A DNA stretch of 64,000 bases from Candidatus Levyibacteriota bacterium (GCA_963790825.1 CAWBPM010000002.1:231159-295158), one strand, 5' to 3'. Positions 1 to 64,000 are shown, counted from the first letter of the stretch. The notes: generated by a model from the sequence alone, not told the origin. Numbers and translations: made by a program.

Positions 1-53
1 TGGAGTACTACTTTTAATAATGTCACAATTTTCATATTTTTCCCTCTGCCCAA

Positions 54-80
54 CCAGTAGTGGGATCACCCCACTACTGG
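54..80 (-). terminator. Perfect 11-bp stem / 4-nt loop hairpin (ccagtagtggg-atca-cccactactgg) just downstream of the minus-strand gene ending at 99
   Basis: Inverted repeat read directly. It sits 19 nt 3' of the stop. Flanks are only weakly U-rich. Confidence 0.35.
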
Positions 81-98
81 ATTCTCCAAAATTTACTC

Positions 99-695
99 CT
101 ATGGAGTAGGTTCTACCTGTGTTCCTCCAAAGTTCGCTGTGAACGACACTTTTTCTCCTGGAATAAGAGAAGTAACATTTGCTGGCACTGATGCGTTCAT
201 CGCACAGTATGCATAGTCTCCTGGTTGCAAGGTTGGCAAGGTTTCACTTCCCCATGCTGATAATGCATAATCAGCATTGGTTACAGGAATAGTTCCAACA
301 GAACTTGGTAAAGTTGTACCATAATCATAGCAGTTAAAACCTACAGACAAGTTATTGTTTAGATCATTATCTGAAGGATCGTATGTAGGCGTCTTAAGCG
401 TGACTATAGTACTCAATGGTATATCAGCTCCACTATTGTTGAATAACCAAAACGTAATGTTTTTGTTAAATCCAGGAAAAACATTATTAATGATACCACT
501 AAAATCTTGCGTTGATAACCATCCGTCTACCGGAGTACCATTATTGTCCTGAGCAATCTCTAAACCTGCACTTTCGGCTGCAAAGGTAATTCCTGATCCT
601 GCTGCAGTTGCGGTCAACTGGGCGTAGGTAACTCCTGCAAATAAAGAAATGGTTGCTACTATTGAAATTCCACTCATTAAAATTTTTCTATTCAT
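99..695 (-). CDS. Secreted/cell-surface protein of unknown function with an N-terminal signal anchor
   Basis: N-terminus is M-NRK followed by a hydrophobic stretch then AQLTATAAGSG, which resembles TasA/camelysin-type SipW-cognate signal peptides. Ser/Thr/Asn-rich mature part. Strong GGGGGTG SD upstream. Confidence 0.5.
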   Translation of the reverse strand: MNRKILMSGISIVATISLFAGVTYAQLTATAAGSGITFAAESAGLEIAQDNNGTPVDGWLSTQDFSGIINNVFPGFNKNITFWLFNNSGADIPLSTIVTLKTPTYDPSDNDLNNNLSVGFNCYDYGTTLPSSVGTIPVTNADYALSAWGSETLPTLQPGDYAYCAMNASVPANVTSLIPGEKVSFTANFGGTQVEPTP

Positions 696-717
696 TATAT
701 TTTCACCCCCTTTCGCT

Positions 718-747
718 ACTCAAACCACTTTTTTCTCCAGTTTGAGT
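718..747 (-). promoter_or_regulatory. 8-bp stem hairpin (actcaaac...gtttgagt) in the 5' leader of the 99..695 gene, immediately upstream of its SD
   Basis: Inverted repeat read directly. Position is between the likely promoter and the RBS. Confidence 0.2.
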
Positions 748-1029
748 TCCAGAGTAACCGGAGCAGTCTTACTCGGTTAAACAAAAAAATCCAGTTAACA
801 CAACTGAATTCATTTCCTTTTAAATTTGATTGTAATATTTGGGCAGCACATAGAGAATTATCTCTCCATAGTGCCTCCGATAGCGGTCAGCCTGAATAGA
901 TAAAAGTAGTTTACACCTGGCTTAGATTCTCGTCAATTATGATCATAATAATCGAAATATATCAGAAGTAATAAAAAAAGTAAGGTAATTGTTATTGAAT
1001 AAATACTTATAGAACTTACACAGTAAATC

Positions 1030-1290
1030 GTGTATACTACTATTACTATGAATTATCTCTGGGACTACAACAAAAACGACTTGGAGAAAACAGAAGAAGG
1101 ACGAATACGTATTCTAGAGCGTAAAATTAATTACGGTCCGGATAAAGGGGAGAAAATAGCTTTGTCGGAAGTGAGAAAATACTGGGAGAAACTTCAATTA
1201 TTTCCACTACAGAGACGACTCTTCGAGTTGCTATTATGGGGACATTACATTTCCTCAGCAAAGAACAACAAAGCGTCTTTAACGAAATAG
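1030..1290 (+). CDS. Small partner protein (putative antitoxin/adaptor) overlapped with the downstream AbiEii-like gene; paralog of 2023..2226
   Basis: Shares an NYG-D-GEK...KYW-KL motif with ORF 2023..2226. Its 3' end overlaps the start of the next gene out of frame (ATG inside a TGG codon) in both copies. Real start may be the internal MNYLWDY. Confidence 0.4.
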   Translation: MYTTITMNYLWDYNKNDLEKTEEGRIRILERKINYGPDKGEKIALSEVRKYWEKLQLFPLQRRLFELLLWGHYISSAKNNKASLTK

Positions 1291-1892
1291 GCAAAAACAG
1301 CTATATCCGTAAGCAATTTTATTTAACGGGTGGAACTGCTTTAAGTGCTGTGTATTTACAGCATAGATACTCGGACGATTTGGATTTCTTTTCTGAGAGT
1401 AAATTCGATAACCAAATTATTTTTGCTTTTTTACAAGAGTTGAGTAAAAAACTCGCCTTTACCTTTCAACCCCGTTTTTTAGAAGTAACTTATATTTTTG
1501 ATCTCCTTTTTTCCAATAAATCTCCTCTAAAAATTGACTTTTCCTACTACCCATATAAAAGAATAGAAAAGAGTAAAGTAATTGAAGGACTGGAAATTGA
1601 TAGCTTAACTGATATTGCAATTAATAAGTTGTTTACTGTCCAGCAAAGAAATGATGTAAAGGATTTCGTAGATTTATACTACTTATTGCAGGATTTTGCT
1701 ATTTGGGATTTAATACACGGAGTGCAAAAGAAATTTAATATCAGCATAGAGCCATTACTTTTGGCTGCCGATTTTCTTAAAATCGATGATTTCACCTATC
1801 TTCCTCGTATGATTAAGCCGCTTACTTTAACTGAACTGAAAAATTTTTACCATCAGAAGGCACAAGATTTAGGAAAAGAATCTGTTAGGTGA
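1236..1892 (+). CDS. AbiEii/AbiGii-family nucleotidyltransferase (DUF1814, type IV TA toxin-like)
   Basis: The YLTGGTALSAVYLQHRYSDDLDFF motif matches the GGTAL...HR(F/Y)SxDLDF signature of the AbiEii NTase family. Confidence 0.65.
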   Translation: MGTLHFLSKEQQSVFNEIGKNSYIRKQFYLTGGTALSAVYLQHRYSDDLDFFSESKFDNQIIFAFLQELSKKLAFTFQPRFLEVTYIFDLLFSNKSPLKIDFSYYPYKRIEKSKVIEGLEIDSLTDIAINKLFTVQQRNDVKDFVDLYYLLQDFAIWDLIHGVQKKFNISIEPLLLAADFLKIDDFTYLPRMIKPLTLTELKNFYHQKAQDLGKESVR

Positions 1893-2022
1893 ACCACTTT
1901 TCATTCCATCTCATTCTTCGGATGAAACCCGACAAAAGATAAGAGATAGTTATTGGTTATTGGTGGTTTTGGACGCTCGGAACCTCACAAAGGACAGGTA
2001 AAATCTGGTATAATACAGATGT

Positions 2023-2226
2023 ATGTATAACTGGAATACGGATACCACCGAGCTTAAAAAGAACCCGGAAAAATACGCGATCTGGAAGATGGAGCAGATG
2101 ATTAACTACGGCTTGGATGGGGAAAAGCTGGACACAAAATTGGTAATAAAATATTGGGATAAACTAAGAATCGATCAGCAAAAACGTGACTTACTGGCAT
2201 TCCTAATATGGCAAAAACGATCTTAA
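2023..2226 (+). CDS. Small partner protein, second copy (paralog of 1030..1290)
   Basis: NYGLDGEKL...KYWDKL motif. The 3' end overlaps the next gene in the same configuration as the first copy. Confidence 0.4.
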   Translation: MYNWNTDTTELKKNPEKYAIWKMEQMINYGLDGEKLDTKLVIKYWDKLRIDQQKRDLLAFLIWQKRS

Positions 2227-2867
2227 CAAAGAAGCAGCAGCAACTTCTTCACGCGCTTTCTGAAGAAAACCTTATTAAGCAGCATTTTTATCTTTCCGGC
2301 GGCACAGCACTTGCGCAGTATTATCTGCAGCATAGATTATCAGAAGATTTGGATTTTTTCTCTCCGGAAGAAATTGATCCTAATTCCTTTCAGGTTATTA
2401 TGAAACGGATTAAGCAAAAAATTCAGTTTGAGAAAGTAACATATGAAAATTCATTTAACAGAAATCTTTTTTTTCTCCATTTTCCAGGTGAGGTTATAAA
2501 AACAGAATTTACCTATTATCCATTTGAACAAATAGAACAACCTAAAGAAATAGAAGGAATACATGTTGACAGCCTCATCGATATAGCAGTTAATAAAACT
2601 AATACAATTTTTACCAATCCTCGAACCCGTGATTTTATTGATTTATACCTCATTTTACAAAAAGAAAAGTGGATTTTTCCTGACATGATTAAAAAATCAA
2701 GGATAAAATTTGATATGTATGTTGACCCTCTACAAATAGCGCAACAACTTTTGTTTGTAACAAAAATACAAGATTATCCGCGTATGCTTATAGCTTTCGA
2801 TTTTAAGGCATGCGAAAAGTTTTGGCTGCAAGTTGCTAGAAGCCTCAAAAAAGATATTTTAAAATAA
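2208..2867 (+). CDS. AbiEii/AbiGii-family nucleotidyltransferase, second copy
   Basis: YLSGGTALAQYYLQHRLSEDLDFF motif. Roughly 40% identical to 1236..1892 over its length. Confidence 0.65.
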   Translation: MAKTILTKKQQQLLHALSEENLIKQHFYLSGGTALAQYYLQHRLSEDLDFFSPEEIDPNSFQVIMKRIKQKIQFEKVTYENSFNRNLFFLHFPGEVIKTEFTYYPFEQIEQPKEIEGIHVDSLIDIAVNKTNTIFTNPRTRDFIDLYLILQKEKWIFPDMIKKSRIKFDMYVDPLQIAQQLLFVTKIQDYPRMLIAFDFKACEKFWLQVARSLKKDILK

Positions 2868-2924
2868 AACGTATCTGTTTTTTTCGAAAAAGAAGGTTGA
2901 CAAAGCGCATTTATATACTATAGA

Positions 2925-3356
2925 ATGCGACCCACTATGTCTGAGGTAATTAAATGGGGGAGAGAATCTTTTACTATCAATAAAAATGCTGGCGGAGGCA
3001 GAGAGTTTGCTTGGGATGGCAGCCCCTTTAGATTACACAAATTACCTGCGTATGCAAGAGTATATCCGCAAGAATCAAAGCCTAATTGGCGTGGTCATGA
3101 GGGTAGGACCCTTTTTATTTATCAGGAACCTCCGGTCCATATAACTGGAGAACAAGGATATATGGCTCCAAAACCCTACGAAGCAAATAGTGAATATTTA
3201 CTAGGTGTAGGAGCCCAAATCTATCCAACTGGTGAATTTTATCCTCCGGAACTTCCGCAAATATTAACACACTTACAAAATGACTGGGGTTGGGATATTG
3301 ACCCACAACTGCGCACTCGTTTTGGTATTTCGGATCCGAAGCAGGAAGGAGAATAA
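2925..3356 (+). CDS. Hypothetical protein
   Basis: ORF only; no recognisable motif. TTGACA and a -10-like box lie immediately upstream, so the mRNA may be leaderless. Confidence 0.35.
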   Translation: MRPTMSEVIKWGRESFTINKNAGGGREFAWDGSPFRLHKLPAYARVYPQESKPNWRGHEGRTLFIYQEPPVHITGEQGYMAPKPYEANSEYLLGVGAQIYPTGEFYPPELPQILTHLQNDWGWDIDPQLRTRFGISDPKQEGE

Positions 3357-3359
3357 AAC

Positions 3360-3803
3360 TCAGGAGTTTACTTTTTTTATCGTCCACCAGGTGAAGTAAC
3401 CAAGTAGCGAAAGAACACCTGCAAGCAGTGTGCAAATAATTGCCAGAATGAGAAATCCAATCAGTGTATTTATTATGGAGGCAGACTTAGGAAAATGGGT
3501 TAAAGTAACTGCCATTAAACCCATAACATAAAAAAACCCGAATAAATTTCCACTGCGAAAACTAATTTCTTGTGTCTTCATAAACATTCCGAAAATGAGA
3601 CAAACAATGCTGCTTATTACCAGATCAACCCAAAACTCGCCTAATATAACCGTAAAGCTCAAAATACCCAGAACCAGGCCGAGAAGGATTGGGATGTATA
3701 TCTCTTTTCGTTGCATCAAAATAATAGTATATAAATTTGTTTTAATTTGCAAATTCTTTTCTTCCGTACTTTTAGTCGTAAAAGTACCAAAAGCTTTTTG
3801 CAA
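3360..3803 (-). CDS. Small integral membrane protein (about 4 TM), unknown function
   Basis: Four hydrophobic helices in the translation. Confidence 0.45.
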   Translation of the reverse strand: MQKAFGTFTTKSTEEKNLQIKTNLYTIILMQRKEIYIPILLGLVLGILSFTVILGEFWVDLVISSIVCLIFGMFMKTQEISFRSGNLFGFFYVMGLMAVTLTHFPKSASIINTLIGFLILAIICTLLAGVLSLLGYFTWWTIKKVNS

Positions 3804-3836
3804 GTGAAAGGTCGCTAAATTCTTAGTTCGCTAATC

Positions 3837-3891
3837 GGGGGAAATGCGCGCGCCCTCCAACATCCACCTGCGGTGGAGTTGGCGATCCCCC
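3837..3891. other. GC-rich nested hairpin element in an AT-rich divergent intergenic region (ggggga...ccaac-at-ccacc-tgc-ggtgg-a-gttgg...tccccc)
   Basis: Nested inverted repeats read directly. Strong local GC spike. No adjacent U-tract, so it is not a classic terminator. Confidence 0.3.
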
Positions 3892-4015
3892 TGATAACTG
3901 CACTAAGAATTTTTAACGCGCTGCTTTCAATTGCAATTAGGCGAAGAAAGGATAACGTGCTTTGTTTCAATGCTCACAGATGACGAAAATTAGAAAGGAT
4001 AAAATTACGCGCTGG

Positions 4016-4058
4016 GTTCAGTTGTAGGAATACTACAAAATGAGAGGAATTTTCTACT
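4016..4058. repeat. 43-nt direct repeat, copy 1 (gttcagttgtaggaatactacaaaatgagaggaattttctact); 40/43 identical to 5668..5710
   Basis: Direct comparison of the two copies. It is followed at 4059..4082 by a second motif (ggtacgctttgatggcatcctgac) that recurs at 10861..10888. Confidence 0.6.
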
Positions 4059-4126
4059 GGTACGCTTTGATGGCATCCTGACAAAAGGAAAGTGGTAGTA
4101 CCCAAGCCTAAAATATATGCTATACT

Positions 4127-4426
4127 TTGGTAGTTATGAAACAGTCTGTTCTTGAAGAAATAAAAACAAAAGCTCTTCCGATACTTAAACGTGCAGGTGT
4201 TAAAAAAGCGGCGCTTTTCGGCTCTTATGTTCGTGGAGAAGAAACAGAAAAAAGCGATGTGGATATCTTGGTAGATCTCCCATCTAACGCAACGCTTATA
4301 GACTTGGTTGGTATAAAACAAGATCTTGAGGAAAAATTACATAAAAAAGTTGATGTAGTTACCTATAATGGCATCTGTCACCTAATCAAAGATTCTGTTC
4401 TTAAAAGTCAATATCCTGTCTTATGA
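4127..4426 (+). CDS. MNT-type minimal nucleotidyltransferase (antitoxin of a HepT/MNT module)
   Basis: GSYVRGEETEKSDVDILVDL is the GS-x9-DxD Pol-beta NTase motif. About 100 aa. Stop overlaps the next start (ATGA). Confidence 0.8.
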   Translation: MVVMKQSVLEEIKTKALPILKRAGVKKAALFGSYVRGEETEKSDVDILVDLPSNATLIDLVGIKQDLEEKLHKKVDVVTYNGICHLIKDSVLKSQYPVL

Positions 4427-4770
4427 AAAAAGATCCAGAGGTTTATCTTACTCATATCTTAGATTCAATAAATCTACTCGAAAGATATTTACAAGGAGTT
4501 ACAGAAAGCCAATTTTATTCATCTGAAGAAAAACAAGATCTTGCCGTAAGAAGAATTGAAGTAATCGGTGAGGCAACAAAAAATATCCCTGATTTTTTTA
4601 AAGAAAATTACCCTGCTATTCCCTGGAAGAGAATGGCAGGCATGAGAGATGTTTTAATTCATCAATACGATGATATAGATATGAAAATAGTTTGGAAAAC
4701 CATAACACAATTTGTCCCTGAATTGAAAAAGCAAATTGGAACACTCTTAAAAAATTCATCCGGTACCTGA
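4423..4770 (+). CDS. HepT-like HEPN toxin (DUF86)
   Basis: R-x4-HxY motif (RDVLIHQY) near the C-terminus. 4-nt overlap with the MNT gene. Confidence 0.8.
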   Translation: MKKDPEVYLTHILDSINLLERYLQGVTESQFYSSEEKQDLAVRRIEVIGEATKNIPDFFKENYPAIPWKRMAGMRDVLIHQYDDIDMKIVWKTITQFVPELKKQIGTLLKNSSGT

Positions 4771-4888
4771 CAAGAAACAAAAGATAGTTATTCTTTTCTA
4801 TGTACTTTCTGCCGAGAAAGTAGCAAAGCTCTCTTGCCAGAACAGTAATTTGACAGCCAGGCTATAGTATGATACATTCCGAATCAAT

Positions 4889-5620
4889 ATGGCAATGCAA
4901 TATCTGGAAAACGAGTTACGCAGAACAGGCGACAGACGCGACTCGAAATTCGCAAATGCAATCGCGAAAATGCGCAGAGACAGACGCTCCGATATCCTAC
5001 TCCCGCTACCAGAACCAATTGTATACACTCCTCCAATTGAAGTACTACCGCTAGTTCCGGAAGATCCTATTGAAATAAAGTGCTTTTCCGATGAACAACG
5101 GGATGTTCTGGATGAAAATGGTTACATTATTTATGACTTATCAGGAGAATCAGTGAACACGCAAAAGCAGACAAGAAATGCTACTTACTTAACAAGAGAG
5201 GATATCGGACCCGTGACATCCATGTGCTCACAAGTTGCGATAAATCCCAAAGAGCTATTTTTACCGGATAGTAATAATAAAACTCTGCGCCAACAGGAAT
5301 TACTGGTTGAGAAGTTTTCACAGGGATTAGAAAAGAAGCTGCGAGGCATTAGTGTAAAAGCAATTATAGGAGAGGCTCCCGATTATGTTGAACTTGACTC
5401 TAAACATTATGACGCAACATACTATGGAGATGGACTGCACTTATTCGAAAGAGATGAATACATATCCAGATTTGCGCGCACAAAAACTCCAACCGGCAAC
5501 TCGAGCGTCGCTCAAGTTGGTTGGGTTAAAAGCTATAGAAGTGGCATAGAAGTTAAACATCTCCATGCAATGGTTGGTGATCCTTATGTATATGCTGCTC
5601 CTCTGATAGTACCGGAGTAA
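4889..5620 (+). CDS. Hypothetical protein, cytoplasmic, no recognisable domain
   Basis: ORF with good coding look. Lies inside the direct-repeat-bounded segment. Confidence 0.4.
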   Translation: MAMQYLENELRRTGDRRDSKFANAIAKMRRDRRSDILLPLPEPIVYTPPIEVLPLVPEDPIEIKCFSDEQRDVLDENGYIIYDLSGESVNTQKQTRNATYLTREDIGPVTSMCSQVAINPKELFLPDSNNKTLRQQELLVEKFSQGLEKKLRGISVKAIIGEAPDYVELDSKHYDATYYGDGLHLFERDEYISRFARTKTPTGNSSVAQVGWVKSYRSGIEVKHLHAMVGDPYVYAAPLIVPE

Positions 5621-5667
5621 ATTAGGTATTAGTTGATGGTTATTAGATAATGGAAGAAACGGGCGGT

Positions 5668-5710
5668 GTTCAATTGCAGGAATACGACAAAATGAGAGGA
5701 ATTTTCTACT
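5668..5710. repeat. 43-nt direct repeat, copy 2
   Basis: 40/43 identity to 4016..4058, same orientation. Confidence 0.6.
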
Positions 5711-5861
5711 TATAAGCCTCATTTACTTTTAATTTAAATCTCTCTTAACAGCAAAAAGCAGGATGTTCTCCATTAACCCCAAGCACCTAACCCTTGCAGC
5801 ATTATAGGATATGTTATATAATCATACTCTAGGATTACTGCCGTGAAAACAAATCTCAATT

Positions 5862-7151
5862 ATGATCGAAATACTCTATTTAATCTTCCTCATGCTAATG
5901 CTTGCACAAGGGATACTTAGTATCTATCTCTCACTATACATCTGGGAAGATCCAGAAAGACTGGATCGCATTGGTTCACCAAAAGAATTCGAGAAACCAC
6001 AAACTGGCTTCACTATCTTAGTTCCAGCCCGTCATGAGCAAAAAGTAATTGGTGAAACCATTAAGTCAATCTCAAATTCAAATTATCCACAGGAATTATT
6101 AGAATTACTCATTATTTGTGAAGAAAAAGACACAAAAACCATTATCGCAGCAGAACGTGCAATTGTTTTATCCGGTATTACGAATGCCAGGGTTATTACT
6201 TTTAATGACTTTCCTATTAATAAGCCACACAGTCTCAATAAAGGACTCTGGGCAGCAAGCAAAGAAGTTATTGTCATATTTGACGCGGAAGATGAAGTAA
6301 GTCCTGATATTTTTAACGTCGCCAATACAATATTTATTAGCCAAAACCCCGACATCGTCCAAGCAGGAGTGCAGCTCATGAACTATGATTCACACTGGTT
6401 TAGTCCGCACAATGTACTCGAATATTATCTTTGGTTCAAATCCCGCATGCATTTTAATACGCGGCTTGGTGTGGTTCCTCTCGGGGGAAATACAGTTTTT
6501 TTCAAAATTACACAGCTTTTAGAAATCGGCGGATGGGATGAAAATTGCTTAACGGAAGACGCGGAAATCGGCGTCAGACTTTCCAGTAGGGAAGCAAATA
6601 TCGTCTCAACTTATGATTCCAGACATGTGACTAAAGAGGAAACTCCCGGATCTCTAGGTCAATTTATTAAACAGCGAACCAGATGGAACCAAGGATTTAT
6701 CCAAGTTCTCAAACTTGGTTATTGGAAAGAATATGATTCCTTACTAAAAAAGCTTTTTTGTATATATACGTTATCTTTTCCTATTATTCAGGCGATTCTT
6801 ATTATTAGTATGCCTGTAGTTTTTTACTACGGACTAACCCAAAAGCTACCTATAGAACTGAGTCTCTTGAGCTTTATTCCATTATTTTTGATAGGCATAC
6901 AGTATGTTATCGGCGTCATTGCTCTTAGGGAATTTATCTTAGAACAAAAACTTAAACACAAAAAAATGATTTATCTTTCAATGTTATTAACACTTATTCC
7001 ATATCAACTGCTCCTCGGACTCGGAGCACTGCGGGCAGTCTACAGGGAAATATTCGGACTTAATAACTGGGAAAAAACAGTACATGAAGGAGTACATAGA
7101 AATATATTCCCGAAGTTTTCGCTGGATGTTAATCTGCTCGACCAATCATGA
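5862..7151 (+). CDS. Processive family-2 glycosyltransferase (cellulose/chitin/PNAG-synthase-like, QxxRW) with C-terminal TM helices
   Basis: ILVPARHE, FDAEDE (DxD), TED and QRTRW motifs, plus four or more C-terminal TM helices. Confidence 0.8.
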   Translation: MIEILYLIFLMLMLAQGILSIYLSLYIWEDPERLDRIGSPKEFEKPQTGFTILVPARHEQKVIGETIKSISNSNYPQELLELLIICEEKDTKTIIAAERAIVLSGITNARVITFNDFPINKPHSLNKGLWAASKEVIVIFDAEDEVSPDIFNVANTIFISQNPDIVQAGVQLMNYDSHWFSPHNVLEYYLWFKSRMHFNTRLGVVPLGGNTVFFKITQLLEIGGWDENCLTEDAEIGVRLSSREANIVSTYDSRHVTKEETPGSLGQFIKQRTRWNQGFIQVLKLGYWKEYDSLLKKLFCIYTLSFPIIQAILIISMPVVFYYGLTQKLPIELSLLSFIPLFLIGIQYVIGVIALREFILEQKLKHKKMIYLSMLLTLIPYQLLLGLGALRAVYREIFGLNNWEKTVHEGVHRNIFPKFSLDVNLLDQS

Positions 7152-7546
7152 GACAATTTATACATTACGCAAAAATAAAACTTAGGTCTCCGGAAGTGTG
7201 GTATGTCGCACTCCTTTTAGTGATTGCTGCGTTTGCACACGGATGGAATATGTTCCATTTTCCTTACTTTGAAAATGATGAGGCGACGTATGTTTCACAG
7301 GCCTGGTCTTTTATTCATACCGGTAAACTGGCACCGTATACGTATTATTATGACCATGCACCGCTCGGCTGGATGTTCTTGGGGCTATGGTTCCTACTAA
7401 CCGGAGGTTTAACTACATTCGGACATAATCCTCTAATTTCGGGAAGAATATTTATCTTTATTCTCCACATGTTCTCAGTCCTACTTCTCTATATCATTAC
7501 TAAACGCGTCACGAACAAAAACTGGCAGCGTCCCTGGCTGTTATAG
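7148..7546 (+). CDS. N-terminal fragment of a PMT/ArnT-like GT-C glycosyltransferase; same gene as 7504..9801 but interrupted by a frameshift
   Basis: DE-x-Y loop (ENDEATYV) and H-x-PLG motif typical of protein-O-mannosyltransferase-like GT-C enzymes. The reading frame continues in another frame from 7504. Confidence 0.6.
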   Translation: MRQFIHYAKIKLRSPEVWYVALLLVIAAFAHGWNMFHFPYFENDEATYVSQAWSFIHTGKLAPYTYYYDHAPLGWMFLGLWFLLTGGLTTFGHNPLISGRIFIFILHMFSVLLLYIITKRVTNKNWQRPWLL

Positions 7547-9801
7547 TCTTTTCACTATCACCACTAGAGATATATTTCGGACGGCGAGTACTTCTCGATA
7601 ACATTATGGTTTTCTGGATGCTGCTATCACTTTTCTACGCAACGTGCACGCCTCAAGGGTTACGTAACGTTATACTAAGTGCCATAACATTTGCAATAGC
7701 AACCCTGACTAAAGAAAACGCATTCTTTTTAGGACCGGTAATTCTTTATATGACTTGGGGTTATGCACGTACTCGTGTTCGAATATGGTCAATAAGTCAA
7801 TGGATTGCTATCGCGGCAGTAATTATTGCATTATATCCCCTATATGCAAGTTTAAAAGGAGAACTTTTTGCAAGCGGTACTTTCCTTGGTGGATTCAAAC
7901 AGCATGTAAGCTTAATTCAAACAACAATCGAGCAAGGGTCACGAGGAGTATTTGCTTTCCCCTGGAATAGCAAAAGCGATTTTTATGTAAATCTTAATGA
8001 ATGGATATTTCGTGATCCCTTCATTATTATAATCGGTGCGATATGCCTATTCACTAGTCTTATTCTAAATGAACGCTATCGTGAGATTAAAGCTATTGCC
8101 TTAACAGCACTTGCAGAAATTATTTTTCTGGCGCGGGGTAAACTTGTAATCGACTACTATATTCTTGCGATTCTTCCTTTACTAGCAATGACTATTGGTA
8201 TCATGATTGCGCGACCACTAGTTTGGGCAAAGAACCATATCAGTCCGTATGGGTATTCGTTGACTATAGCATTTCTTCTAACAATTATTTTCGTTGGATA
8301 TGGAACACCCGCATTTTCACGAGATGAAACAACCAATCAACAGAAAGCAATCACCTGGATCGAACAGCATATTAGCAAAAATGCATATATCGCAATTGAC
8401 AATTACGCTTATCCGGAATTACATGATGTTGATGGATACAAAAATGCAGATTACGAGTTCAAAGTACAATATGATCCTCAAATTAATAAGGGTAAGTATC
8501 ATCAAGACTACTATAAAACCAACTATCTACTCATAACACATGAGGAAATTGTACAAATGGCATCCAAACAACTCCCATTTATTCAGGCTGCATTTAATCA
8601 CAGTCAATTAGTTGCAGATTTCACTAACAATACTACTAGCTATATTGATATCGGCAAATTGATAAGTACAAATGGTGACTGGGCACAAATTTATAAAGTC
8701 GATAATAAAAACGATGGGTTATTGGTAGATAGTTGGCGCAGTTATAAATTAAATTTTATTAGGGAAAACGGACAAGTTGTTGATCCTTCTCAAGCAAATA
8801 CTACCTCCGAGGGAGAATCATATGCACTATTACGGTCTATAACTATGAATGACAAAATAGAATTTGATAGGGTGTGGAATTGGACACAAAAAAATATTCA
8901 GATACGAAAAGGAGATAGTTTATTTACCTGGAAAATATCACTTGATTCATTGGGAGCTAATCATATAGACGACACAAACTCTGCATCTGATGCTGATGAA
9001 GATATTGCCTTAGCACTTTATCAAGCTTATCAAAAATGGGGAGATAAAAAATATCTCACAGAGTCTCAAAAAATAGTAAGTGATATTTGGAAAAAAGAAG
9101 TGGTTAGACGTAATAATGAATTCTATCTCATTTCCTCGCCTGAAGGAACATACGGTGAAAATTTATTAGTAAACCCATCTTATATTGCCCCTGCTAACTA
9201 TAAAATCTTTGCGAAAATTGATCCAAAGCACAATTGGCAGCAGTTAGTCAATGATTCATACAGTCTTTTAACAGACATACAAAAGAGATCTTCGGTTGGT
9301 TTACCAACAAATTGGGTGGCAGTTGCACCAAGTGGTGATCTTATCTCAGCTTCTCATATGGGAGTACAATCGGAAGATTATTTTGGCTACGATGCGTTTC
9401 GGGTAGATTGGAGAATGGCTGATGATGTACAGGACCCGCGTGCACAAAAAATACTAACTATTCTTAATACTTTTTATCAAGACCAATGGTCAAAAAACAA
9501 TATGATCGCTTCAGAATATGATATTAATGGGGTAGCATCATCAGATTATGCTGATATTCCCTCAAGTGCTGGAGCAGTAATTGCTTTACATGCAATGAAA
9601 AATATACTTACAGATACCATCTATAAGCAGTCACTTTTGAATAACTTTAACACAAACGGTTTTTATTGGGGACAGCAATCAAATTATTACAGTCAAAACT
9701 GGGGAGCGTTTGCGGTTCAATATCTCGGGGTAGGAGGACCAAACAGCAGGGGAGACGTACTGACGCAAAAAGTAGCGATGCTATCGTTAGTGAAGAAATA
9801 A
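7504..9801 (+). CDS. Continuation of the PMT-like GT-C glycosyltransferase (TM core) fused to a C-terminal GH8 domain. The ORF track lists it from 7606, but the frame is open from 7504
   Basis: LAASLAVIVFSLSPLEIYFGRRVLLDN continues the GT-C loop. C-terminal TSEGESYAL and ASDADEDIALALYQAYQKW match the two GH8 signature motifs. Confidence 0.7.
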   Translation, partial: TRHEQKLAASLAVIVFSLSPLEIYFGRRVLLDNIMVFWMLLSLFYATCTPQGLRNVILSAITFAIATLTKENAFFLGPVILYMTWGYARTRVRIWSISQWIAIAAVIIALYPLYASLKGELFASGTFLGGFKQHVSLIQTTIEQGSRGVFAFPWNSKSDFYVNLNEWIFRDPFIIIIGAICLFTSLILNERYREIKAIALTALAEIIFLARGKLVIDYYILAILPLLAMTIGIMIARPLVWAKNHISPYGYSLTIAFLLTIIFVGYGTPAFSRDETTNQQKAITWIEQHISKNAYIAIDNYAYPELHDVDGYKNADYEFKVQYDPQINKGKYHQDYYKTNYLLITHEEIVQMASKQLPFIQAAFNHSQLVADFTNNTTSYIDIGKLISTNGDWAQIYKVDNKNDGLLVDSWRSYKLNFIRENGQVVDPSQANTTSEGESYALLRSITMNDKIEFDRVWNWTQKNIQIRKGDSLFTWKISLDSLGANHIDDTNSASDADEDIALALYQAYQKWGDKKYLTESQKIVSDIWKKEVVRRNNEFYLISSPEGTYGENLLVNPSYIAPANYKIFAKIDPKHNWQQLVNDSYSLLTDIQKRSSVGLPTNWVAVAPSGDLISASHMGVQSEDYFGYDAFRVDWRMADDVQDPRAQKILTILNTFYQDQWSKNNMIASEYDINGVASSDYADIPSSAGAVIALHAMKNILTDTIYKQSLLNNFNTNGFYWGQQSNYYSQNWGAFAVQYLGVGGPNSRGDVLTQKVAMLSLVKK

Positions 9802-9805
9802 AATA

Positions 9806-10543
9806 ATGAAAAACAAAAAGAACCTCGTCGTAATCTTCCTCGTACTTCTCATAGGTGTCCGGGTCATGCTGCATCTTCCAATCCTATCTGAGCAAAAAGC
9901 AAAAATTGTTTCAGAAAAAGATTTTGGTGTTAATATTTCAGGCGGTGAGTTCCAACAGGCAATGTATACGGACAAAAAGTATACAGGCTATAGGTATTTT
10001 CATAGTAAAGGACTGACACTACTCAGAATTCCCTTTAAGTGGGAAACTATTCAGCCAACACCTATGGGAGAATTGGACACGAAACAGCTGGCAAGCTATA
10101 CGGGTATGATTACCGTAGCGCAAAAAGCCGGAGAGAAAGTCATTATTGAGCCGCATAATTTCGGAAGATATAACAACATTCCGTTAACAGACAAAGACAA
10201 TAATAGTTTTTCAGATCTCTGGAAAAAGTTAGCGGCAATCTATAAAGGATACTCGGGAATCTGGGGATATGAACTGATGAATGAGCCGCATGATATACCG
10301 GGGAACTGTGAAACATGGAGAACGCTGTCACAAGCCGGAATTAACGCGATTCGCTCCGAAGACATAACGCATTATATTCTAGTTCCGGGATACAGCTGGC
10401 AGAGCGCGAGTGATTGGCAAAGGGAAAGTGATTGTTTAAAAAATCTCTCCGATCCTGAAAATAAACTGCTCTATTCGGCTCATGAATACTTCGACGAGAT
10501 CAAAGCGGAACGTACAATAGTACCTGTACAGATACAAATATAG
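9806..10543 (+). CDS. GH5 endoglucanase-like protein with signal anchor, N-terminal part (frameshifted near 10497..10501)
   Basis: GVNISGGEF, FRIPFKWE and YELMNEPH (catalytic acid NEP) motifs. Confidence 0.7.
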   Translation: MKNKKNLVVIFLVLLIGVRVMLHLPILSEQKAKIVSEKDFGVNISGGEFQQAMYTDKKYTGYRYFHSKGLTLLRIPFKWETIQPTPMGELDTKQLASYTGMITVAQKAGEKVIIEPHNFGRYNNIPLTDKDNNSFSDLWKKLAAIYKGYSGIWGYELMNEPHDIPGNCETWRTLSQAGINAIRSEDITHYILVPGYSWQSASDWQRESDCLKNLSDPENKLLYSAHEYFDEIKAERTIVPVQIQI

Positions 10544-10824
10544 GGGTAACCCGTGCAAAACCTTTTACCGCTTGGCTCAGAAAAAATAATAAGATCGGAA
10601 TTTTTACCGAGTATGGGATTCCACGGGGCTCGTGCTGGCAATTAACTCTGGGTAAATTTATGCGGTACATTTATAAAAGTCCTAATATCATTGGCGGAAC
10701 ATACTGGGCGGCAGGGGAATATTGGGGAGATTACAAATTATCAGTAGAACAGGATATAAACGGGGATAAACCACAAATGAAAATACTTCAAAAATATCCG
10801 ACAAAATTAAATATAGCCAGCTAA
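10486..10824 (+). CDS. C-terminal part of the same GH5 gene in the +1 frame
   Basis: DQSGTY...KIGIFTEYGIP (nucleophile TEYG) ...GGTYWAAGEYW. Joining to the upstream frame restores HEYFDE|DQSGTY. Confidence 0.6.
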   Translation: MLRRDQSGTYNSTCTDTNIGVTRAKPFTAWLRKNNKIGIFTEYGIPRGSCWQLTLGKFMRYIYKSPNIIGGTYWAAGEYWGDYKLSVEQDINGDKPQMKILQKYPTKLNIAS

Positions 10825-10841
10825 TAATCTAAAAGTAATCT

Positions 10842-10888
10842 AAAAGGAATTTAGCAGCCTTACTGATGCGCTTCGATGGCATCATGAG
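10842..10888. repeat. Partial copy of the composite intergenic motif (aaaaggaattt...tactgatgcgcttcgatggcatcatgag), related to 4048..4082
   Basis: 24/28 identity over the gatggcatc core. Confidence 0.4.
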
Positions 10889-11243
10889 TGATAATCTTCA
10901 TCTCTGTGATAGTTTATATGCTTATTTAACCATTACGGTTCAATTAACCGTTATGGTAAAAGGAAAGAGGTTGGAAGGCCATTTTTACCCGTTAATAACC
11001 GGCAATTTAACGGGTAATCTTTCGAACCAGTATTAGTATACAGCTTTCGAAAGTCAGCGGTTTTTCCAGCCGTTCAAAAAATCCCAAAAAGGGCGCTGGA
11101 GAGGGAGTTCAGGCACCACAACGATTCAACCGACGGTCAGCGGTTATAACGGTAAGTAGGCTGTTAAATCAGCTAATCGTGTGTTTGTACAACATTTTTT
11201 AAACAGCCGGAGGAAGCGAACGGCGGGGAGAGGAGGGAATGGA

Positions 11244-12431
11244 TTAGCGCAGAACGGATCTGGTTATTTCTCCGATCTGTCTTATGTTTAAGGAGATATA
11301 GGCGGCAAGGAGGGATGTAATCGGAACCGCGATAATAAGCGCGCTGCTTCCGACCATAGTCCGGATAATCTCTTCCATCGTTGCCTCGTTATTTAAAATT
11401 ACCCACCAGGGAAGATGTGCAGGATTAAGGGCAAAGAAAATAAATATCGCGAGTGATGTTCCGGCGTATGCCAGGACCAATGTGTTAACTAAGGAGGCGA
11501 TATGCTCCCGACCTATGAGCATGCCTTTTTTAAATAAATCCAGGAAATGCTGCTCGGGGTTTTCCCGGGCCAGAGTGAAGATCGCAACCGATTGCGTCGT
11601 CGTGATATCATTTAAAGCTCCCAAGGTTCCGATTATTATACTTCCCAGGAGAAGTCCCTGGGGATTTATCAGGTGAGTTGTACCGATTACAATACTTTGG
11701 ACGTCTTCATTTCCCAGACCGAAGAGGTGAAGAAATTGTACAGCGAAGCCGGCAATATAGACTGCGATAAACAGCGAAATTCCGGTGCCTAAGACTGCCA
11801 TGGTCGTTTTAATCGATATGCCGTGTGCTACATAAGTCGTAAGAAGTAAAATGAAAACCGACGCTGTCAAACAGACCGACAAGGGATCGGAGCCCTTAAT
11901 AATAGATGGAATAATATAGACAGAAATCGTCAGAATGCTAATTGTCAGACCTAAAAGCGCACCAACTCCTTTACTGCCGGCAACAGCGATAATAAGAATT
12001 GAGAAACCTACGAGGATAAGCCAAAAATTATTCAGCCGGTATGGCTCATAAACGCTGTAGGTCATTTTTTTAGTCGTATTATCAGGTTTACTGTCGATGA
12101 CAACCGAGTCTCCCCGGCGTATTCGTTGATCTACCTTAAGTCTCTCGTCGGCAGAGTAGAGGACACTGACTATTTTCCCATTTTCCGCTCCGCCCAGGAT
12201 TTTTATTTTCAGATTTTCGCTGTCACTTTTCTCTTTGTCAAATACCTGCTCTCTCTGAGACAGTACTTCCAAAACATCTCCGCGGACAAACATCTCCTGC
12301 GTTTGCGGTTTGTCAGATGTAGCAGCAAGTACACTGAGCGGTAATACGAAATTAAAAAAGAAAATGAGCAGAACGAGAAAAAATTGTATGAATGATTTGT
12401 TTCGTGACATACTAAGATTCTTAGAATTCAT
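11244..12431 (-). CDS. YibE/F-family-like polytopic membrane protein (N-terminal extracellular domain plus about 7 TM)
   Basis: Signal/TM, a roughly 100-aa soluble segment, then seven hydrophobic helices. The architecture is typical of YibE/F proteins. Confidence 0.45.
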   Translation of the reverse strand: MNSKNLSMSRNKSFIQFFLVLLIFFFNFVLPLSVLAATSDKPQTQEMFVRGDVLEVLSQREQVFDKEKSDSENLKIKILGGAENGKIVSVLYSADERLKVDQRIRRGDSVVIDSKPDNTTKKMTYSVYEPYRLNNFWLILVGFSILIIAVAGSKGVGALLGLTISILTISVYIIPSIIKGSDPLSVCLTASVFILLLTTYVAHGISIKTTMAVLGTGISLFIAVYIAGFAVQFLHLFGLGNEDVQSIVIGTTHLINPQGLLLGSIIIGTLGALNDITTTQSVAIFTLARENPEQHFLDLFKKGMLIGREHIASLVNTLVLAYAGTSLAIFIFFALNPAHLPWWVILNNEATMEEIIRTMVGSSALIIAVPITSLLAAYISLNIRQIGEITRSVLR

Positions 12432-12495
12432 ATTATAGAGGAATTTGTAAATAGTTTCAAAGTTAACAAGGTACTATCTATGAACAGAGGAGTTA

Positions 12496-13173
12496 TTATT
12501 TCATTGCCGCGTCGATTGCCGACTGCAAATTATCATAAGTCGCATCCGTGCTAAGAACTTCACCATTGACGTAAAATGTGGGCGTAAAGTTTACCCCGAG
12601 CTTCTCAGCGTCGGCTTGATCTCTGGTAATATTACTTGCATATTTACTTCCCGTTACATCGCTTTGGAATTTAGTCATATTTAACTTCAGCTTTTTTGCG
12701 TACTTTAAGAAATAATCCATCGCATGTGTACTTTCTCCCCAGGAATCCTGATTACTGTAAAGCAGATCGTGCATCTGCCAAAACTTTCCCTGACTACCGG
12801 CTGCTTCGGCCGACTCTGCGGCAGCAAGTTCGTTTTGATGCTCGGGGATGGGAAAATTACGAAAGACAAGCTTTATTTTCCCGTTGTAGTCTTTAAGCAG
12901 TTGTTTTGTGACAGGATAGGCAGTGGCACAGGCGGGACATTGATAATCACCGAATTCAACGATTGTCACCTTCGCGTTTTTGTTACCGATTACATAAGCG
13001 TTTTTTCCGAGTAAAAGAGCTTGATCTACTTTGGTGGCAGACACTGTCGGGCTGGATTTACCAAGTAAAAATACACTTCCGATAACAATTGCCAGCGTTA
13101 TAATCCCGATGCCGCCTATGATTTTTACATCCTGCGTCATTCTCTGCTTCTCCTCATATAAATAATCATACAA
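12496..13173 (-). CDS. Membrane-anchored DsbA/BdbD-like thiol:disulfide oxidoreductase (thioredoxin fold, CPAC active site)
   Basis: N-terminal TM helix. FGDYQCPACA active-site motif. Confidence 0.75.
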   Translation of the reverse strand: MYDYLYEEKQRMTQDVKIIGGIGIITLAIVIGSVFLLGKSSPTVSATKVDQALLLGKNAYVIGNKNAKVTIVEFGDYQCPACATAYPVTKQLLKDYNGKIKLVFRNFPIPEHQNELAAAESAEAAGSQGKFWQMHDLLYSNQDSWGESTHAMDYFLKYAKKLKLNMTKFQSDVTGSKYASNITRDQADAEKLGVNFTPTFYVNGEVLSTDATYDNLQSAIDAAMK

Positions 13174-13616
13174 ACTGAAATTATAGTGAAAGCAGTGAAA
13201 GAAAGCAAGGGAACAGACAGGAAACCGAACCAGAGATTGAAATGAGTGGTGCAGGAAACACCAATGGTACAGGGAGCAACACTTTCCGGCAAGATATGAT
13301 AATACAATAAGTTGTGATAAAGCGAGATACTGAATCCGATAATGCTTAGCGGCAGTACGTATTTATAAATTCCCGGGTCTTTACGTAAAATTCCGACCAT
13401 CAGAAGCAAAACCAACGGATACATACAAATCCTTTGGTACCAGCAGAGAACACAAGGAGTCCAGTGCAGTATTTCACTGAGACTCAGGCTGCCGAGTGTG
13501 GCGACAATTGCCTGCAGTAAGGCGAGGTAGAGAATATTATCAACGATAAATTTTTTCATGCTGTGGATTTGTTCTTTGTAAGGTTTCATTATAAACGAAT
13601 TAGTAGAAACACTCAA
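13137..13616 (-). CDS. DsbB/BdbC-like disulfide bond formation protein
   Basis: 4 TM helices. CVLCWYQR (CxxC in the first periplasmic loop) and a second Cys pair. The true start is probably the internal MKKF. Confidence 0.7.
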   Translation of the reverse strand: MSVSTNSFIMKPYKEQIHSMKKFIVDNILYLALLQAIVATLGSLSLSEILHWTPCVLCWYQRICMYPLVLLLMVGILRKDPGIYKYVLPLSIIGFSISLYHNLLYYHILPESVAPCTIGVSCTTHFNLWFGFLSVPLLSFTAFTIISVCMIIYMRRSRE

Positions 13617-13677
13617 TATTTGAATAATGACTTAGCGACTAGGAGACAAATAACAGATTAATTTGAGCTGAAGAGAT

Positions 13678-14700
13678 TTGATCCCCAAAAAAACTATTAT
13701 ATATACTATAATCATTTTCAGTATGAATAAACGGGATGTTTTATTTCTTTTTCTGACGATTATTTCCCTGGCTGTTGTTCTGGTCACTGATATTATTACT
13801 CCGCCTCAACTTATCCTTGCTTCTTTGTACACAATTCCTATTTTGATTTGCGCCTATCACTTTGGGCCAAAAATAATTAGTGTTGTTACCTTTTTTGTGA
13901 TCATCATTTTTTCAACTCATACTTTATATACGGAAAACATAACATTGATTAATATTTTCTTCCAGGACATCGGATTTTTAATTGTTGCATTTCTGGCTAT
14001 GCAATTCAGCCTGCAAAGGAAAAAAAATGAAGAATCGTTATGGCATTTACAACTTTTCATCAATATGATCTCACACGACCTGGTTCAGCCAATCACTGCT
14101 GCTAAATTATATGTGCAAATTCTCAGAAAATATCCCGACAGGAATGTAAGGTTAAAAGCAGCGAAAATTGCAACACCTCTGCACTATCTGCAAAAACTTA
14201 TCTTCGATCTGAAAGATATTGTGCAGGCAAGGAGCGGAGAGTTTAGCGTATATCCGGCGGAGATGGATTTATGCAGGTTACTAAGTGACGTCGTAGAAGA
14301 GCAACAGAGAAATGACAAAAAGCATACAATAATTTTGCGCATACCGAAAAAAATAATCGGGAAATGGGACAGGGGACGGCTGAATCAGGTACTTACCAAT
14401 CTTATCTCAAATGCGATTAAATATTCTGAGAAAGGGATAATCACCGTGTCTGCGAAGCAAAAAAGGCGGGTTGTTTTAGTTTCCGTTGCCGATAAGGGAC
14501 CGGGAATTCCCGAAAACCAGCAGCAGCTAATATTTACGCCTTTTAAGCGTTTGGAACAAAACAGGAATATCGGGGGAAGCGGTCTGGGACTTTATATTTG
14601 TAAACTTATAGTTGAGGGTCATCAGGGAAGAATTTGGGTAGAAAGTACGAAGAACAGGGGCTCGACATTTTTCTTTACCCTTCCGCGAACCAGCCGATAA
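13678..14700 (+). CDS. Membrane sensor histidine kinase (HisKA + HATPase_c)
   Basis: H-box ISHDLVQP. N, G1 and G2 boxes (NAIKYS, DKGPGI, GSGLGL). N-terminal TM helices. No response regulator adjacent. Confidence 0.8.
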   Translation: MIPKKTIIYTIIIFSMNKRDVLFLFLTIISLAVVLVTDIITPPQLILASLYTIPILICAYHFGPKIISVVTFFVIIIFSTHTLYTENITLINIFFQDIGFLIVAFLAMQFSLQRKKNEESLWHLQLFINMISHDLVQPITAAKLYVQILRKYPDRNVRLKAAKIATPLHYLQKLIFDLKDIVQARSGEFSVYPAEMDLCRLLSDVVEEQQRNDKKHTIILRIPKKIIGKWDRGRLNQVLTNLISNAIKYSEKGIITVSAKQKRRVVLVSVADKGPGIPENQQQLIFTPFKRLEQNRNIGGSGLGLYICKLIVEGHQGRIWVESTKNRGSTFFFTLPRTSR

Positions 14701-14715
14701 TTCGATTGAGCTTCA

Positions 14716-16524
14716 TTAATTACACTTTGACGAGGAGCACATATCTATTCTTGTATTATCAACGCTCAGCTTAATTTTGAATCCCAGCCGAATACCTTGT
14801 GACAAAAGATTAAATAACAGGTTAGTCTCACTACTTGGGTAATACACATAAGCCTTTTTGGCGGCTTTTAATGCTGCATTTTTGTTGCCGATTCTATTTT
14901 CCTGCAAAGCAGACAATAACCATAAATAACCATCAGTGGGAAATTTTTTAAGCGTTGAATTTATAAAATCTTCACAAACTTCAGGTTTTTCATAAATTAA
15001 ATAAATTATTGCCAGATCTTCATATGAAACATAAAAAGGAGCATTTTTAATCGAAGTTCTGTATGCTTCTTCCGCTTTTTTGATTTGTCCGCTTTGTTGG
15101 TAGTAAGATGCAAGTGCGTTCCAGTTTACATCTCCTTTAGGATTAAGTTGTATTGATTTTTGCAAGTGTAAATATGCGGCATTAAATTTATTCCGCTTCA
15201 TAAGCTGTACGGCAAATGCACTTTGCATGTAACTATTATCCTGAGAATAATTAATATCATGAGAAAGCAAAGAATATTGATCATGAAAATTTGAATTTCT
15301 TTGTACAGTTATTAGGGAAAAAACGATTATTATTAAGGTTATGCTAATAAAAATTATTTTTTGTAGTTTTTTATTATGAACGTATAACTCAAACATCAGC
15401 CCAAACATTCCTAAGAGTCCCACGATAGGTAAATAAAACCATCTGTTTGAGACCGTTGCATCCAAAGGTATAAGAATATGCGAGTGAAAAAGTAAACCCA
15501 GACAAAATATAGAAAGAAATAAAATAAATGTATTAAAATATTTGTTATGTTTTTTCAGAATATTCCATCCTGTAATTGACAACGATATGATAAAGAAAAT
15601 ATCAAAAATAACTGCCATAAGAAATTCAAGTCTGGTTTTTGTTGTAACCAGCCACATTTGATCAAGTGCAAGATGGATGGGAAATATAAAAGTTTTCAGA
15701 TAATAAAAAATTATTAAAGGTACAGTTAATAATCGGGTAATAAAATTTGCATGAGTAATAGGGGAAAAAGTCGTACTGTCAGCAATTCCCCGGACAAATA
15801 AAATTCTGAATATTATATAAAATATTACCGTAGAAGAATAAATTAAAAAAGTCTTTATAAAATATTCCCGCTTAGAAAAGAGGAATTTGTATATCAATAT
15901 TATTAGTACAAAAAGAATTCCTGTTTCTTTGGCTAATATTGATATGAGTAAAAGAAATCCTGATATGCAGAACGTTTTATATGAGGGCTTAAGCCGCAGT
16001 TCCAAATAAAAAGCAAGCATGGCGAAAAAGAAAAACAAAACATCCTGCAGTCCGGCAATATAGTTAACTGATTCTGCCTGAATCGGATGAACTAAAAACA
16101 AAAGGGAAATAAAGAAAGAAATATTTTTCCTGATAAAATACTTTAACAACAGAAAAACTAAAATTGCGTTTGAAATATGAAGTATAATTTGCAATAAATG
16201 AAACGGGAAAGGATTTAGTCCGAATAGTGCGTAGAGAATTGTATAAGAAAAGGCTACGAGCGGACGGTAATAATTTCCTGTAAGTTTATTTATGTCCCCG
16301 TTATAAAACATACTGCCGAAGAAAAAATTGGGGATATTGGAAATTGAATGTATGGCAATATTTTGTACCACCAGTCCATCGTCATCAGCCACAAAACCGT
16401 TAAAAAGACTATTAAAAAATACAATGAGTCCGATAATGATAATCCAATGGATCGCTTTAAATGTGGTCAATGGTACAAAAAGACTAATAGGTGAGAAATT
16501 ATTCCGCTCTTTCTCATCATGCAT
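14716..16524 (-). CDS. TMTC-like protein: polytopic GT-C-type membrane domain (DUF1736/PMT_2-like) plus C-terminal TPR repeats
   Basis: N-terminal FNGFVADD...YYRPL motif. About 11 TM helices. C-terminal TPR-like repeats. Paralog of 53545..55248. Confidence 0.6.
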   Translation of the reverse strand: MHDEKERNNFSPISLFVPLTTFKAIHWIIIIGLIVFFNSLFNGFVADDDGLVVQNIAIHSISNIPNFFFGSMFYNGDINKLTGNYYRPLVAFSYTILYALFGLNPFPFHLLQIILHISNAILVFLLLKYFIRKNISFFISLLFLVHPIQAESVNYIAGLQDVLFFFFAMLAFYLELRLKPSYKTFCISGFLLLISILAKETGILFVLIILIYKFLFSKREYFIKTFLIYSSTVIFYIIFRILFVRGIADSTTFSPITHANFITRLLTVPLIIFYYLKTFIFPIHLALDQMWLVTTKTRLEFLMAVIFDIFFIISLSITGWNILKKHNKYFNTFILFLSIFCLGLLFHSHILIPLDATVSNRWFYLPIVGLLGMFGLMFELYVHNKKLQKIIFISITLIIIVFSLITVQRNSNFHDQYSLLSHDINYSQDNSYMQSAFAVQLMKRNKFNAAYLHLQKSIQLNPKGDVNWNALASYYQQSGQIKKAEEAYRTSIKNAPFYVSYEDLAIIYLIYEKPEVCEDFINSTLKKFPTDGYLWLLSALQENRIGNKNAALKAAKKAYVYYPSSETNLLFNLLSQGIRLGFKIKLSVDNTRIDMCSSSKCN

Positions 16525-16601
16525 GGTTTTATAGTAACATTCCGGGATTTAAAGTTCAAGAAAAGTTGACATTCTTTTATTCATAGTAAATACTATAATC
16601 T

Positions 16602-17273
16602 ATGGATAATCTTCCCCGATCTCAAAATACTACAGATTTCTCAAAATTAAAAATAATTCTAAGTCTGTTCTGGATTGTGTCTGTTATTTTGTCAGGTTAT
16701 ATCGGATTTTTATATGGACAGGGAAATCAATCCGGTCAGACAAATACAGAAAAAAACGTTCTGTCTTCGACGTCACAAGTTACAGATACACCAAACCCAA
16801 GCCCGCAAAGTTCGTCTGCAGCAGTAAGTGGCACCACACCGACAGTTATAAATAATAATGCCTGCAGTAGATCAGGTCAAGCACAAAAATGGGAGTTTCT
16901 TACTTCTTACGTAGTACAGCAGGATGACACACTTCAAACTATCGCCAGTGAACAGCTTAATGATCCGTCAAGGGTTAATGAAATATTACAAATAAACGGA
17001 GCAGGACCACTGGTTGTCGGTTCGACTTTATACCTGCCGCCTGCCACGATTGCTAAATCATCAGGTAATATTGAACAGGTATACGGTAAGCTGGTGGAAA
17101 AAAATAATCTGTCCTGGCATATAAGCTTTACGAGTGACATTAATGGTCAGGGAATTCTTATACCGTCGTTTTGGTTTGCAGGAATAGCAAATAAAGACAC
17201 ATTTACTGTCGGAGATTGTCTAAAAGTATTATTTGATGATGGTTATAAAGTCTATTCCGTATCTCTTCAATAG
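16602..17273 (+). CDS. Membrane-anchored LysM-domain protein
   Basis: YVVQQDDTLQTIASEQLNDPSRVNEILQINGA...LYLP LysM motif. N-terminal TM helix. Confidence 0.65.
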   Translation: MDNLPRSQNTTDFSKLKIILSLFWIVSVILSGYIGFLYGQGNQSGQTNTEKNVLSSTSQVTDTPNPSPQSSSAAVSGTTPTVINNNACSRSGQAQKWEFLTSYVVQQDDTLQTIASEQLNDPSRVNEILQINGAGPLVVGSTLYLPPATIAKSSGNIEQVYGKLVEKNNLSWHISFTSDINGQGILIPSFWFAGIANKDTFTVGDCLKVLFDDGYKVYSVSLQ

Positions 17274-17386
17274 TGAAATTCCAGCTTCACTGTTAAATAA
17301 ATCAATTCTTCTCCCTACTTTAAGACTCAACTTACCAGAACGGTAGCCAAAAAGTTTTCCAACCTGCAAAGCCGAGTTTGACCCGG

Positions 17387-17458
17387 TGAGCCTGAGAGGG
17401 ATCGAACCTCCAACCAGTTCCTTAAGAGGGAACTGCTCTACCATTGAGCTACAGGCCC
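17387..17458 (-). tRNA. tRNA-Lys (anticodon CTT)
   Basis: Manual cloverleaf: GGGCCUG acceptor, GCTCAATGGTAGAGC D-arm, anticodon loop CUCUUAA, GGTTCGATCC T-arm. Confidence 0.8.
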
Positions 17459-17522
17459 AATAACTAACAACCAATAACTAATAACCATGTGTATTGTAGC
17501 AAATTCAGAAGCCTTTTTCAGC

Positions 17523-18641
17523 TTACTTTGGCTTAGAGAGGATTTCGCGGTATACTTTCTCGTATTCGTCAACCATCCGTTCGACGCTAAAGTATTTCTC
17601 AACATGTTCCCGGCAGTTTTTCCGCATTTGCCGGTATTCCTCTTCCGGCATTGAGTACATCCGCTCTACCGCCTCGCAAAGCCCCTCAATGCCAGTTTTT
17701 TTAACAATATAATCCGTTCTCTGATAGTCGGCTGATTGGTTAACCAGAAACCCGTTGATGCCGTCCTGTATTAACTCGGGCATAGAACCGCGCGCATAGG
17801 CAATCACCGGTGTTCCGCAAGCCATTGCTTCGGCTACCACCAAACCAAACGGTTCTTCCCATTGCACCGGGAATAAAAAGTACCTGGTTGAAGCCAATAA
17901 TTCATTTTTCATCTTAAAACTTAGCTCGCCTACAGTTTCCATCTTTTGACTGGTAGAAATTTTACCCATTACTTCAGCAAAGTAAGCCTCTTCCATGTCG
18001 TCTTTGTCTCCGGCTATCTTCAAAGGTTTGTTATATTTTTCAGCCACATACATAATTTCATCCAGGCCCTTACCTTTAGATATACGCCCCAGGTAAAAAA
18101 GGTAATCATCTTTTGCTGTTTCCTCGAAGGAAAAATCTTTTACCGGAATTCCATTATAAATATTGGTCAGAATTTTTATTTGTTTTGACTCAAGAATATG
18201 CTTCTGATTTAAAGACAGAGAGATTAAGTAATGTCCTTTGACTGTTTTTTTATAAATCTCATTGGCGTAATCCGACAGGGGATTATTATGAAGAGTCGTA
18301 ACAATCGGATTTTCAAATACTTCGCTGAAAAGCAAGGTTCTCCAAACCAGATGGTTTACTATAATGTCCTCCGGGCTGTTAATCAGCTGCCTGATGTGGG
18401 GAATCGCTTTTACTTTTGACAGATCCTTAACTTTTTTGTTCATATCACTGAAAGAGTCCAGATGTTTATCTATTACCGGGATCAGCCGGGCTGAAGTTTT
18501 TGAATCTCCGGAAGCAAGCAATATCACCTCGTGTCCCTTTTTTATAAGACCTTCCGTCAGGTAAGAGACAATTTTATTTACTCCTCCGCCGCCATCGATA
18601 CTGACAGGTTTTGTTAATTCCGCCAAAAATATTAATCTCAT
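17523..18641 (-). CDS. GT4-family glycosyltransferase
   Basis: EEPFGLVVAEAMACGTPVIA...NGFLV motif (GT-B, E-x7-E). Confidence 0.8.
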   Translation of the reverse strand: MRLIFLAELTKPVSIDGGGGVNKIVSYLTEGLIKKGHEVILLASGDSKTSARLIPVIDKHLDSFSDMNKKVKDLSKVKAIPHIRQLINSPEDIIVNHLVWRTLLFSEVFENPIVTTLHNNPLSDYANEIYKKTVKGHYLISLSLNQKHILESKQIKILTNIYNGIPVKDFSFEETAKDDYLFYLGRISKGKGLDEIMYVAEKYNKPLKIAGDKDDMEEAYFAEVMGKISTSQKMETVGELSFKMKNELLASTRYFLFPVQWEEPFGLVVAEAMACGTPVIAYARGSMPELIQDGINGFLVNQSADYQRTDYIVKKTGIEGLCEAVERMYSMPEEEYRQMRKNCREHVEKYFSVERMVDEYEKVYREILSKPK

Positions 18642-19342
18642 AAATTACTGTTTAACCACAATTTTTCTTTTCTCTTTTGCTTTTCCAGCTGTTTCTCATA
18701 ATAAGCTATTTTTTCCTTATCTCCCGATAGTTTATATTTTTTAAGATTATCCAGGATAATTTGTTTATAAATACGTAAATGTTTTTCCTGGACTTGGACC
18801 GATTTCCTGTGATCGATATAGATTTTTTTGTCGTTAATTTGTTTAATATTTTTTAGCCCTTGTACTTTTTCGTGCACTTCATGAATATAATAGCCGTAGC
18901 GTTTAAACAGTACTGTTTTAAATAATGCTTCGACAAACCGTTCATCAGCATAATTATTCCAGATAAACGAATACCCGTCAAAGGCTTTTGATTTGCATAA
19001 CCCAGCCAAACTTTGGCTCAGAGCAGGAGAACATCTCTCGTCCGCATCAAGCATAAAAATCCAATCGTTTTTTGCTTTACTTATGGCGAAATTCCGTTGT
19101 GCGCCATAGTTGCCCTCGAGTAGCCGTTGATAAACCGGAAGATTATTTTTCTTACAAATGTCGAGGGTTTTATCTGTACTAAATCCGTCAATCACGACAA
19201 TCTCCGAAACCCCGGACTTAATAGAATCAATAGCTCCCTGAAGATTGTGTTCTTCGTTAAAAGTTAGAATACAAGCCGAGATCATATTTTTATAGATAAC
19301 CGATTTCTCTTTATTTCCCGTTCCCATTTCCATTATTCCCAT
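18638..19342 (-). CDS. GT2-family glycosyltransferase (GT-A, DxD)
   Basis: SACILTFNEE...VIDGFSTD...LDADE motifs. 4-nt overlap with the downstream GT4 gene. Confidence 0.75.
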   Translation of the reverse strand: MGIMEMGTGNKEKSVIYKNMISACILTFNEEHNLQGAIDSIKSGVSEIVVIDGFSTDKTLDICKKNNLPVYQRLLEGNYGAQRNFAISKAKNDWIFMLDADERCSPALSQSLAGLCKSKAFDGYSFIWNNYADERFVEALFKTVLFKRYGYYIHEVHEKVQGLKNIKQINDKKIYIDHRKSVQVQEKHLRIYKQIILDNLKKYKLSGDKEKIAYYEKQLEKQKRKEKLWLNSNL

Positions 19343-20615
19343 TTTTAAACGGGGTTGGTATTTGCTTTTTCTCTATCAGTATTCTGCCGGTCACGATCTC
19401 GGGATTGAGGTAATTTAACTTACGATAAAGAATGGTTCTATACCTGGTCTCTATGATTTTAGCTGAAAGATCCCAGTGAAACTTTCTTAATACCCGTTTT
19501 CTGCCTGATTCACCCATTTCCAGAGCCAGTTTTTTATTTTGAATAAGACGAACGACATATTTTGCGAAAGAGGGAAGATCATGCTGGTTATTTACCAGGT
19601 AACCATCGACACGGTTACGTACGACAAAGGGAATTCCCCCGATATTTGTCGCCACCACGGGAAGTTTATTGTATAAACCCTCAGCCAGAGTAATTCCGAA
19701 GGCCTCATAGGAAGTCGGAGCTAAAAGTACATTCGCGTTTTTCAGAAAAGTTGTTTTTTCTATGTTATTTAAAAAACCGGCAATAGTTATGTTATTTGCA
19801 ATGCCTATTTTCTTTGCATGATGGAACAATTTAGTAAATGTTTCCTCATTATAATATCCTGCTAGCAGGAGATGGGTATTACTGTCAAGTTTATGGACTA
19901 ATTTGAAAACATCCAGTGCAATCGTGGCTCCTTTCCTTTCGGTTGTCAGTCTGCCAAAGAAAAGAACATATTTCCTGTCTTTGGGTATTTTATATCTTTT
20001 GAGCAGTTTTTCCCATGACATGTGCTTACTTAGTGACGCGCGGTCAATTCCGTTCGGCGCTACGACTACCTTTGCTTTGGGAATTTTTCCCTCTTTAATG
20101 AGTGTCAGCCGTTCTTGTTCGGAGACTGCGAAAATACGATCGCATTCACGAAGCATCATCTTATGAACTGTAAATTGCGTGGCTTTCCAAACGCGCGATT
20201 TCCAAGCTTCCGGATATGACCACCAGGGATGAAAATGAGGAGTATAAAAAACAGGTACCCCAAGAAATTTGGCTGCGATGAGCGATTCCGTATTAACCTG
20301 GTAGTTGAAATGATGAACGTGAATGATATCGGGATTTAATTTAGCCAAATAAACCGCCAGCTTGGGAATTTGCGGATATTCATAAATTAAGCCGGTTAAA
20401 GCGTGGGGAAGTGTTACGACTCTTAAGTTTTTTATATTACGAAATCGGCGAAGAATCAGAGGAGATCCTGACTCGGTATAATCTGAAGAAACAATATAGA
20501 CCTTGTGTCCTTTTTTACACAAGTAACGACTGATTTGCAAAATATGCTCTTCAATTCCCCCTCCATCCAGGATGCGCGGCGTAACCATTGCTATTTTCAT
20601 AGTCTTAGTCGCCAA
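19311..20615 (-). CDS. GT4-family glycosyltransferase
   Basis: YEAFGITLAEGLYNKLPVVATNIGG motif. N-terminal GT-B domain. Confidence 0.8.
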   Translation of the reverse strand: MATKTMKIAMVTPRILDGGGIEEHILQISRYLCKKGHKVYIVSSDYTESGSPLILRRFRNIKNLRVVTLPHALTGLIYEYPQIPKLAVYLAKLNPDIIHVHHFNYQVNTESLIAAKFLGVPVFYTPHFHPWWSYPEAWKSRVWKATQFTVHKMMLRECDRIFAVSEQERLTLIKEGKIPKAKVVVAPNGIDRASLSKHMSWEKLLKRYKIPKDRKYVLFFGRLTTERKGATIALDVFKLVHKLDSNTHLLLAGYYNEETFTKLFHHAKKIGIANNITIAGFLNNIEKTTFLKNANVLLAPTSYEAFGITLAEGLYNKLPVVATNIGGIPFVVRNRVDGYLVNNQHDLPSFAKYVVRLIQNKKLALEMGESGRKRVLRKFHWDLSAKIIETRYRTILYRKLNYLNPEIVTGRILIEKKQIPTPFKNGNNGNGNGK

Positions 20616-20733
20616 TTCTAACTCAATTGTCTGAGTAAGTAAAGCATCTACTATTTATCAGGAAAAGTAAAGTAAGAGAAGAACTAGAGGATGATAAATT
20701 ATTATGTGTTTAACGGCTATATAACCGTGCAAT

Positions 20734-21807
20734 TCATCCTACTCTTTCTTTCTTTCTACAGAACAATACTACCGGAATTGCCAGAGAAGTAGCAGCTACT
20801 ACGATCGCGGCATCTTCGGATACGACCGCTCCAAAATTTGCCTGGTTTATTTCACGGGACAACTCACCCACGCGATCTACGTATTGATGCTGGTTTACGG
20901 GAATTTGTTCTTCAATTCTTTTAATTTGTTTTACCAGGGACTCTGCTTGTTGACCTGTAACTTTAGTGCCTTGGGAAATTTGATCCACAATTCCCATCAG
21001 ATCATCGGCGGACTTCTCATGATTTAAAGAATCTGAACCGGGAAAATCTGACACTGCTGCCTCGATATCCATGACAGCAGAGGTACCATCGTGGCTACTG
21101 GTAAGAGCACTTTGTGCATTATCCAAATTTTCAAAAACATTCTCCGCCAGTTGGGCTGTCATGGGACTGGGTAAGGAAGCTCGCTGATTTGCCAGATTTA
21201 CTGCAGTTTCGTGTGCAAGCATTGTGCCGCCGGTAAGGCTTAGTGCCAAACCGCTTGCAAGCACCACTTTTCCGGGAACACTATGGAGAAGTACATTCGC
21301 AGTTCGTTCCGGTAATGATAGCGTGTCACTCCATGCCTCTCTCCGGCTAAGAGCCCAACTTTTTGCTTTTTCGCAGGCAGCTCGTGTCAGCGATTCTTTA
21401 TTTCTCAACATTATTTCACTGGAAAGTAGGGCTGCCTCAATATTACGCCGATCTACAAAAAGCTTTAATCGCGGTTGTAATGATTCCTGATTATAAAAAT
21501 ATTTAACAACATCTCCTGCCAATCGTGTTTCCCTGGATGTCGGCATTTCAGTGGGTATTTGCAGATATTTCTCTGCTTCCGGCAATCTTTCCCAATCTTC
21601 AGGCTTTGTATTTAGGTAGTTAAGCAAATTTGCGGCATGATATAGTTCTCCAACCTCCGCACCGCTAACACCTTTAAGATGCTTATCCGTTTCAAATAAG
21701 TGAAACAAAACACTGACTGTACTGGTTAACTCAACACTTGTCGGAGGGCGATCTGAAAAACGTTGTTCTTTGTGTCTTCGATTTTTAAAAATTTCACTTT
21801 TACTCAT
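20734..21807 (-). CDS. Hypothetical tail-anchored protein (C-terminal TM), paralog of 21907..22989
   Basis: Shared blocks with its neighbour (FPGS...DLM-I--QIS-G-K-TGQQA-SL--QI---E-QI). C-terminal hydrophobic helix. Locally elevated GC. Confidence 0.5.
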   Translation of the reverse strand: MSKSEIFKNRRHKEQRFSDRPPTSVELTSTVSVLFHLFETDKHLKGVSGAEVGELYHAANLLNYLNTKPEDWERLPEAEKYLQIPTEMPTSRETRLAGDVVKYFYNQESLQPRLKLFVDRRNIEAALLSSEIMLRNKESLTRAACEKAKSWALSRREAWSDTLSLPERTANVLLHSVPGKVVLASGLALSLTGGTMLAHETAVNLANQRASLPSPMTAQLAENVFENLDNAQSALTSSHDGTSAVMDIEAAVSDFPGSDSLNHEKSADDLMGIVDQISQGTKVTGQQAESLVKQIKRIEEQIPVNQHQYVDRVGELSREINQANFGAVVSEDAAIVVAATSLAIPVVLFCRKKERVG

Positions 21808-21906
21808 AATAAGCTTAGAGTATAGCTGAACAGCTACAAAAAGTAAATGAACCTCCTGGTCTTACCGTCGCCTTTCCGTCCTCACTTCAAACCAGAACTG
21901 TAAAAT

Positions 21907-22989
21907 TTATCCGTTTTTTCTTCTTTTTGATTGCGAAAAATCCTTAAGAAAGTCTACGCCTAAAGTTCCTGCCAGAAGCGAAATTAAAAGTAGCCCAAAT
22001 GCCCCCGAATTCGCGTTTAGAATCTGGACATCCAGGTCATATGCCTGACGATAATATGCACTTTGACTGTCTTTGATTTGCTTCTCAACATTTGCAATTT
22101 GGCCCGTAAGAGAAGCTGCTTGTTGACCGGTTATTTTCCCATGCGAAGAAATTTGCCGCTCAATTTGCATAAGATCATTAGTAACCGGGGATGAACCGGG
22201 AAAATTTACAGCTGCGTCCTGAGTAGCAATGCTGGCAAGATCAGCACTGGGATTAAAATTTACAGCCCCACAAGTTTGTGGCTTAAGTGCGCAAACTGCA
22301 CTGTCCAGATCCGCTAGGGCATAGTCTTGGGCAGTTATTGCCGGGGTTATTTGGCTAGCTACTTGATTAATAAGCGTTTGCATATTGTTGCATTCTGCGA
22401 TAGAGCCGTAAAAACTGGCACCTGCTACAATTATGGAGGCAACGGCTCGTTTGGGAGTTATAGACAGAAGCGTCCCCGCCGTTTGTTTGGGAAAATCTAA
22501 GGCCTGTTGTATTCGTTGTCTACGGACTATAGCCGAATTCGCTTTTCTCACCTCTTCCGCTCTTGCCATCTCCTCCTTGACTGACAATTCCTGCTTTCGT
22601 GAGCATAATGCCGCTTCTATATTTTCCCGATCAAAAAGCGGAAAGGCATTAATTTCCGCGTCAGTCGATAAAACATAGCCCAAAACTTTTTCACTGGTTT
22701 TAACCGCTTCAAGCGTCGGATTAATATCAGGAACTTGTATATGCTGTAAATCCGCAGGCAGTCTATGCCATTCCTCGTTTGTTACCGGATATACCCGGTC
22801 AAAAGTTCTGTTCGCCCCGCCATATAATCCTTCCCAGTCCGAAGTTGTAAGGCGTTTATCCGTAGTAAGTAAATTATAATAAGTTCCGACAGCAGTTTCT
22901 AAATCATCCATAGTAGGAAACTTAGAAGAGAGAGAAGGGAAATTTTCACCCGGCTTTAGATTAGGACCGGCGCTTGGTATCTCGACCAT
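21907..22989 (-). CDS. Hypothetical tail-anchored protein, paralog of 20734..21807
   Basis: Same conserved blocks and C-terminal TM. Elevated GC. Confidence 0.5.
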   Translation of the reverse strand: MVEIPSAGPNLKPGENFPSLSSKFPTMDDLETAVGTYYNLLTTDKRLTTSDWEGLYGGANRTFDRVYPVTNEEWHRLPADLQHIQVPDINPTLEAVKTSEKVLGYVLSTDAEINAFPLFDRENIEAALCSRKQELSVKEEMARAEEVRKANSAIVRRQRIQQALDFPKQTAGTLLSITPKRAVASIIVAGASFYGSIAECNNMQTLINQVASQITPAITAQDYALADLDSAVCALKPQTCGAVNFNPSADLASIATQDAAVNFPGSSPVTNDLMQIERQISSHGKITGQQAASLTGQIANVEKQIKDSQSAYYRQAYDLDVQILNANSGAFGLLLISLLAGTLGVDFLKDFSQSKRRKNG

Positions 22990-23051
22990 ATTAAGCCTAA
23001 AGTATACTCGTATTTAAGCTAAAAGTAAACAAACTTTACATCACCAGACAA

Positions 23052-24026
23052 TCATTTGTTGTAAATACCTTTGGCATAATCCGGCAGTCCGCTAGCTATT
23101 TCGCGAAAAATGGCATCTGTAAATGATTTCGGCGTTACTTGTGTGGTTTCCTGAATACGAGCATAGAGATCTTCTATTTTTAACGGTAAGCCAAATTTTA
23201 CCTGTATTGGATTTACCTCCCGGGGATTCAGAGCGGAACGTATGCCTCTCAGCTTAAAAAAATTAGTATCCGGACTCCACACCCGGTACGATCCGTGTGT
23301 ACTGATCGGTATAAGCAAAACTTTATTATTCCTTTTTTTTGCAATTTCCATGATTAATTTAGCCGGTAATAGGCGGTCTTCCTCATGATTTTTATTGCTT
23401 TGTTTTACTGCACCCATACCGCAGATATTATTCCATACCGGATGTTTGGGATCTTTGTTTCTGCCTGCCTGAACCGAACCTTCGGGAAAAAAGAACAAAC
23501 CATAGCCCTCACCTGCGGCATGAAGTAATTGTCGCGCTATACCCAGATTATTTCCTTTCATCTGAAAATCATCATGGTCGCAGCTTCTCACCACGGGAAG
23601 TGTATATAAATTATGCCGTTCAAAATCGGGAGTCAGTAATTTATAAAATACCTCCAGGCCTTTTCCTTGGTCTCCGCGCTTGAGTGATGCTGCGATTGGT
23701 AAATAAAACCCTTTTAAGCCACCCCTGAGTGCCAGTATTTCCGCTTCTACAGCAGCTTCAGGACCGTTCAAATGTGCTTCATGATTCGATATACCAACAG
23801 GAACATATCCTGCTTTGACTGCGGGTTTATATACACCGTCAAATCCTTCTGCAAAGTGAAAGTCTGCTGTTTTTTCCACAAACGAATCCACCCAATCCAA
23901 GTCTGCTAACCTGTTTCCCATTTTTTCCAGACGCTTGTCGGTAAGAATACTGGTTGCTGCCCGCCATTTCCAGTCTACGATTTTTTTGGGCGGATATCTC
24001 TGTTGCGTTTCAATACATGTTGCCAT
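23052..24026 (-). CDS. Putative divergent acyltransferase (LPLAT/PlsC-like)
   Basis: GISNHEAHLNG (NH-x4 motif) and FFFPEGSVQAGR (FPEG-like motif). Weak assignment. Confidence 0.35.
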   Translation of the reverse strand: MATCIETQQRYPPKKIVDWKWRAATSILTDKRLEKMGNRLADLDWVDSFVEKTADFHFAEGFDGVYKPAVKAGYVPVGISNHEAHLNGPEAAVEAEILALRGGLKGFYLPIAASLKRGDQGKGLEVFYKLLTPDFERHNLYTLPVVRSCDHDDFQMKGNNLGIARQLLHAAGEGYGLFFFPEGSVQAGRNKDPKHPVWNNICGMGAVKQSNKNHEEDRLLPAKLIMEIAKKRNNKVLLIPISTHGSYRVWSPDTNFFKLRGIRSALNPREVNPIQVKFGLPLKIEDLYARIQETTQVTPKSFTDAIFREIASGLPDYAKGIYNK

Positions 24027-24105
24027 ACAGTCGAGATTATACTAGATCTTAACCTTCGTTTCCAGACACGGATTATATTTTAACAAGCAAGTTGAAAAGT
24101 GTGTA

Positions 24106-24134
24106 TTGACGATTATTTTTCGTACTACTAAGAT
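24106..24134 (+). promoter_or_regulatory. Sigma-70-like promoter: TTGACG, 17-nt spacer, TAAGAT, ending 6 nt before the ATG at 24141 (probably leaderless)
   Basis: Hexamers and spacing read directly. No SD before the ATG. Confidence 0.3.
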
Positions 24135-24140
24135 ATAAGT

Positions 24141-25997
24141 ATGCCCAAGTTTCATCTCGTTCAGCGAAAGATTAAACTTACTTCCGGTAAAAAATTGAGG
24201 ATAACCAGTATCCTGACACTGCTCTTTTTGCTGGCAATAATTCCCCTGACTGTTTCAATACTTGAAAAACAGCAGGAAATTCGTCAACACGCTGCCACTT
24301 CAACGGGTTGGTGGTTACGGGATATGGGAATGACGGCTGTTACTCATGATACGGTTTGTAATCAGGAAAGCCAAGCAAATATGACACGACTGGTCAGTTA
24401 TATTCCTCAGTTTCACGCTAACTTTGCTTCCGACGATGTGCCGCTCGATGGTTCTGGCAGCTATAATTGCACATTCGGACAGGGAAACGCACCGCTCCAG
24501 CCGTATCAGTATATGCTCAACTGGGCAAATACCATCCACGGGGCAGGACTGCACGTTATTTATCGGGGCAATTGGAATAATTTCGCCGGAGATTATGGAC
24601 AAGCAAAACTTTCATACAGCACCAGCCCTGCCATTTCATATGAATCCCCAGGCGGACTGTCTGCAGTATTAAATGGTACCGATACTACCAGTTATATCGG
24701 AAGAACATATCAATGGATTTTGAATCATCCGGGTATCTTTCAGGATGGCGACGTTTGGGAACCTTTCGGCGAGCCGCAAAATAACGGTATTACCAATGGT
24801 CCGGCAGGTACCTCGGCTGCGAATTGTCCTAAGAGTATTTGTCAATTTCCCTCCACTGCAGCTTTTAATCAGTGGTTAAGTGATTTCAGCCAAGCCGACC
24901 AGACAGCTTTTCGAGCAATTGGTAAAAATGTTACTTCAGGTTGGTTTGGTCTTGCCGGTGATTCATATACTTATGTCACTCCTTTGGCTATGAGCTACAG
25001 CAGCGCCTATAATATGGACCATTTTGCTCAGAGCTACAGCAACTTTACCAGTTTGATTGTGGATAGTCATAATGCGTTTCCCAACCTGCCCATGACTTTG
25101 GAGTGGGGAGATATTAATAGTGCCGACAATACGCCCCAGTTAGTTGCTAATACCACTGATCAGTATCTTGGTTGGCTGGTTCAACAATCCTATGTTAGCG
25201 GGTTTGAATACTGGTACGAATCAGGACAAGGTGCAGGAGCACAGTCTGCAGCAGTAGATTTTAATACCGGTCAAATGACTCCTGCCGGACAGATTGTAGA
25301 GAAATATTTTGCTATGGAAGAAACAAGTACTACTCCGACTCCTACAACTCTTGTGACACCGACATTTACTCCCACCCCAACTCCTAAACCAACCAGTAGT
25401 CCTACTCCATCTGTAATGCCCAGTGCAACTCCGACTCCTACTCCGCTACCGGGTACTACCACTCTCTCCTTCCCGGGTATTCTTCTGCACGGAATAGGCT
25501 CAGCCGGAGACTCGGTTGCCCCGGGAACTTCGGGGAATACAAGTCCTCTGACTCCCAATCGTACACTAAGCGTACAGGTAGTAAACGCAAGTAACGTTCT
25601 TGTTACTACTCTTTCAGGAACAATTACCTATTCTCCCTCCAGCGGGGGATTCTCAGGAAGTGTCAGTCTGGGAAGTACTGTTCCAACCGGTTCCTACTTA
25701 GTAAAGGTAAAGACTGATAAGTACCTGGTAAAACAACTCCCCGGTATTATTACACTTACTCAAGGACAAACTACTACCATTCCCCCTGTTTCTCTTATCG
25801 TAGGAGACATCAATAACGACAATACACTTAATATCCTGGACTACAATATACTCCTTGGTTGCTACTCAGACTTCCTTCCTCCTACCAGTTGTCCCGGAAC
25901 TAACGGAAAAGAGAGTGACCTTAACGATGACGGATCAGTCAATGCCTCTGACTACAACCTCTTCCTGAGAGAACTGTCTGTACAAAGTGGAGAGTAG
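24141..25997 (+). CDS. Secreted putative clan GH-A-like glycoside hydrolase with PT-linker, beta-sandwich and C-terminal dockerin
   Basis: Signal anchor. WEPFGEPQ (NEP-like) motif. C-terminal module identical to the next two genes, with dockerin repeats DINNDNTLNILD / DLNDDGSVNASD. Confidence 0.55.
   Translation: MPKFHLVQRKIKLTSGKKLRITSILTLLFLLAIIPLTVSILEKQQEIRQHAATSTGWWLRDMGMTAVTHDTVCNQESQANMTRLVSYIPQFHANFASDDVPLDGSGSYNCTFGQGNAPLQPYQYMLNWANTIHGAGLHVIYRGNWNNFAGDYGQAKLSYSTSPAISYESPGGLSAVLNGTDTTSYIGRTYQWILNHPGIFQDGDVWEPFGEPQNNGITNGPAGTSAANCPKSICQFPSTAAFNQWLSDFSQADQTAFRAIGKNVTSGWFGLAGDSYTYVTPLAMSYSSAYNMDHFAQSYSNFTSLIVDSHNAFPNLPMTLEWGDINSADNTPQLVANTTDQYLGWLVQQSYVSGFEYWYESGQGAGAQSAAVDFNTGQMTPAGQIVEKYFAMEETSTTPTPTTLVTPTFTPTPTPKPTSSPTPSVMPSATPTPTPLPGTTTLSFPGILLHGIGSAGDSVAPGTSGNTSPLTPNRTLSVQVVNASNVLVTTLSGTITYSPSSGGFSGSVSLGSTVPTGSYLVKVKTDKYLVKQLPGIITLTQGQTTTIPPVSLIVGDINNDNTLNILDYNILLGCYSDFLPPTSCPGTNGKESDLNDDGSVNASDYNLFLRELSVQSGE
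25366..25997. repeat. About 630-nt near-identical repeat, copy 1 (encodes PT-linker, beta-sandwich and dockerin)
   Basis: Direct nucleotide comparison with 27374..27995 and 29086..29715. Confidence 0.85.
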
Positions 25998-26015
25998 TAT
26001 ACTTATTATATATGT

Positions 26016-27995
26016 ATGTGTTTACATATTATCTTTAAAAAAATAAAATTGACACCAGGCAAAAATATTCGCTTAATTTCGCTTGGATCTTTGGTTCTGT
26101 TTCTAATTGTACTGCCAATTCTTATTATTAGTTTACAAACACGCCAAACCATCCATCAATACGCAAGTACAGTGCCAAATCTTCCTGATACAACCAACGG
26201 TATTCATTTCGGGCTGCCGTTTAATGCATGGGTTCCAGTCGTCAATGGCGTATTTCAGGAACAACCTGCCGAATATGTATTTGGTGCGAATAATAATGGA
26301 GTAGCAAACGTACCCGGTACAGCTCTCTGGCATGAGATATACACACCTTGGCAGCGGGAGAATGACGATCAAGGTAATAACAGAAACCTGGCTTGGTTCC
26401 AGACAAACCATCCTGACTGGATCATGTACGGACCGGATAAGAAGACTCCGGCTACTTGGGAAGGAGATAATTGCTGCGTCGTCCTCGACTACGCGAATCC
26501 TACTGTTCAATCTTGGGTTACCGCTATTCTTATCCATTGGCTCGGTCACGGTTATAATGGGATTTCGATTGACAACAGCGTGGATGACAATCAAACCAAT
26601 GCCGTGGGCCACTACACCTTGCCTGGCATCTCAGGCGGCACCTGGGTTGCTCAATATTCAGGCACTGAGCCTGGGGATACTGCCTGGGCTGCGGCAAGTG
26701 AAACAGCGCTGACCAATATCATTACTGCCGTTAAAGCGCAGTATCCGAACATTTCAGTTACTGTTAACCAGAATTATGTCTACAATTATATCAATCAGGC
26801 TGGGTTTGAGCAAAGCTTTAATGTAGCTACCGGCACATTGGATGAGGGATATTTGTGGTGGGCGACAAAGAATGACAGTACTGCATGGCTCAACACGATG
26901 ACCGAGTACAGGCATATGCAACGTGATTTGGCTAAAAGTCTTTTTTTGATCAATGCTTCATCCTACACTATGACTACGAACATGACTACTTCAAGCATGA
27001 CTGCAAGGGCCGATGTACAGTTGGCATTGGCAAATTATCTGCTCATTAAGTATAACCACACTTATTTTTGGTTCGGGATGACAGGTGCAAGTGCTTCCTC
27101 GCCAGGACAGTACGGCCAACCAATAGCTATGCAGTCTGAATATAGCGCTCCAATCGGTTCGCCAATCAATGACTTCTACGCTTCGCAAAATGTCTACATG
27201 CGTAACTATACTAACGGATTGGCAATCGTCAATCCGGACACTAGCTCACATAGCTTAACCTTTCCCAGCGGACAATACAAGGATCTATACGGTAATGCAA
27301 TTACAACCTATACAATGCAATCCCATTCCGGTCTTATTTTACTGCTTACTTCTTCTCCAACTCCAACAAATACCCCAACTCCTAAACCAACCAGTAGTCC
27401 TACTCTATCTGTAATGCCCAGTGCAACTCCGACTCCTACTCCGCTACCGGGTACTACCACTCTCTCCTTCCCGAGTATTCTTCTGCACGGAATAGGCTCA
27501 GCCGGAGACTCGGTTGCCCCGGGAACTTCGGGGAATACAAGTCCTCTGACTCCCAATCGTACACTAAGCGTACAGGTAGTAAACGCAAGTAACGTTCTTG
27601 TTACTACTCTTTCAGGAACCATTACCTATTCTCCCTCCAGCGGGGGATTCTCAGGAAGTGTCAGTCTGGGAAGTACTGTTCCAACCGGTTCCTACTTAGT
27701 AAAGGTAAAGACTGATAAGTACCTGGTAAAACAACTCCCCGGTATTATTACACTTACTCAAGGACAAACTACTACCATTCCCCCTGTTTCTCTTATCGTA
27801 GGAGACATCAATAACGACAATACACTTAATATCCTGGACTACAATATACTCCTTGGTTGCTACTCAGACTTCCTTCCTCCTACCAGTTGTCCCGGAACTA
27901 ACGGAAAAGAGAGTGACCTTAACGATGACGGATCAGTCAATGCCTCTGACTATAACCTCTTCCTGAGAGAACTGTCTGTACAGAGCGGAGGATAA
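26016..27995 (+). CDS. Secreted GH114-like (TIM-barrel GHL) glycoside hydrolase with C-terminal dockerin module
   Basis: VVLDYANPTVQSWVTAILIHWLGHGYNGISIDNSVDD resembles the GH114/GHL signature. The shared C-terminal dockerin module is present. Confidence 0.5.
   Translation: MCLHIIFKKIKLTPGKNIRLISLGSLVLFLIVLPILIISLQTRQTIHQYASTVPNLPDTTNGIHFGLPFNAWVPVVNGVFQEQPAEYVFGANNNGVANVPGTALWHEIYTPWQRENDDQGNNRNLAWFQTNHPDWIMYGPDKKTPATWEGDNCCVVLDYANPTVQSWVTAILIHWLGHGYNGISIDNSVDDNQTNAVGHYTLPGISGGTWVAQYSGTEPGDTAWAAASETALTNIITAVKAQYPNISVTVNQNYVYNYINQAGFEQSFNVATGTLDEGYLWWATKNDSTAWLNTMTEYRHMQRDLAKSLFLINASSYTMTTNMTTSSMTARADVQLALANYLLIKYNHTYFWFGMTGASASSPGQYGQPIAMQSEYSAPIGSPINDFYASQNVYMRNYTNGLAIVNPDTSSHSLTFPSGQYKDLYGNAITTYTMQSHSGLILLLTSSPTPTNTPTPKPTSSPTLSVMPSATPTPTPLPGTTTLSFPSILLHGIGSAGDSVAPGTSGNTSPLTPNRTLSVQVVNASNVLVTTLSGTITYSPSSGGFSGSVSLGSTVPTGSYLVKVKTDKYLVKQLPGIITLTQGQTTTIPPVSLIVGDINNDNTLNILDYNILLGCYSDFLPPTSCPGTNGKESDLNDDGSVNASDYNLFLRELSVQSGG
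27374..27995. repeat. Near-identical repeat, copy 2
   Basis: Nucleotide identity with copies 1 and 3. Confidence 0.85.
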
Positions 27996-28050
27996 GTAAT
28001 TAGGATAGCCTTGACACTCTTCTTAGTAATACACTACTATTTATATAATT

Positions 28051-29715
28051 ATGAAAAGTAAAAGAAAGAAGAAATACTCAATCTTTCTTAGTATAATTAT
28101 AGTTTTTTTTCTCCTCCTTGCAGCTGTCCTTGCCGTCTGGTACTCACAAAAACAACAACATGTAAATCAATATGCAGCAACAAGCGCCTCCCCTTCAGGA
28201 GAAGACATGCCGGTTGGTGATTTACCCGGCTGGCATCAGATCTTCACTGATGATTTTACAACCAACGTTACAGTGCCTAACTTCTTCAGTGTGTATGGTA
28301 ACAGGTGGCGCAGTTATGGTGATGGTGTATCCGATACTAGCGGTAATGGGCGTCGCTACGACACGCAAGTTCTCTCAGTCACTAACGGCATCCTCAATAT
28401 TTATATACATACGGCACTCGTCAATGGTACATATGTGCACATGGTTGGTTCACCAGTACAAGTTTTATCTCCATGGGATCCTAATTGTAAAACAGTTAAT
28501 GGCACTGGTTGTTGGCCAGGTCAACTTTATGGTCGCTACAGTATCCGTATGCGCGCAGACCTGTTGTCCAATTATAAGACGGCTTTTTTGCTTTGGCCTC
28601 AATCCCAGAACTGGTCATATGATGGAGAAATTGATTTCCCAGAATCACTGCATGATTTAACAGGTCCAATCAATGCGGCAGTATGGTGGGAATATGGTAA
28701 CTATGCGGATGACGATCAAAATTGGTGGACAGTTACCGGCTCAGGTTTCTACAATAATTGGCACACATATACCATTGACTGGACCCCGAACGCGATCGTC
28801 TACTACATTGATGGAGATGTGGTCGAAAACTTTTCTGGCAGCATCGCAACGTGGTCTGACGGTCGCTCTAAAATACCCAACACCCCTATGTACTGGGTTC
28901 TACAGACGGAAACCCAGCTTACTCCAATTGTCAATCCAGCTAACAATATAGCAGGCAACGTACAGGTTGATTGGGCAGCAGCATATTCATATTCTCCACC
29001 TACCACTGGGACACCTGTTACCCCGACTCCCAGTGTAAAGCCTACCCCTTCAACAAAACCTAGTGCAATACCAACCCCGACTTACACTCCCACCCCAACT
29101 CCTAAACCAACCAGTAGTCCTACTCCATCTGTAATGCCCAGTGCAACTCCGACTCCTACTCCGCTACCGGGTACTACCACTCTCTCCTTCCCGAGTATTC
29201 TTCTGCACGGAATAGGCTCAGCCGGAGACTCGGTTGCCCCGGGAACTTCGGGGAATACAAGTCCTCTGACTCCCAATCGTACACTAAGCGTACAGGTAGT
29301 AAACGCAAGTAACGTTCTTGTTACTACTCTTTCAGGAACCATTACCTATTCTCCCTCCAGCGGGGGATTCTCAGGAAGTGTCAGTCTGGGAAGTACTGTT
29401 CCAACCGGTTCCTACTTAGTAAAGGTAAAGACTGATAAGTACCTGGTAAAACAACTCCCCGGTATTATTACACTTACTCAAGGACAAACTACAACCATTC
29501 CCCCTGTTTCTCTTATCGTAGGAGACATCAATAACGACAATACACTTAATATCCTGGACTACAATATACTCCTTGGTTGCTACTCAGACTTCCTTCCTCC
29601 TACCAGTTGTCCCGGAACTAACGGAAAAGAGAGTGACCTTAACGATGACGGATCAGTCAATGCCTCTGACTACAACCTCTTCCTGAGAGAGTTATCTGTA
29701 CAAAGTGGCCAGTAA
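28051..29715 (+). CDS. Secreted GH16 beta-glucanase with PT-linker, beta-sandwich and C-terminal dockerin
   Basis: GEIDFPE catalytic motif (E-x-D-x-x-E), FLLWPQS, HTYTIDWTPNAIVYYIDG. The dockerin module is present. Confidence 0.8.
   Translation: MKSKRKKKYSIFLSIIIVFFLLLAAVLAVWYSQKQQHVNQYAATSASPSGEDMPVGDLPGWHQIFTDDFTTNVTVPNFFSVYGNRWRSYGDGVSDTSGNGRRYDTQVLSVTNGILNIYIHTALVNGTYVHMVGSPVQVLSPWDPNCKTVNGTGCWPGQLYGRYSIRMRADLLSNYKTAFLLWPQSQNWSYDGEIDFPESLHDLTGPINAAVWWEYGNYADDDQNWWTVTGSGFYNNWHTYTIDWTPNAIVYYIDGDVVENFSGSIATWSDGRSKIPNTPMYWVLQTETQLTPIVNPANNIAGNVQVDWAAAYSYSPPTTGTPVTPTPSVKPTPSTKPSAIPTPTYTPTPTPKPTSSPTPSVMPSATPTPTPLPGTTTLSFPSILLHGIGSAGDSVAPGTSGNTSPLTPNRTLSVQVVNASNVLVTTLSGTITYSPSSGGFSGSVSLGSTVPTGSYLVKVKTDKYLVKQLPGIITLTQGQTTTIPPVSLIVGDINNDNTLNILDYNILLGCYSDFLPPTSCPGTNGKESDLNDDGSVNASDYNLFLRELSVQSGQ
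29086..29715. repeat. Near-identical repeat, copy 3
   Basis: Nucleotide identity with copies 1 and 2. Confidence 0.85.
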
Positions 29716-29767
29716 AGCAAATTAAAATAATTTATCAATTTTCCATAAATTCCAAACTGGAAAACAT

Positions 29768-31036
29768 GTGTTATACTTTTTATACATGAATGACACAGAT
29801 ATTGTATATCCCGATTATACAAATTCACTTGTCAATGTTCCTCATTCCGTTCTTTCACATTTTAATTTACCCCACAGAAAACCTGCATTAAATACACTGT
29901 TACTTCGTCAAATTAAAGCCTGTCCTAAACTTATCCTCTTTCTTATTGATGGTTTCGGATACAACTTGTATAAAAGCGAAGCAGTAAAGTTTCCCTTCTA
30001 TAAAAACATAGATAAAAACGGTTTGTGCGAAAAAATAACCAGCGTTTTTCCCTCAACGACTGCTGCAGCGATAACCTCGATCAATACCGGACTAACGCCA
30101 ATTGAACATGGACTCTTAGAATGGAATTTATATTTTCGAGAAATTGATGCAATTATGCAGCCTCTTCCTTATAAAATAGTCGCTACCGAATTTCATAGCA
30201 AACCAATTACAATACCGGAAAGCACTAAATTCTTGTTTGATGATAAAACTATTTATCAGATACTCGCCCAAAATACTATTCCATCATTTTATTTTATCCC
30301 AAAAACATTAACAGGTTCTGTCTATACTAAATTAGTAGCAAGTGGTGCAAAAATAATAGCGTATGTGTCCATTGTCGATCTGCTGATTGCGCTTCGCACA
30401 ATAATTCAAGAAACCAGCGCTAAAGCATATTGTTATGTTTACTGGGAAAGTATTGATACACAAGAGCACGTATATGGTCCACGGGCGGAGCAGACACAAG
30501 GAGAGATCGCTTTATTTGCAGAAATGATACAGAAAGAGTTTATCGATAAACTTGATAAAGCTAACGCAAATGATACAGCACTGCTAATAACAGCTGATCA
30601 TGGACAAACGACCATTAATTCTACTAAGGCAATCTACTTAAATGATTATCCGCAAGTAACGAAAAACTTTAAAAAAAGCAAAACAGGACTACCGATTCTT
30701 CCGATAGGAAGCCCCCGTGATGTTTTTCTTCACATAGAAGAGGGTAAGGTCGATGAAGTAGTTGCCTCTTTACAACAAGTTGTGAAAGATACAGCAGAAA
30801 TAATAAAACTTAACCGAGAAACAATTGCAAAATTATTCGCTAATGAAAAACCTCATCCGGAATTTTTCAACCGGCTGGGGAATATTTTAATTCTTCCCAG
30901 AGTTCCCCAGGCAATATGGTATAAATATCTCCCTACCAGCACAGTTGAATTTAAAGGAAATCATGGAGGACTAACAACTGACGAAATGTATATTCCCTTT
31001 ATCGCCGCAAAAATTTCCCAGCTGCAAACTTTGTAG
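29768..31036 (+). CDS. Alkaline-phosphatase-superfamily metalloenzyme (type I phosphodiesterase / nucleotide pyrophosphatase-like)
   Basis: LIDGFGY, FPSTTAAA (nucleophile Thr region), TADHGQ and GNHGG motifs. Confidence 0.6.
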   Translation: MLYFLYMNDTDIVYPDYTNSLVNVPHSVLSHFNLPHRKPALNTLLLRQIKACPKLILFLIDGFGYNLYKSEAVKFPFYKNIDKNGLCEKITSVFPSTTAAAITSINTGLTPIEHGLLEWNLYFREIDAIMQPLPYKIVATEFHSKPITIPESTKFLFDDKTIYQILAQNTIPSFYFIPKTLTGSVYTKLVASGAKIIAYVSIVDLLIALRTIIQETSAKAYCYVYWESIDTQEHVYGPRAEQTQGEIALFAEMIQKEFIDKLDKANANDTALLITADHGQTTINSTKAIYLNDYPQVTKNFKKSKTGLPILPIGSPRDVFLHIEEGKVDEVVASLQQVVKDTAEIIKLNRETIAKLFANEKPHPEFFNRLGNILILPRVPQAIWYKYLPTSTVEFKGNHGGLTTDEMYIPFIAAKISQLQTL

Positions 31037-31131
31037 ATAAACCTTGGTACGCCCAAGTTATAGAATATCGAAAGCTTTTGGATGCTATGTCAAAAATATA
31101 TCTTAGAAATCAGGGTTGAAGAAGAAGATGT

Positions 31132-33060
31132 TTATTGTCTTAGACTACCCCATTCAACAACAGTAAGTCCCTTTCTTGATGGTACTTGTGAAAAAGTAAA
31201 AGGCTGAACTACAGTTGGCTTCTGAAGTGGTTTATACTCCATCATTATCCGAATAAATGTATCGGGTCTAGGAGTAATCTCCAGCGGCACTAGTTGATTT
31301 AAAGTTTCAGTCTGATAGAAAGTTATAAAATAATAGGGGGATGAGTTAAAGGAAGACAACCATGCATGCATAAAATCACCTGCTTCCTTTATATTTAGTC
31401 CTAACTTAGGTAAAACTTGTTCAAATAATCCTTTTACCTCATTTGCCTTCACGACAAATCCATCATCTCTCTTTGGGTAAAAGGTAGAATATCCCTCCCA
31501 GAAAAGATACGGATAACTAATAGTATCGTCCAGATTTACAATATTACCGTTAGGCGATGCGGATACAATCCACCCCATATTATATTCAGGTAAAGTAGAG
31601 GTAAGATGAACTATATCCCCAAACTTAATTGAAACATTTTCAGTTTTTTGAGGGTACAGATATATGATCGGCTCACACTCTGAAGGTGGTATAAGATTTT
31701 GATTTGATAATCTGATGTATCTGCCGAGCGGATCTTTCCAGATAAGAATTGGGTACTGAGAAGAAAATGAGCTATATGTCTGGGGAGTCGGATAGTCAAT
31801 AACATATGGTTTATTTGCTGTTGTCTCATCCATATAGTTATTATAAAAATTAACAATGAGTGGATTATTGAGATCTTTCAACCCATAAATTGCATCACCT
31901 GAGTTCTTAACTGTTCCTAATTGAATCAAATCAGCAGCAGAAATTTTACTTGGATCAATTACACCTATTTCATCAAAAGTTTCTTCTGCGCAATCACCCG
32001 CAGATTTAGTAGAGTAATTTGAACTAACAACGACCCCTGTATTCCAATTTATTTTACTCGAATCAAAAAGACTGCTTCTATTTTCGGTTTTGAAAAACGG
32101 AGGAGCGTATGTATACAGTAGGTATGTCCCGTCAGGACGGAAAACAAAAAAAGCGTTATTAGTATAACATGCAGTATTATGGCAATATCCAATACCTCCG
32201 GACGAGGGAATCTCCATTGAGTTTTTTGTAACAATACCCGCATAGAAAGATCCTTGCGGACTTAAACCTGGTTTTGTGGTGTATATTTTACCCAAAATAG
32301 GATCGGTGAATACAGGCATAAGAAGAGTTGCATCAAGTGTCCCGTCCTGTTCAGAATCTCCATAGTCCAACGTCATTGCAGGATTTACCTCACTTAGGTG
32401 AGTGGGGTATTCAAGGACAGGTATTGTAGAAGCATTATCAATTATCTCTGGTATACCAGTTTTGTTAAAAAGAGCTTGTGACATCATTGATACAGGTGGA
32501 AGATACGAATCGGGTCCTCCATTAACTTTGTCTTGAGATATTCTTGGCAGAAAAACTATAGTATTGTCTAATTTAATATATCTATCTATATTGTCTTGCG
32601 AACATGCATCACTTTTACATCTTCCACCACCCACATTAGTATCTACATCTACAAGATCTCCCCCTTGATATTTTCCTCCTACTATTTTTCCAACCCTATA
32701 AAACGCATAATTACCATCCCAAAATTCTATAGTTACAGAAGCACTTACGGTTGCAATTAGTTTTCTTTGCGAAAAATTAACATTGAGAATATTCGTTGAT
32801 ATTCCAGTCGGCTTTAATCTTAATGTAGGATTATTTAGCTGATTAATGGAGTTTTGTGAGTGCTTTGTATAAAAATAATAACTAAAGAATGCAATAATGA
32901 CCGATACGAAGACAGTGAACAACAAAATAAGAATTCTTTTAGAAAGGTTTTGAGAGTTAGTTTTTTGTGATATCAATGGCTGCTCTGCATTATCTACAGA
33001 AGATTCAATAGATTGATTAGAAACTTGAGTAGGTGATTGATCAAAGTTATCTGCTACCAT
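31132..33060 (-). CDS. Large membrane-anchored extracellular protein, unknown function
   Basis: Single N-terminal TM after a polar N-terminal stretch. 640 aa, no recognised motif. Confidence 0.45.
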   Translation of the reverse strand: MVADNFDQSPTQVSNQSIESSVDNAEQPLISQKTNSQNLSKRILILLFTVFVSVIIAFFSYYFYTKHSQNSINQLNNPTLRLKPTGISTNILNVNFSQRKLIATVSASVTIEFWDGNYAFYRVGKIVGGKYQGGDLVDVDTNVGGGRCKSDACSQDNIDRYIKLDNTIVFLPRISQDKVNGGPDSYLPPVSMMSQALFNKTGIPEIIDNASTIPVLEYPTHLSEVNPAMTLDYGDSEQDGTLDATLLMPVFTDPILGKIYTTKPGLSPQGSFYAGIVTKNSMEIPSSGGIGYCHNTACYTNNAFFVFRPDGTYLLYTYAPPFFKTENRSSLFDSSKINWNTGVVVSSNYSTKSAGDCAEETFDEIGVIDPSKISAADLIQLGTVKNSGDAIYGLKDLNNPLIVNFYNNYMDETTANKPYVIDYPTPQTYSSFSSQYPILIWKDPLGRYIRLSNQNLIPPSECEPIIYLYPQKTENVSIKFGDIVHLTSTLPEYNMGWIVSASPNGNIVNLDDTISYPYLFWEGYSTFYPKRDDGFVVKANEVKGLFEQVLPKLGLNIKEAGDFMHAWLSSFNSSPYYFITFYQTETLNQLVPLEITPRPDTFIRIMMEYKPLQKPTVVQPFTFSQVPSRKGLTVVEWGSLRQ

Positions 33061-33153
33061 ACTATGATAGTAGTTCAGTTATAGGGCAAAATACAAGTAT
33101 TATTAAGTGCGTAGATTAGAAAGCCTGCTATCCGTAGCTTTAGCGAAGGATAG

Positions 33154-33177
33154 TACGCCTGGAGGGACTTGAACCCC
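33154..33177 (-). repeat. 24-nt direct repeat of the 3' end (T-arm plus acceptor) of tRNA-Arg; putative attL of an islet integrated at the tRNA
   Basis: tacgcctggagggacttgaacccc is identical to 35646..35669 in the same orientation. Confidence 0.6.
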
Positions 33178-33211
33178 TGGTAGTTCATTTTAGCAAGTTG
33201 ATGGGTGAGTA

Positions 33212-33655
33212 TCAAGAATAAGAAGACATGAACTGTTTGTAATCTTTAAGTGATACTACATTAATATCTTTTACTTTTCCTTGATGTTTCATATTATCAG
33301 TAACTAACGTTGCATTATATTGTTTTGCCAGTGAAATAAAAGATGCATCGTAATAAGTAATATTTGTGTCTAAAGCGATTGCGTATGTTTCTTTAGCAAG
33401 TTCCTCAGATTCTGTAATAAATGTAATTGGTAACGAATAAAGAGTGTTTAAAGTAATGCGTGCTTCCGCTAGCGTTAACTGTTTACCTTTTAACAATACA
33501 TTTCCTAATTCATATTTTGCCAATTCTGGAGCTATAAGTTCAACCTCATATAGGAATGTTTTATTTAAAATGTTATCTGCATCTTCAACGTTTTGTTCAT
33601 TAGATTGATTGACCCACTTGGTTATAACAGAGGAATCAATAACTAAAGTTTTCAT
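33212..33655 (-). CDS. vapC: PIN-domain ribonuclease toxin (VapC)
   Basis: VIDSSV (Asp7) ... YDASF ... TDN acidic residues of the PIN fold. Upstream AbrB-type partner. Confidence 0.8.
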   Translation of the reverse strand: MKTLVIDSSVITKWVNQSNEQNVEDADNILNKTFLYEVELIAPELAKYELGNVLLKGKQLTLAEARITLNTLYSLPITFITESEELAKETYAIALDTNITYYDASFISLAKQYNATLVTDNMKHQGKVKDINVVSLKDYKQFMSSYS

Positions 33656-33660
33656 GTTAT

Positions 33661-33918
33661 TTAGTGAGATTGGCGGTCAGCGGTCAAAAATTCTGCAGTG
33701 CTCAATTTACCTTTACCCTTAATCATTCTTGATTTATTTATTTTTCCCCAGATTATTTCTTTATCAATTATTTGACTATGAGGTCTAATAATAATTTCAT
33801 CAGGTTTCGAGATAGAGATAGTTACAGCTGACATAGGACCAATCCAATTTACAATTCTTCGAATTGAATCGGGAATGGTTAACTGACCTCTGTCTCGTAC
33901 TATACTTACTGCTTTCAT
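33661..33918 (-). CDS. vapB: AbrB/MazE-fold antitoxin (VapB-like)
   Basis: MKAVSIVRDRGQLTIPDSIRR swapped-hairpin motif. Directly upstream of the PIN gene. Confidence 0.7.
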   Translation of the reverse strand: MKAVSIVRDRGQLTIPDSIRRIVNWIGPMSAVTISISKPDEIIIRPHSQIIDKEIIWGKINKSRMIKGKGKLSTAEFLTADRQSH

Positions 33919-34084
33919 ATTTTCAGATTATCATACTTTCTGATTTTAGTCAAGAGAACAAAGAGTTTAAATCCCTCTAGCATCAACAACATCTTGAGGC
34001 CGGAGAATTAATACCGAATATTTGAAGAAGAAATGTCGATTAGCCCATTATATCAATCTATTTGACGTATTGAAAACAATAGCA

Positions 34085-34105
34085 TCCCTTTTGGTACCCC
34101 TGGTG
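34085..34105. promoter_or_regulatory. Conserved about 25-nt motif (tcccYtttggtacccc-N-ctggt) upstream of the DinJ/YafQ-like operon; second copy at 34821..34845
   Basis: Direct comparison of the two upstream regions. Confidence 0.35.
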
Positions 34106-34179
34106 CAAATTGCTTTGAACCCCTTCTAAGCCATTTCCAAACCTTACAAAAAGTCTACCTTTTTCGCTATTGACAAATT

Positions 34180-34479
34180 ATGTATGAATACAATAATTTA
34201 CATATGGCAACAATTAATATTTCCTTACCACAAAGCATGTACGATGATGCCAAAAAGGTATTAATAAAGAATCGTTACGCATCAATTAGTGAGTTGATGA
34301 GAGACGCACTTCGTCGTATCCTTTATCAAGATGTTACTGAAAATGGTTTTACTACTCAGTTTGAAAGTCAAATACTTCAAGCTGCTGCAGATTCTGTTGA
34401 TAATGATTTAATCTTAGAAACATCAGAAGATATAAATAATTATTTTAAGAATTTAAAGATTTCTCCAAAGAAGAAATAG
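34180..34479 (+). CDS. RHH (CopG/DinJ-like) antitoxin
   Basis: N-terminal ribbon-helix-helix pattern (TINISLPQSMYDDAKK). 2-nt gap to the toxin gene. Confidence 0.55.
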   Translation: MYEYNNLHMATINISLPQSMYDDAKKVLIKNRYASISELMRDALRRILYQDVTENGFTTQFESQILQAAADSVDNDLILETSEDINNYFKNLKISPKKK

Positions 34480-34481
34480 AT

Positions 34482-34757
34482 ATGGTTAAGATTACATTGG
34501 GAAGAGGCTTTCAAAAAGAATATTCAGATTTAATAAAAGAGCATCCAGAATTAAAAGAAGTAGCAGCTACAAAAGTATCCGTATTTCAAAATAATCCCCA
34601 AGATACTCGACTAAGGAATCATGCATTAAAGACAAGATTAGCCGGGAAATATGCCTTTAGTATTACACAAGATATTAGAATTGTTTATGAACATTTAGGG
34701 GAGACTACTGTAAGATTTATTGCAATTGGAACACACTGGCAACTCTATGGAAAATAA
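34482..34757 (+). CDS. YafQ/RelE-family mRNA interferase toxin
   Basis: NHALK...GKYAFSITQDIRIVYEHLGETTVRFIAIGTHWQLY is similar to the YafQ C-terminus (GTH..L). Confidence 0.65.
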   Translation: MVKITLGRGFQKEYSDLIKEHPELKEVAATKVSVFQNNPQDTRLRNHALKTRLAGKYAFSITQDIRIVYEHLGETTVRFIAIGTHWQLYGK

Positions 34758-34820
34758 TATTATCAACATATTGTTCATTACCTCTATATCACGTAATTCT
34801 TGATCCGAAGATCAAGAGTG

Positions 34821-34845
34821 TCCCCTTTGGTACCCCATCTGGTAC
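34821..34845. promoter_or_regulatory. Second copy of the conserved upstream motif, before the BrnTA operon
   Basis: tcccctttggtaccccatctggtac, compared with tcccttttggtacccctggtg at 34085. Confidence 0.35.
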
Positions 34846-34943
34846 GATGTTCGGACCTATCTAGCCTCAAATATTGACTCAAACTACATCACTTTCCTAA
34901 TGACCACATTCAATAAATGTAACAAGAAAGGAAACGGGGACGC

Positions 34944-35342
34944 ATGAGCTGGTTTAGGAAACCAAGAACAGTAAGCGAATATCTCCCTGGATACTTCTCT
35001 ATTTTAAATTATGATATATTTACATTTGATATTAAATGTGATATGACTAATATGATGAAATACTTTGATTGGGACAAAGAAAAGAACAAAAAGCTGAAGC
35101 AAGATAGAGGTGTTTCATTCGAAGAAATTGTTATTGCAATAAAAGAGAATAGAGTTATAAAGATAACCAATCATCCAAACAGAAAATGTTATCCAAATCA
35201 AAAAATCTTTATTCTAGAAATACATAATTACGCATATCTTGTTCCTTTTGTGGAGGATGACCAAAAAGTATTATTTAAGACAATTATTCCAAACAGACAG
35301 GCGACAAAAAAATATATAAGAAAGGAGGCGAAAAGAAAATGA
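34944..35342 (+). CDS. brnT: BrnT-family (DUF497) ribonuclease toxin; real start probably the internal MMKYFDWD at about 35022
   Basis: KYFDWDKEKNKKLKQDRGVSFEEIVIAI matches the BrnT signature (F-WD-KN...HGVsFeE). Confidence 0.65.
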   Translation: MSWFRKPRTVSEYLPGYFSILNYDIFTFDIKCDMTNMMKYFDWDKEKNKKLKQDRGVSFEEIVIAIKENRVIKITNHPNRKCYPNQKIFILEIHNYAYLVPFVEDDQKVLFKTIIPNRQATKKYIRKEAKRK

Positions 35343-35599
35343 AATATTTCATATTAAGCGATGAAGAACAACAAATACTAGAAGCGTATGAAAAAGGTGA
35401 ACTTGTTTCTGTTCCCGATCTTGATAAGGAAAAAAAACGCTATCAAGCAATTGCGACAGCTACGTTAAACAAAACAAATAATATTAACATCCGTTTATCA
35501 GAAAAAGACCTTCAAAAGGCAAAGGTCAAAGCTATTGAGTCTGGTATTCCTTACCAGACGCTTATTAGTTCTGTAATTCACCGTTTTGTCAATGAATAG
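35339..35599 (+). CDS. brnA: BrnA-like antitoxin
   Basis: INIRLSEKDLQKAKVKAIESGIPYQTLISSVIHRFV is the C-terminal BrnA motif. 4-nt overlap with brnT. Confidence 0.65.
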   Translation: MKYFILSDEEQQILEAYEKGELVSVPDLDKEKKRYQAIATATLNKTNNINIRLSEKDLQKAKVKAIESGIPYQTLISSVIHRFVNE

Positions 35600-35645
35600 G
35601 GAAAACACATACAGCAGTCAAACGACTACATATTATAGGCTTGTG

Positions 35646-35719
35646 TACGCCTGGAGGGACTTGAACCCCCGACCCCTTCGTCCGAAGCGAAGTGCTCTAA
35701 TCCGCTGAGCTACAGGCGC
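35646..35719 (-). tRNA. tRNA-Arg (anticodon TCG)
   Basis: Manual cloverleaf: GCGCCUG acceptor with G1-U72 wobble, GCTCAGCGGATTAGAGC D-arm, anticodon loop CUUCGGA, GGGTTCAAGTCCC T-arm. Confidence 0.8.
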
Positions 35720-35819
35720 GAATGGAAACACCTGTTATTTTATAGTAATCAGGAGAGAAACTCAAATTGAGTAATGAATAAGTCACGATACATATTGGAA
35801 TCTTAAGGAAGAAGATTCT

Positions 35820-36848
35820 ATGCCAAGTGATTTTAAACGAGTAAGACATTTACGACCAAAATACTCACAAAAGAGCTATCATATACTGATGAAAATGCTC
35901 CAGAATTCATTAGCAGTTGAAGTATCCGATGTAGCTGCTTTTCGCCTTCACGTGATTAATCACTACTACAAGTATGGACTGCGTCCAACCCTTGCTGCAT
36001 TCAAAATAAAGAAGAGCAGCTTATACAACTGGAGAAATGCTTATGAACACAACGGAAAAAGGACAATCAGTTTAGTGCCACACGGAACTAGACCTCTCCA
36101 TGTGCGAAAGATGGAGACAGACTGGAGAATAATTGAGTTCATTAGAGAGATGAGGCATGAGCATGGGAATATTGGTAAAAGTATGCTCAAGCCCTTTGTT
36201 GATGCGTATGCCAAAGAGCTGGGTATTAAGACCTTGGCAGAAAGTACTATTGGGAAAGTACTTAAAAGACGTCACTTAACATTTGAGAAGAAAGTCTACC
36301 CACAGAAACAAAAAAACAAGTTCAAAAAGCTAAGAGTGAGAAAGTCTCCTAAGGTAGTTTCTCCTGGATTTATTGAGATGGATTCAGTAGTTGTCTATAT
36401 CAATTTTGAGAAACATTTGTTTATGTGTGTGATTGATATTTACACAAAATTTGCCTTAGTTGTATATGTACCGGATCTCTCCTCAGTAACAGCAAGAGAG
36501 GTTTTTAAGCAGTTCCAGTGCAATAATCCAACACCGATTCATACAATCCAAACAGATAATGGATCAGAGTTTCTCAAATCATTCCATGAGTATATAGTTG
36601 AACAGAAAATTAAACATCAATTTATCTATCCCAGAATGCCAAAGATTAATAGTTACATTGAGAGATTCAATCGGACAATCCAGGAGGAATTCATTTTAAG
36701 AAATGACGAGATTTACTATGACTCAGAAGCATTTGCAAAAAAGCTCACAAAGTATTTATACTGGTATAACTATAAGAGGCCACATGCTTCGCTTAAATAT
36801 ATGTCGCCTATGTCCTTTATACAAGCCAAGATTCCAATAAGTGCGTGA
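35820..36848 (+). mobile_element. IS481-family-like DDE transposase (rve integrase core) ORF; IS ends not resolved
   Basis: N-terminal HTH-like region. DDE core with QTDNGSEF and YNYKRPHASL motifs. Single about 340-aa ORF is typical of IS481. Flanking inverted repeats could not be identified by eye. Confidence 0.75.
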
Positions 36849-36896
36849 CGCATACAAGTAAATGAAGTAATAAATATTTCTGCTATACTAAATTTA

Positions 36897-37943
36897 ATGT
36901 CAAAAATTTTTCATTTCCTCACTCATCATAAGAAACTTTCATTGGTTGCCCTCATTATTATCTTACTAATCGGCTTTCTGCTTTGGCCAAAGCCTGCCAA
37001 ACCTGTTTTAACGGAAAGTGCCAGTGTCCAAAACATTGAGAAAACAGTTTCCGTAACCGGAAATATTGAGGCTGACAATACGGTTAATCTGTCTTTTCAA
37101 ATTCCGGGAACTCTGATTTATTTGGCTGCTAAACTAAATGATACTGTCAAAGCGAACCAGGAAATTGCCGGCCTGGATCAACGAATTGCTCAGAAAAATC
37201 TTCAAACGGCGCTACTCACTTATTCGGGACAACGAAATACATTTGATCAAACCATCTACAATAATGGCGGTACTGCAAATCCGGTAGATGCAGTAAATGA
37301 CAGTCTCAAACGAGTTTTACAAGATAACCAATATGATTTAAATAAGGCTGTTGCCTCAGTAGAGCTCCAGGATCTGGTAAGACAGGAATCAGTTCTTACT
37401 ACTCCGATCTCAGGAATCGTAACCAGAGCAGACGCTAGTACTGCGGGAGTAAACGTAACGCCGGCTACAGTCTTTACAATTACCGATCCTAACTCCTTAA
37501 ATTTTAAAATGGAGGTTGACGAAGCAGATATCGGACAGGTAGCGCCGGGGCAAAAAGTTTCTGTGTCACTCGATGCATTTCCCAACGACTCATTGAGTTT
37601 AACGGTCAATAAAATAGATTTTGTCAGTCATACGACAACGTCCGGCGGTGATGCATTCTATGTCCAGGCAAAACTGCCAACCGACAAAAACTATCGTGTA
37701 GGGATGAGCGGTAACGCGGATATCATCGTTGCTTCCAAAAAACAGGTATTGACTATACCTGAATCAAGTATTTTTGACGACACTTACGTTTATCTAAAAA
37801 GCAATAAGAGTTATGTAAAACGGAAAGTTGGCTTAGGTCTGCAAAGCGACACTCTGTCGGAAGTAACCTCAGGTTTATCAAGCGGAGACATTGTTGCTGT
37901 CGACCCAAGCTCTGTCCCGCAAAGTTTGATAGTGAAACAGTAA
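36897..37943 (+). CDS. HlyD/MacA-family periplasmic adaptor (membrane fusion protein)
   Basis: N-terminal TM, coiled-coil region and beta-barrel. Operon with the ABC ATPase and FtsX permease. Confidence 0.7.
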   Translation: MSKIFHFLTHHKKLSLVALIIILLIGFLLWPKPAKPVLTESASVQNIEKTVSVTGNIEADNTVNLSFQIPGTLIYLAAKLNDTVKANQEIAGLDQRIAQKNLQTALLTYSGQRNTFDQTIYNNGGTANPVDAVNDSLKRVLQDNQYDLNKAVASVELQDLVRQESVLTTPISGIVTRADASTAGVNVTPATVFTITDPNSLNFKMEVDEADIGQVAPGQKVSVSLDAFPNDSLSLTVNKIDFVSHTTTSGGDAFYVQAKLPTDKNYRVGMSGNADIIVASKKQVLTIPESSIFDDTYVYLKSNKSYVKRKVGLGLQSDTLSEVTSGLSSGDIVAVDPSSVPQSLIVKQ

Positions 37944-37951
37944 TTTACCGC

Positions 37952-38638
37952 ATGAAAACAGACGACGCGATTATAAAAATGACCAACGTAGTTAAAACGT
38001 ATAAATCCGACGAACTTGAAACTACGGTACTTTCGAATATCAATCTCTCGGTACAACGAAAAGAATTCTTAGCAATTACCGGCAGATCGGGTTCCGGTAA
38101 GTCTACACTCATGCACATCATAGGACTTCTCGATACTCCGACTTCGGGAACCTACGTTCTGAACGGCACTGACGTTTCAAAACTGAAAGAGGACCAATTA
38201 TCTTTTCAACGAAATAGGGAGATTGGCTTTGTTTTTCAATCATTTAATTTATTGCAGCGATCATCGGCTCTGGAAAACGTTATTTTACCTTCAATTTATG
38301 CAGGCATGAAAAAGCAGGAACGAACAAAACGTGCTTCGGAACTATTGAAACAATTTGGTCTGGAAGATCATATGTATAAACGTCCCAATCAGATGTCCGG
38401 CGGGCAGCAGCAACGGATTGCAATTGCCAGAGCCTTGATGAATAATCCCGAGATAATTCTAGCCGATGAGCCGACAGGAAATTTAGATTCTGCGTCCGGA
38501 GAGGACGTTATAAATACGCTTATAGAACTTAACAAAAACGGTAAGACAATTATTCTGATAACCCATGATCACGATATCGCCAAAAGGGCAGAGCGAATAG
38601 TATCGCTTGTTGATGGAGTTATTACAAAAATAGTATGA
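37952..38638 (+). CDS. ABC transporter ATP-binding protein (MacB/LolD type)
   Basis: Walker A GRSGSGKST, signature LSGGQQQR, Walker B ILADEPTGNLD. Confidence 0.85.
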   Translation: MKTDDAIIKMTNVVKTYKSDELETTVLSNINLSVQRKEFLAITGRSGSGKSTLMHIIGLLDTPTSGTYVLNGTDVSKLKEDQLSFQRNREIGFVFQSFNLLQRSSALENVILPSIYAGMKKQERTKRASELLKQFGLEDHMYKRPNQMSGGQQQRIAIARALMNNPEIILADEPTGNLDSASGEDVINTLIELNKNGKTIILITHDHDIAKRAERIVSLVDGVITKIV

Positions 38639-39816
38639 GCTTTACAGAATTATTTATTCTTGCCTGGAGAGCGATTTTTGCCAATAAATTGCGCAGTTTT
38701 TTAACCACACTGGGTATCATCATCGGTGTATTTTCTATTATTCTTTTAGTTTCTATCGGTTCGGGACTGCAAAGTTATATCACTAATGAAATATCATCCT
38801 TAGGGTCAAATATTATCGATGTCCTGCCGGGGAGCGGAGGATTATCAAGCGGTGTGTCAAATAAATTGACGATTCAATACGCAAAAAACATCGAGAGAAG
38901 ATTAATTGCAACCGCGAAAGTAGCACCGGTCATCAGACAATTTGATAATTTTAAATATAACACAATTGAGGATAAAAACACTATTGTCGTAGGTGTTTCA
39001 TCCGTTTATCCGCAAGTGGTGACCAGTACGACATTGTCTCAAGGCAATTTTTTTACCGCCGGACAGGAGAGATCGGGTGCCAATGTGGTTGTTATCGGGC
39101 AAACGGTTTATACAAAATTTTTCAACGGAGAAAGTGCCTTAGGAAAGAGAATATTTATCGGCAATAAAAGGTATACCGTTGTGGGCGTTGCGAGTAAACA
39201 GGGGTCTTTTCTGGGAGTTGACAGGGATAATCTTGCTTATATTTCGATCGAGTCAGCACACGAGTTATTTGGCATCAACTCTGTTACGGAAATAGCAGTT
39301 TCAGCTAACAGCCCGGATCTAGTTCCCATCGTTATCAGACAAATAAAGCAGACCTTGCTTAAAAACTTAACCAGTGATGATTTTACGGTTGAAACGGCAG
39401 ATACTCTTTCTTCGACTATTTCAAATGTCACCAATATGCTCTCCCTGGCACTTGGAGGTATTGCAGCTATATCACTTTTGGTCGGCGGAATCGGTGTTGC
39501 AAACATCATGCTTGTCTCAGTTACCGAAAGAACCAAAGAAATAGGACTCAGGAAAGCACTGGGCGCCAGGCGCAGTGATATTCTCAGTCAGTTCCTACTT
39601 GAAGCAGTCATGATTTCGGTATTCGGCGGTGTTATCGGCATAATTCTGGGAATGGGCGCATCCTATATCGTTGCGATATTATTAGTTTCCCAGGTAACCT
39701 GGTGGTCTGTAGGGCTGGCATTTGTGTTCTCAGTTAGCGTAGGCGTCATCTTCGGCATAACACCTGCAATTCGCGCTTCACGCCTTTCACCGATTGAGGC
39801 GCTCCGCTACGAATGA
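38635..39816 (+). CDS. ABC transporter permease, FtsX/MacB family
   Basis: TM1, a large periplasmic domain, then three C-terminal TM helices. 4-nt overlap with the ATPase gene. Confidence 0.8.
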   Translation: MSFTELFILAWRAIFANKLRSFLTTLGIIIGVFSIILLVSIGSGLQSYITNEISSLGSNIIDVLPGSGGLSSGVSNKLTIQYAKNIERRLIATAKVAPVIRQFDNFKYNTIEDKNTIVVGVSSVYPQVVTSTTLSQGNFFTAGQERSGANVVVIGQTVYTKFFNGESALGKRIFIGNKRYTVVGVASKQGSFLGVDRDNLAYISIESAHELFGINSVTEIAVSANSPDLVPIVIRQIKQTLLKNLTSDDFTVETADTLSSTISNVTNMLSLALGGIAAISLLVGGIGVANIMLVSVTERTKEIGLRKALGARRSDILSQFLLEAVMISVFGGVIGIILGMGASYIVAILLVSQVTWWSVGLAFVFSVSVGVIFGITPAIRASRLSPIEALRYE

Positions 39817-39828
39817 CATGTTGGTGAT

Positions 39829-40623
39829 TTACTGGATAGGAATGTTGACAAACGGTACCCCATTTGTTGCGTTGGGTAATTTACCGTCCCATTTTTGAAC
39901 TGCCAGGAATTGTAAATACTCAGGAGTCAGACTCCCGCTATTTTTCAATTCTGCCTGTGCTTGCGCTTGGCCTGTTGCCTGGGTTACTGCAGTAGCAGCC
40001 TCAATCTTCGCTTTTTCTAAATTTTGCTGGGCAACTTGTTTCTGCTCGATTGCCTGATTGAACTCGGCTGAGAATTCAAAATTAACTATATTAAAATTAT
40101 CAACAATAATCGAGTATTTCGCAAGTCGTTTTGTCAATAAGTCCTGGGCTTGTTGTCTGAGTAACTCGCGTTTACTGATTAACTCCTCGGCTGTGTATTT
40201 AGCCGTAATCGACTTAAAAGCTTCCTGAATTGCCGGAGCGACTACAATGTCTTGGTAATCAACACCGATATTCTGATAGACCCAAACGGCTCGTGACCCT
40301 TCTAAATGGTAATTAACCGCAATCGTTGAAGAAACGGTTTGTAAGTCCCGGGATGCTGAGGTAGCGTCTACCTGATCTTTCTGGGTCTGCGTATTCATCT
40401 GTGTAATTGCCTCAACAATAGGCATCTTCAGCGCAATTCCCGGGTAAACTACTCTATTAACTGCACCAAAGCGCGTTACTACGCCTACGTTACCTGCCCG
40501 GATAAATCTGAATGCGTCAAAAAGCGTAATCAGAAATAAAAGCACAACGACGCCGCCTATAATGAGTGTTATTTTAGTCTTCATTTTTTCATGAACAGAC
40601 CCTATTATACTCCTTCTATGCAA
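39829..40623 (-). CDS. SPFH/band-7 (prohibitin/HflC-like) membrane protein
   Basis: N-terminal TM. RAGNVGVVTRFG SPFH start motif. C-terminal coiled coil. The start may be the internal MKTKI. Confidence 0.75.
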   Translation of the reverse strand: MHRRSIIGSVHEKMKTKITLIIGGVVVLLFLITLFDAFRFIRAGNVGVVTRFGAVNRVVYPGIALKMPIVEAITQMNTQTQKDQVDATSASRDLQTVSSTIAVNYHLEGSRAVWVYQNIGVDYQDIVVAPAIQEAFKSITAKYTAEELISKRELLRQQAQDLLTKRLAKYSIIVDNFNIVNFEFSAEFNQAIEQKQVAQQNLEKAKIEAATAVTQATGQAQAQAELKNSGSLTPEYLQFLAVQKWDGKLPNATNGVPFVNIPIQ

Positions 40624-40746
40624 ATAACCGAAGAGCGGTCTTAGCTTTATAATGCATTACTGCGGAGGAGAACACACAGACAGTTTTTTGGTAAAACAGG
40701 CTGTTTCTGCTACAATTAAAGACAGAGAAAACACTTTTTTTACGTT

Positions 40747-41367
40747 ATGCTGGAGAAGATTAAGCTATTTTTTAAAAAAATAATCATAAAGTCTAAGAAG
40801 ATTCCCGATCAAAAACAGTATATTGAATTTATAACTGCGCTACTCTCCATACCGGTACTCTTAACCGTTATTTTGTTAAATTACAATAATTTAAACGGTC
40901 AAAAGCAGGCCGTCAAAACAACTAGTATCCAGCCTACGCCAAAAATAATCTACGTTTCTCCCGATACAAATAGTTCCGGAGTGACTGCGCCGCCTATTAG
41001 TCCCACAACGACTATAACCCCATGCAGAGCGGGAATCGGAAACATTACAATCGCCAGTCCGGATGAGGGGGAAACGGTTAGTGATAATCCGGTTAGTATT
41101 GATATCGAGTATACACCCGGGGATTATTGTTCCGTTGTCTGGTCATACAGTGTCAATGGAGGCAATTGGTCCGATTATAACAACCAATCGGTCAGTCTCT
41201 ATAATTTACCGACGGGAAATATTCTTTTTGATCTTCGCGTGAAGAGTCTTGTTTCCAGCGATTCAATGGTACTGCAGAGAAAATTTATTTACGCAAGTAG
41301 CAGTATTGTTGTAACTCCTACTCCAACTTCCCAGACTAGCGCAAACGCCACGTCATCTGCCCATTAA
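40747..41367 (+). CDS. Hypothetical membrane-anchored extracellular protein with Ser/Thr/Pro-rich tail
   Basis: TM helix near the N-terminus. No recognisable motif. Confidence 0.4.
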   Translation: MLEKIKLFFKKIIIKSKKIPDQKQYIEFITALLSIPVLLTVILLNYNNLNGQKQAVKTTSIQPTPKIIYVSPDTNSSGVTAPPISPTTTITPCRAGIGNITIASPDEGETVSDNPVSIDIEYTPGDYCSVVWSYSVNGGNWSDYNNQSVSLYNLPTGNILFDLRVKSLVSSDSMVLQRKFIYASSSIVVTPTPTSQTSANATSSAH

Positions 41368-41379
41368 TAAGTTGCGTTC

Positions 41380-42405
41380 ATGAATAAAATATTTGTACTT
41401 GTTTTTTTATTATTCTTACTTCTGCTAATAACATTGTTATTTCTTAATAAATCTTCAACAAGGGTTGAAAAAACAGCGAGCAGAATACAAACAACCGGTA
41501 CCAATCCGCTTATGATCTCTCAAATGAGAAAGCGCTCATATCCCGGAAGTCCTATTATAAAAGAGCAGACACTGCCGCCTAACGATAACTATAATTCTTA
41601 TATCGCGTCGTATAAATCGGACGGCTTAAAAATCTACGCCCTCCTGACTGTTCCAATCGGAGTAAAACCTAAAAATGGCTGGCCGGTGATTCTTTTTAAT
41701 CACGGCTATATTCCACCGACTCAGTACCGGACAAGGGAAAGATACGTTGCCTACGTAGATGCGTTTGCGAAGAACGGTTACATTGTTTTTAAACCCGATT
41801 ACCGGGGAAACGGCAGCTCGGAGGGTAAACCCGAAGGTGCATACTATTCTCCGGCCTATACGGTTGATGATTTAAATGCCCTGAGTTCCCTAAGGCGGTA
41901 TAAAGATGTTAATCCGAATAAAATCGGTGTTTGGGGACATTCAATGGGCGGAAACATAACGCTTAGGGACCTGGTAGTAGAACCGAAATGGATACAAGCG
42001 GCTGTGATTTGGGGAGGTGTTGTCGGCTCATACAAAGATTTACTCAGTTGGCATGATCCGACCTATCATCCGTCGGGCGGGGAGGGAATTTTGCGGGTCC
42101 GAACCCATTCACAGTTGAGTAAGCAATACGGTACTCCCGATACAAATCCCGCGTTTTGGCACTCAATCGATCCGACTTATAATCTAGCCGATATTTCAGC
42201 TCCGATTCAGTTGCACCATGGAGAATCCGATATAGAGGTTCCATTAGAATTTTCTTTTTCTCTGTATGATAAACTCAAAAAAGCAGGAAAAACTGTGGAA
42301 TTTTATAGCTATCCGGGCGCAGATCACAATATCTCAGATCCGAGTTTTTCCTTGGCCATAGAGCGTTCAATCAGCTTTTTTAATAAATACTTAAAAAACA
42401 AATGA
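41380..42405 (+). CDS. Alpha/beta-hydrolase (S9 prolyl-oligopeptidase/esterase-type catalytic domain)
   Basis: GVWGHSMGG nucleophile elbow, HHGESD and GADHNI (Asp/His of the triad). Signal peptide present. Confidence 0.7.
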   Translation: MNKIFVLVFLLFLLLLITLLFLNKSSTRVEKTASRIQTTGTNPLMISQMRKRSYPGSPIIKEQTLPPNDNYNSYIASYKSDGLKIYALLTVPIGVKPKNGWPVILFNHGYIPPTQYRTRERYVAYVDAFAKNGYIVFKPDYRGNGSSEGKPEGAYYSPAYTVDDLNALSSLRRYKDVNPNKIGVWGHSMGGNITLRDLVVEPKWIQAAVIWGGVVGSYKDLLSWHDPTYHPSGGEGILRVRTHSQLSKQYGTPDTNPAFWHSIDPTYNLADISAPIQLHHGESDIEVPLEFSFSLYDKLKKAGKTVEFYSYPGADHNISDPSFSLAIERSISFFNKYLKNK

Positions 42406-44771
42406 AAACTAATTTAGGGCAACTATTAAAATTATTCCTCGGCTGGCCGCTGTCCGCGGTTGCGCTTTTTTTTATCGGAAAATCTCTTTTTACCCAGACG
42501 CGGCAAATCCAAAGTCTGATCCACCCGCTAAATTTCTTTTTTCTTCTCTTGGGCATTTTCGCTTTTTTGGGATATTTCTTACTTCGGGGTTATATCTGGC
42601 ATAAAATTATGCGTTTTACAGGCTACAGTCTGTCTGTGAAAGATACGCTGCTGCTTTGGCAAAAATCCGAGATGAAGCGCTATGTGCCGGGAAATATTTG
42701 GTCATATTTAGGCAGAATATTTCAGTTTGCAGAAGTCGGCGTAAAGAAAAAAGATGTGAGCAGCGGACTGCTGCTTGAGGTAGAGCTCCTGGTTTTGGGA
42801 AGTGCTATTGCCTCGCTTCTTTCCCTGCCATTTATTTTTCATTACCTAACTTTTAATAAGTCCACGGCTTCTGCCTTTAATCTTCTTGTTTACGGGTTTA
42901 TTTTACTGCTTTCACTATTTTTCCTATTTCAAAAGTTTCTGGTAAATCGCATCCCGCATAAAAATATTTTTACGCGTTTTCTTATTTCACCATTTGACCC
43001 GGCTTTACAAATCGAACTTCTCATCTACAGCACAATTTCTTTTCTTTTTTACGGCTTCGGTTATTTTTTCACAATACTTTCCCTTGAGTCTCTTCCGATT
43101 CAACTAACGCTGCAGCTGGTGGGCTTTTTCACTCTCGCGTATCTGATCGGCTATCTTTCTTTCATTACTCCGACCGGTTTGGGGGTTAGGGAAGGAGTAA
43201 TTACTTTCGGATTGTCTAAAATTACCTCACTTTCTAATGCAGGTTTTTTATCTATATTCTCACGCATTATTCTTATTCTTGCCGAGCTAATTTTTCTGGC
43301 AGGTCTATACCTCTGGGTTAAAGTTAAAAATAATTATGTCGCAGCCTTTGAACGTTTTTTAGTTAAATATAAATATGCAGTCGTGCTTATCTGTTTTATG
43401 GTTATTTATTGTATTTATTTTACCACCGCCTCTTTTCTCAGATACGATAATTACTATACCGGCAGATTTGACCTGGGGAACATGGCGCAGACTGTCTGGA
43501 ATACAATGCAGGGAAGAATCTTTCAAATAACCGATCCGAACGGCACTGCCAGTATTTCCCGTCTGGCCACACATGCTGATTTTATCCTCGCGTTTTTGAC
43601 TCCTTTTTATTTTATTTGGGCAAGTCCTAAGATGCTTCTTTTGCTCCAAACACTCATTCTGTCTTTTGGGGCGGTATTTGTCTATCTGCTGGCTAAAAAA
43701 ATCATAAAAAATAATTTGCTTTCTTTAGTTTTTGCTCTGCTTTTTCTGCTTAACCCCAGTGTCGAGCGTACGAATCTCTATGAGTTTCACGCAGTTACTT
43801 TGGCGACAACTTTTCTACTGGGGGCATTTTATTATCTCTTCACTAAGCGCTACCTATTCTTTGCTATTTTTTCTCTTCTTGCAGCAATAACCAAAGAAGA
43901 AGTATGGATAATTATCGGGTTGTTTGGACTTTATATGTCTTATCTGAATAAAAAATGGCTTGTCGGAGTAGCTGTCAGCGTTTTTTGCTTTGCGATATTT
44001 TACTTTCTTATTTCAATTGCTATTCCCGCTGTTTTAGGGTCTCAGCATTTCGCTCTCGCATATTATTCCGATTATGGAGATAAACCGTCGTTAATAATTA
44101 AAAACATTGTTCTTTCGCCGAACAAAATATTGACAACCATTCTTCTCCCCAACAGGCTTGTCTATTTGGTGAAAATCTTTTCTCCGCTCGGGTTTTTATC
44201 CTTGTTTTCTCCGCTCTTTCTTGTTTTTGCTCTGCCGGATTTACTCATTGATTTACTGAGCAACAATCCGCAGCTCTATCAAATTTATTATCAGTATACT
44301 GCCACAATTACTCCGTTTATTTTTATTTCGGCAATCTACACTGTGGGAAAACTGAGAAAACTTTTTGTGTCTGTTCCCGGTTCTTTGTATATACTGCTTC
44401 TTTTGTTCAGCGGGTTTACAACTTCTTATGCTTATGGTCCGCTGCCCTGGGCGAAAGATCCGAATATTGATATGTTTATAAAGCCTCTGGCGAACAGGGA
44501 AGTTGTTGACAAATTTATCTCTGAAATTCCCCCGCAGTATAGCGTCAGTGCCAGTAACAATATCGGCTCTCACCTGTCCGACCGGCAGAATATTTATACA
44601 ATTCCATATGGCATCGATAAGGCAGACTATATCGCCCTTTTGAACGATCCTACCACGCCGCAGCTGACAGGAACACAAAAAGATTTAATTAAAAAGCTTA
44701 AGGCAGATCCCGGGTATTCTCTCATAATTCAGAAAAATGATTTTGTCGTGTTTAAAAAGAAAAATATTTAA
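42402..44771 (+). CDS. Large polytopic membrane protein: N-terminal flippase-like (UPF0104/LPG-synthase-TM-like) region plus C-terminal DUF2079-like membrane domain
   Basis: More than 15 TM helices. The GRFDLGNMAQTVWN motif resembles DUF2079. Assignment is tentative. Confidence 0.4.
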   Translation: MKTNLGQLLKLFLGWPLSAVALFFIGKSLFTQTRQIQSLIHPLNFFFLLLGIFAFLGYFLLRGYIWHKIMRFTGYSLSVKDTLLLWQKSEMKRYVPGNIWSYLGRIFQFAEVGVKKKDVSSGLLLEVELLVLGSAIASLLSLPFIFHYLTFNKSTASAFNLLVYGFILLLSLFFLFQKFLVNRIPHKNIFTRFLISPFDPALQIELLIYSTISFLFYGFGYFFTILSLESLPIQLTLQLVGFFTLAYLIGYLSFITPTGLGVREGVITFGLSKITSLSNAGFLSIFSRIILILAELIFLAGLYLWVKVKNNYVAAFERFLVKYKYAVVLICFMVIYCIYFTTASFLRYDNYYTGRFDLGNMAQTVWNTMQGRIFQITDPNGTASISRLATHADFILAFLTPFYFIWASPKMLLLLQTLILSFGAVFVYLLAKKIIKNNLLSLVFALLFLLNPSVERTNLYEFHAVTLATTFLLGAFYYLFTKRYLFFAIFSLLAAITKEEVWIIIGLFGLYMSYLNKKWLVGVAVSVFCFAIFYFLISIAIPAVLGSQHFALAYYSDYGDKPSLIIKNIVLSPNKILTTILLPNRLVYLVKIFSPLGFLSLFSPLFLVFALPDLLIDLLSNNPQLYQIYYQYTATITPFIFISAIYTVGKLRKLFVSVPGSLYILLLLFSGFTTSYAYGPLPWAKDPNIDMFIKPLANREVVDKFISEIPPQYSVSASNNIGSHLSDRQNIYTIPYGIDKADYIALLNDPTTPQLTGTQKDLIKKLKADPGYSLIIQKNDFVVFKKKNI

Positions 44772-44785
44772 GCTATGATACATAT

Positions 44786-45604
44786 ATGATTCGCGTTACG
44801 AAAGCAAATGGTGATATTGAGCCGTTCAGCCGGGAAAAAGTTCTTGATTCAATCCGGCGCGCGGGAGTTCCTAGGAAAATGGAGGGCGCCATACTTTCAC
44901 ATATTGAAAGTAACCTCTACGATACGATACCGACATTTGAAATATACCAGTATATCAGTGAATTTTTAGGAAAGTCTGACCAACCGTATCATAAGGCTAG
45001 ATATAGTCTGAAACAATCGATTATGCTGCTCGGTCCCAGCGGTTATCCGTTCGAAGATTTCGTTTCACGCATATTGGAAGTACACGGTTACGAGACTAAA
45101 GTCCGCCAAATCATGATGGGAAAATGCGTCAGTCATGAAATTGATGTGGTAGCCCGGAAAGATAATAAAACCAGTATGATTGAGGCGAAATTCCACAATA
45201 ATCCCGGTAACCGCTCGGACCTGCATGTCGTGCTGTATACCAAAGCCAGGTTTGACGACGTTAAAGACAAGAATAATTTTACTGACGGCTGGCTTGTGAC
45301 CAATACAAAAACTACTTCCGATGCCATTACTTACGCGCAGTGTACCGGTATGAGGGTAATCAGCTGGAGTTATCCTACTCCCGGAAGTCTTCGCGATTTA
45401 ATTGAAGAAGCAGGTCTTCATCCGATTACCATTCTTACCTCACTTTCCCAGTCACAAAAAATAACACTTTTGCAAAACCATGTTATTATGTGTAAAGACA
45501 TCCAACGGAATCACAGCTTGCTTGACATATTATTCCTGTCTGATAGTCAAAAACAAAACGTTTTTTCCGAAGTGGCATTTATCTGCAAAAGTGAACGGGG
45601 TTGA
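44786..45604 (+). CDS. ATP-cone domain fused to a PD-(D/E)xK restriction-endonuclease-like (Mrr_cat-like) domain
   Basis: MIRVTKANGDIEPFSREKVLDSIRRAGV is the ATP-cone signature. EIDVV...MIEAKF is a D...EAK nuclease motif. Confidence 0.5.
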   Translation: MIRVTKANGDIEPFSREKVLDSIRRAGVPRKMEGAILSHIESNLYDTIPTFEIYQYISEFLGKSDQPYHKARYSLKQSIMLLGPSGYPFEDFVSRILEVHGYETKVRQIMMGKCVSHEIDVVARKDNKTSMIEAKFHNNPGNRSDLHVVLYTKARFDDVKDKNNFTDGWLVTNTKTTSDAITYAQCTGMRVISWSYPTPGSLRDLIEEAGLHPITILTSLSQSQKITLLQNHVIMCKDIQRNHSLLDILFLSDSQKQNVFSEVAFICKSERG

Positions 45605-45637
45605 TTTTTAGCTCGCACTTCTCTATAATCTGCACAA

Positions 45638-46030
45638 ATGAAACCAAAAGAAGTTTTAGGAAGAATTCACTCTTCTTTTAATGAAAGCCATACGGTAGTT
45701 AAAAAGCGTGAAGTAAGTGGAGTGGTTTTGAAAGACGCTTCTGCAACGGTAAAAGGAGAAGTGAAGATTCCACCTGCAAATCCTGGAATGATACCATTTC
45801 CTTTTGAATTATTGCCTGGTCCAACTACCGTAGAAACTTTTACAGTAGTCGATCAACCGGGACAAACAAGTGTACAAGTAATTCCTTATAAAGATATTAT
45901 TTACCTTGGCCGGGAACATGAAAGAGACAAATACAGAATTAATCGGAAAATAAAAGTTGTAAACGAATATCCTTTCCGCCGGACGAGGCGCTTAGTTAAA
46001 TGGCTTACGGGTTGGCAAGCAAAAAGTTAA
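45638..46030 (+). CDS. Hypothetical protein
   Basis: ORF only. Confidence 0.35.
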   Translation: MKPKEVLGRIHSSFNESHTVVKKREVSGVVLKDASATVKGEVKIPPANPGMIPFPFELLPGPTTVETFTVVDQPGQTSVQVIPYKDIIYLGREHERDKYRINRKIKVVNEYPFRRTRRLVKWLTGWQAKS

Positions 46031-47292
46031 GGTCCGAAATTCCTAAGCTTCATCCGTTCCACCTTATCCGCCATCCAGCCGTTGGGAACAGTTGTTAATT
46101 TATTAGCATAGAGCAAAAACCCGTTTCTGATCGTATGATCGCCGAATTTGCTATTAATTTTATCCATCACTTCAGTTAAGATCTGCCGTTTTTTTGTATC
46201 GCTAAAAAGACTTTCCGGGATGTTCTCCCTGTTTTCCAGATATCCCGCCCAAACAGCAATTCTTCTCGTATATCGTAACTCCGAAGGCAAAATGTAAAAC
46301 CCTGACTTTGGTAATTGTAATAAATTATAACAAGTATCAAACAATTCTTTTCCTGAATCAATAAAATAGGGAAGTGTTCTGTGTCCTCCGGATGTTTGTC
46401 TTCCATGCAGAAAAATCCCGATCCGTTTCGCTTTTTTCCCCAGACGCCTAAGTTTAATGCCGATTTCTTCACATAGTTCATATACGTTTTGCAAAACTAT
46501 CCTTTCGTCATATTCATTTTCCGGCAGACAGTATTGCCTGCTGACCGACTTAACACCCACCGTGTCTGTATAGGGAACAACCGGACGGGAATCAATTCCC
46601 AGTCCGACCTGTTTTAAAAACATTCCTTCCAGCGGACCAAATTCTGAGCAGAGAAAGGATAAAGAAACTTTGCGAAGGCGTAACAATGTATAAATACCCA
46701 TCCCGTGTAGCCGCTCTTCAATTCTGGTCCCGATGCCACAGATATCACTAAGCTTTGCCTGTTTATATATCTCGTCCAGATCCTCTTTTCCGATTTTGGT
46801 TATCCCGTTTGGCTTGTGAAACCCCGAACCCAGTTTTGCCAGTAACTTATTATAAGAGATGCCGACAGAGACGGTTATATACTCGCCGATTTCTTGGCGG
46901 ATTCGTTCTTTAATTCTTGCGATAAGTGCCGGAGTACCGCCGAAGAGCATTTCAGTTTGGCTGATATCCATAAACAGTTCATCAATTGAGAAAACTTCAA
47001 CGAAGGGCGAGTAGTCTTTGCAAATCATAATAAATTTTTTGCTTACTTCCCAATACTTCACGAAATCCGCAGGAACTAGATTTATATTCGGACAAATACT
47101 TTTTGCCTTATAAGTGTTGGTACCGGTGCCGATTCCAAGTTTTTTCGCCTCGCGGCTTGAAGCAATAATACATGTTCTGCCGTTTGTCGCTGTCACGCCA
47201 AGTGGTTTGCCGCGAAATTCAGGGTGATATTGCTGCTCGACACTGGCGAAAAATGAGTCGAAGTCAATGTGCAGAATAATCTTGTCTCTCAT
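46027..47292 (-). CDS. dinB: Y-family DNA polymerase (DinB/Pol IV-like)
   Basis: HIDFDSFFASVEQ (catalytic Asp motif) and SIDELFMD. Palm, fingers and little-finger length. Confidence 0.8.
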   Translation of the reverse strand: MRDKIILHIDFDSFFASVEQQYHPEFRGKPLGVTATNGRTCIIASSREAKKLGIGTGTNTYKAKSICPNINLVPADFVKYWEVSKKFIMICKDYSPFVEVFSIDELFMDISQTEMLFGGTPALIARIKERIRQEIGEYITVSVGISYNKLLAKLGSGFHKPNGITKIGKEDLDEIYKQAKLSDICGIGTRIEERLHGMGIYTLLRLRKVSLSFLCSEFGPLEGMFLKQVGLGIDSRPVVPYTDTVGVKSVSRQYCLPENEYDERIVLQNVYELCEEIGIKLRRLGKKAKRIGIFLHGRQTSGGHRTLPYFIDSGKELFDTCYNLLQLPKSGFYILPSELRYTRRIAVWAGYLENRENIPESLFSDTKKRQILTEVMDKINSKFGDHTIRNGFLLYANKLTTVPNGWMADKVERMKLRNFGP

Positions 47293-47411
47293 ATCTAAAA
47301 TTTACCAGAAAATAAGTAGAAATAAAAGGGAACAAAGACATTGCTTCTATATCAATATTCTGAGTAGGTATACTGTAAATATACCCAAAAAAATCTACTG
47401 CAGGGTTTTTA

Positions 47412-48083
47412 TTATTTCTCAGCTGCGTGGAAGAATTTAACTTTCGCATGCACATCTTTCCAGGTCTTACAGGGATAGACTTGAATATCTCTCCTCTCTG
47501 TTTCTTCATTGTCGTAGAGATATACTGTTCCTTTATAATCGGCCGGCAGGTATTTAACAAGTAGCGGGTTATCATCAACAATACCCTTAACTTCCGGATA
47601 AAGATAATAAAGTACTCCTGCTTTCCATTCATTTCCATCTATGTATTTTATTCTATCAGGCTTAGCAATAATTTCTCCTTCGGGAAACTTGTGTCTTCGA
47701 AGCCAATTCTTTGTACCCGGAATAACATCCGTTGGTCGTACTGTAATGTAGCCCACAATTGGAACTATCTCACTGATTCTTTTAACGCTGCTTTGTGCAT
47801 TCTCAACCAGAGGTAATTGTTCCTGTAGCTCATTTGAATGAGTAGATTCTATCACCCATTGAATTACTTCTTCAGTTTGCCAATATGGAACATGCCGGGT
47901 GTAGCGATACTTTTTTATTAAGTCTCTGACAGACAAATTCTCAGGATTACCGAATCTATGCTGCATTTCCTTAACCCAATACCCAATAGTCCAGGAAAGG
48001 GTTTCGTCAATATCCAAAACAAGTCCGCTTCTATTCTCCAGTTGTAATTTTCTTTTAAATGCTACTACTTCCTGTTCCGCCAT
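47412..48083 (-). CDS. HAD-superfamily hydrolase/phosphatase-like protein
   Basis: LVLDIDETLS matches the DxDxT motif I. Other motifs are weak. Confidence 0.45.
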   Translation of the reverse strand: MAEQEVVAFKRKLQLENRSGLVLDIDETLSWTIGYWVKEMQHRFGNPENLSVRDLIKKYRYTRHVPYWQTEEVIQWVIESTHSNELQEQLPLVENAQSSVKRISEIVPIVGYITVRPTDVIPGTKNWLRRHKFPEGEIIAKPDRIKYIDGNEWKAGVLYYLYPEVKGIVDDNPLLVKYLPADYKGTVYLYDNEETERRDIQVYPCKTWKDVHAKVKFFHAAEK

Positions 48084-48113
48084 AGTGGGATTATAGCAAA
48101 AAAATAAGGGGTT

Positions 48114-49703
48114 TTAGTGCCAGAATTTTCGCTCTCCGGTCATAACCATCGCTATTCCTGCGTCGTTGGCAGCTTTAATAGAATCTTTATCATTAATCGA
48201 GCCTCCCTGTTGGACAATTGCGGAAATTCCATGTTCCTCGGCTAATTTTACTGAATCATCTTTTGGAAAAAAACTATCACTTGCCAAAATTGCATGCTTT
48301 GCATGTTTACCCGCTTGTTCAAGTGCAATTCTGGTTGCCCGTACTCGGGAAGTTTGTCCCGTGCCAATACCTCGTGTCATTGGGATATCTTTATCAACCA
48401 CAATAACCGAGTTAGATTTAATTCTGCCGATAAACTTCCAGGCGAGTTGCATTTGTTTTAATTGCTCGGGTGCTGGTTGAACTTCGCCTGCAACTTTCCA
48501 ATTTATAAAGCTTGCTTCAGGATTATCATCCCAGTCTTGTATAATAAATCCGCCATCAATAAATCTTTTATGATTCGGATTTGACCGCTTTTTAGGAATT
48601 TCTCCGAAGGTATAGACACCGGTAGATCTGCGAACCTGTCTGATAAAATCTCTTGCTTCGTCTGTGATATTCGGGGCTGCGACAATATCCATAAGAACTT
48701 TATTTTCTGCATTTTCTTTAAACGATGCGAATGTTTTCGCTGTTTCCAGATCAAGCGGTTTATTTAAAACGACTATTCCGCCGAAAGCCGACTCGGGATC
48801 CGCTTCTACCGCGCGCGTCAATGACTGGGCAAGAGTATCACCTAACGCAATACCGGAAGGACTGTTATGTTTGATGACGACAGCTGCCGGCTCCTCAAAC
48901 ATTCTTACCGATTCTATCCCCGCAGCAATATCGGTTACGTTAATAAGCGATAGTTCCCTGCCGGTTAACCGTTTTAGCTTTTTAATTGGAGAATTAGTAT
49001 TAGGTTCCAGATAAACTACTCCTTTTTGCTGCGGATTCTCTCCGTAACGAAGATCAATCGAACGGCGGCCCGGCAGAGCAATTTCTTTGGGAAACTGCTC
49101 ACGATTTAAATACTGGGCTATTTGCGCATCATAAAAAGAAAGGTGACCGAATGCCCGGGCTGCGAGCGCCTGTCTTAATTCACTGCTTAGCGTACCGGTT
49201 TCTAAGGCTTCTGCTACTCTTCCATAGTCATCAGGATCGACAACTACCAAAACATTTTTAAAGTTTTTTGCTGCTGCCCTTACCATGGTCGGACCGCCAA
49301 CATCTATTTGTTCAACTGCTTGATCCATTGTCGCTCCGGGATTCTGTACTGTTTTTTCAAACGGATACAAATTCGCAACTACTACATCTATTGGCTTTAT
49401 GCCCAGTTTTTCAGCTTCCCGTACATGGTTAGGATTTTTTCTGTCATACAAAATACCGCTTTCTATTTGAAAACTGATAGTCTTCATTCTGCCGTCAAAA
49501 CTTTCAGGATTCCCTGTTATGTCTTGAATCGGTATGACAGGTATTCCTTCTTCAGTAAGTGCTTTCGCGGTCCCTCCGGTAGAAATAATTTTATAGCCCG
49601 AAGTATCGATGAGTGATTTGGCAAAGTCGGCAATACCTGATTTATCAGACACACTGAGCAGTGCATATTTTTCCGGTCCTTGTTCAACAGTTTTTCTTGC
49701 CAT
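48114..49703 (-). CDS. purH: Bifunctional AICAR transformylase / IMP cyclohydrolase
   Basis: N-terminal MGS-like domain (ALLSVSDKSGIADFAK...ISTGGTAK...DGRMKT). Full-length C-terminal AICARFT domain. Confidence 0.9.
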   Translation of the reverse strand: MARKTVEQGPEKYALLSVSDKSGIADFAKSLIDTSGYKIISTGGTAKALTEEGIPVIPIQDITGNPESFDGRMKTISFQIESGILYDRKNPNHVREAEKLGIKPIDVVVANLYPFEKTVQNPGATMDQAVEQIDVGGPTMVRAAAKNFKNVLVVVDPDDYGRVAEALETGTLSSELRQALAARAFGHLSFYDAQIAQYLNREQFPKEIALPGRRSIDLRYGENPQQKGVVYLEPNTNSPIKKLKRLTGRELSLINVTDIAAGIESVRMFEEPAAVVIKHNSPSGIALGDTLAQSLTRAVEADPESAFGGIVVLNKPLDLETAKTFASFKENAENKVLMDIVAAPNITDEARDFIRQVRRSTGVYTFGEIPKKRSNPNHKRFIDGGFIIQDWDDNPEASFINWKVAGEVQPAPEQLKQMQLAWKFIGRIKSNSVIVVDKDIPMTRGIGTGQTSRVRATRIALEQAGKHAKHAILASDSFFPKDDSVKLAEEHGISAIVQQGGSINDKDSIKAANDAGIAMVMTGERKFWH

Positions 49704-49899
49704 GTTTAATTTTTTATATACTTTAAATGTTTTATTTTTATTCTGTTAATTGCTGTTATACAAAAAATGCCGCTATATGAGCAGCACTTCCAGCACTAAG
49801 AATAGAGCAAAATGTAATCTTAGTCAAGAGAGAAGTTAGTATTCAGTTACTCGGGTAGTAAACAGATATTTATATTTTTTGTTGTAATCTGTTTAACTG

Positions 49900-50076
49900 T
49901 TACTTTTCTCCCAGCTTTTCATTCACCCACTTTAATTTTTCTTCCAACATCTTCTTTTTCATTTCAAGATGTTCTTTAGACATTGCATGATCTTTGCAAC
50001 AATCCATCTTCATCATTCCATAGCCTTCTTTCCCGCATGCACATTTATCGCAATTCTCACAGCATTTTTGATTCAT
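49900..50076 (-). CDS. Small (58 aa) Cys-rich protein, putative metal-binding; not in the ORF track (below 60 aa)
   Basis: Translation MNQKCCENCDKCACGKEGYGMMKMDCCKDHAMSKEH... Strong SD GGAGGTG 7 nt upstream. Lies immediately downstream of the sigma factor gene on the same strand. Confidence 0.4.
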   Translation of the reverse strand: MNQKCCENCDKCACGKEGYGMMKMDCCKDHAMSKEHLEMKKKMLEEKLKWVNEKLGEK

Positions 50077-50156
50077 TATATATCACCTCCTTCTAGACTA
50101 ATTGTATACTACTATTGTAATAATTAAGCAAGAATAATACTAAGCAGAAACATTCT

Positions 50157-50825
50157 CTATTTATACTCACTAAGCTTTTCCCGCACTACTGTTATACCCC
50201 TATGCATTGCTGCTTTTACAGCCCCCAAGGTAGTTCCTTCCCGGAGTGCGATTTCTGAAATTCTTAGATCATCTCTAAGACGAGCTTTAACAACCTTTCT
50301 TTCTCTTCCCGGCAAAGCATTAATAGCATCACGAAGCACTCGAGTAAGTTCGAGAAATTCTACTCTCGCTTCAGACTCATCAGATGAATTAGGATAATCT
50401 TGTGTCGTTCGCTCACTTTTATATATATCCTTCTGCGAATAGCCCAACTCCATTGCTCTTTCTCGATAATAGGCTGCGCAAACATGGTAAGCAGTTGTAA
50501 AAAGATAAGATGAAAAAGCAGGAACGCTTATTGCTTCAAATCGAGGCATCTTTTTATAAACTCTCTCCCAGGCTGTTTGCGTGGAATCTTCTGCATAATC
50601 AAATGGGACCCTACTTATGCAAAAACGCAGTATCCGCTCATTATACGTTTCATATATTTTTGTGAATGCCTCGTTATCTCCCCGTGTTGCTGCACGTAAA
50701 ACTACTTCTGAGACTCCTTCTTTCTTTCTCTTTTGTAGATTTACCTGCTCGCTTACAGCCAGAGGCGTTGGATTATCTTTAGCAATTATTCCTCCCCAAT
50801 TAGTTATTCTTTCAGCGAACGCCAT
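50157..50825 (-). CDS. Sigma-70 family RNA polymerase sigma factor (ECF-like; regions 2 and 4)
   Basis: Region 2 (ETYNERILRFCISRV...AEDSTQTAWERVYK) and region 4 HTH (LPGRERKVVKARLRDDLRISEIA). Confidence 0.75.
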   Translation of the reverse strand: MAFAERITNWGGIIAKDNPTPLAVSEQVNLQKRKKEGVSEVVLRAATRGDNEAFTKIYETYNERILRFCISRVPFDYAEDSTQTAWERVYKKMPRFEAISVPAFSSYLFTTAYHVCAAYYRERAMELGYSQKDIYKSERTTQDYPNSSDESEARVEFLELTRVLRDAINALPGRERKVVKARLRDDLRISEIALREGTTLGAVKAAMHRGITVVREKLSEYK

Positions 50826-50915
50826 GCAAAAATTATAACAAAAATTAAAATCTTGAATACATCTTATCTGATATTAGCTGAATAGATACAAGTAAATCTT
50901 ATAATTCTAACTCTC

Positions 50916-51494
50916 TTGCCGGACGTTTATTATTTTGTTAAAATTGGCCTGGTATATGAAGGTAGAACAATTTCAAGGTGTAAAAATTCGCAACTTACTC
51001 AAACTGAGTCCCATGCTTTTTCAACATTTATATTGGTTGATTGGAGAATAAAAAAACCATTACAACCTTTAACCTCTTCTGCAACAAATCCTCCTGATAC
51101 TAAGCAATATCAGGATTTAAACAGCCGCCTTACAAGAGCAGAGCTAAGCCTTCAGCAGGTAGAAGAGAAGCTAAATAAATTAAATCCTAAATCCGTTGTA
51201 GCACCATCCCGGCCGGATACCTCGATAACACAAGAAGAAGTTATGCAGTTGAGAGATCTTCCTTACGGACATCTAGTGAGACATTTACGAGTAACTGCAG
51301 ATCTTACCCAAAAGGAAATTTCAAAATCATCACAGCTGGATATAGGCTATATTAGTAAAGTCGAAAGCGGAGCGTATCCATCCTCAAAGGCCTCAACCGT
51401 AAAAAAATTAGCTGAAGGACTAGGGTTAGCACAAGATGATCCTAGAACAATTCTTTTGCTGGACAAAGCTAAACAAGCAAGAAAACATAGATAA
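50916..51494 (+). CDS. XRE-family HTH transcriptional regulator (C-terminal HTH); start uncertain
   Basis: LRVTADLTQKEISKSSQLDIGYISKVESG is an HTH_3 pattern. Confidence 0.5.
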   Translation: MPDVYYFVKIGLVYEGRTISRCKNSQLTQTESHAFSTFILVDWRIKKPLQPLTSSATNPPDTKQYQDLNSRLTRAELSLQQVEEKLNKLNPKSVVAPSRPDTSITQEEVMQLRDLPYGHLVRHLRVTADLTQKEISKSSQLDIGYISKVESGAYPSSKASTVKKLAEGLGLAQDDPRTILLLDKAKQARKHR

Positions 51495-51532
51495 AATTTT
51501 GTTCCAAAACTAATTTCCTGTATACTAACCAC

Positions 51533-52954
51533 ATGAAAGAGCCTGTTTGGGATAGTAAATCATCCCATAATTTCAATACAAATTTTGACTCCTTCATAGC
51601 TGAAGCACTTTTATCCGAAGGTAGATCGTTTGGGACACTGGAAGAAACAATGTTGCGCTATAAAGTGAAGACGCTTATAAAGCTGGCAGAAAAACAAAAA
51701 GAACGGTTAAAGGAATATCCGAAATTAGTTTCACTTTTTTATGAAATAGAAATGCCACTGACAAAAGTGCTTTTTCTTATGGAGCAAAAAGGTATTCTAC
51801 TCGATACGTTGCAGTTAGCGAAAGTGGGGGAGAATATTGACCATTTACTTGTATCCGTACAAAAACAAATAGATAAAGTAACAGGAGGAGATATTAATAT
51901 TAATTCTTCACTTCAACTTGGCAATTTTCTGGCCGAAAAAGAAGGAGTTCCCTTGGGCAGAACCAAAACAGGGAAGTATGCCACAAATGAAGGAGAACTT
52001 TCAAGGTTTAAAAACCAGTTTCCTATTATTGCTTACCTATTAACCTACCGCGAGCTTATGAAATTGAAATCAACTTATGTCGAAAGTTTGATTCAGAAGG
52101 TTGATAGTTCAGGCAGAATTCATACGACATATAACCAGGTATATGTGAGTACCGGACGCTTGTCTTCCGCGAGTCCCAATCTGCAAAATATTCCTGTTTC
52201 ATCTCCCATCGGGCTTGAGATTAAATCGTGTTTTATCGCTTCACCCGGCTACGTATTGGTTTCTTTTGATTACTCCCAGCAGGAACTTCGCGTTTTAGCA
52301 CATCTGGCACGGGAAAAGGCACTTATTCAGGCATTTAAAGAAAACCTTGATGTGCATACTCTAACGGCAAGTAAGCTATTTCGTGTTCCGTACGAGAAGG
52401 TAAGCAAAGAGCAACGAATGATCGGAAAAACAATTAACTTCGGCATTATTTACGGCATGAGCAGCTTTGGTATGAGTGAGGGTCTGCATATTCCGCAGGA
52501 GGAGGCGGAGCAATTTATTACCGGGTTTTATGAGTCTTATCCACACATAAAGACTTACTACGACAATTATCTGAGAAACGCCCGTATCCAAGGCAGTGCT
52601 GAGACTATGCTGGGAAGAAGAAGATATGTTTTTGAGAATCCGGGGCGTAAGTTTATCGATAATAGTTTGCGTCGGGTTCTGATGAATTATCCGATACAAG
52701 GAACTGCCGCGGAATTGATGAAAAAAGGAATGGTTGATGTAGAGAAAAAAATTCTAAGCAAATATTCTGAAGTTTATTTACTGCTGCAAATCCACGATGA
52801 TTTGCTATTTGAAATTCCCGATAATGAAAAGAGGAAAGAAATTATTAGCGAAATTCAGAAAGTTTTATGTTCCGTATATCCGTTATTGGTTCCGATGGCA
52901 GTTGATATAAAAGTAGGAAAAAGATGGGGAGATTTACAAAAATTTACTAAGTAA
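51533..52954 (+). CDS. polA: Family-A DNA polymerase (Pol I) polymerase domain only; lacks both exonuclease domains
   Basis: Motif A DYSQQELR, motif B RMIGKTINFGIIYGMS, motif C LLQIHDDLLFE. The ORF begins at about the thumb region and is 473 aa. Confidence 0.85.
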   Translation: MKEPVWDSKSSHNFNTNFDSFIAEALLSEGRSFGTLEETMLRYKVKTLIKLAEKQKERLKEYPKLVSLFYEIEMPLTKVLFLMEQKGILLDTLQLAKVGENIDHLLVSVQKQIDKVTGGDININSSLQLGNFLAEKEGVPLGRTKTGKYATNEGELSRFKNQFPIIAYLLTYRELMKLKSTYVESLIQKVDSSGRIHTTYNQVYVSTGRLSSASPNLQNIPVSSPIGLEIKSCFIASPGYVLVSFDYSQQELRVLAHLAREKALIQAFKENLDVHTLTASKLFRVPYEKVSKEQRMIGKTINFGIIYGMSSFGMSEGLHIPQEEAEQFITGFYESYPHIKTYYDNYLRNARIQGSAETMLGRRRYVFENPGRKFIDNSLRRVLMNYPIQGTAAELMKKGMVDVEKKILSKYSEVYLLLQIHDDLLFEIPDNEKRKEIISEIQKVLCSVYPLLVPMAVDIKVGKRWGDLQKFTK

Positions 52955-52956
52955 TG

Positions 52957-53178
52957 TTATTTAATAATTTCTAACAGTTTGTTTTTAGATTTTTCACCGG
53001 ATAATAAAATAATGTTTCCTCTTTTTGTCTGAAAATAATCTGCCAAGGATTCAATTACCGCTCTATTTGCCTTTCCCTCAAGTGGTACTTCATGTACATA
53101 GACATGAAGCGTTTCGAGCAAATCTTTTTCTATCCGTGGTTTTTTTGCGTTCGGATGAACAATAACAGAAATCCTCAT
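52957..53178 (-). CDS. DUF167/YggU-family small protein
   Basis: VHEVPLEGKANRAVIESLADYF...ILLSGEKSKNK matches the DUF167 pattern (P..GkAN). Confidence 0.6.
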   Translation of the reverse strand: MRISVIVHPNAKKPRIEKDLLETLHVYVHEVPLEGKANRAVIESLADYFQTKRGNIILLSGEKSKNKLLEIIK

Positions 53179-53281
53179 GAATAAATTATATCAAGTTACA
53201 TGTTTCTTAGTATATCCTTTCACTGTTCTTACATATAATTTGTTATTATACTCTTGAGATAAAGAGGGGGGGTGAAAATCT

Positions 53282-53452
53282 ATGCCAAATAAATTAAAAA
53301 GGGAGCGCGGGATGGGAAATCCGCCGCCGCCAAAGCCGCCTCCTCCACATGACATACCTCCTCATATTTTGAAGGAATTATTAGATCTGAGAGAAAAAGT
53401 GGGGAAACTGGAGGGAATGATGGAGGTTTTATTAAAACAAAATAAATCCTAA
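53282..53452 (+). CDS. Small (56 aa) Pro-rich hypothetical protein; not in the ORF track
   Basis: ATG preceded by AGAGGGGGGGTGA. PPPPKPPPPH run, then an amphipathic helix. Confidence 0.3.
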   Translation: MPNKLKRERGMGNPPPPKPPPPHDIPPHILKELLDLREKVGKLEGMMEVLLKQNKS

Positions 53453-53544
53453 ATAAGAAGTTGATCTATTTTTGCTGAAAAATTCTATATCATCAATCAG
53501 GTAATTAAAATCCAGTCTGTCGAATTCAGTTATTTTTTTATCAT

Positions 53545-55248
53545 TTAGCGTATGGTAATAGGCATATTTTGCTGCATTTGTTCGTAGTAATATAAAGCAG
53601 TATCATTCGGCTGTAAATCATATGCATGTTTGCTAATTTTGAGCGCTTGTTCTTTCTCGCCTAATTGATAGCGGCTAATCCCCAAAATTAACCAGAGTTT
53701 GGCCTGGTTGGGAAATTTTTTAACCGCTTCCAGGGCAAATTTCTCGCAACTGCCGGGAGGTTGTGTGCGCAGATAAAAGGAACCGGCGTTTTCATAAATA
53801 AATGGTGTCGGATCATTGCCGATATTTTGGTAGAGACTTCGGGCATTAACGGCGAGGTCATAATAATATTTCGCTTTTTTTGTGTTACCCAGCCTGTCAT
53901 AGACAACTGCCAGGTTTCCCAGATTAAGATTATATGGAAATATTGCAATGGAAGATCGTAGATACACAGTTCCGGCGCTATAATTACCCGAATCAATAAG
54001 TGCTGAACCGAGAAACTCGTCAAGTTCGAAATTATTTTTTGTCGTATGTATGTCATGACTATAGAGTGTTATTGGATCATGCCAGTCAAGTGTCCGGATC
54101 AGACTTCGTGCTCCGAGAACAATGAGTAGCAAAACTATTATGTAGACTGCTATATTCCCCAAATTTTTTTTATATACAATGTACTGACCGATTATGCCGA
54201 GCATTCCAAGAAGACCGACCAGCGGAAAATAAAACCAGCGGTCGGCAACAGTCATATCCAAAGGTACAATTTGTATATATAACAACATGCCGACAATAAA
54301 CCAGAGAAGGAAAAAGGCGTATGGTTTTGTCTGCTGCATTTTATTTTTATATAAATAATACAAGAATCCAATCATTCCCGCCGCAAACAAAATGTCAATT
54401 ATAAGTGGCAGATAAAATTCTCCGAGTGTTGGCGTTTTGACAATCCAGGTTTGAAAAATTGTTAAGGTTTTGGGGTAGAAAAATGTTTTTATATAATAAA
54501 ACAATATTTGCGGCATTGTAAGTAACCGTTCGCCAAATGTTGCTCTCATAATCGGTAAATAAGAAAGGTTCATGAAATACTGTTTGGCAATAACAAAACG
54601 GATAAATGCGTAAATGCTTGCGGAACCGGCCAGGGCAAGACTAATTTGAAGTAAATATTTTCTCTTATAAAATAGCGTGAATAAAATTGTGGTTGCAAAA
54701 AACAATATGCCGGATTCTTTAGTGAATAACGCGCATAACAAGAGCAGCGAAACCGCAGTAATTATTTTTCCGCTGATTTTTTTATACAGTACTGCCAGAA
54801 GCGCTGACATGCCGAAAAAGAAAAAGAGAATATCACCAATTCCTGAGATATACGATACCGATTCGGTATTGATTGGGTGGATTAAAAAGAACAGCGTTAA
54901 GTAAAATGATAGCTTTTTATTTTTTAACAGATAGATAAAAAAATAATAGACAAGAATACCGTTTATAATATGCAGTATGAGTTGAAGAAAATGAAACACA
55001 AACGGGTTTGCCTGATTAACTGCGTAGGTCATGATCCAGGCGGAAAATAATAATGGTCGGTAATAATGGTTAAAGCGGATTTGGTTTTGCGAGCCGAAGA
55101 AATACTGTGGTATATCCCCTATAGAATGTACCTGCTCATTTTGTACAATCTGCAACTGGTCATCCCAGACAAAGCCATTAAAAAGACTGAAGAAAAAAGT
55201 GATAAAACCAACAACGAACAAAATAGAAACCGCGGTTCTATTGGTCAT
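53545..55248 (-). CDS. TMTC-like protein (GT-C-type membrane domain plus TPR repeats), paralog of 14716..16524
   Basis: FNGFVWDD...HYYRPL N-terminal motif shared with the paralog. About 11 TM helices. C-terminal TPR repeats. Confidence 0.6.
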   Translation of the reverse strand: MTNRTAVSILFVVGFITFFFSLFNGFVWDDQLQIVQNEQVHSIGDIPQYFFGSQNQIRFNHYYRPLLFSAWIMTYAVNQANPFVFHFLQLILHIINGILVYYFFIYLLKNKKLSFYLTLFFLIHPINTESVSYISGIGDILFFFFGMSALLAVLYKKISGKIITAVSLLLLCALFTKESGILFFATTILFTLFYKRKYLLQISLALAGSASIYAFIRFVIAKQYFMNLSYLPIMRATFGERLLTMPQILFYYIKTFFYPKTLTIFQTWIVKTPTLGEFYLPLIIDILFAAGMIGFLYYLYKNKMQQTKPYAFFLLWFIVGMLLYIQIVPLDMTVADRWFYFPLVGLLGMLGIIGQYIVYKKNLGNIAVYIIVLLLIVLGARSLIRTLDWHDPITLYSHDIHTTKNNFELDEFLGSALIDSGNYSAGTVYLRSSIAIFPYNLNLGNLAVVYDRLGNTKKAKYYYDLAVNARSLYQNIGNDPTPFIYENAGSFYLRTQPPGSCEKFALEAVKKFPNQAKLWLILGISRYQLGEKEQALKISKHAYDLQPNDTALYYYEQMQQNMPITIR

Positions 55249-55353
55249 ACATATAGATTAGCAGATTTTGAGCATAAAAAAATTAGTCTTGGGGTTTAGG
55301 ACACGACTTCAGTATTTATAGGGCGATAAGAATTTGAATTTTAAAAATAATCG

Positions 55354-55809
55354 TTATAACAATTCTTCAGGTTTATCGATCATTGCAAAAACAATTTCCC
55401 CCTCGGCTGCCACTTTCCCGTCTTTTACTGCTTTTACTTTACTTTTCCCCACATTCATTTTATAAGAAACAATTTCCGCTTCCAGATTAACTCTGTCTCC
55501 GGGTTTTATCATTTGCCTGTAAACCATTGTATCTCTTCTCAGTACCCCGATCTTATTTTCATCTCCGCTAACTGCAATACCCGAAAGTTCGGCTAAGGTT
55601 TCCATAATAATAGCGCCCGGAACTATTGGAAAAACAGGAAAGTGACCCTTTAAAAATACAAAATCCGGCTGAGATAAATCGGCAAGAATACCGCTTGCTT
55701 TAATTCCCGGTTCAACAATCTCAGCCCTTTCCAAAAACATGAATGGTCTTCTGTGTGGCAGTATTTTTTCTATATCTGCTTGCTGTAGAATTCGTCGTTC
55801 AGGCGGCAT
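55354..55809 (-). CDS. fabZ: 3-hydroxyacyl-ACP dehydratase (FabZ, hotdog fold)
   Basis: LPHRRPFMFLE...GHFPVFPIVPGAIIMETLAE matches the FabZ active-site region. Confidence 0.7.
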   Translation of the reverse strand: MPPERRILQQADIEKILPHRRPFMFLERAEIVEPGIKASGILADLSQPDFVFLKGHFPVFPIVPGAIIMETLAELSGIAVSGDENKIGVLRRDTMVYRQMIKPGDRVNLEAEIVSYKMNVGKSKVKAVKDGKVAAEGEIVFAMIDKPEELL

Positions 55810-55827
55810 TTATATATTATAATCATT

Positions 55828-56334
55828 TTAACTTGCTTCAGGAAATACCTGCAACGTCTTTCTTGGCTGTTCTATTCGATCCAGTTGTCTTTGGAAACTT
55901 GTAAGAATTTCCTCATCTGCTACTAATTCACCGTTTGCTTTTATTCCGGCATTAATTACTATTTTTCTCTCTCTCGCCCACATGGCATCTGTTTTGTCTC
56001 CATTAACTCCATACTTTTTTGAGATATATCTTCTCAGTTGTATGACTCTCTCACGGCTTGACTTTACTTGTATAGCAACCGGGGAAGTGCCGTTTCCAAA
56101 CTTCACTCTGATATCGCAACCATTCAGATCATCCTTGCTGTATTGAGGAACCCTGGCAGCACTTGTTACAATTGGTAATTTACCTATTAACTCTGCAACG
56201 CGTTCTTCGGATGCATTATATCTGTCTGCGCCGTAATTATTTTCCGGACCGGGAGTACAGGAAGCCGCGAGTATTCCCGTATACTTTTTTGTAACCCAAG
56301 TCTTTGGCAAGTTTTTACAACATTCTACGGACAT
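55828..56334 (-). CDS. Hypothetical protein (possible PD-(D/E)xK-like motif, very tentative)
   Basis: CDIRVKF...AIQVKSS. No confident assignment. Confidence 0.35.
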   Translation of the reverse strand: MSVECCKNLPKTWVTKKYTGILAASCTPGPENNYGADRYNASEERVAELIGKLPIVTSAARVPQYSKDDLNGCDIRVKFGNGTSPVAIQVKSSRERVIQLRRYISKKYGVNGDKTDAMWARERKIVINAGIKANGELVADEEILTSFQRQLDRIEQPRKTLQVFPEAS

Positions 56335-56352
56335 TATTTTATGTCATATTTA

Positions 56353-56381
56353 GTATTGACGGGTTTTTACACCTCGTCAAT
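56353..56381. promoter_or_regulatory. 8-bp perfect inverted repeat (TATTGACG-N13-CGTCAATA) in the divergent promoter region between 56334 and 56494
   Basis: Read directly. Geometry fits an operator. Confidence 0.3.
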
Positions 56382-56493
56382 AAGACAATATGCATCAATA
56401 CTTTTATAGGCCCCACTGACATGAATAAAATATATTTATAAACTTGATCTTTAGCCTTATTTGATGTAGAATACTAAACACTGTTAATAAACT

Positions 56494-58026
56494 ATGGGTA
56501 AAGAATATACAAACCCCGATTACATAAACATTGCCAGAGAAGAATTTCGTGGCATTGCTGCATTAGTACCTGGCATAATGCAACAGGAGGATCCCAGGAG
56601 ATGGTACCGGGACATGCGAACGAGAGTGCATGCGGTAAAACGCGGCCTTAATGCATTACCTGAAGAGTCAAGTTCATTTTTACGACCAATAGTAGAAAAG
56701 GTCTACGGGTCTCTTCGGGAAGAATCCAGGTCCTGGAGAGAAATATATGGGCCCATTGATTTGCAGTCAATTCCCCCGGAAGAATTACCTGCCTTAAATG
56801 AAGAGATTGGCCTTCGCGCCGATATGTTTTTAATGGGAGTTTCCCGGGAAATGGCCGCAAATTTTGAATCCTCTCTGAAACCAGTGAAGGAAACAATTAT
56901 ACCCCTTGAAGAATTACTTGCCTCTCACCCTGACCAGTTACGTTCGTATCAGGAACAAAGAGGTAGTATGTCATTTACAATGTTTGGGATTAAACATCCA
57001 TATTCCGGCGAGTGGCATGATTTCATTCTTCCCTTTACTCCTTCAGTTTTACATAAAGGCGGAGCCGTGAGAGCAGCCCTGGACGTTTTTGCAGATGCCA
57101 GGCCTTCAATGGTTGCAAGCGAATTACCGTTTAACGATTTTGATGCGGTATTTGTGGGAGATGAACAACAAGCGCGTCATGAAGCAACTCTCATGGGCGT
57201 TGATCCTGATGGAGCAGAAAGCGCGGGAGAATCATTTGACTTCACAAAATTTTGTAATGGACGTGACACAACACAAAACCAAATATGCTTAGGCAGAGAC
57301 GGATTGCATTTTTCAGACGCTGCTTATAGCTCAGCGAAAACAGGACATACGGAAATTGTCGGGCTGTACATAGCAAATAAAGCAATATATGGAATTGATC
57401 AATTGTATAATCATGGGATTCCTTTAGTAAAACCACGGGGATTAATGCGTCTCGTCAAAGCAGTTGCAGAAGGAAAAGCAATAACGTTCGGTCATAGGGA
57501 CCTTAATAAGTATCAGGATATCGGACTCTATTCGATCTTTTTAGCAAAAAAATGGCAGAAAAGAGAAGATTTCGGAATACTATTGCAAAATGAATTTGAA
57601 CTGCTTAAGCAAATGGGGCAAGTCAGAGAGGGAGAGAAGGATATTTACGATATGCTGACTCGTGCACATCACGAATATCCTTTTTTTGACATCGATAGTT
57701 ATATAAAAGATATCTGTGATGTGGCAAGATGGAAGTCCAGGAAATTTGCAAGGCAACTCGATAGAGAATGGGGTTGGTTTAACAGTGTCCCCTCAGGAGT
57801 TGAATACCCGAGACACCCCGGCGATACGGACGCCCGTATAATAACCCTTAATGGATTTACGTCGTCGCCTGCTGAAGCTGATAAATTTGTAAAAAGGTGG
57901 CCAAGTTTTGTAAACGATTGTCGGATCAGGACAAAAAAATATAACGGCTTAGGAGTCAGTATTCAGGACCGATTATTCTACACGCAGGAAGTAGATATAC
58001 TTCCGGATGAAGAAATTGAATTGTAG
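56494..58026 (+). CDS. Hypothetical 510-aa protein, locally GC-rich
   Basis: ORF only. No confident motif; a DFDAVFVGDE segment is not enough to call an NTase. Confidence 0.45.
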   Translation: MGKEYTNPDYINIAREEFRGIAALVPGIMQQEDPRRWYRDMRTRVHAVKRGLNALPEESSSFLRPIVEKVYGSLREESRSWREIYGPIDLQSIPPEELPALNEEIGLRADMFLMGVSREMAANFESSLKPVKETIIPLEELLASHPDQLRSYQEQRGSMSFTMFGIKHPYSGEWHDFILPFTPSVLHKGGAVRAALDVFADARPSMVASELPFNDFDAVFVGDEQQARHEATLMGVDPDGAESAGESFDFTKFCNGRDTTQNQICLGRDGLHFSDAAYSSAKTGHTEIVGLYIANKAIYGIDQLYNHGIPLVKPRGLMRLVKAVAEGKAITFGHRDLNKYQDIGLYSIFLAKKWQKREDFGILLQNEFELLKQMGQVREGEKDIYDMLTRAHHEYPFFDIDSYIKDICDVARWKSRKFARQLDREWGWFNSVPSGVEYPRHPGDTDARIITLNGFTSSPAEADKFVKRWPSFVNDCRIRTKKYNGLGVSIQDRLFYTQEVDILPDEEIEL

Positions 58027-58042
58027 TATTTTAATTTTTCGG

Positions 58043-58115
58043 GGTGGAAGACGGGTGCTGCCCCCGCGACCTCCAGGTCCACAACCTGGCGTTCTACTGT
58101 TGAACTACATCCACC
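58043..58115 (-). other. GC-rich tRNA-shaped element with tRNA-His-like features (GTG anticodon, extra 5' G pairing with C73) but non-canonical D- and T-loops
   Basis: Manual fold on the minus strand: 7/4/5/5-bp stems of correct spacing, anticodon loop UUGUGGA. D-loop is AACAGUA and T-loop is GGCAGCA, which lack the GG and TTCRA signatures. Confidence 0.3.
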
Positions 58116-58173
58116 GTATATGATTAGTATAGCATACAAAGTGTGCCTAAACAAACCTCAACTATACTTATAA

Positions 58174-58827
58174 TTGACAATAAGTAGAAATAATCATATA
58201 GTGATTTTGTTTATGTCAGCTAAGATTGAAAGGGAACAAAGTAAGACAGATATTGCCGGTATTCAGGCTGATAGACCGCGTATTATTGAACTGGAAAACG
58301 AAGCAGTATCTCTTCTTGAAAATCAAGATTCAAAGACCTCACTACTTAGTAAATTTTTTCAGTTTAATGATATCATGATTGATTTACTAGGGGAAATAGA
58401 TAGTCCGGACAAATCTGATAATAGTAAAAGACTGTCAAAAATATTTCATGTTAAAAAAGGCAAGCATAAAGACTGGAAGGTTTCATTCGGCGTGGGAAAT
58501 AGCTCAACATGGGTTCAAATTAGAACCGGCGACATTATACAAAAAATCAGTTATTCTCAAAAAAGAGAAGCGCTAATAAAGAAAAAAAAGCTACCTGCGA
58601 AGGATAAATCGTTACATGTTAAATATGCGAATCTTTCCCATAAATCTGACTTTTCTTTTGTATCGTTTGTAACAGGCGAAACCAGTCGCTTAAATCCGAA
58701 TCAAACTATTTATGAGGATTTGTCTTTGGAGCAATTATTGTCGATTTGCACGAGAGTATATCATATGTATGATCCTGCTTGGCGTGATAAGCCAAAACCG
58801 TCTCTGTATCCTGCTAATTATCCCTGA
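58174..58827 (+). CDS. Hypothetical protein
   Basis: ORF only. Confidence 0.4.
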   Translation: MTISRNNHIVILFMSAKIEREQSKTDIAGIQADRPRIIELENEAVSLLENQDSKTSLLSKFFQFNDIMIDLLGEIDSPDKSDNSKRLSKIFHVKKGKHKDWKVSFGVGNSSTWVQIRTGDIIQKISYSQKREALIKKKKLPAKDKSLHVKYANLSHKSDFSFVSFVTGETSRLNPNQTIYEDLSLEQLLSICTRVYHMYDPAWRDKPKPSLYPANYP

Positions 58828-59055
58828 AAGTTAAATAATAAGTGGGTTTTTACGCTTTTTTTGATTAAGAGATAATCGATAGCTTGTAGTAAGTGTAGAA
58901 AACGCAGAAAGAAAAGAATAATAAGGAACAAAATAATTTTCTTCTGAGGTCTACGCCAATATTTTAAGTTCTGTGGCAAACACATATCATAAATGCCGGG
59001 ACATTAAAAGAAACAGGTTTTAAACAGTGGCTTATAATTATCCAATACACAATTT

Positions 59056-59322
59056 TTAACCTCGCAGTTTTCTTATGCCGTCCACGCAAGCTGCGCTGAA
59101 AAATACTGTAAGAACACTAAGTGTTACCTGAGGAGAAATTCCCGCGTCTTGTGCTACTTGGAGCATCCTTCCCATACTCAACGGAAAACTGGCTGTGCGT
59201 TCAATAATATTTTGTGGACTATAAGCTGCAACAGCTGATACCGCCGCACCGGCAAACCCGAGCCCGGCTTCCACTCTGGCAGCAATAATTTTCCTGTTAT
59301 TACGGGGTTCTCCTTCCTGCAT
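59056..59322 (-). CDS. Small hypothetical protein (Ala/Gly-rich, possibly membrane-associated)
   Basis: ORF only. Locally GC-rich. Confidence 0.25.
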   Translation of the reverse strand: MQEGEPRNNRKIIAARVEAGLGFAGAAVSAVAAYSPQNIIERTASFPLSMGRMLQVAQDAGISPQVTLSVLTVFFSAACVDGIRKLRG

Positions 59323-59511
59323 ACCAACGATTTTACAATCCGATTATGTGATTATTGTAATAAAATGCAAAAAAATCCGCAGAGTGAAAAAAACGTGATT
59401 TCTACTCCTTTTAAATAATATATCAAAATATCTTCTAAGAACTTACTGAATAATTACAACATTATTACATTTAATCTGTTTATATTTGAAATACTAGTCA
59501 ATAATGCAAAA

Positions 59512-60519
59512 ATGAAATTATATAAAAAGTTTTCATTATATATTGTAATATTATTACTAATAATTTTTAGCGCTTTTGGACTGCTTCTTATAGCCCATTC
59601 AAGCCAAGCTATTAAAAACACTAATTCTGCTAGTTTGGAAATTTTTACACAACAGGTTTGGATACAAACAGGCAATAGTAAAGTTCAGGCCAAAAATGGT
59701 GACAGCGTAAATATAGGTGAAAGTGTAATAACAGGTTCAACTGGCAGAGCACAATTACTCTATTCCAATCATAGCGTGACTCGTATCAATGTAAATTCTG
59801 AGTTTGTACTGAGCAGGAACGATACAAATCCTGTCCAGATAGAAATTGATCTTATAAAAGGCAGTATCTGGTCCCGTGTTGCCAAGCTTTTAGGCAAAGA
59901 CGTTTACCAAACAAAAACCGCTACGGTAATCGCAACAGTTCGCGGTACTTCTTATGAGTTAGGTATTATGCCTGATGGCAATGATGAAGTAATTACTGCA
60001 AAACACACTGTAAATGTAACATGTGTAAACGCTACGCAAAAAGGTAATGTGCAAACGAATAATAAATTTATACTTAATTGTAAAAACGACTCACTCTTTC
60101 AAATACAGCCATTAACTCAGCAGGATATTACAGATCCATGGTATTTGTTTAACATACAACAAGACAAATTACTCGATGCACGTTTTGGCGCAGGGACATA
60201 TAATGATGAAGATCAGCCGTTAACGCCGACTTTGACCCCGATTATATCGGGGTCAACACCCGAAGTAACCCCAATTCCAAGTTTAACTCCAACAACTCAA
60301 CCAACAATTTACTCGGAAAGTCCAACAACTACTCCTTCGTCCACCCCGACTCCTAATTCCTCAAATACGCCAACACCGACTACTAATTCTTCTCAGAGTG
60401 TGACACCGACCCCGACAATAATACCTACGCCAACACCGACATTGATACATACTCCTACAATTACACCTATGCCATCACCGACATTGACACCGACCCCGAC
60501 ACAAATATATCTTTACTAA
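59512..60519 (+). CDS. Secreted FecR-domain protein with PT-rich C-terminal tail
   Basis: Signal anchor. FecR-like G-x-V-x-TG...ATVRGTSYEL. Thr/Pro repeats at the C-terminus. Confidence 0.6.
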   Translation: MKLYKKFSLYIVILLLIIFSAFGLLLIAHSSQAIKNTNSASLEIFTQQVWIQTGNSKVQAKNGDSVNIGESVITGSTGRAQLLYSNHSVTRINVNSEFVLSRNDTNPVQIEIDLIKGSIWSRVAKLLGKDVYQTKTATVIATVRGTSYELGIMPDGNDEVITAKHTVNVTCVNATQKGNVQTNNKFILNCKNDSLFQIQPLTQQDITDPWYLFNIQQDKLLDARFGAGTYNDEDQPLTPTLTPIISGSTPEVTPIPSLTPTTQPTIYSESPTTTPSSTPTPNSSNTPTPTTNSSQSVTPTPTIIPTPTPTLIHTPTITPMPSPTLTPTPTQIYLY

Positions 60520-60522
60520 TAA

Positions 60523-62499
60523 ATGAAACAAAAATTTATATATAGCCTAATTGTTTCTTTTATTACTACATGTTTCTTCAGTCTGCTATTTTTAAATGGT
60601 TTTTTTATCTCCTGGCAAAATAAACTTGCTGATACATTATTTTTAGCACAAAAATCTTTTACTAATATTGTACTTATTACTATTGATAACAAATCCATTC
60701 AATCAATCGGCCGTTTTCCCTGGAACAGATCTGTTTACGCCAGGCTGCTTGCGGTTTTGGGCAGCAAACCGGCTGCAATTGGTATTGATATCGCATTTCC
60801 GGAAAAAAGTACGGGTAGGGAAGATACTCTCTTTGCCAGTGAGCTCACTAAACATGCAAACGTCGTGCTGCCTATAGAAATGAATAACCCAATTATTAAA
60901 GATTCGTTTATTGATGCTGATTCGCTGCAGCTTCCCATACAACAATTACAAGACGTAGCTAAACTTGGTGTCGTGAATACCATACCGGATGATGATGGTA
61001 TTACCAGAGAAACACCCATGAATATTCGGGTGCATGGAAAGCGATATGCGAATTTTTCTCTGTCTCTTCTACAAATTTATTACAAAAATGATACAACTAA
61101 GTTAAAACAACTTTCTCAAATTCCACTCAACCGGGGACTGATGAGAATAAATTTCGCCAGTACTCAGAATACATTTGATAAGTATTCTTTTATAGATATA
61201 ATCAGAGGTAAAATTTCAGCCAATGTATTCACTAATAAAATTGTATTAATCGGAGCAACCGCTCCGGATTTACATGATACCCAGTTAACGCCAATCTCAA
61301 ATGGGACTCCGATGAGCGGTGTTGAAATACATGCAAATACCTTGCAAACCATTGAGAGTCAAAGATTTTTACAAAGCGAAACTCCTATCACAACCATCAG
61401 TACCATACTCTTCCTGTCGGCGTGTTTACTGTTTATTTTCACATTTTTTAGCCTGATGCCGGCTACAGGACTGAGTATACTTTTTTTTGTTATATTCATT
61501 ATCTATATCTTTTTTTCCTTTGACCATGGAACTATTCGGAATATTGTTTACCCAATACTTAGCATACTAGTAACCTATATCCTGCAATTAATCTATAACT
61601 ACTTTATTGAAAATAGGAACAGACGTTATCTAAGACGTGCATTTTCCTATTATGTTTCTGAGACCGTATTGGAAGAAATTTTAAGTACACCTGCCAAACT
61701 CACCTTGGGAGGAGCTAAGAAAAACATTTCAGTACTTTTTTCCGATATCGCCGGATTTACGACTATTGCCGAAGAACTAAAACCTGAGGCACTGACAAAA
61801 CTATTAAATGAATATCTAACAGAAATGACAAAAATCGTTTTTAAAAATAGGGGAGTACTCGATAAATATATCGGGGATGCGGTGATGGCATTTTGGGGCG
61901 CACCAATTTATGAAAAAGAACACGCATATTTGGCATGCAAAACAGCTCTTGAGATGCAGGAAGCGATAAAGGAATTACAAAAAGATTGGCCAACAAATAA
62001 AAATGCCGTGAGGTTTCAGGTAAGAATTGGTATCAATACCGGTGATATGGTTGTGGGAAATATGGGTTCCGAGACTCGATTTGATTATACTCTCATCGGT
62101 GATAATGTGAACTTAGGTTCTCGCCTCGAGGGAATTAATAAAATTTACGGAACAAGTATTATTATCAGCGAAACGACATATAAGCAACTGGAGCAAAAAG
62201 TAATTGTCAGATTCCTCGATACAGTCATAGTGAAAGGCAAAAGTAAAGGTATGGGTATTTATGAGTTGCGGGGTCTTGGAACGCCGGACGATAAAGAAGC
62301 CGAATTTTTACACGAATTTGAAATTTCAAGAAAACTCTATGAAAAAGGAGAATTTAAAAAAGCACTTCCGGGATTCCAAGCAGTTCAGAAATACAATGTA
62401 AACGACACCGTCACGAATTTATATATTATTCGCTGTAGTGAACTTATAAAAAATCCTGCTAAGATCTGGGACGGCATTTATCAGGCAACAAGTAAATGA
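60523..62499 (+). CDS. CHASE2-sensor class III adenylate/guanylate cyclase
   Basis: N-terminal CHASE2-like periplasmic domain between TM helices. Cyclase motifs FSDIAGFT, GDAVMAFWG, RIGINTGDMVVGNMG. Confidence 0.8.
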   Translation: MKQKFIYSLIVSFITTCFFSLLFLNGFFISWQNKLADTLFLAQKSFTNIVLITIDNKSIQSIGRFPWNRSVYARLLAVLGSKPAAIGIDIAFPEKSTGREDTLFASELTKHANVVLPIEMNNPIIKDSFIDADSLQLPIQQLQDVAKLGVVNTIPDDDGITRETPMNIRVHGKRYANFSLSLLQIYYKNDTTKLKQLSQIPLNRGLMRINFASTQNTFDKYSFIDIIRGKISANVFTNKIVLIGATAPDLHDTQLTPISNGTPMSGVEIHANTLQTIESQRFLQSETPITTISTILFLSACLLFIFTFFSLMPATGLSILFFVIFIIYIFFSFDHGTIRNIVYPILSILVTYILQLIYNYFIENRNRRYLRRAFSYYVSETVLEEILSTPAKLTLGGAKKNISVLFSDIAGFTTIAEELKPEALTKLLNEYLTEMTKIVFKNRGVLDKYIGDAVMAFWGAPIYEKEHAYLACKTALEMQEAIKELQKDWPTNKNAVRFQVRIGINTGDMVVGNMGSETRFDYTLIGDNVNLGSRLEGINKIYGTSIIISETTYKQLEQKVIVRFLDTVIVKGKSKGMGIYELRGLGTPDDKEAEFLHEFEISRKLYEKGEFKKALPGFQAVQKYNVNDTVTNLYIIRCSELIKNPAKIWDGIYQATSK

Positions 62500-62659
62500 A
62501 TTCAGAAATCAAGATTTGTGCTTGAAGATTATACCATATAACGCAAATTTACCTGTTTGTAGGAATAATATTGTTAATAATGCGGTTCTATCCCCTTCAG
62601 TGTCTCATAAAAACCTGAGGCTTTCACTAATTTAATACCTGCCTTTTTTTATTTTCTTC

Positions 62660-64000
62660 TTAATGCAACTTGCTTCTAATATTTCTTGTGTGTTCTATAA
62701 GTTTGTCAACTGAAAAATGATCTGTATCAGGTGTATATATTTTAGGAGTTTTCTCTGTATCTAAATATATATCTACATCGCCCATATGGCCTAATAATCG
62801 AGACACGCCAAGCTCATTTGCTTGAGGCACAAGGGCTCGCAAGTTGTCTGCCACTTTTTTTCTTAGGGTAAGTACCTTATCTAAATGTTTATGCGAATCT
62901 TCACTCATTTCTTTTACTATATCTCCTACTACTGCATAATCAGGATTCTTGCCCCATTTTTCCAGGAAAGCCATATTTTTTCTGGAATTTTCCAAGAATC
63001 TACGCGTAACTATATCCTCATTAAATATATGCTGTGCAGCAACTACTAATTCTCCGATTGCCTTTATTCTTTCAGGATCACAGGCCGCAAATGACTTAGG
63101 ATTTTCAGAAAGATATACGGAATATTCGCTAAAGTAGGATGAGGAAAACGAACTATTAGTATGGTTCTCAATTGCGAAGTTAAGTTCGGTATTCAAACTA
63201 ATTCCCTTTTGTTCGCTGCGAGGCCTTTCATAATATTTAAAAGAACGGCGAAGTTTCTCATTATCGTAATCATAATAACCATATTTAATCTCCTCATACC
63301 TTTCATGTTGTGGAACAGTTATGGATCGAAGCATAGCCGGCCCATATCCAGTGCCCTTTACCCAATTAATAGCATCAATTATTCGTTGCTCTTGAGGAGA
63401 AAAGGCAGGCGGATATCCAAAATCTGTTTTGAACTCAGTACTAAGTGATTCAAGCAGCAATGCCCGTTCAATTTCTGGTAAATTTTCTATTGCAGCAACG
63501 AGTTCTTTCTGATCCCACCGATTACTACGTATTAATTTACCGATATTAAACCGGGAAGCAGCATTAATCTCCTGCACTTCCAAATCTCCCTGTTCTCCTT
63601 GATGTATTATGTGTCCCAAAATAATCCCGTTTCTTAACAGAGCAGTTAGCGCATCTATTGTCCCAACCCCTCCCCCGCTGCTCCATAAATTTTTCTCCAA
63701 GTCACGTTTTGAAACGCCATGCGTAGTTAGTTGTTTATTTGCTTGATTTATAAATTCGTCTATCTCTCCATCTTCCAAGTCCAAGCCGGTAGTAATCCTT
63801 TGTAAGTGTTGCTGCAAAGACTCTGCAGATGTATCGATTGCATCTCTTGACGAACCAAGCTCTCCGTTTGATGCCGAATAAACTGCAGCTTCCTGAGCAG
63901 GATTTAAAGCTTTACTTTCAGCTCCTTGTTTCTGCGTTGGCTTCACCAACTCTTCTGCACCGTTTATAAAGTTAATATCTGCATCCAGTTCATATGTGGA
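62660..64000 (-). CDS. Hypothetical protein, 5'-partial (frame stays open to the window edge; the listed start at 63949 is a TTG)
   Basis: No in-frame stop between 63949 and 64000 on the minus strand. No recognisable motif. Confidence 0.4.
   Translation of the reverse strand, partial: STYELDADINFINGAEELVKPTQKQGAESKALNPAQEAAVYSASNGELGSSRDAIDTSAESLQQHLQRITTGLDLEDGEIDEFINQANKQLTTHGVSKRDLEKNLWSSGGGVGTIDALTALLRNGIILGHIIHQGEQGDLEVQEINAASRFNIGKLIRSNRWDQKELVAAIENLPEIERALLLESLSTEFKTDFGYPPAFSPQEQRIIDAINWVKGTGYGPAMLRSITVPQHERYEEIKYGYYDYDNEKLRRSFKYYERPRSEQKGISLNTELNFAIENHTNSSFSSSYFSEYSVYLSENPKSFAACDPERIKAIGELVVAAQHIFNEDIVTRRFLENSRKNMAFLEKWGKNPDYAVVGDIVKEMSEDSHKHLDKVLTLRKKVADNLRALVPQANELGVSRLLGHMGDVDIYLDTEKTPKIYTPDTDHFSVDKLIEHTRNIRSKLH

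Follow-up and report, generated by a model that had tools for sequence, protein, structure and literature searches.

A 2.5 kb islet beside a tRNA-Arg(TCG) gene of an uncultured Candidatus Levyibacteriota (CPR) bacterium is probably (probability roughly 0.6) a composite, integrase-less stack of toxin-antitoxin (TA) cassettes, spanning positions 33178-35644, whose internal seams would be scars left by large serine recombinases. Each of the two seams holds the last ~20 codons of a large serine recombinase gene together with an adjoining site that resembles a tRNA end. The window, i.e. the whole stretch of DNA analyzed, is 64,000 nucleotides long, and all coordinates are counted from its first letter. 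In the first-pass annotation the islet had been described as a decayed island; a cargo of TA genes only and the lack of a functional integrase were both confirmed, whereas the homologous internal seams speak against a single element.

The duplicated tRNA end

The plus-strand sequence GTACGCCTGGAGGGACTTGAACCCC is present at 35645-35669, inside the intact tRNA gene, and again at 33153-33177, identical at 25 of 25 positions and in the same orientation, with 2467 nt separating the copies.

35645..35719, minus strand: intact tRNA-Arg(TCG), the predicted integration target (ARAGORN; Rfam tRNA 65.7 bits)
35645..35669, minus strand: proximal copy of the 25-nt repeat, forming the working tRNA 3' end, with islet DNA beyond it (flank 35600-35644 is unlike the trailer in the Patescibacteria genome L004)
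33153..33177, minus strand: orphan 25-nt copy, a tDNA fragment that duplicates the tRNA 3' end and marks the distal islet boundary
33119..33152, minus strand: tRNA trailer joined to the orphan copy, TATCCTTCGCTAAAGCTACGGATAGCAGGCTTTC in the tRNA sense (31/34 match to L004)

Read in the tRNA sense, the repeat comprises the T-arm except for one of the five bases in the 5' strand of its stem, then the 3' acceptor strand, the discriminator base and a single base beyond it. An exact 24-nt repeat of the tRNA 3' end in the same orientation had been reported in the first-pass annotation; exactness and orientation hold, and the length and start are corrected here to 25 nt from 33153. Occurrence of that 24-mer at many unrelated positions had been named as grounds for rejecting an integration footprint, and just two matches to the repeat string, the two copies themselves, were found in the 64 kb with up to three mismatches permitted. 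None is expected by chance, as 0 of 100 dinucleotide shuffles yielded any match. Among 197 tRNA genes (the window and all fetched loci), tRNA-Arg(TCG) was alone in having 15 nt or more of its own 3' end repeated exactly, as an orphan, further downstream. Identity at the orphan copy breaks off sharply at the inner side, beyond the 25 nt nothing resembling the remainder of the tRNA was found, and neither ARAGORN nor Rfam calls a second tRNA there; across the islet, Rfam found the tRNA alone. The outer repeat keeps the spacing of a real tRNA, which is the exact spacing needed to rebuild a working gene. Perfect identity over 25 nt with tRNA spacing is how a tyrosine-integrase site in the T-stem classically presents itself (PMC4383910).

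The 34-nt trailer matches, at 31 of 34 bases and in the same register, the sequence directly after the intact tRNA-Arg(TCG) of L004, with one stem pair changed on both sides (C-G to T-A); the L004 locus also has divergent HlyD-ABC-permease neighbours. Because the orphan copy is trailed by a native-type tRNA trailer, it looks like the original tRNA gene end, pushed away by insertion, and the earlier proposal of an attL/attR-like footprint gains support from this match. L004 is a distant genome (ABC ATPase 51% identical) and its trailer is a member of a hairpin family found after other tRNAs too (L072), so the match proves less than an orthologous empty site would. The folding energy of the trailer hairpin was no better than that of shuffled sequence.

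Comparison with relatives placed the tRNA-Arg beside an HlyD-ABC-permease operon in these genomes as well, and in L022 and L025 housekeeping genes directly flank it. The closest sampled relative, L018, shares just 68% identity in the neighbouring HlyD-like protein and is not syntenic on the islet side; TA genes lie downstream of its tRNA-Arg/tRNA-Lys, where no significant tRNA remnants were detected. A flanking 642-aa protein of the window had no relatives in the genome collection and an exact copy in one other contig of the same organism (L001). This contig stops inside the tRNA, and since a co-occurring relative has a tRNA identical to this one over the stretch where the break falls, the break is uninformative on an empty-site variant. 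The suggested search for an empty site in related genomes was answered in part: distant L004 carries the intact tRNA with its trailer directly attached, and among the relatives sampled no close one with an empty site was found. Viral contigs scanned with the 24-mer returned one phage tRNA-Met only. Scans of genome contigs with a longer 40-nt tRNA-Arg pattern and of metagenome contigs gave 15 and 44 loci, respectively, all of them single intact or end-truncated tRNAs, with no second integrase-bearing island that has this repeat. Against phage and plasmid records, the tRNA was the sole match of the islet DNA.

On the other side of the tRNA lies a further mobile element.

35775..36856, plus strand: complete IS481-family insertion sequence, context outside the islet, 55 nt upstream of the tRNA 5' end

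Its gene has rve, rve_3 and HTH domains, with IS481 as the best NCBIfam model (155 bits, below the 224 cut-off, over a full-length alignment). Imperfect inverted repeats of ~29 nt (35775-35804 and 36828-36856) and a 5-bp target duplication, AGTAA, at 35770-74 and 36857-61 complete the set of rve transposase, inverted repeats and short target duplication that defines the family. No insertion sequence occupies the corresponding gap in the relatives L013, L003, L011, L022 and L025. The position given for an IS481-like transposase in the first-pass annotation is correct; the element is a complete, independent insertion with its own duplication, unrelated to the islet.

Toxin-antitoxin cassettes

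Between the repeat copies lie three type II TA pairs, VapBC, RHH-YafQ/RelE and BrnTA.

33212..33655, minus strand: VapC (PIN-domain) toxin, cassette 1 (Pfam PIN, E 2.6e-12)
33661..33918, minus strand: VapB-like antitoxin, 85 aa, probably of the AbrB/SpoVT fold, cassette 1 (weak matches only)
34204..34479, plus strand: ribbon-helix-helix (RHH) antitoxin, cassette 2 (longest ORF from 34180; Pfam RHH_1 17 bits, below cut-off)
34482..34757, plus strand: YafQ/RelE-family toxin, cassette 2 (Pfam YafQ_toxin E 8e-9, above cut-off)
~35043..35342, plus strand: BrnT toxin, cassette 3 (longest ORF from 34944; Pfam BrnT_toxin E 8e-7, 29.7 bits vs 34.5 cut-off)
35339..35599, plus strand: BrnA (CopG/RHH) antitoxin, cassette 3 (Pfam CopG_antitoxin 27.2 bits vs 28)

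Each pair consists of adjacent small toxin and antitoxin genes with family domains, as predicted from sequence, and the earlier statement that the intervening DNA comprises these three modules only was reproduced by the domain matches. VapC has 147 aa here, and homologues 60-70% identical to it, usually of 139-140 aa, are widespread in Patescibacteria. The VapB-like protein gave weak matches to PrlF (E 0.007), TIGR01439 AbrB (E 0.017) and a SpoVT structure (E 0.63); an 85-aa partner also precedes VapC in L072, L074 and L078. In cassette 2, NCBIfam matches of the antitoxin to ParD/NikR N-terminal models were sub-threshold, and the toxin scored 35.5 bits with TIGR02385 RelE_StbE (cut-off 27.9). 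Homologues of BrnT (60-73%; 99 aa in the source annotation) occur in many Patescibacteria, and the BrnT-BrnA gene pair is also found in L079 and L081-83. The TA pairings of the islet recur in other genomes, and no relatives of the three toxins were found in viral contigs. G+C content in the islet is 0.27-0.35, compared to 0.36-0.45 nearby. The cassettes fill the islet almost to its ends, with the BrnA stop codon 45 nt from the tRNA 3' end and the end of VapC 35 nt from the orphan copy.

Seam elements and recombinase remnants

Comparison of the intergenic regions 33919-34203 and 34758-35051 revealed two homologous elements of ~110 nt (alignment ~145 nt; score 54 vs a null of 25.8 +/- 3.7, 0 of 500 shuffles).

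34013..34129, plus strand: seam element A, a serine recombinase 3' remnant and an attP-like site (extents by nhmmer)
34757..34865, plus strand: seam element B, a second copy in a more advanced state of decay (nhmmer; homology to A)

The remnant in seam A (34012-34065) is the 3'-terminal part of a large serine recombinase gene, reading YRIFEEEMSISPLYQSI followed by a stop; the attP-like site beside it has a central GT at 34094-34095 and arms at ~34068-34093 and 34096-34121. In seam B the central GT is at 34830-34831, with the right arm at 34832-34857 and the left arm at ~34802-34829. Inspection of the short ORFs of the seams by eye showed nothing recombinase-like until a nucleotide model indicated the right frame. 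A model built from five orphan elements only (two in the window, two in L078 and one in L079) matches the 3' ends of both full-length recombinase genes found, those of L086 (E 5e-6) and L020 (E 1e-3). In L020, a relative, a large serine recombinase gene (Resolvase, Recombinase and Zn_ribbon_recom domains) runs into the 3' end of tRNA-Arg(TCG); in L086, a viral contig, the full-length homologue abuts tRNA-Phe. A site adjoining a gene with Resolvase, Recombinase and zinc-ribbon domains is thus seen in L020 and L086, while the window has 3' remnants only. Seam A reads SISPLYQSI before its stop, compared to EISPLYQSIRAF in L086 and QFSPQYQAILDV in L020, and the L086 recombinase shares the residues ISPLYQSI of seam A exactly. 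Beyond the L086 tRNA the genes look phage-like, and the tRNA-Phe may be phage-borne rather than a host target; no second copy of its end was found in that contig. The L020 recombinase had no close relative in viral contigs as judged by peptide patterns. Of five matches to the conserved block pattern, four looked like chance.

Among the window ORFs scanned (at least about 190 aa), no tyrosine or serine recombinase domain was detected, and neither these ORFs nor the islet contained a tyrosine recombinase or a fragment of one. The earlier statement that no integrase remains is accurate for intact genes and has to be amended for remnants, given the readable serine recombinase end in seam A and its more decayed counterpart in seam B. 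A tyrosine integrase had been proposed as the enzyme to look for; the remnants and attP-like sites point to a serine integrase instead. At the tRNA-proximal junction (35600-35644), no recombinase remnant was found.

Anchored on the shared GT, a conserved GRAC motif starts at arm position 22 in each of the five orphan elements, compared to position 17 in five of five tRNA ends and the orphan 25-mer. Between attP and attB of serine integrases the zinc-ribbon motif is shifted by 5 bp (PMC3783163), and the same distal shift separates the attP- and attB-type half-sites here; the five orphan elements are mutually homologous, and the constant +5 offset may therefore stem from a single ancestral event. 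Dyad symmetry was matched at 9 of 12 positions in seam A (p 0.06) and at 10 of 12 in seam B (GATCTTCGGATC / GATGTTCGGACC; p 0.007), B alone among the elements being significant. Neither A nor B resembled the tRNA end itself to a statistically significant degree. Decayed tRNA-end copies left by serial tyrosine-type integration were also considered as the source of A and B and dropped, since local alignment to the tRNA and both junctions was not significant.

In other CPR genomes, too, homologous TA cassettes are bordered by seam-type elements. In L078 a homologous VapBC cassette has such an element on both sides, and in L079 a related element lies upstream of a BrnT homologue.

Origin of the islet

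The islet may be pictured as a stack of three two-gene TA cassettes rather than one element. Incoming DNA would have supplied a replacement tRNA 3' end, moving the original end with its native trailer 2.5 kb off, where it would survive as the orphan 25-mer. The internal seams would be scars from elements relying on a large serine recombinase of a family that recombines at tRNA ends, each retaining, beside the gene's last codons, an attP-like putative binding site of ~50 bp. One arm of this site appears to mimic the tRNA acceptor/T-arm and is 5 nt longer, the relation expected for attP/attB half-sites of a serine integrase. The recombinase genes themselves would then have been lost and the TA pairs kept, plausibly since loss of addiction modules is counter-selected. 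The islet would be immobile alone and at most be moved by a recombinase supplied from elsewhere. We infer the use of tRNA ends by this family, this order of events and the reason for TA persistence from the features described above, and any assignment of the outer 25-nt repeat to an enzyme is tentative.

A rather unlikely alternative is that a single tyrosine-integrase element entered tRNA-Arg at its T-stem/T-loop and was subsequently reduced to its three TA pairs, the seams being old baggage of the cargo, unrelated to its arrival. A repeat running from the T-stem to the 3' end belongs to the common 'J' class, which accounts for 1836 of 3919 Islander islands, and according to a statement of 2014, tRNA genes were not among the known targets of serine integrases (PMC4383910); the tRNA-like spacing of the repeat and islet ends free of recombinase remnants are in keeping with this. 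It would require, however, that an integrase was erased tracelessly from both ends, given how close BrnA and VapC lie to the two repeat copies, and no tyrosine recombinase or fragment accompanies it. All recombinase traces found in the islet belong to the serine type, as does the only recombinase seen at tRNA-Arg in a relative. Derivation of the orphan 25-mer from a decayed second tRNA gene, or from local duplication or rearrangement in a plastic region, is very improbable. Such plasticity does occur: tRNA-Arg and tRNA-Lys(CTT) are 4-409 nt apart in L007, L010, L017, L018, L022 and L025 vs 18.2 kb in the window, and in L039 and L046 a whole tRNA-His/tRNA-Arg pair occurs twice, at a distance of 2.5 kb. 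Against this origin, the perfect identity over 25 nt stops abruptly, the orphan has the orientation and the place, downstream of the tRNA 3' end, that an att fragment would be expected to have, and the DNA between the copies consists of mobile-type TA cassettes of low G+C only.

The seams might also be conserved promoter or leader regions of TA operons, their resemblance to recombinase ends reflecting an incidental overlap with a promoter often located there. An extended -10 promoter-like site (TG-n-TATAAT) on the opposite strand of seam A, facing vapB from ~130 nt upstream of its start, would fit, as would a homologous element at equal distance upstream of vapB in L078 and the elements upstream of brnT in the window and L079. 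This reading is improbable on several counts. The second L078 copy lies downstream of vapC and points at a convergent gene, the promoter-like side of seam B faces the end of yafQ, and the same element precedes unrelated operons, one antitoxin-first and the other toxin-first. Moreover, the orphan-only model finds two recombinase genes exactly at their 3' ends beside tRNAs, with a readable in-frame peptide.

Beyond the preferred reading of the islet as stacked cassettes with recombinase scars, a more active role can be imagined, though it is unlikely. A trans-acting large serine integrase of CPR bacteria, with tRNA 3' ends as its chromosomal site, would insert, stack and shuffle TA cassettes, and the islet would be a resident array, not just debris. 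Each TA cassette may then bear an attP-type site of ~50 bp that mimics the tRNA acceptor/T-arm with a 5-bp offset, which may amount to an integron-like economy on a different enzyme family.

Small TA islets at tRNAs that lack an integrase are by themselves routine finds of genome archaeology, and this one can be regarded as a decayed mobile island of the ordinary kind that offers a single unusual clue, the seam remnants, to the enzyme that built it. The seams appear to link TA cassettes of several Patescibacteria genomes to one large serine recombinase family whose genes end against tRNA 3' ends, and the seam sites seem to be mimics of the tRNA end that show the 5-bp offset of a typical serine-integrase attP. 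If this family does target tRNAs, serine integrases would have a wider range of known targets, the spread of TA modules in small, phage-exposed CPR genomes would be explained, and compact integrases with a target present in every cell, the tRNA end, would become available. This significance, for serine integrases and TA spread alike, draws on sequence comparison only.

Comparison with known systems

Islands of the Islander/TIGER collections, in particular Williams's T-stem 'J' class, share with the islet a tRNA and a same-orientation 3'-end fragment, beginning in the T-stem, that bracket foreign DNA (PMC4383910). The Islander definition also calls for an integrase gene within the interval, and Pfam found no recombinase domain among the islet ORFs, so that the islet would fail the Islander filter; it further differs in its size of only 2.5 kb and in having recombinase traces of the serine family only. 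Cis-mobilisable integrase-less elements (CIMEs), described in streptococci, are flanked by att sites and derive from tyrosine-integrase ICEs. The islet resembles them in being bounded by att-like repeats, in lacking recombination genes and in its putative mobility by an integrase in trans, and differs in that no cognate integrase was found among the scanned window ORFs.

Serine integrases normally leave few shared bases and, to our knowledge, the characterised large ones target protein-coding or intergenic sites, not tRNA ends. In contrast, the outer 25-nt repeat is longer than they normally leave, and the candidate seam sites appear to mimic tRNA ends. The likeness to the sites of A118/LI, Bxb1 and phiC31 consists of a recombinase gene ending beside the site, a length of ~50 bp with partial dyad symmetry, and a distal motif whose distance from the centre exceeds that in the bacterial target by 5 bp (PMC3783163).

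Tycheposons integrate serially at tRNAs and leave partial tRNAs and integrase fragments, and a large serine recombinase was present in 27 of 937 elements (tycheposons and cryptic elements) (bioRxiv 10.1101/2020.12.28.424599). Those of Prochlorococcus, like the proposed islet, have elements stacked at one tRNA with older ones pushed inward, partial tRNAs and fragmented integrases left behind, and large serine recombinases in a minority. The islet, however, belongs to Patescibacteria/Levyibacteria, its cargo is TA pairs only, and its internal seams carry attP-like sites, not exact partial tRNA copies. Integron arrays are defined by IntI and attI, and neither the IntI tyrosine recombinase (window ORFs scanned) nor attI or attC-type structure was seen here; the islet has three cassettes only, and its elements are tied to the end of a serine recombinase gene. 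Its likeness to integrons lies in the series of small cassettes, which in integrons too are often TA modules, each separated from the next by a related element resembling a recombination site.

Direct repeat and cassettes at tRNA-Arg(TCG)

On sequence comparison, the best-supported reading of the interval 33178-35644 is that it represents a composite, integrase-less islet at tRNA-Arg(TCG). Loci fetched for comparison from genomes, metagenomes and viral contigs are designated by L numbers.

Features of the islet and its flanks (window positions)
17385-17458: tRNA-Lys(CTT)
33153-33177, same orientation as the tRNA copy: orphan 25-mer, 25 bases identical to the tRNA 3' end
33212-33655, minus strand: cassette 1 toxin, PIN/VapC
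33661-33918, minus strand: cassette 1 antitoxin, 85-aa partner with weak AbrB-type matches only
34013-34129: seam element A
34204-34479, plus strand: cassette 2 antitoxin, ribbon-helix-helix protein
34482-34757, plus strand: cassette 2 toxin, YafQ/RelE
34757-34865: seam element B
about 35043-35342, plus strand: cassette 3 toxin, BrnT
35339-35599, plus strand: cassette 3 antitoxin, BrnA
35645-35669: 3' end copy within the working tRNA, plus-strand string GTACGCCTGGAGGGACTTGAACCCC
35645-35719, minus strand: tRNA-Arg(TCG) (ARAGORN; Rfam 65.7 bits)
35775-36856: complete IS481-family element, 55 nt upstream of the tRNA 5' end
35820-36848: rve-domain gene, best match IS481
35775-35804 and 36828-36856: imperfect inverted repeats of about 29 nt, with an AGTAA target duplication on both sides

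The first-pass annotation had described a 24-nt exact direct repeat at this tRNA; the two same-orientation copies were recovered, with a length of 25 nt, one base longer. Scattering of the 24-mer over many unrelated positions, named there as counter-evidence, was not seen, as only two copies of the 25-mer occurred in the 64-kb window with up to three mismatches allowed, and shuffled sequence gave zero matches. The 25-mer spans most of the T-arm, the 3' acceptor strand, and the discriminator base plus one extra base. On the inner side of the orphan copy identity to the tRNA ends abruptly, and no second tRNA was detected there by ARAGORN or Rfam. A scan of all 197 tRNA genes, covering the window and the fetched loci, revealed no other case in which 15 nt or more of a tRNA's 3' end recur exactly as an orphan downstream of it.

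The three toxin-antitoxin (TA) pairs reported earlier as the sole content of the interval were all identified as two-gene modules. Several cassette proteins scored slightly under curated cut-offs, and the same toxin/antitoxin pairings were found again in other Patescibacteria genomes. The G+C content of the islet was 0.27-0.35, compared to 0.36-0.45 nearby. Elsewhere, homologous TA pairs were otherwise stand-alone modules in unrelated contexts; several lay 50-1500 nt downstream of a tRNA and none had a tRNA repeat. Two adjacent paralogous AbiEii-type nucleotidyltransferase toxin genes (type IV TA/abortive infection) are also present in the window at 1236-1892 and 2208-2867, making this segment generally rich in TA and defence genes.

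In other Patescibacteria, TA cassettes are often found just past a tRNA 3' end, in some cases separated from it by a small GIY-YIG gene, e.g. tRNA-Gly, GIY-YIG and VapBC (L072, 455-1668), tRNA-Arg(TCT), GIY-YIG, hydrolase and BrnTA (L079, 7001-9073), and tRNA-Ala with BrnTA 48 nt on (L081, 6876-7557). The VapC of the window is 147 aa long, with about 8 C-terminal residues (33212-33235) that its 139-140-aa relatives lack. This extension stops 35 nt short of the orphan 25-mer, a position that would fit remodelling of the gene end at that junction.

Trailer of the orphan copy

In the tRNA sense, TATCCTTCGCTAAAGCTACGGATAGCAGGCTTTC directly follows the orphan 25-mer. The Patescibacteria contig L004 shares the divergent HlyD-ABC-permease neighbours. 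Behind its intact tRNA-Arg(TCG), and in register, comes TATCTTTCGCTAAAGCTACAGATAGCAGGCTATC, which agrees with the orphan's trailer at 31 of 34 positions, one stem pair being altered on both strands of the stem; L004 is, however, a distant genome, and same-loop hairpins also occur after tRNA-Gly and around the GIY-YIG gene in L072. The 3' flank of the window's working tRNA is unrelated to that trailer. This arrangement, the trailer on the orphan and an unrelated flank on the working tRNA, is the prediction of an insertion that rebuilds the tRNA end. An empty site would then carry the diagnostic junction ...GCTTTAGCGAAGGATAGTACGCCTGGAGGGACTTGAACCCCCGACCCCTTCGTCC..., and an excised circle of the islet would carry ...CATATTATAGGCTTGTGTACGCCTGGAGGGACTTGAACCCCTGGTAGTTCATTTTAGC....

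The trailer belongs to a small hairpin family sited directly after tRNA genes, in which the 14-nt loop TTCGCTAAAGCTAC is conserved and the 5-bp stems vary among copies yet remain complementary. Copies lie at window 33119-33152, L004 6785-6818, and L072 528-546, 793-811 and 851-868, those of L072 being at both ends of the small GIY-YIG nuclease gene and slightly past it. Rfam gave no match for the trailer hairpin, and its folding energy was unremarkable.

L001, a separate assembly of this organism (Logan ERR11594402), breaks inside the tRNA at its position 1 (window about 35692), the point where the sequence becomes indistinguishable from the tRNA-Arg of a relative that co-occurs in the sample (L018/L019). 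The break probably reflects a branch in the assembly graph rather than an empty site. Two unrelated metagenome contigs carry the tRNA-His/tRNA-Arg(TCG) pair twice in full, about 2.5 kb apart (L039, 1078-1248 and 3657-3822; L046, 623-793 and 3202-3367), which is a different kind of tRNA-bounded insert.

Seam elements and serine recombinase remnants

The intergenic regions upstream of both plus-strand operons align over about 145 nt with a score of 54, compared to 25.8 +/- 3.7 for dinucleotide shuffles, 0 of 500 of which reached the score. The view of one decayed island is partly supported: there is no intact integrase and the cargo is TA pairs only, but the two homologous seams make the islet composite. 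A nucleotide profile of the seam element found further copies in other CPR loci. L078 has the element on both sides of a VapBC homologue, the upstream copy about 130 nt before vapB, as element A in the window, and the downstream copy 42 nt after vapC, at the place of the orphan 25-mer in the window; in L079 it lies upstream of a BrnT homologue.

Pfam scans of ORFs in the window down to about 190 aa detected neither a tyrosine nor a serine recombinase. The seam-element profile matched L020 at 1393-1471, where the ORF of a large serine recombinase (Resolvase, Recombinase and Zn_ribbon_recom domains) has its 3' end. This ORF converges into the 3' end of an intact, syntenic tRNA-Arg(TCG), with an HlyD 63% identical to that of the window; at the tRNA-Arg of the relatives L022 and L025 no such gene was present. 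The L020 element extends past the start of contig CABEBT010000006.1 (GCA_901459125.1). The conserved-block pattern led to L086, an IMG/VR viral contig whose recombinase (ORF 7509-9164; 52% identical) likewise runs into, and overlaps, a convergent tRNA 3' end, that of tRNA-Phe(GAA) (7581-7654). Beyond this tRNA are phage-type genes (ERF, replisome organiser, VRR-NUC), suggesting that tRNA-Phe may be the phage's own; no second copy of its end was found in the contig. A profile built solely from the five orphan elements with no intact recombinase gene attached (A, B, two in L078, one in L079) recovered the recombinase 3' ends of L086 (E 5e-6) and L020 (E 1e-3).

Translations in the recombinase frame
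Element A (window): YRIFEEEMSISPLYQSI, then stop
L086 recombinase: ...GLSNTEISPLYQSIRAF...
L020 recombinase: ...GLSNQQFSPQYQAILDV...
L078 copies: ...SISPIYQAI... and ...AISPIYQPILD..., with in-frame stop codons before each

The earlier statement that no integrase remains is therefore correct for an intact gene, but a 3' remnant of a recombinase gene is readable in seam A, and seam B keeps a more decayed one. With 24-27% identity to annotated phage-type serine integrases, the recombinase is a typical member of that type.

Sites were aligned by a GT common to all of them, found as GTAC or GTGAC in the elements and as the final bases in the tRNA. GRAC started at arm position 22 in 5/5 orphan elements, and at position 17 in all real tRNA ends examined (window, L004, L020, L086) and in the window's orphan 25-mer. 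Rutherford et al. (PMC3783163) showed for serine integrases that attB has its zinc-ribbon motif 5 bp nearer the centre than attP does. Arm sequences vary widely between copies while arm length is constant, suggesting a spacing constraint. Around the GT, element B has a clear dyad symmetry (10/12, p 0.007) and element A a borderline one (9/12, p 0.06), whereas that of the remaining elements was not significant; the similarity of A and B to the tRNA end was not significant by alignment.

Chromosomal neighbourhood

By its HlyD-like protein next to the tRNA, the window, part of a 751-kb contig, belongs to Candidatus Levyibacteria (Patescibacteria/CPR); the nearest sampled relative has only 68% identity in this protein. 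Relatives keep the gene order on the right side of the tRNA (HlyD, ABC ATPase, permease, DUF2079, Mrr, IMS polymerase); on the left side, synteny is lost. tRNA-Lys(CTT) adjoins tRNA-Arg in seven related loci, with a distance of 4-409 nt in L007, L010, L017, L018, L022 and L025, compared to 18.2 kb in the window. Genes for three glycosyltransferases, three unknown proteins, three dockerin-bearing glycoside hydrolases, a phosphodiesterase and an orphan 642-aa protein of unassigned function lie between tRNA-Lys and the islet (17459-33152). This stretch may be an island of older date, or may result from rearrangement; no tRNA repeat was found at its end.

The IS481-like transposase noted earlier beside the tRNA is part of a complete IS but, having its own inverted repeats and AGTAA duplication, is unrelated to the islet. 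The same gap is without an IS in L013, L003, L011, L022 and L025. In the closest relative, L018, a different rve gene (8289-9398; 27% identical) occupies the same tRNA-HlyD gap, suggesting that the gap may be a preferred IS target.

Origin of the islet

In the outer repeat the spacing is that of real tRNAs, and the copies are perfectly identical for 25 nt from the T-stem on. A perfect repeat starting in the T-stem is the usual signature of tyrosine integrases, and according to a 2014 source no serine integrases were known to use tRNA genes as targets (PMC4383910). A tyrosine integrase had likewise been named in the first reading as the enzyme to search for; the recombinase traces in the islet are, instead, of serine type, and no remnant was found at the tRNA-proximal islet end. 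Under the composite reading, the TA cassettes would have travelled with, or been moved by, serine-integrase elements, a family that adjoins tRNA ends in relatives; the recombinase genes would have decayed to stubs and the addiction modules been retained. The islet resembles the tycheposons of Prochlorococcus, stacked, decaying elements at tRNAs; in that study 27 of 937 elements (tycheposons and cryptic elements) carry large serine recombinases (bioRxiv 10.1101/2020.12.28.424599).
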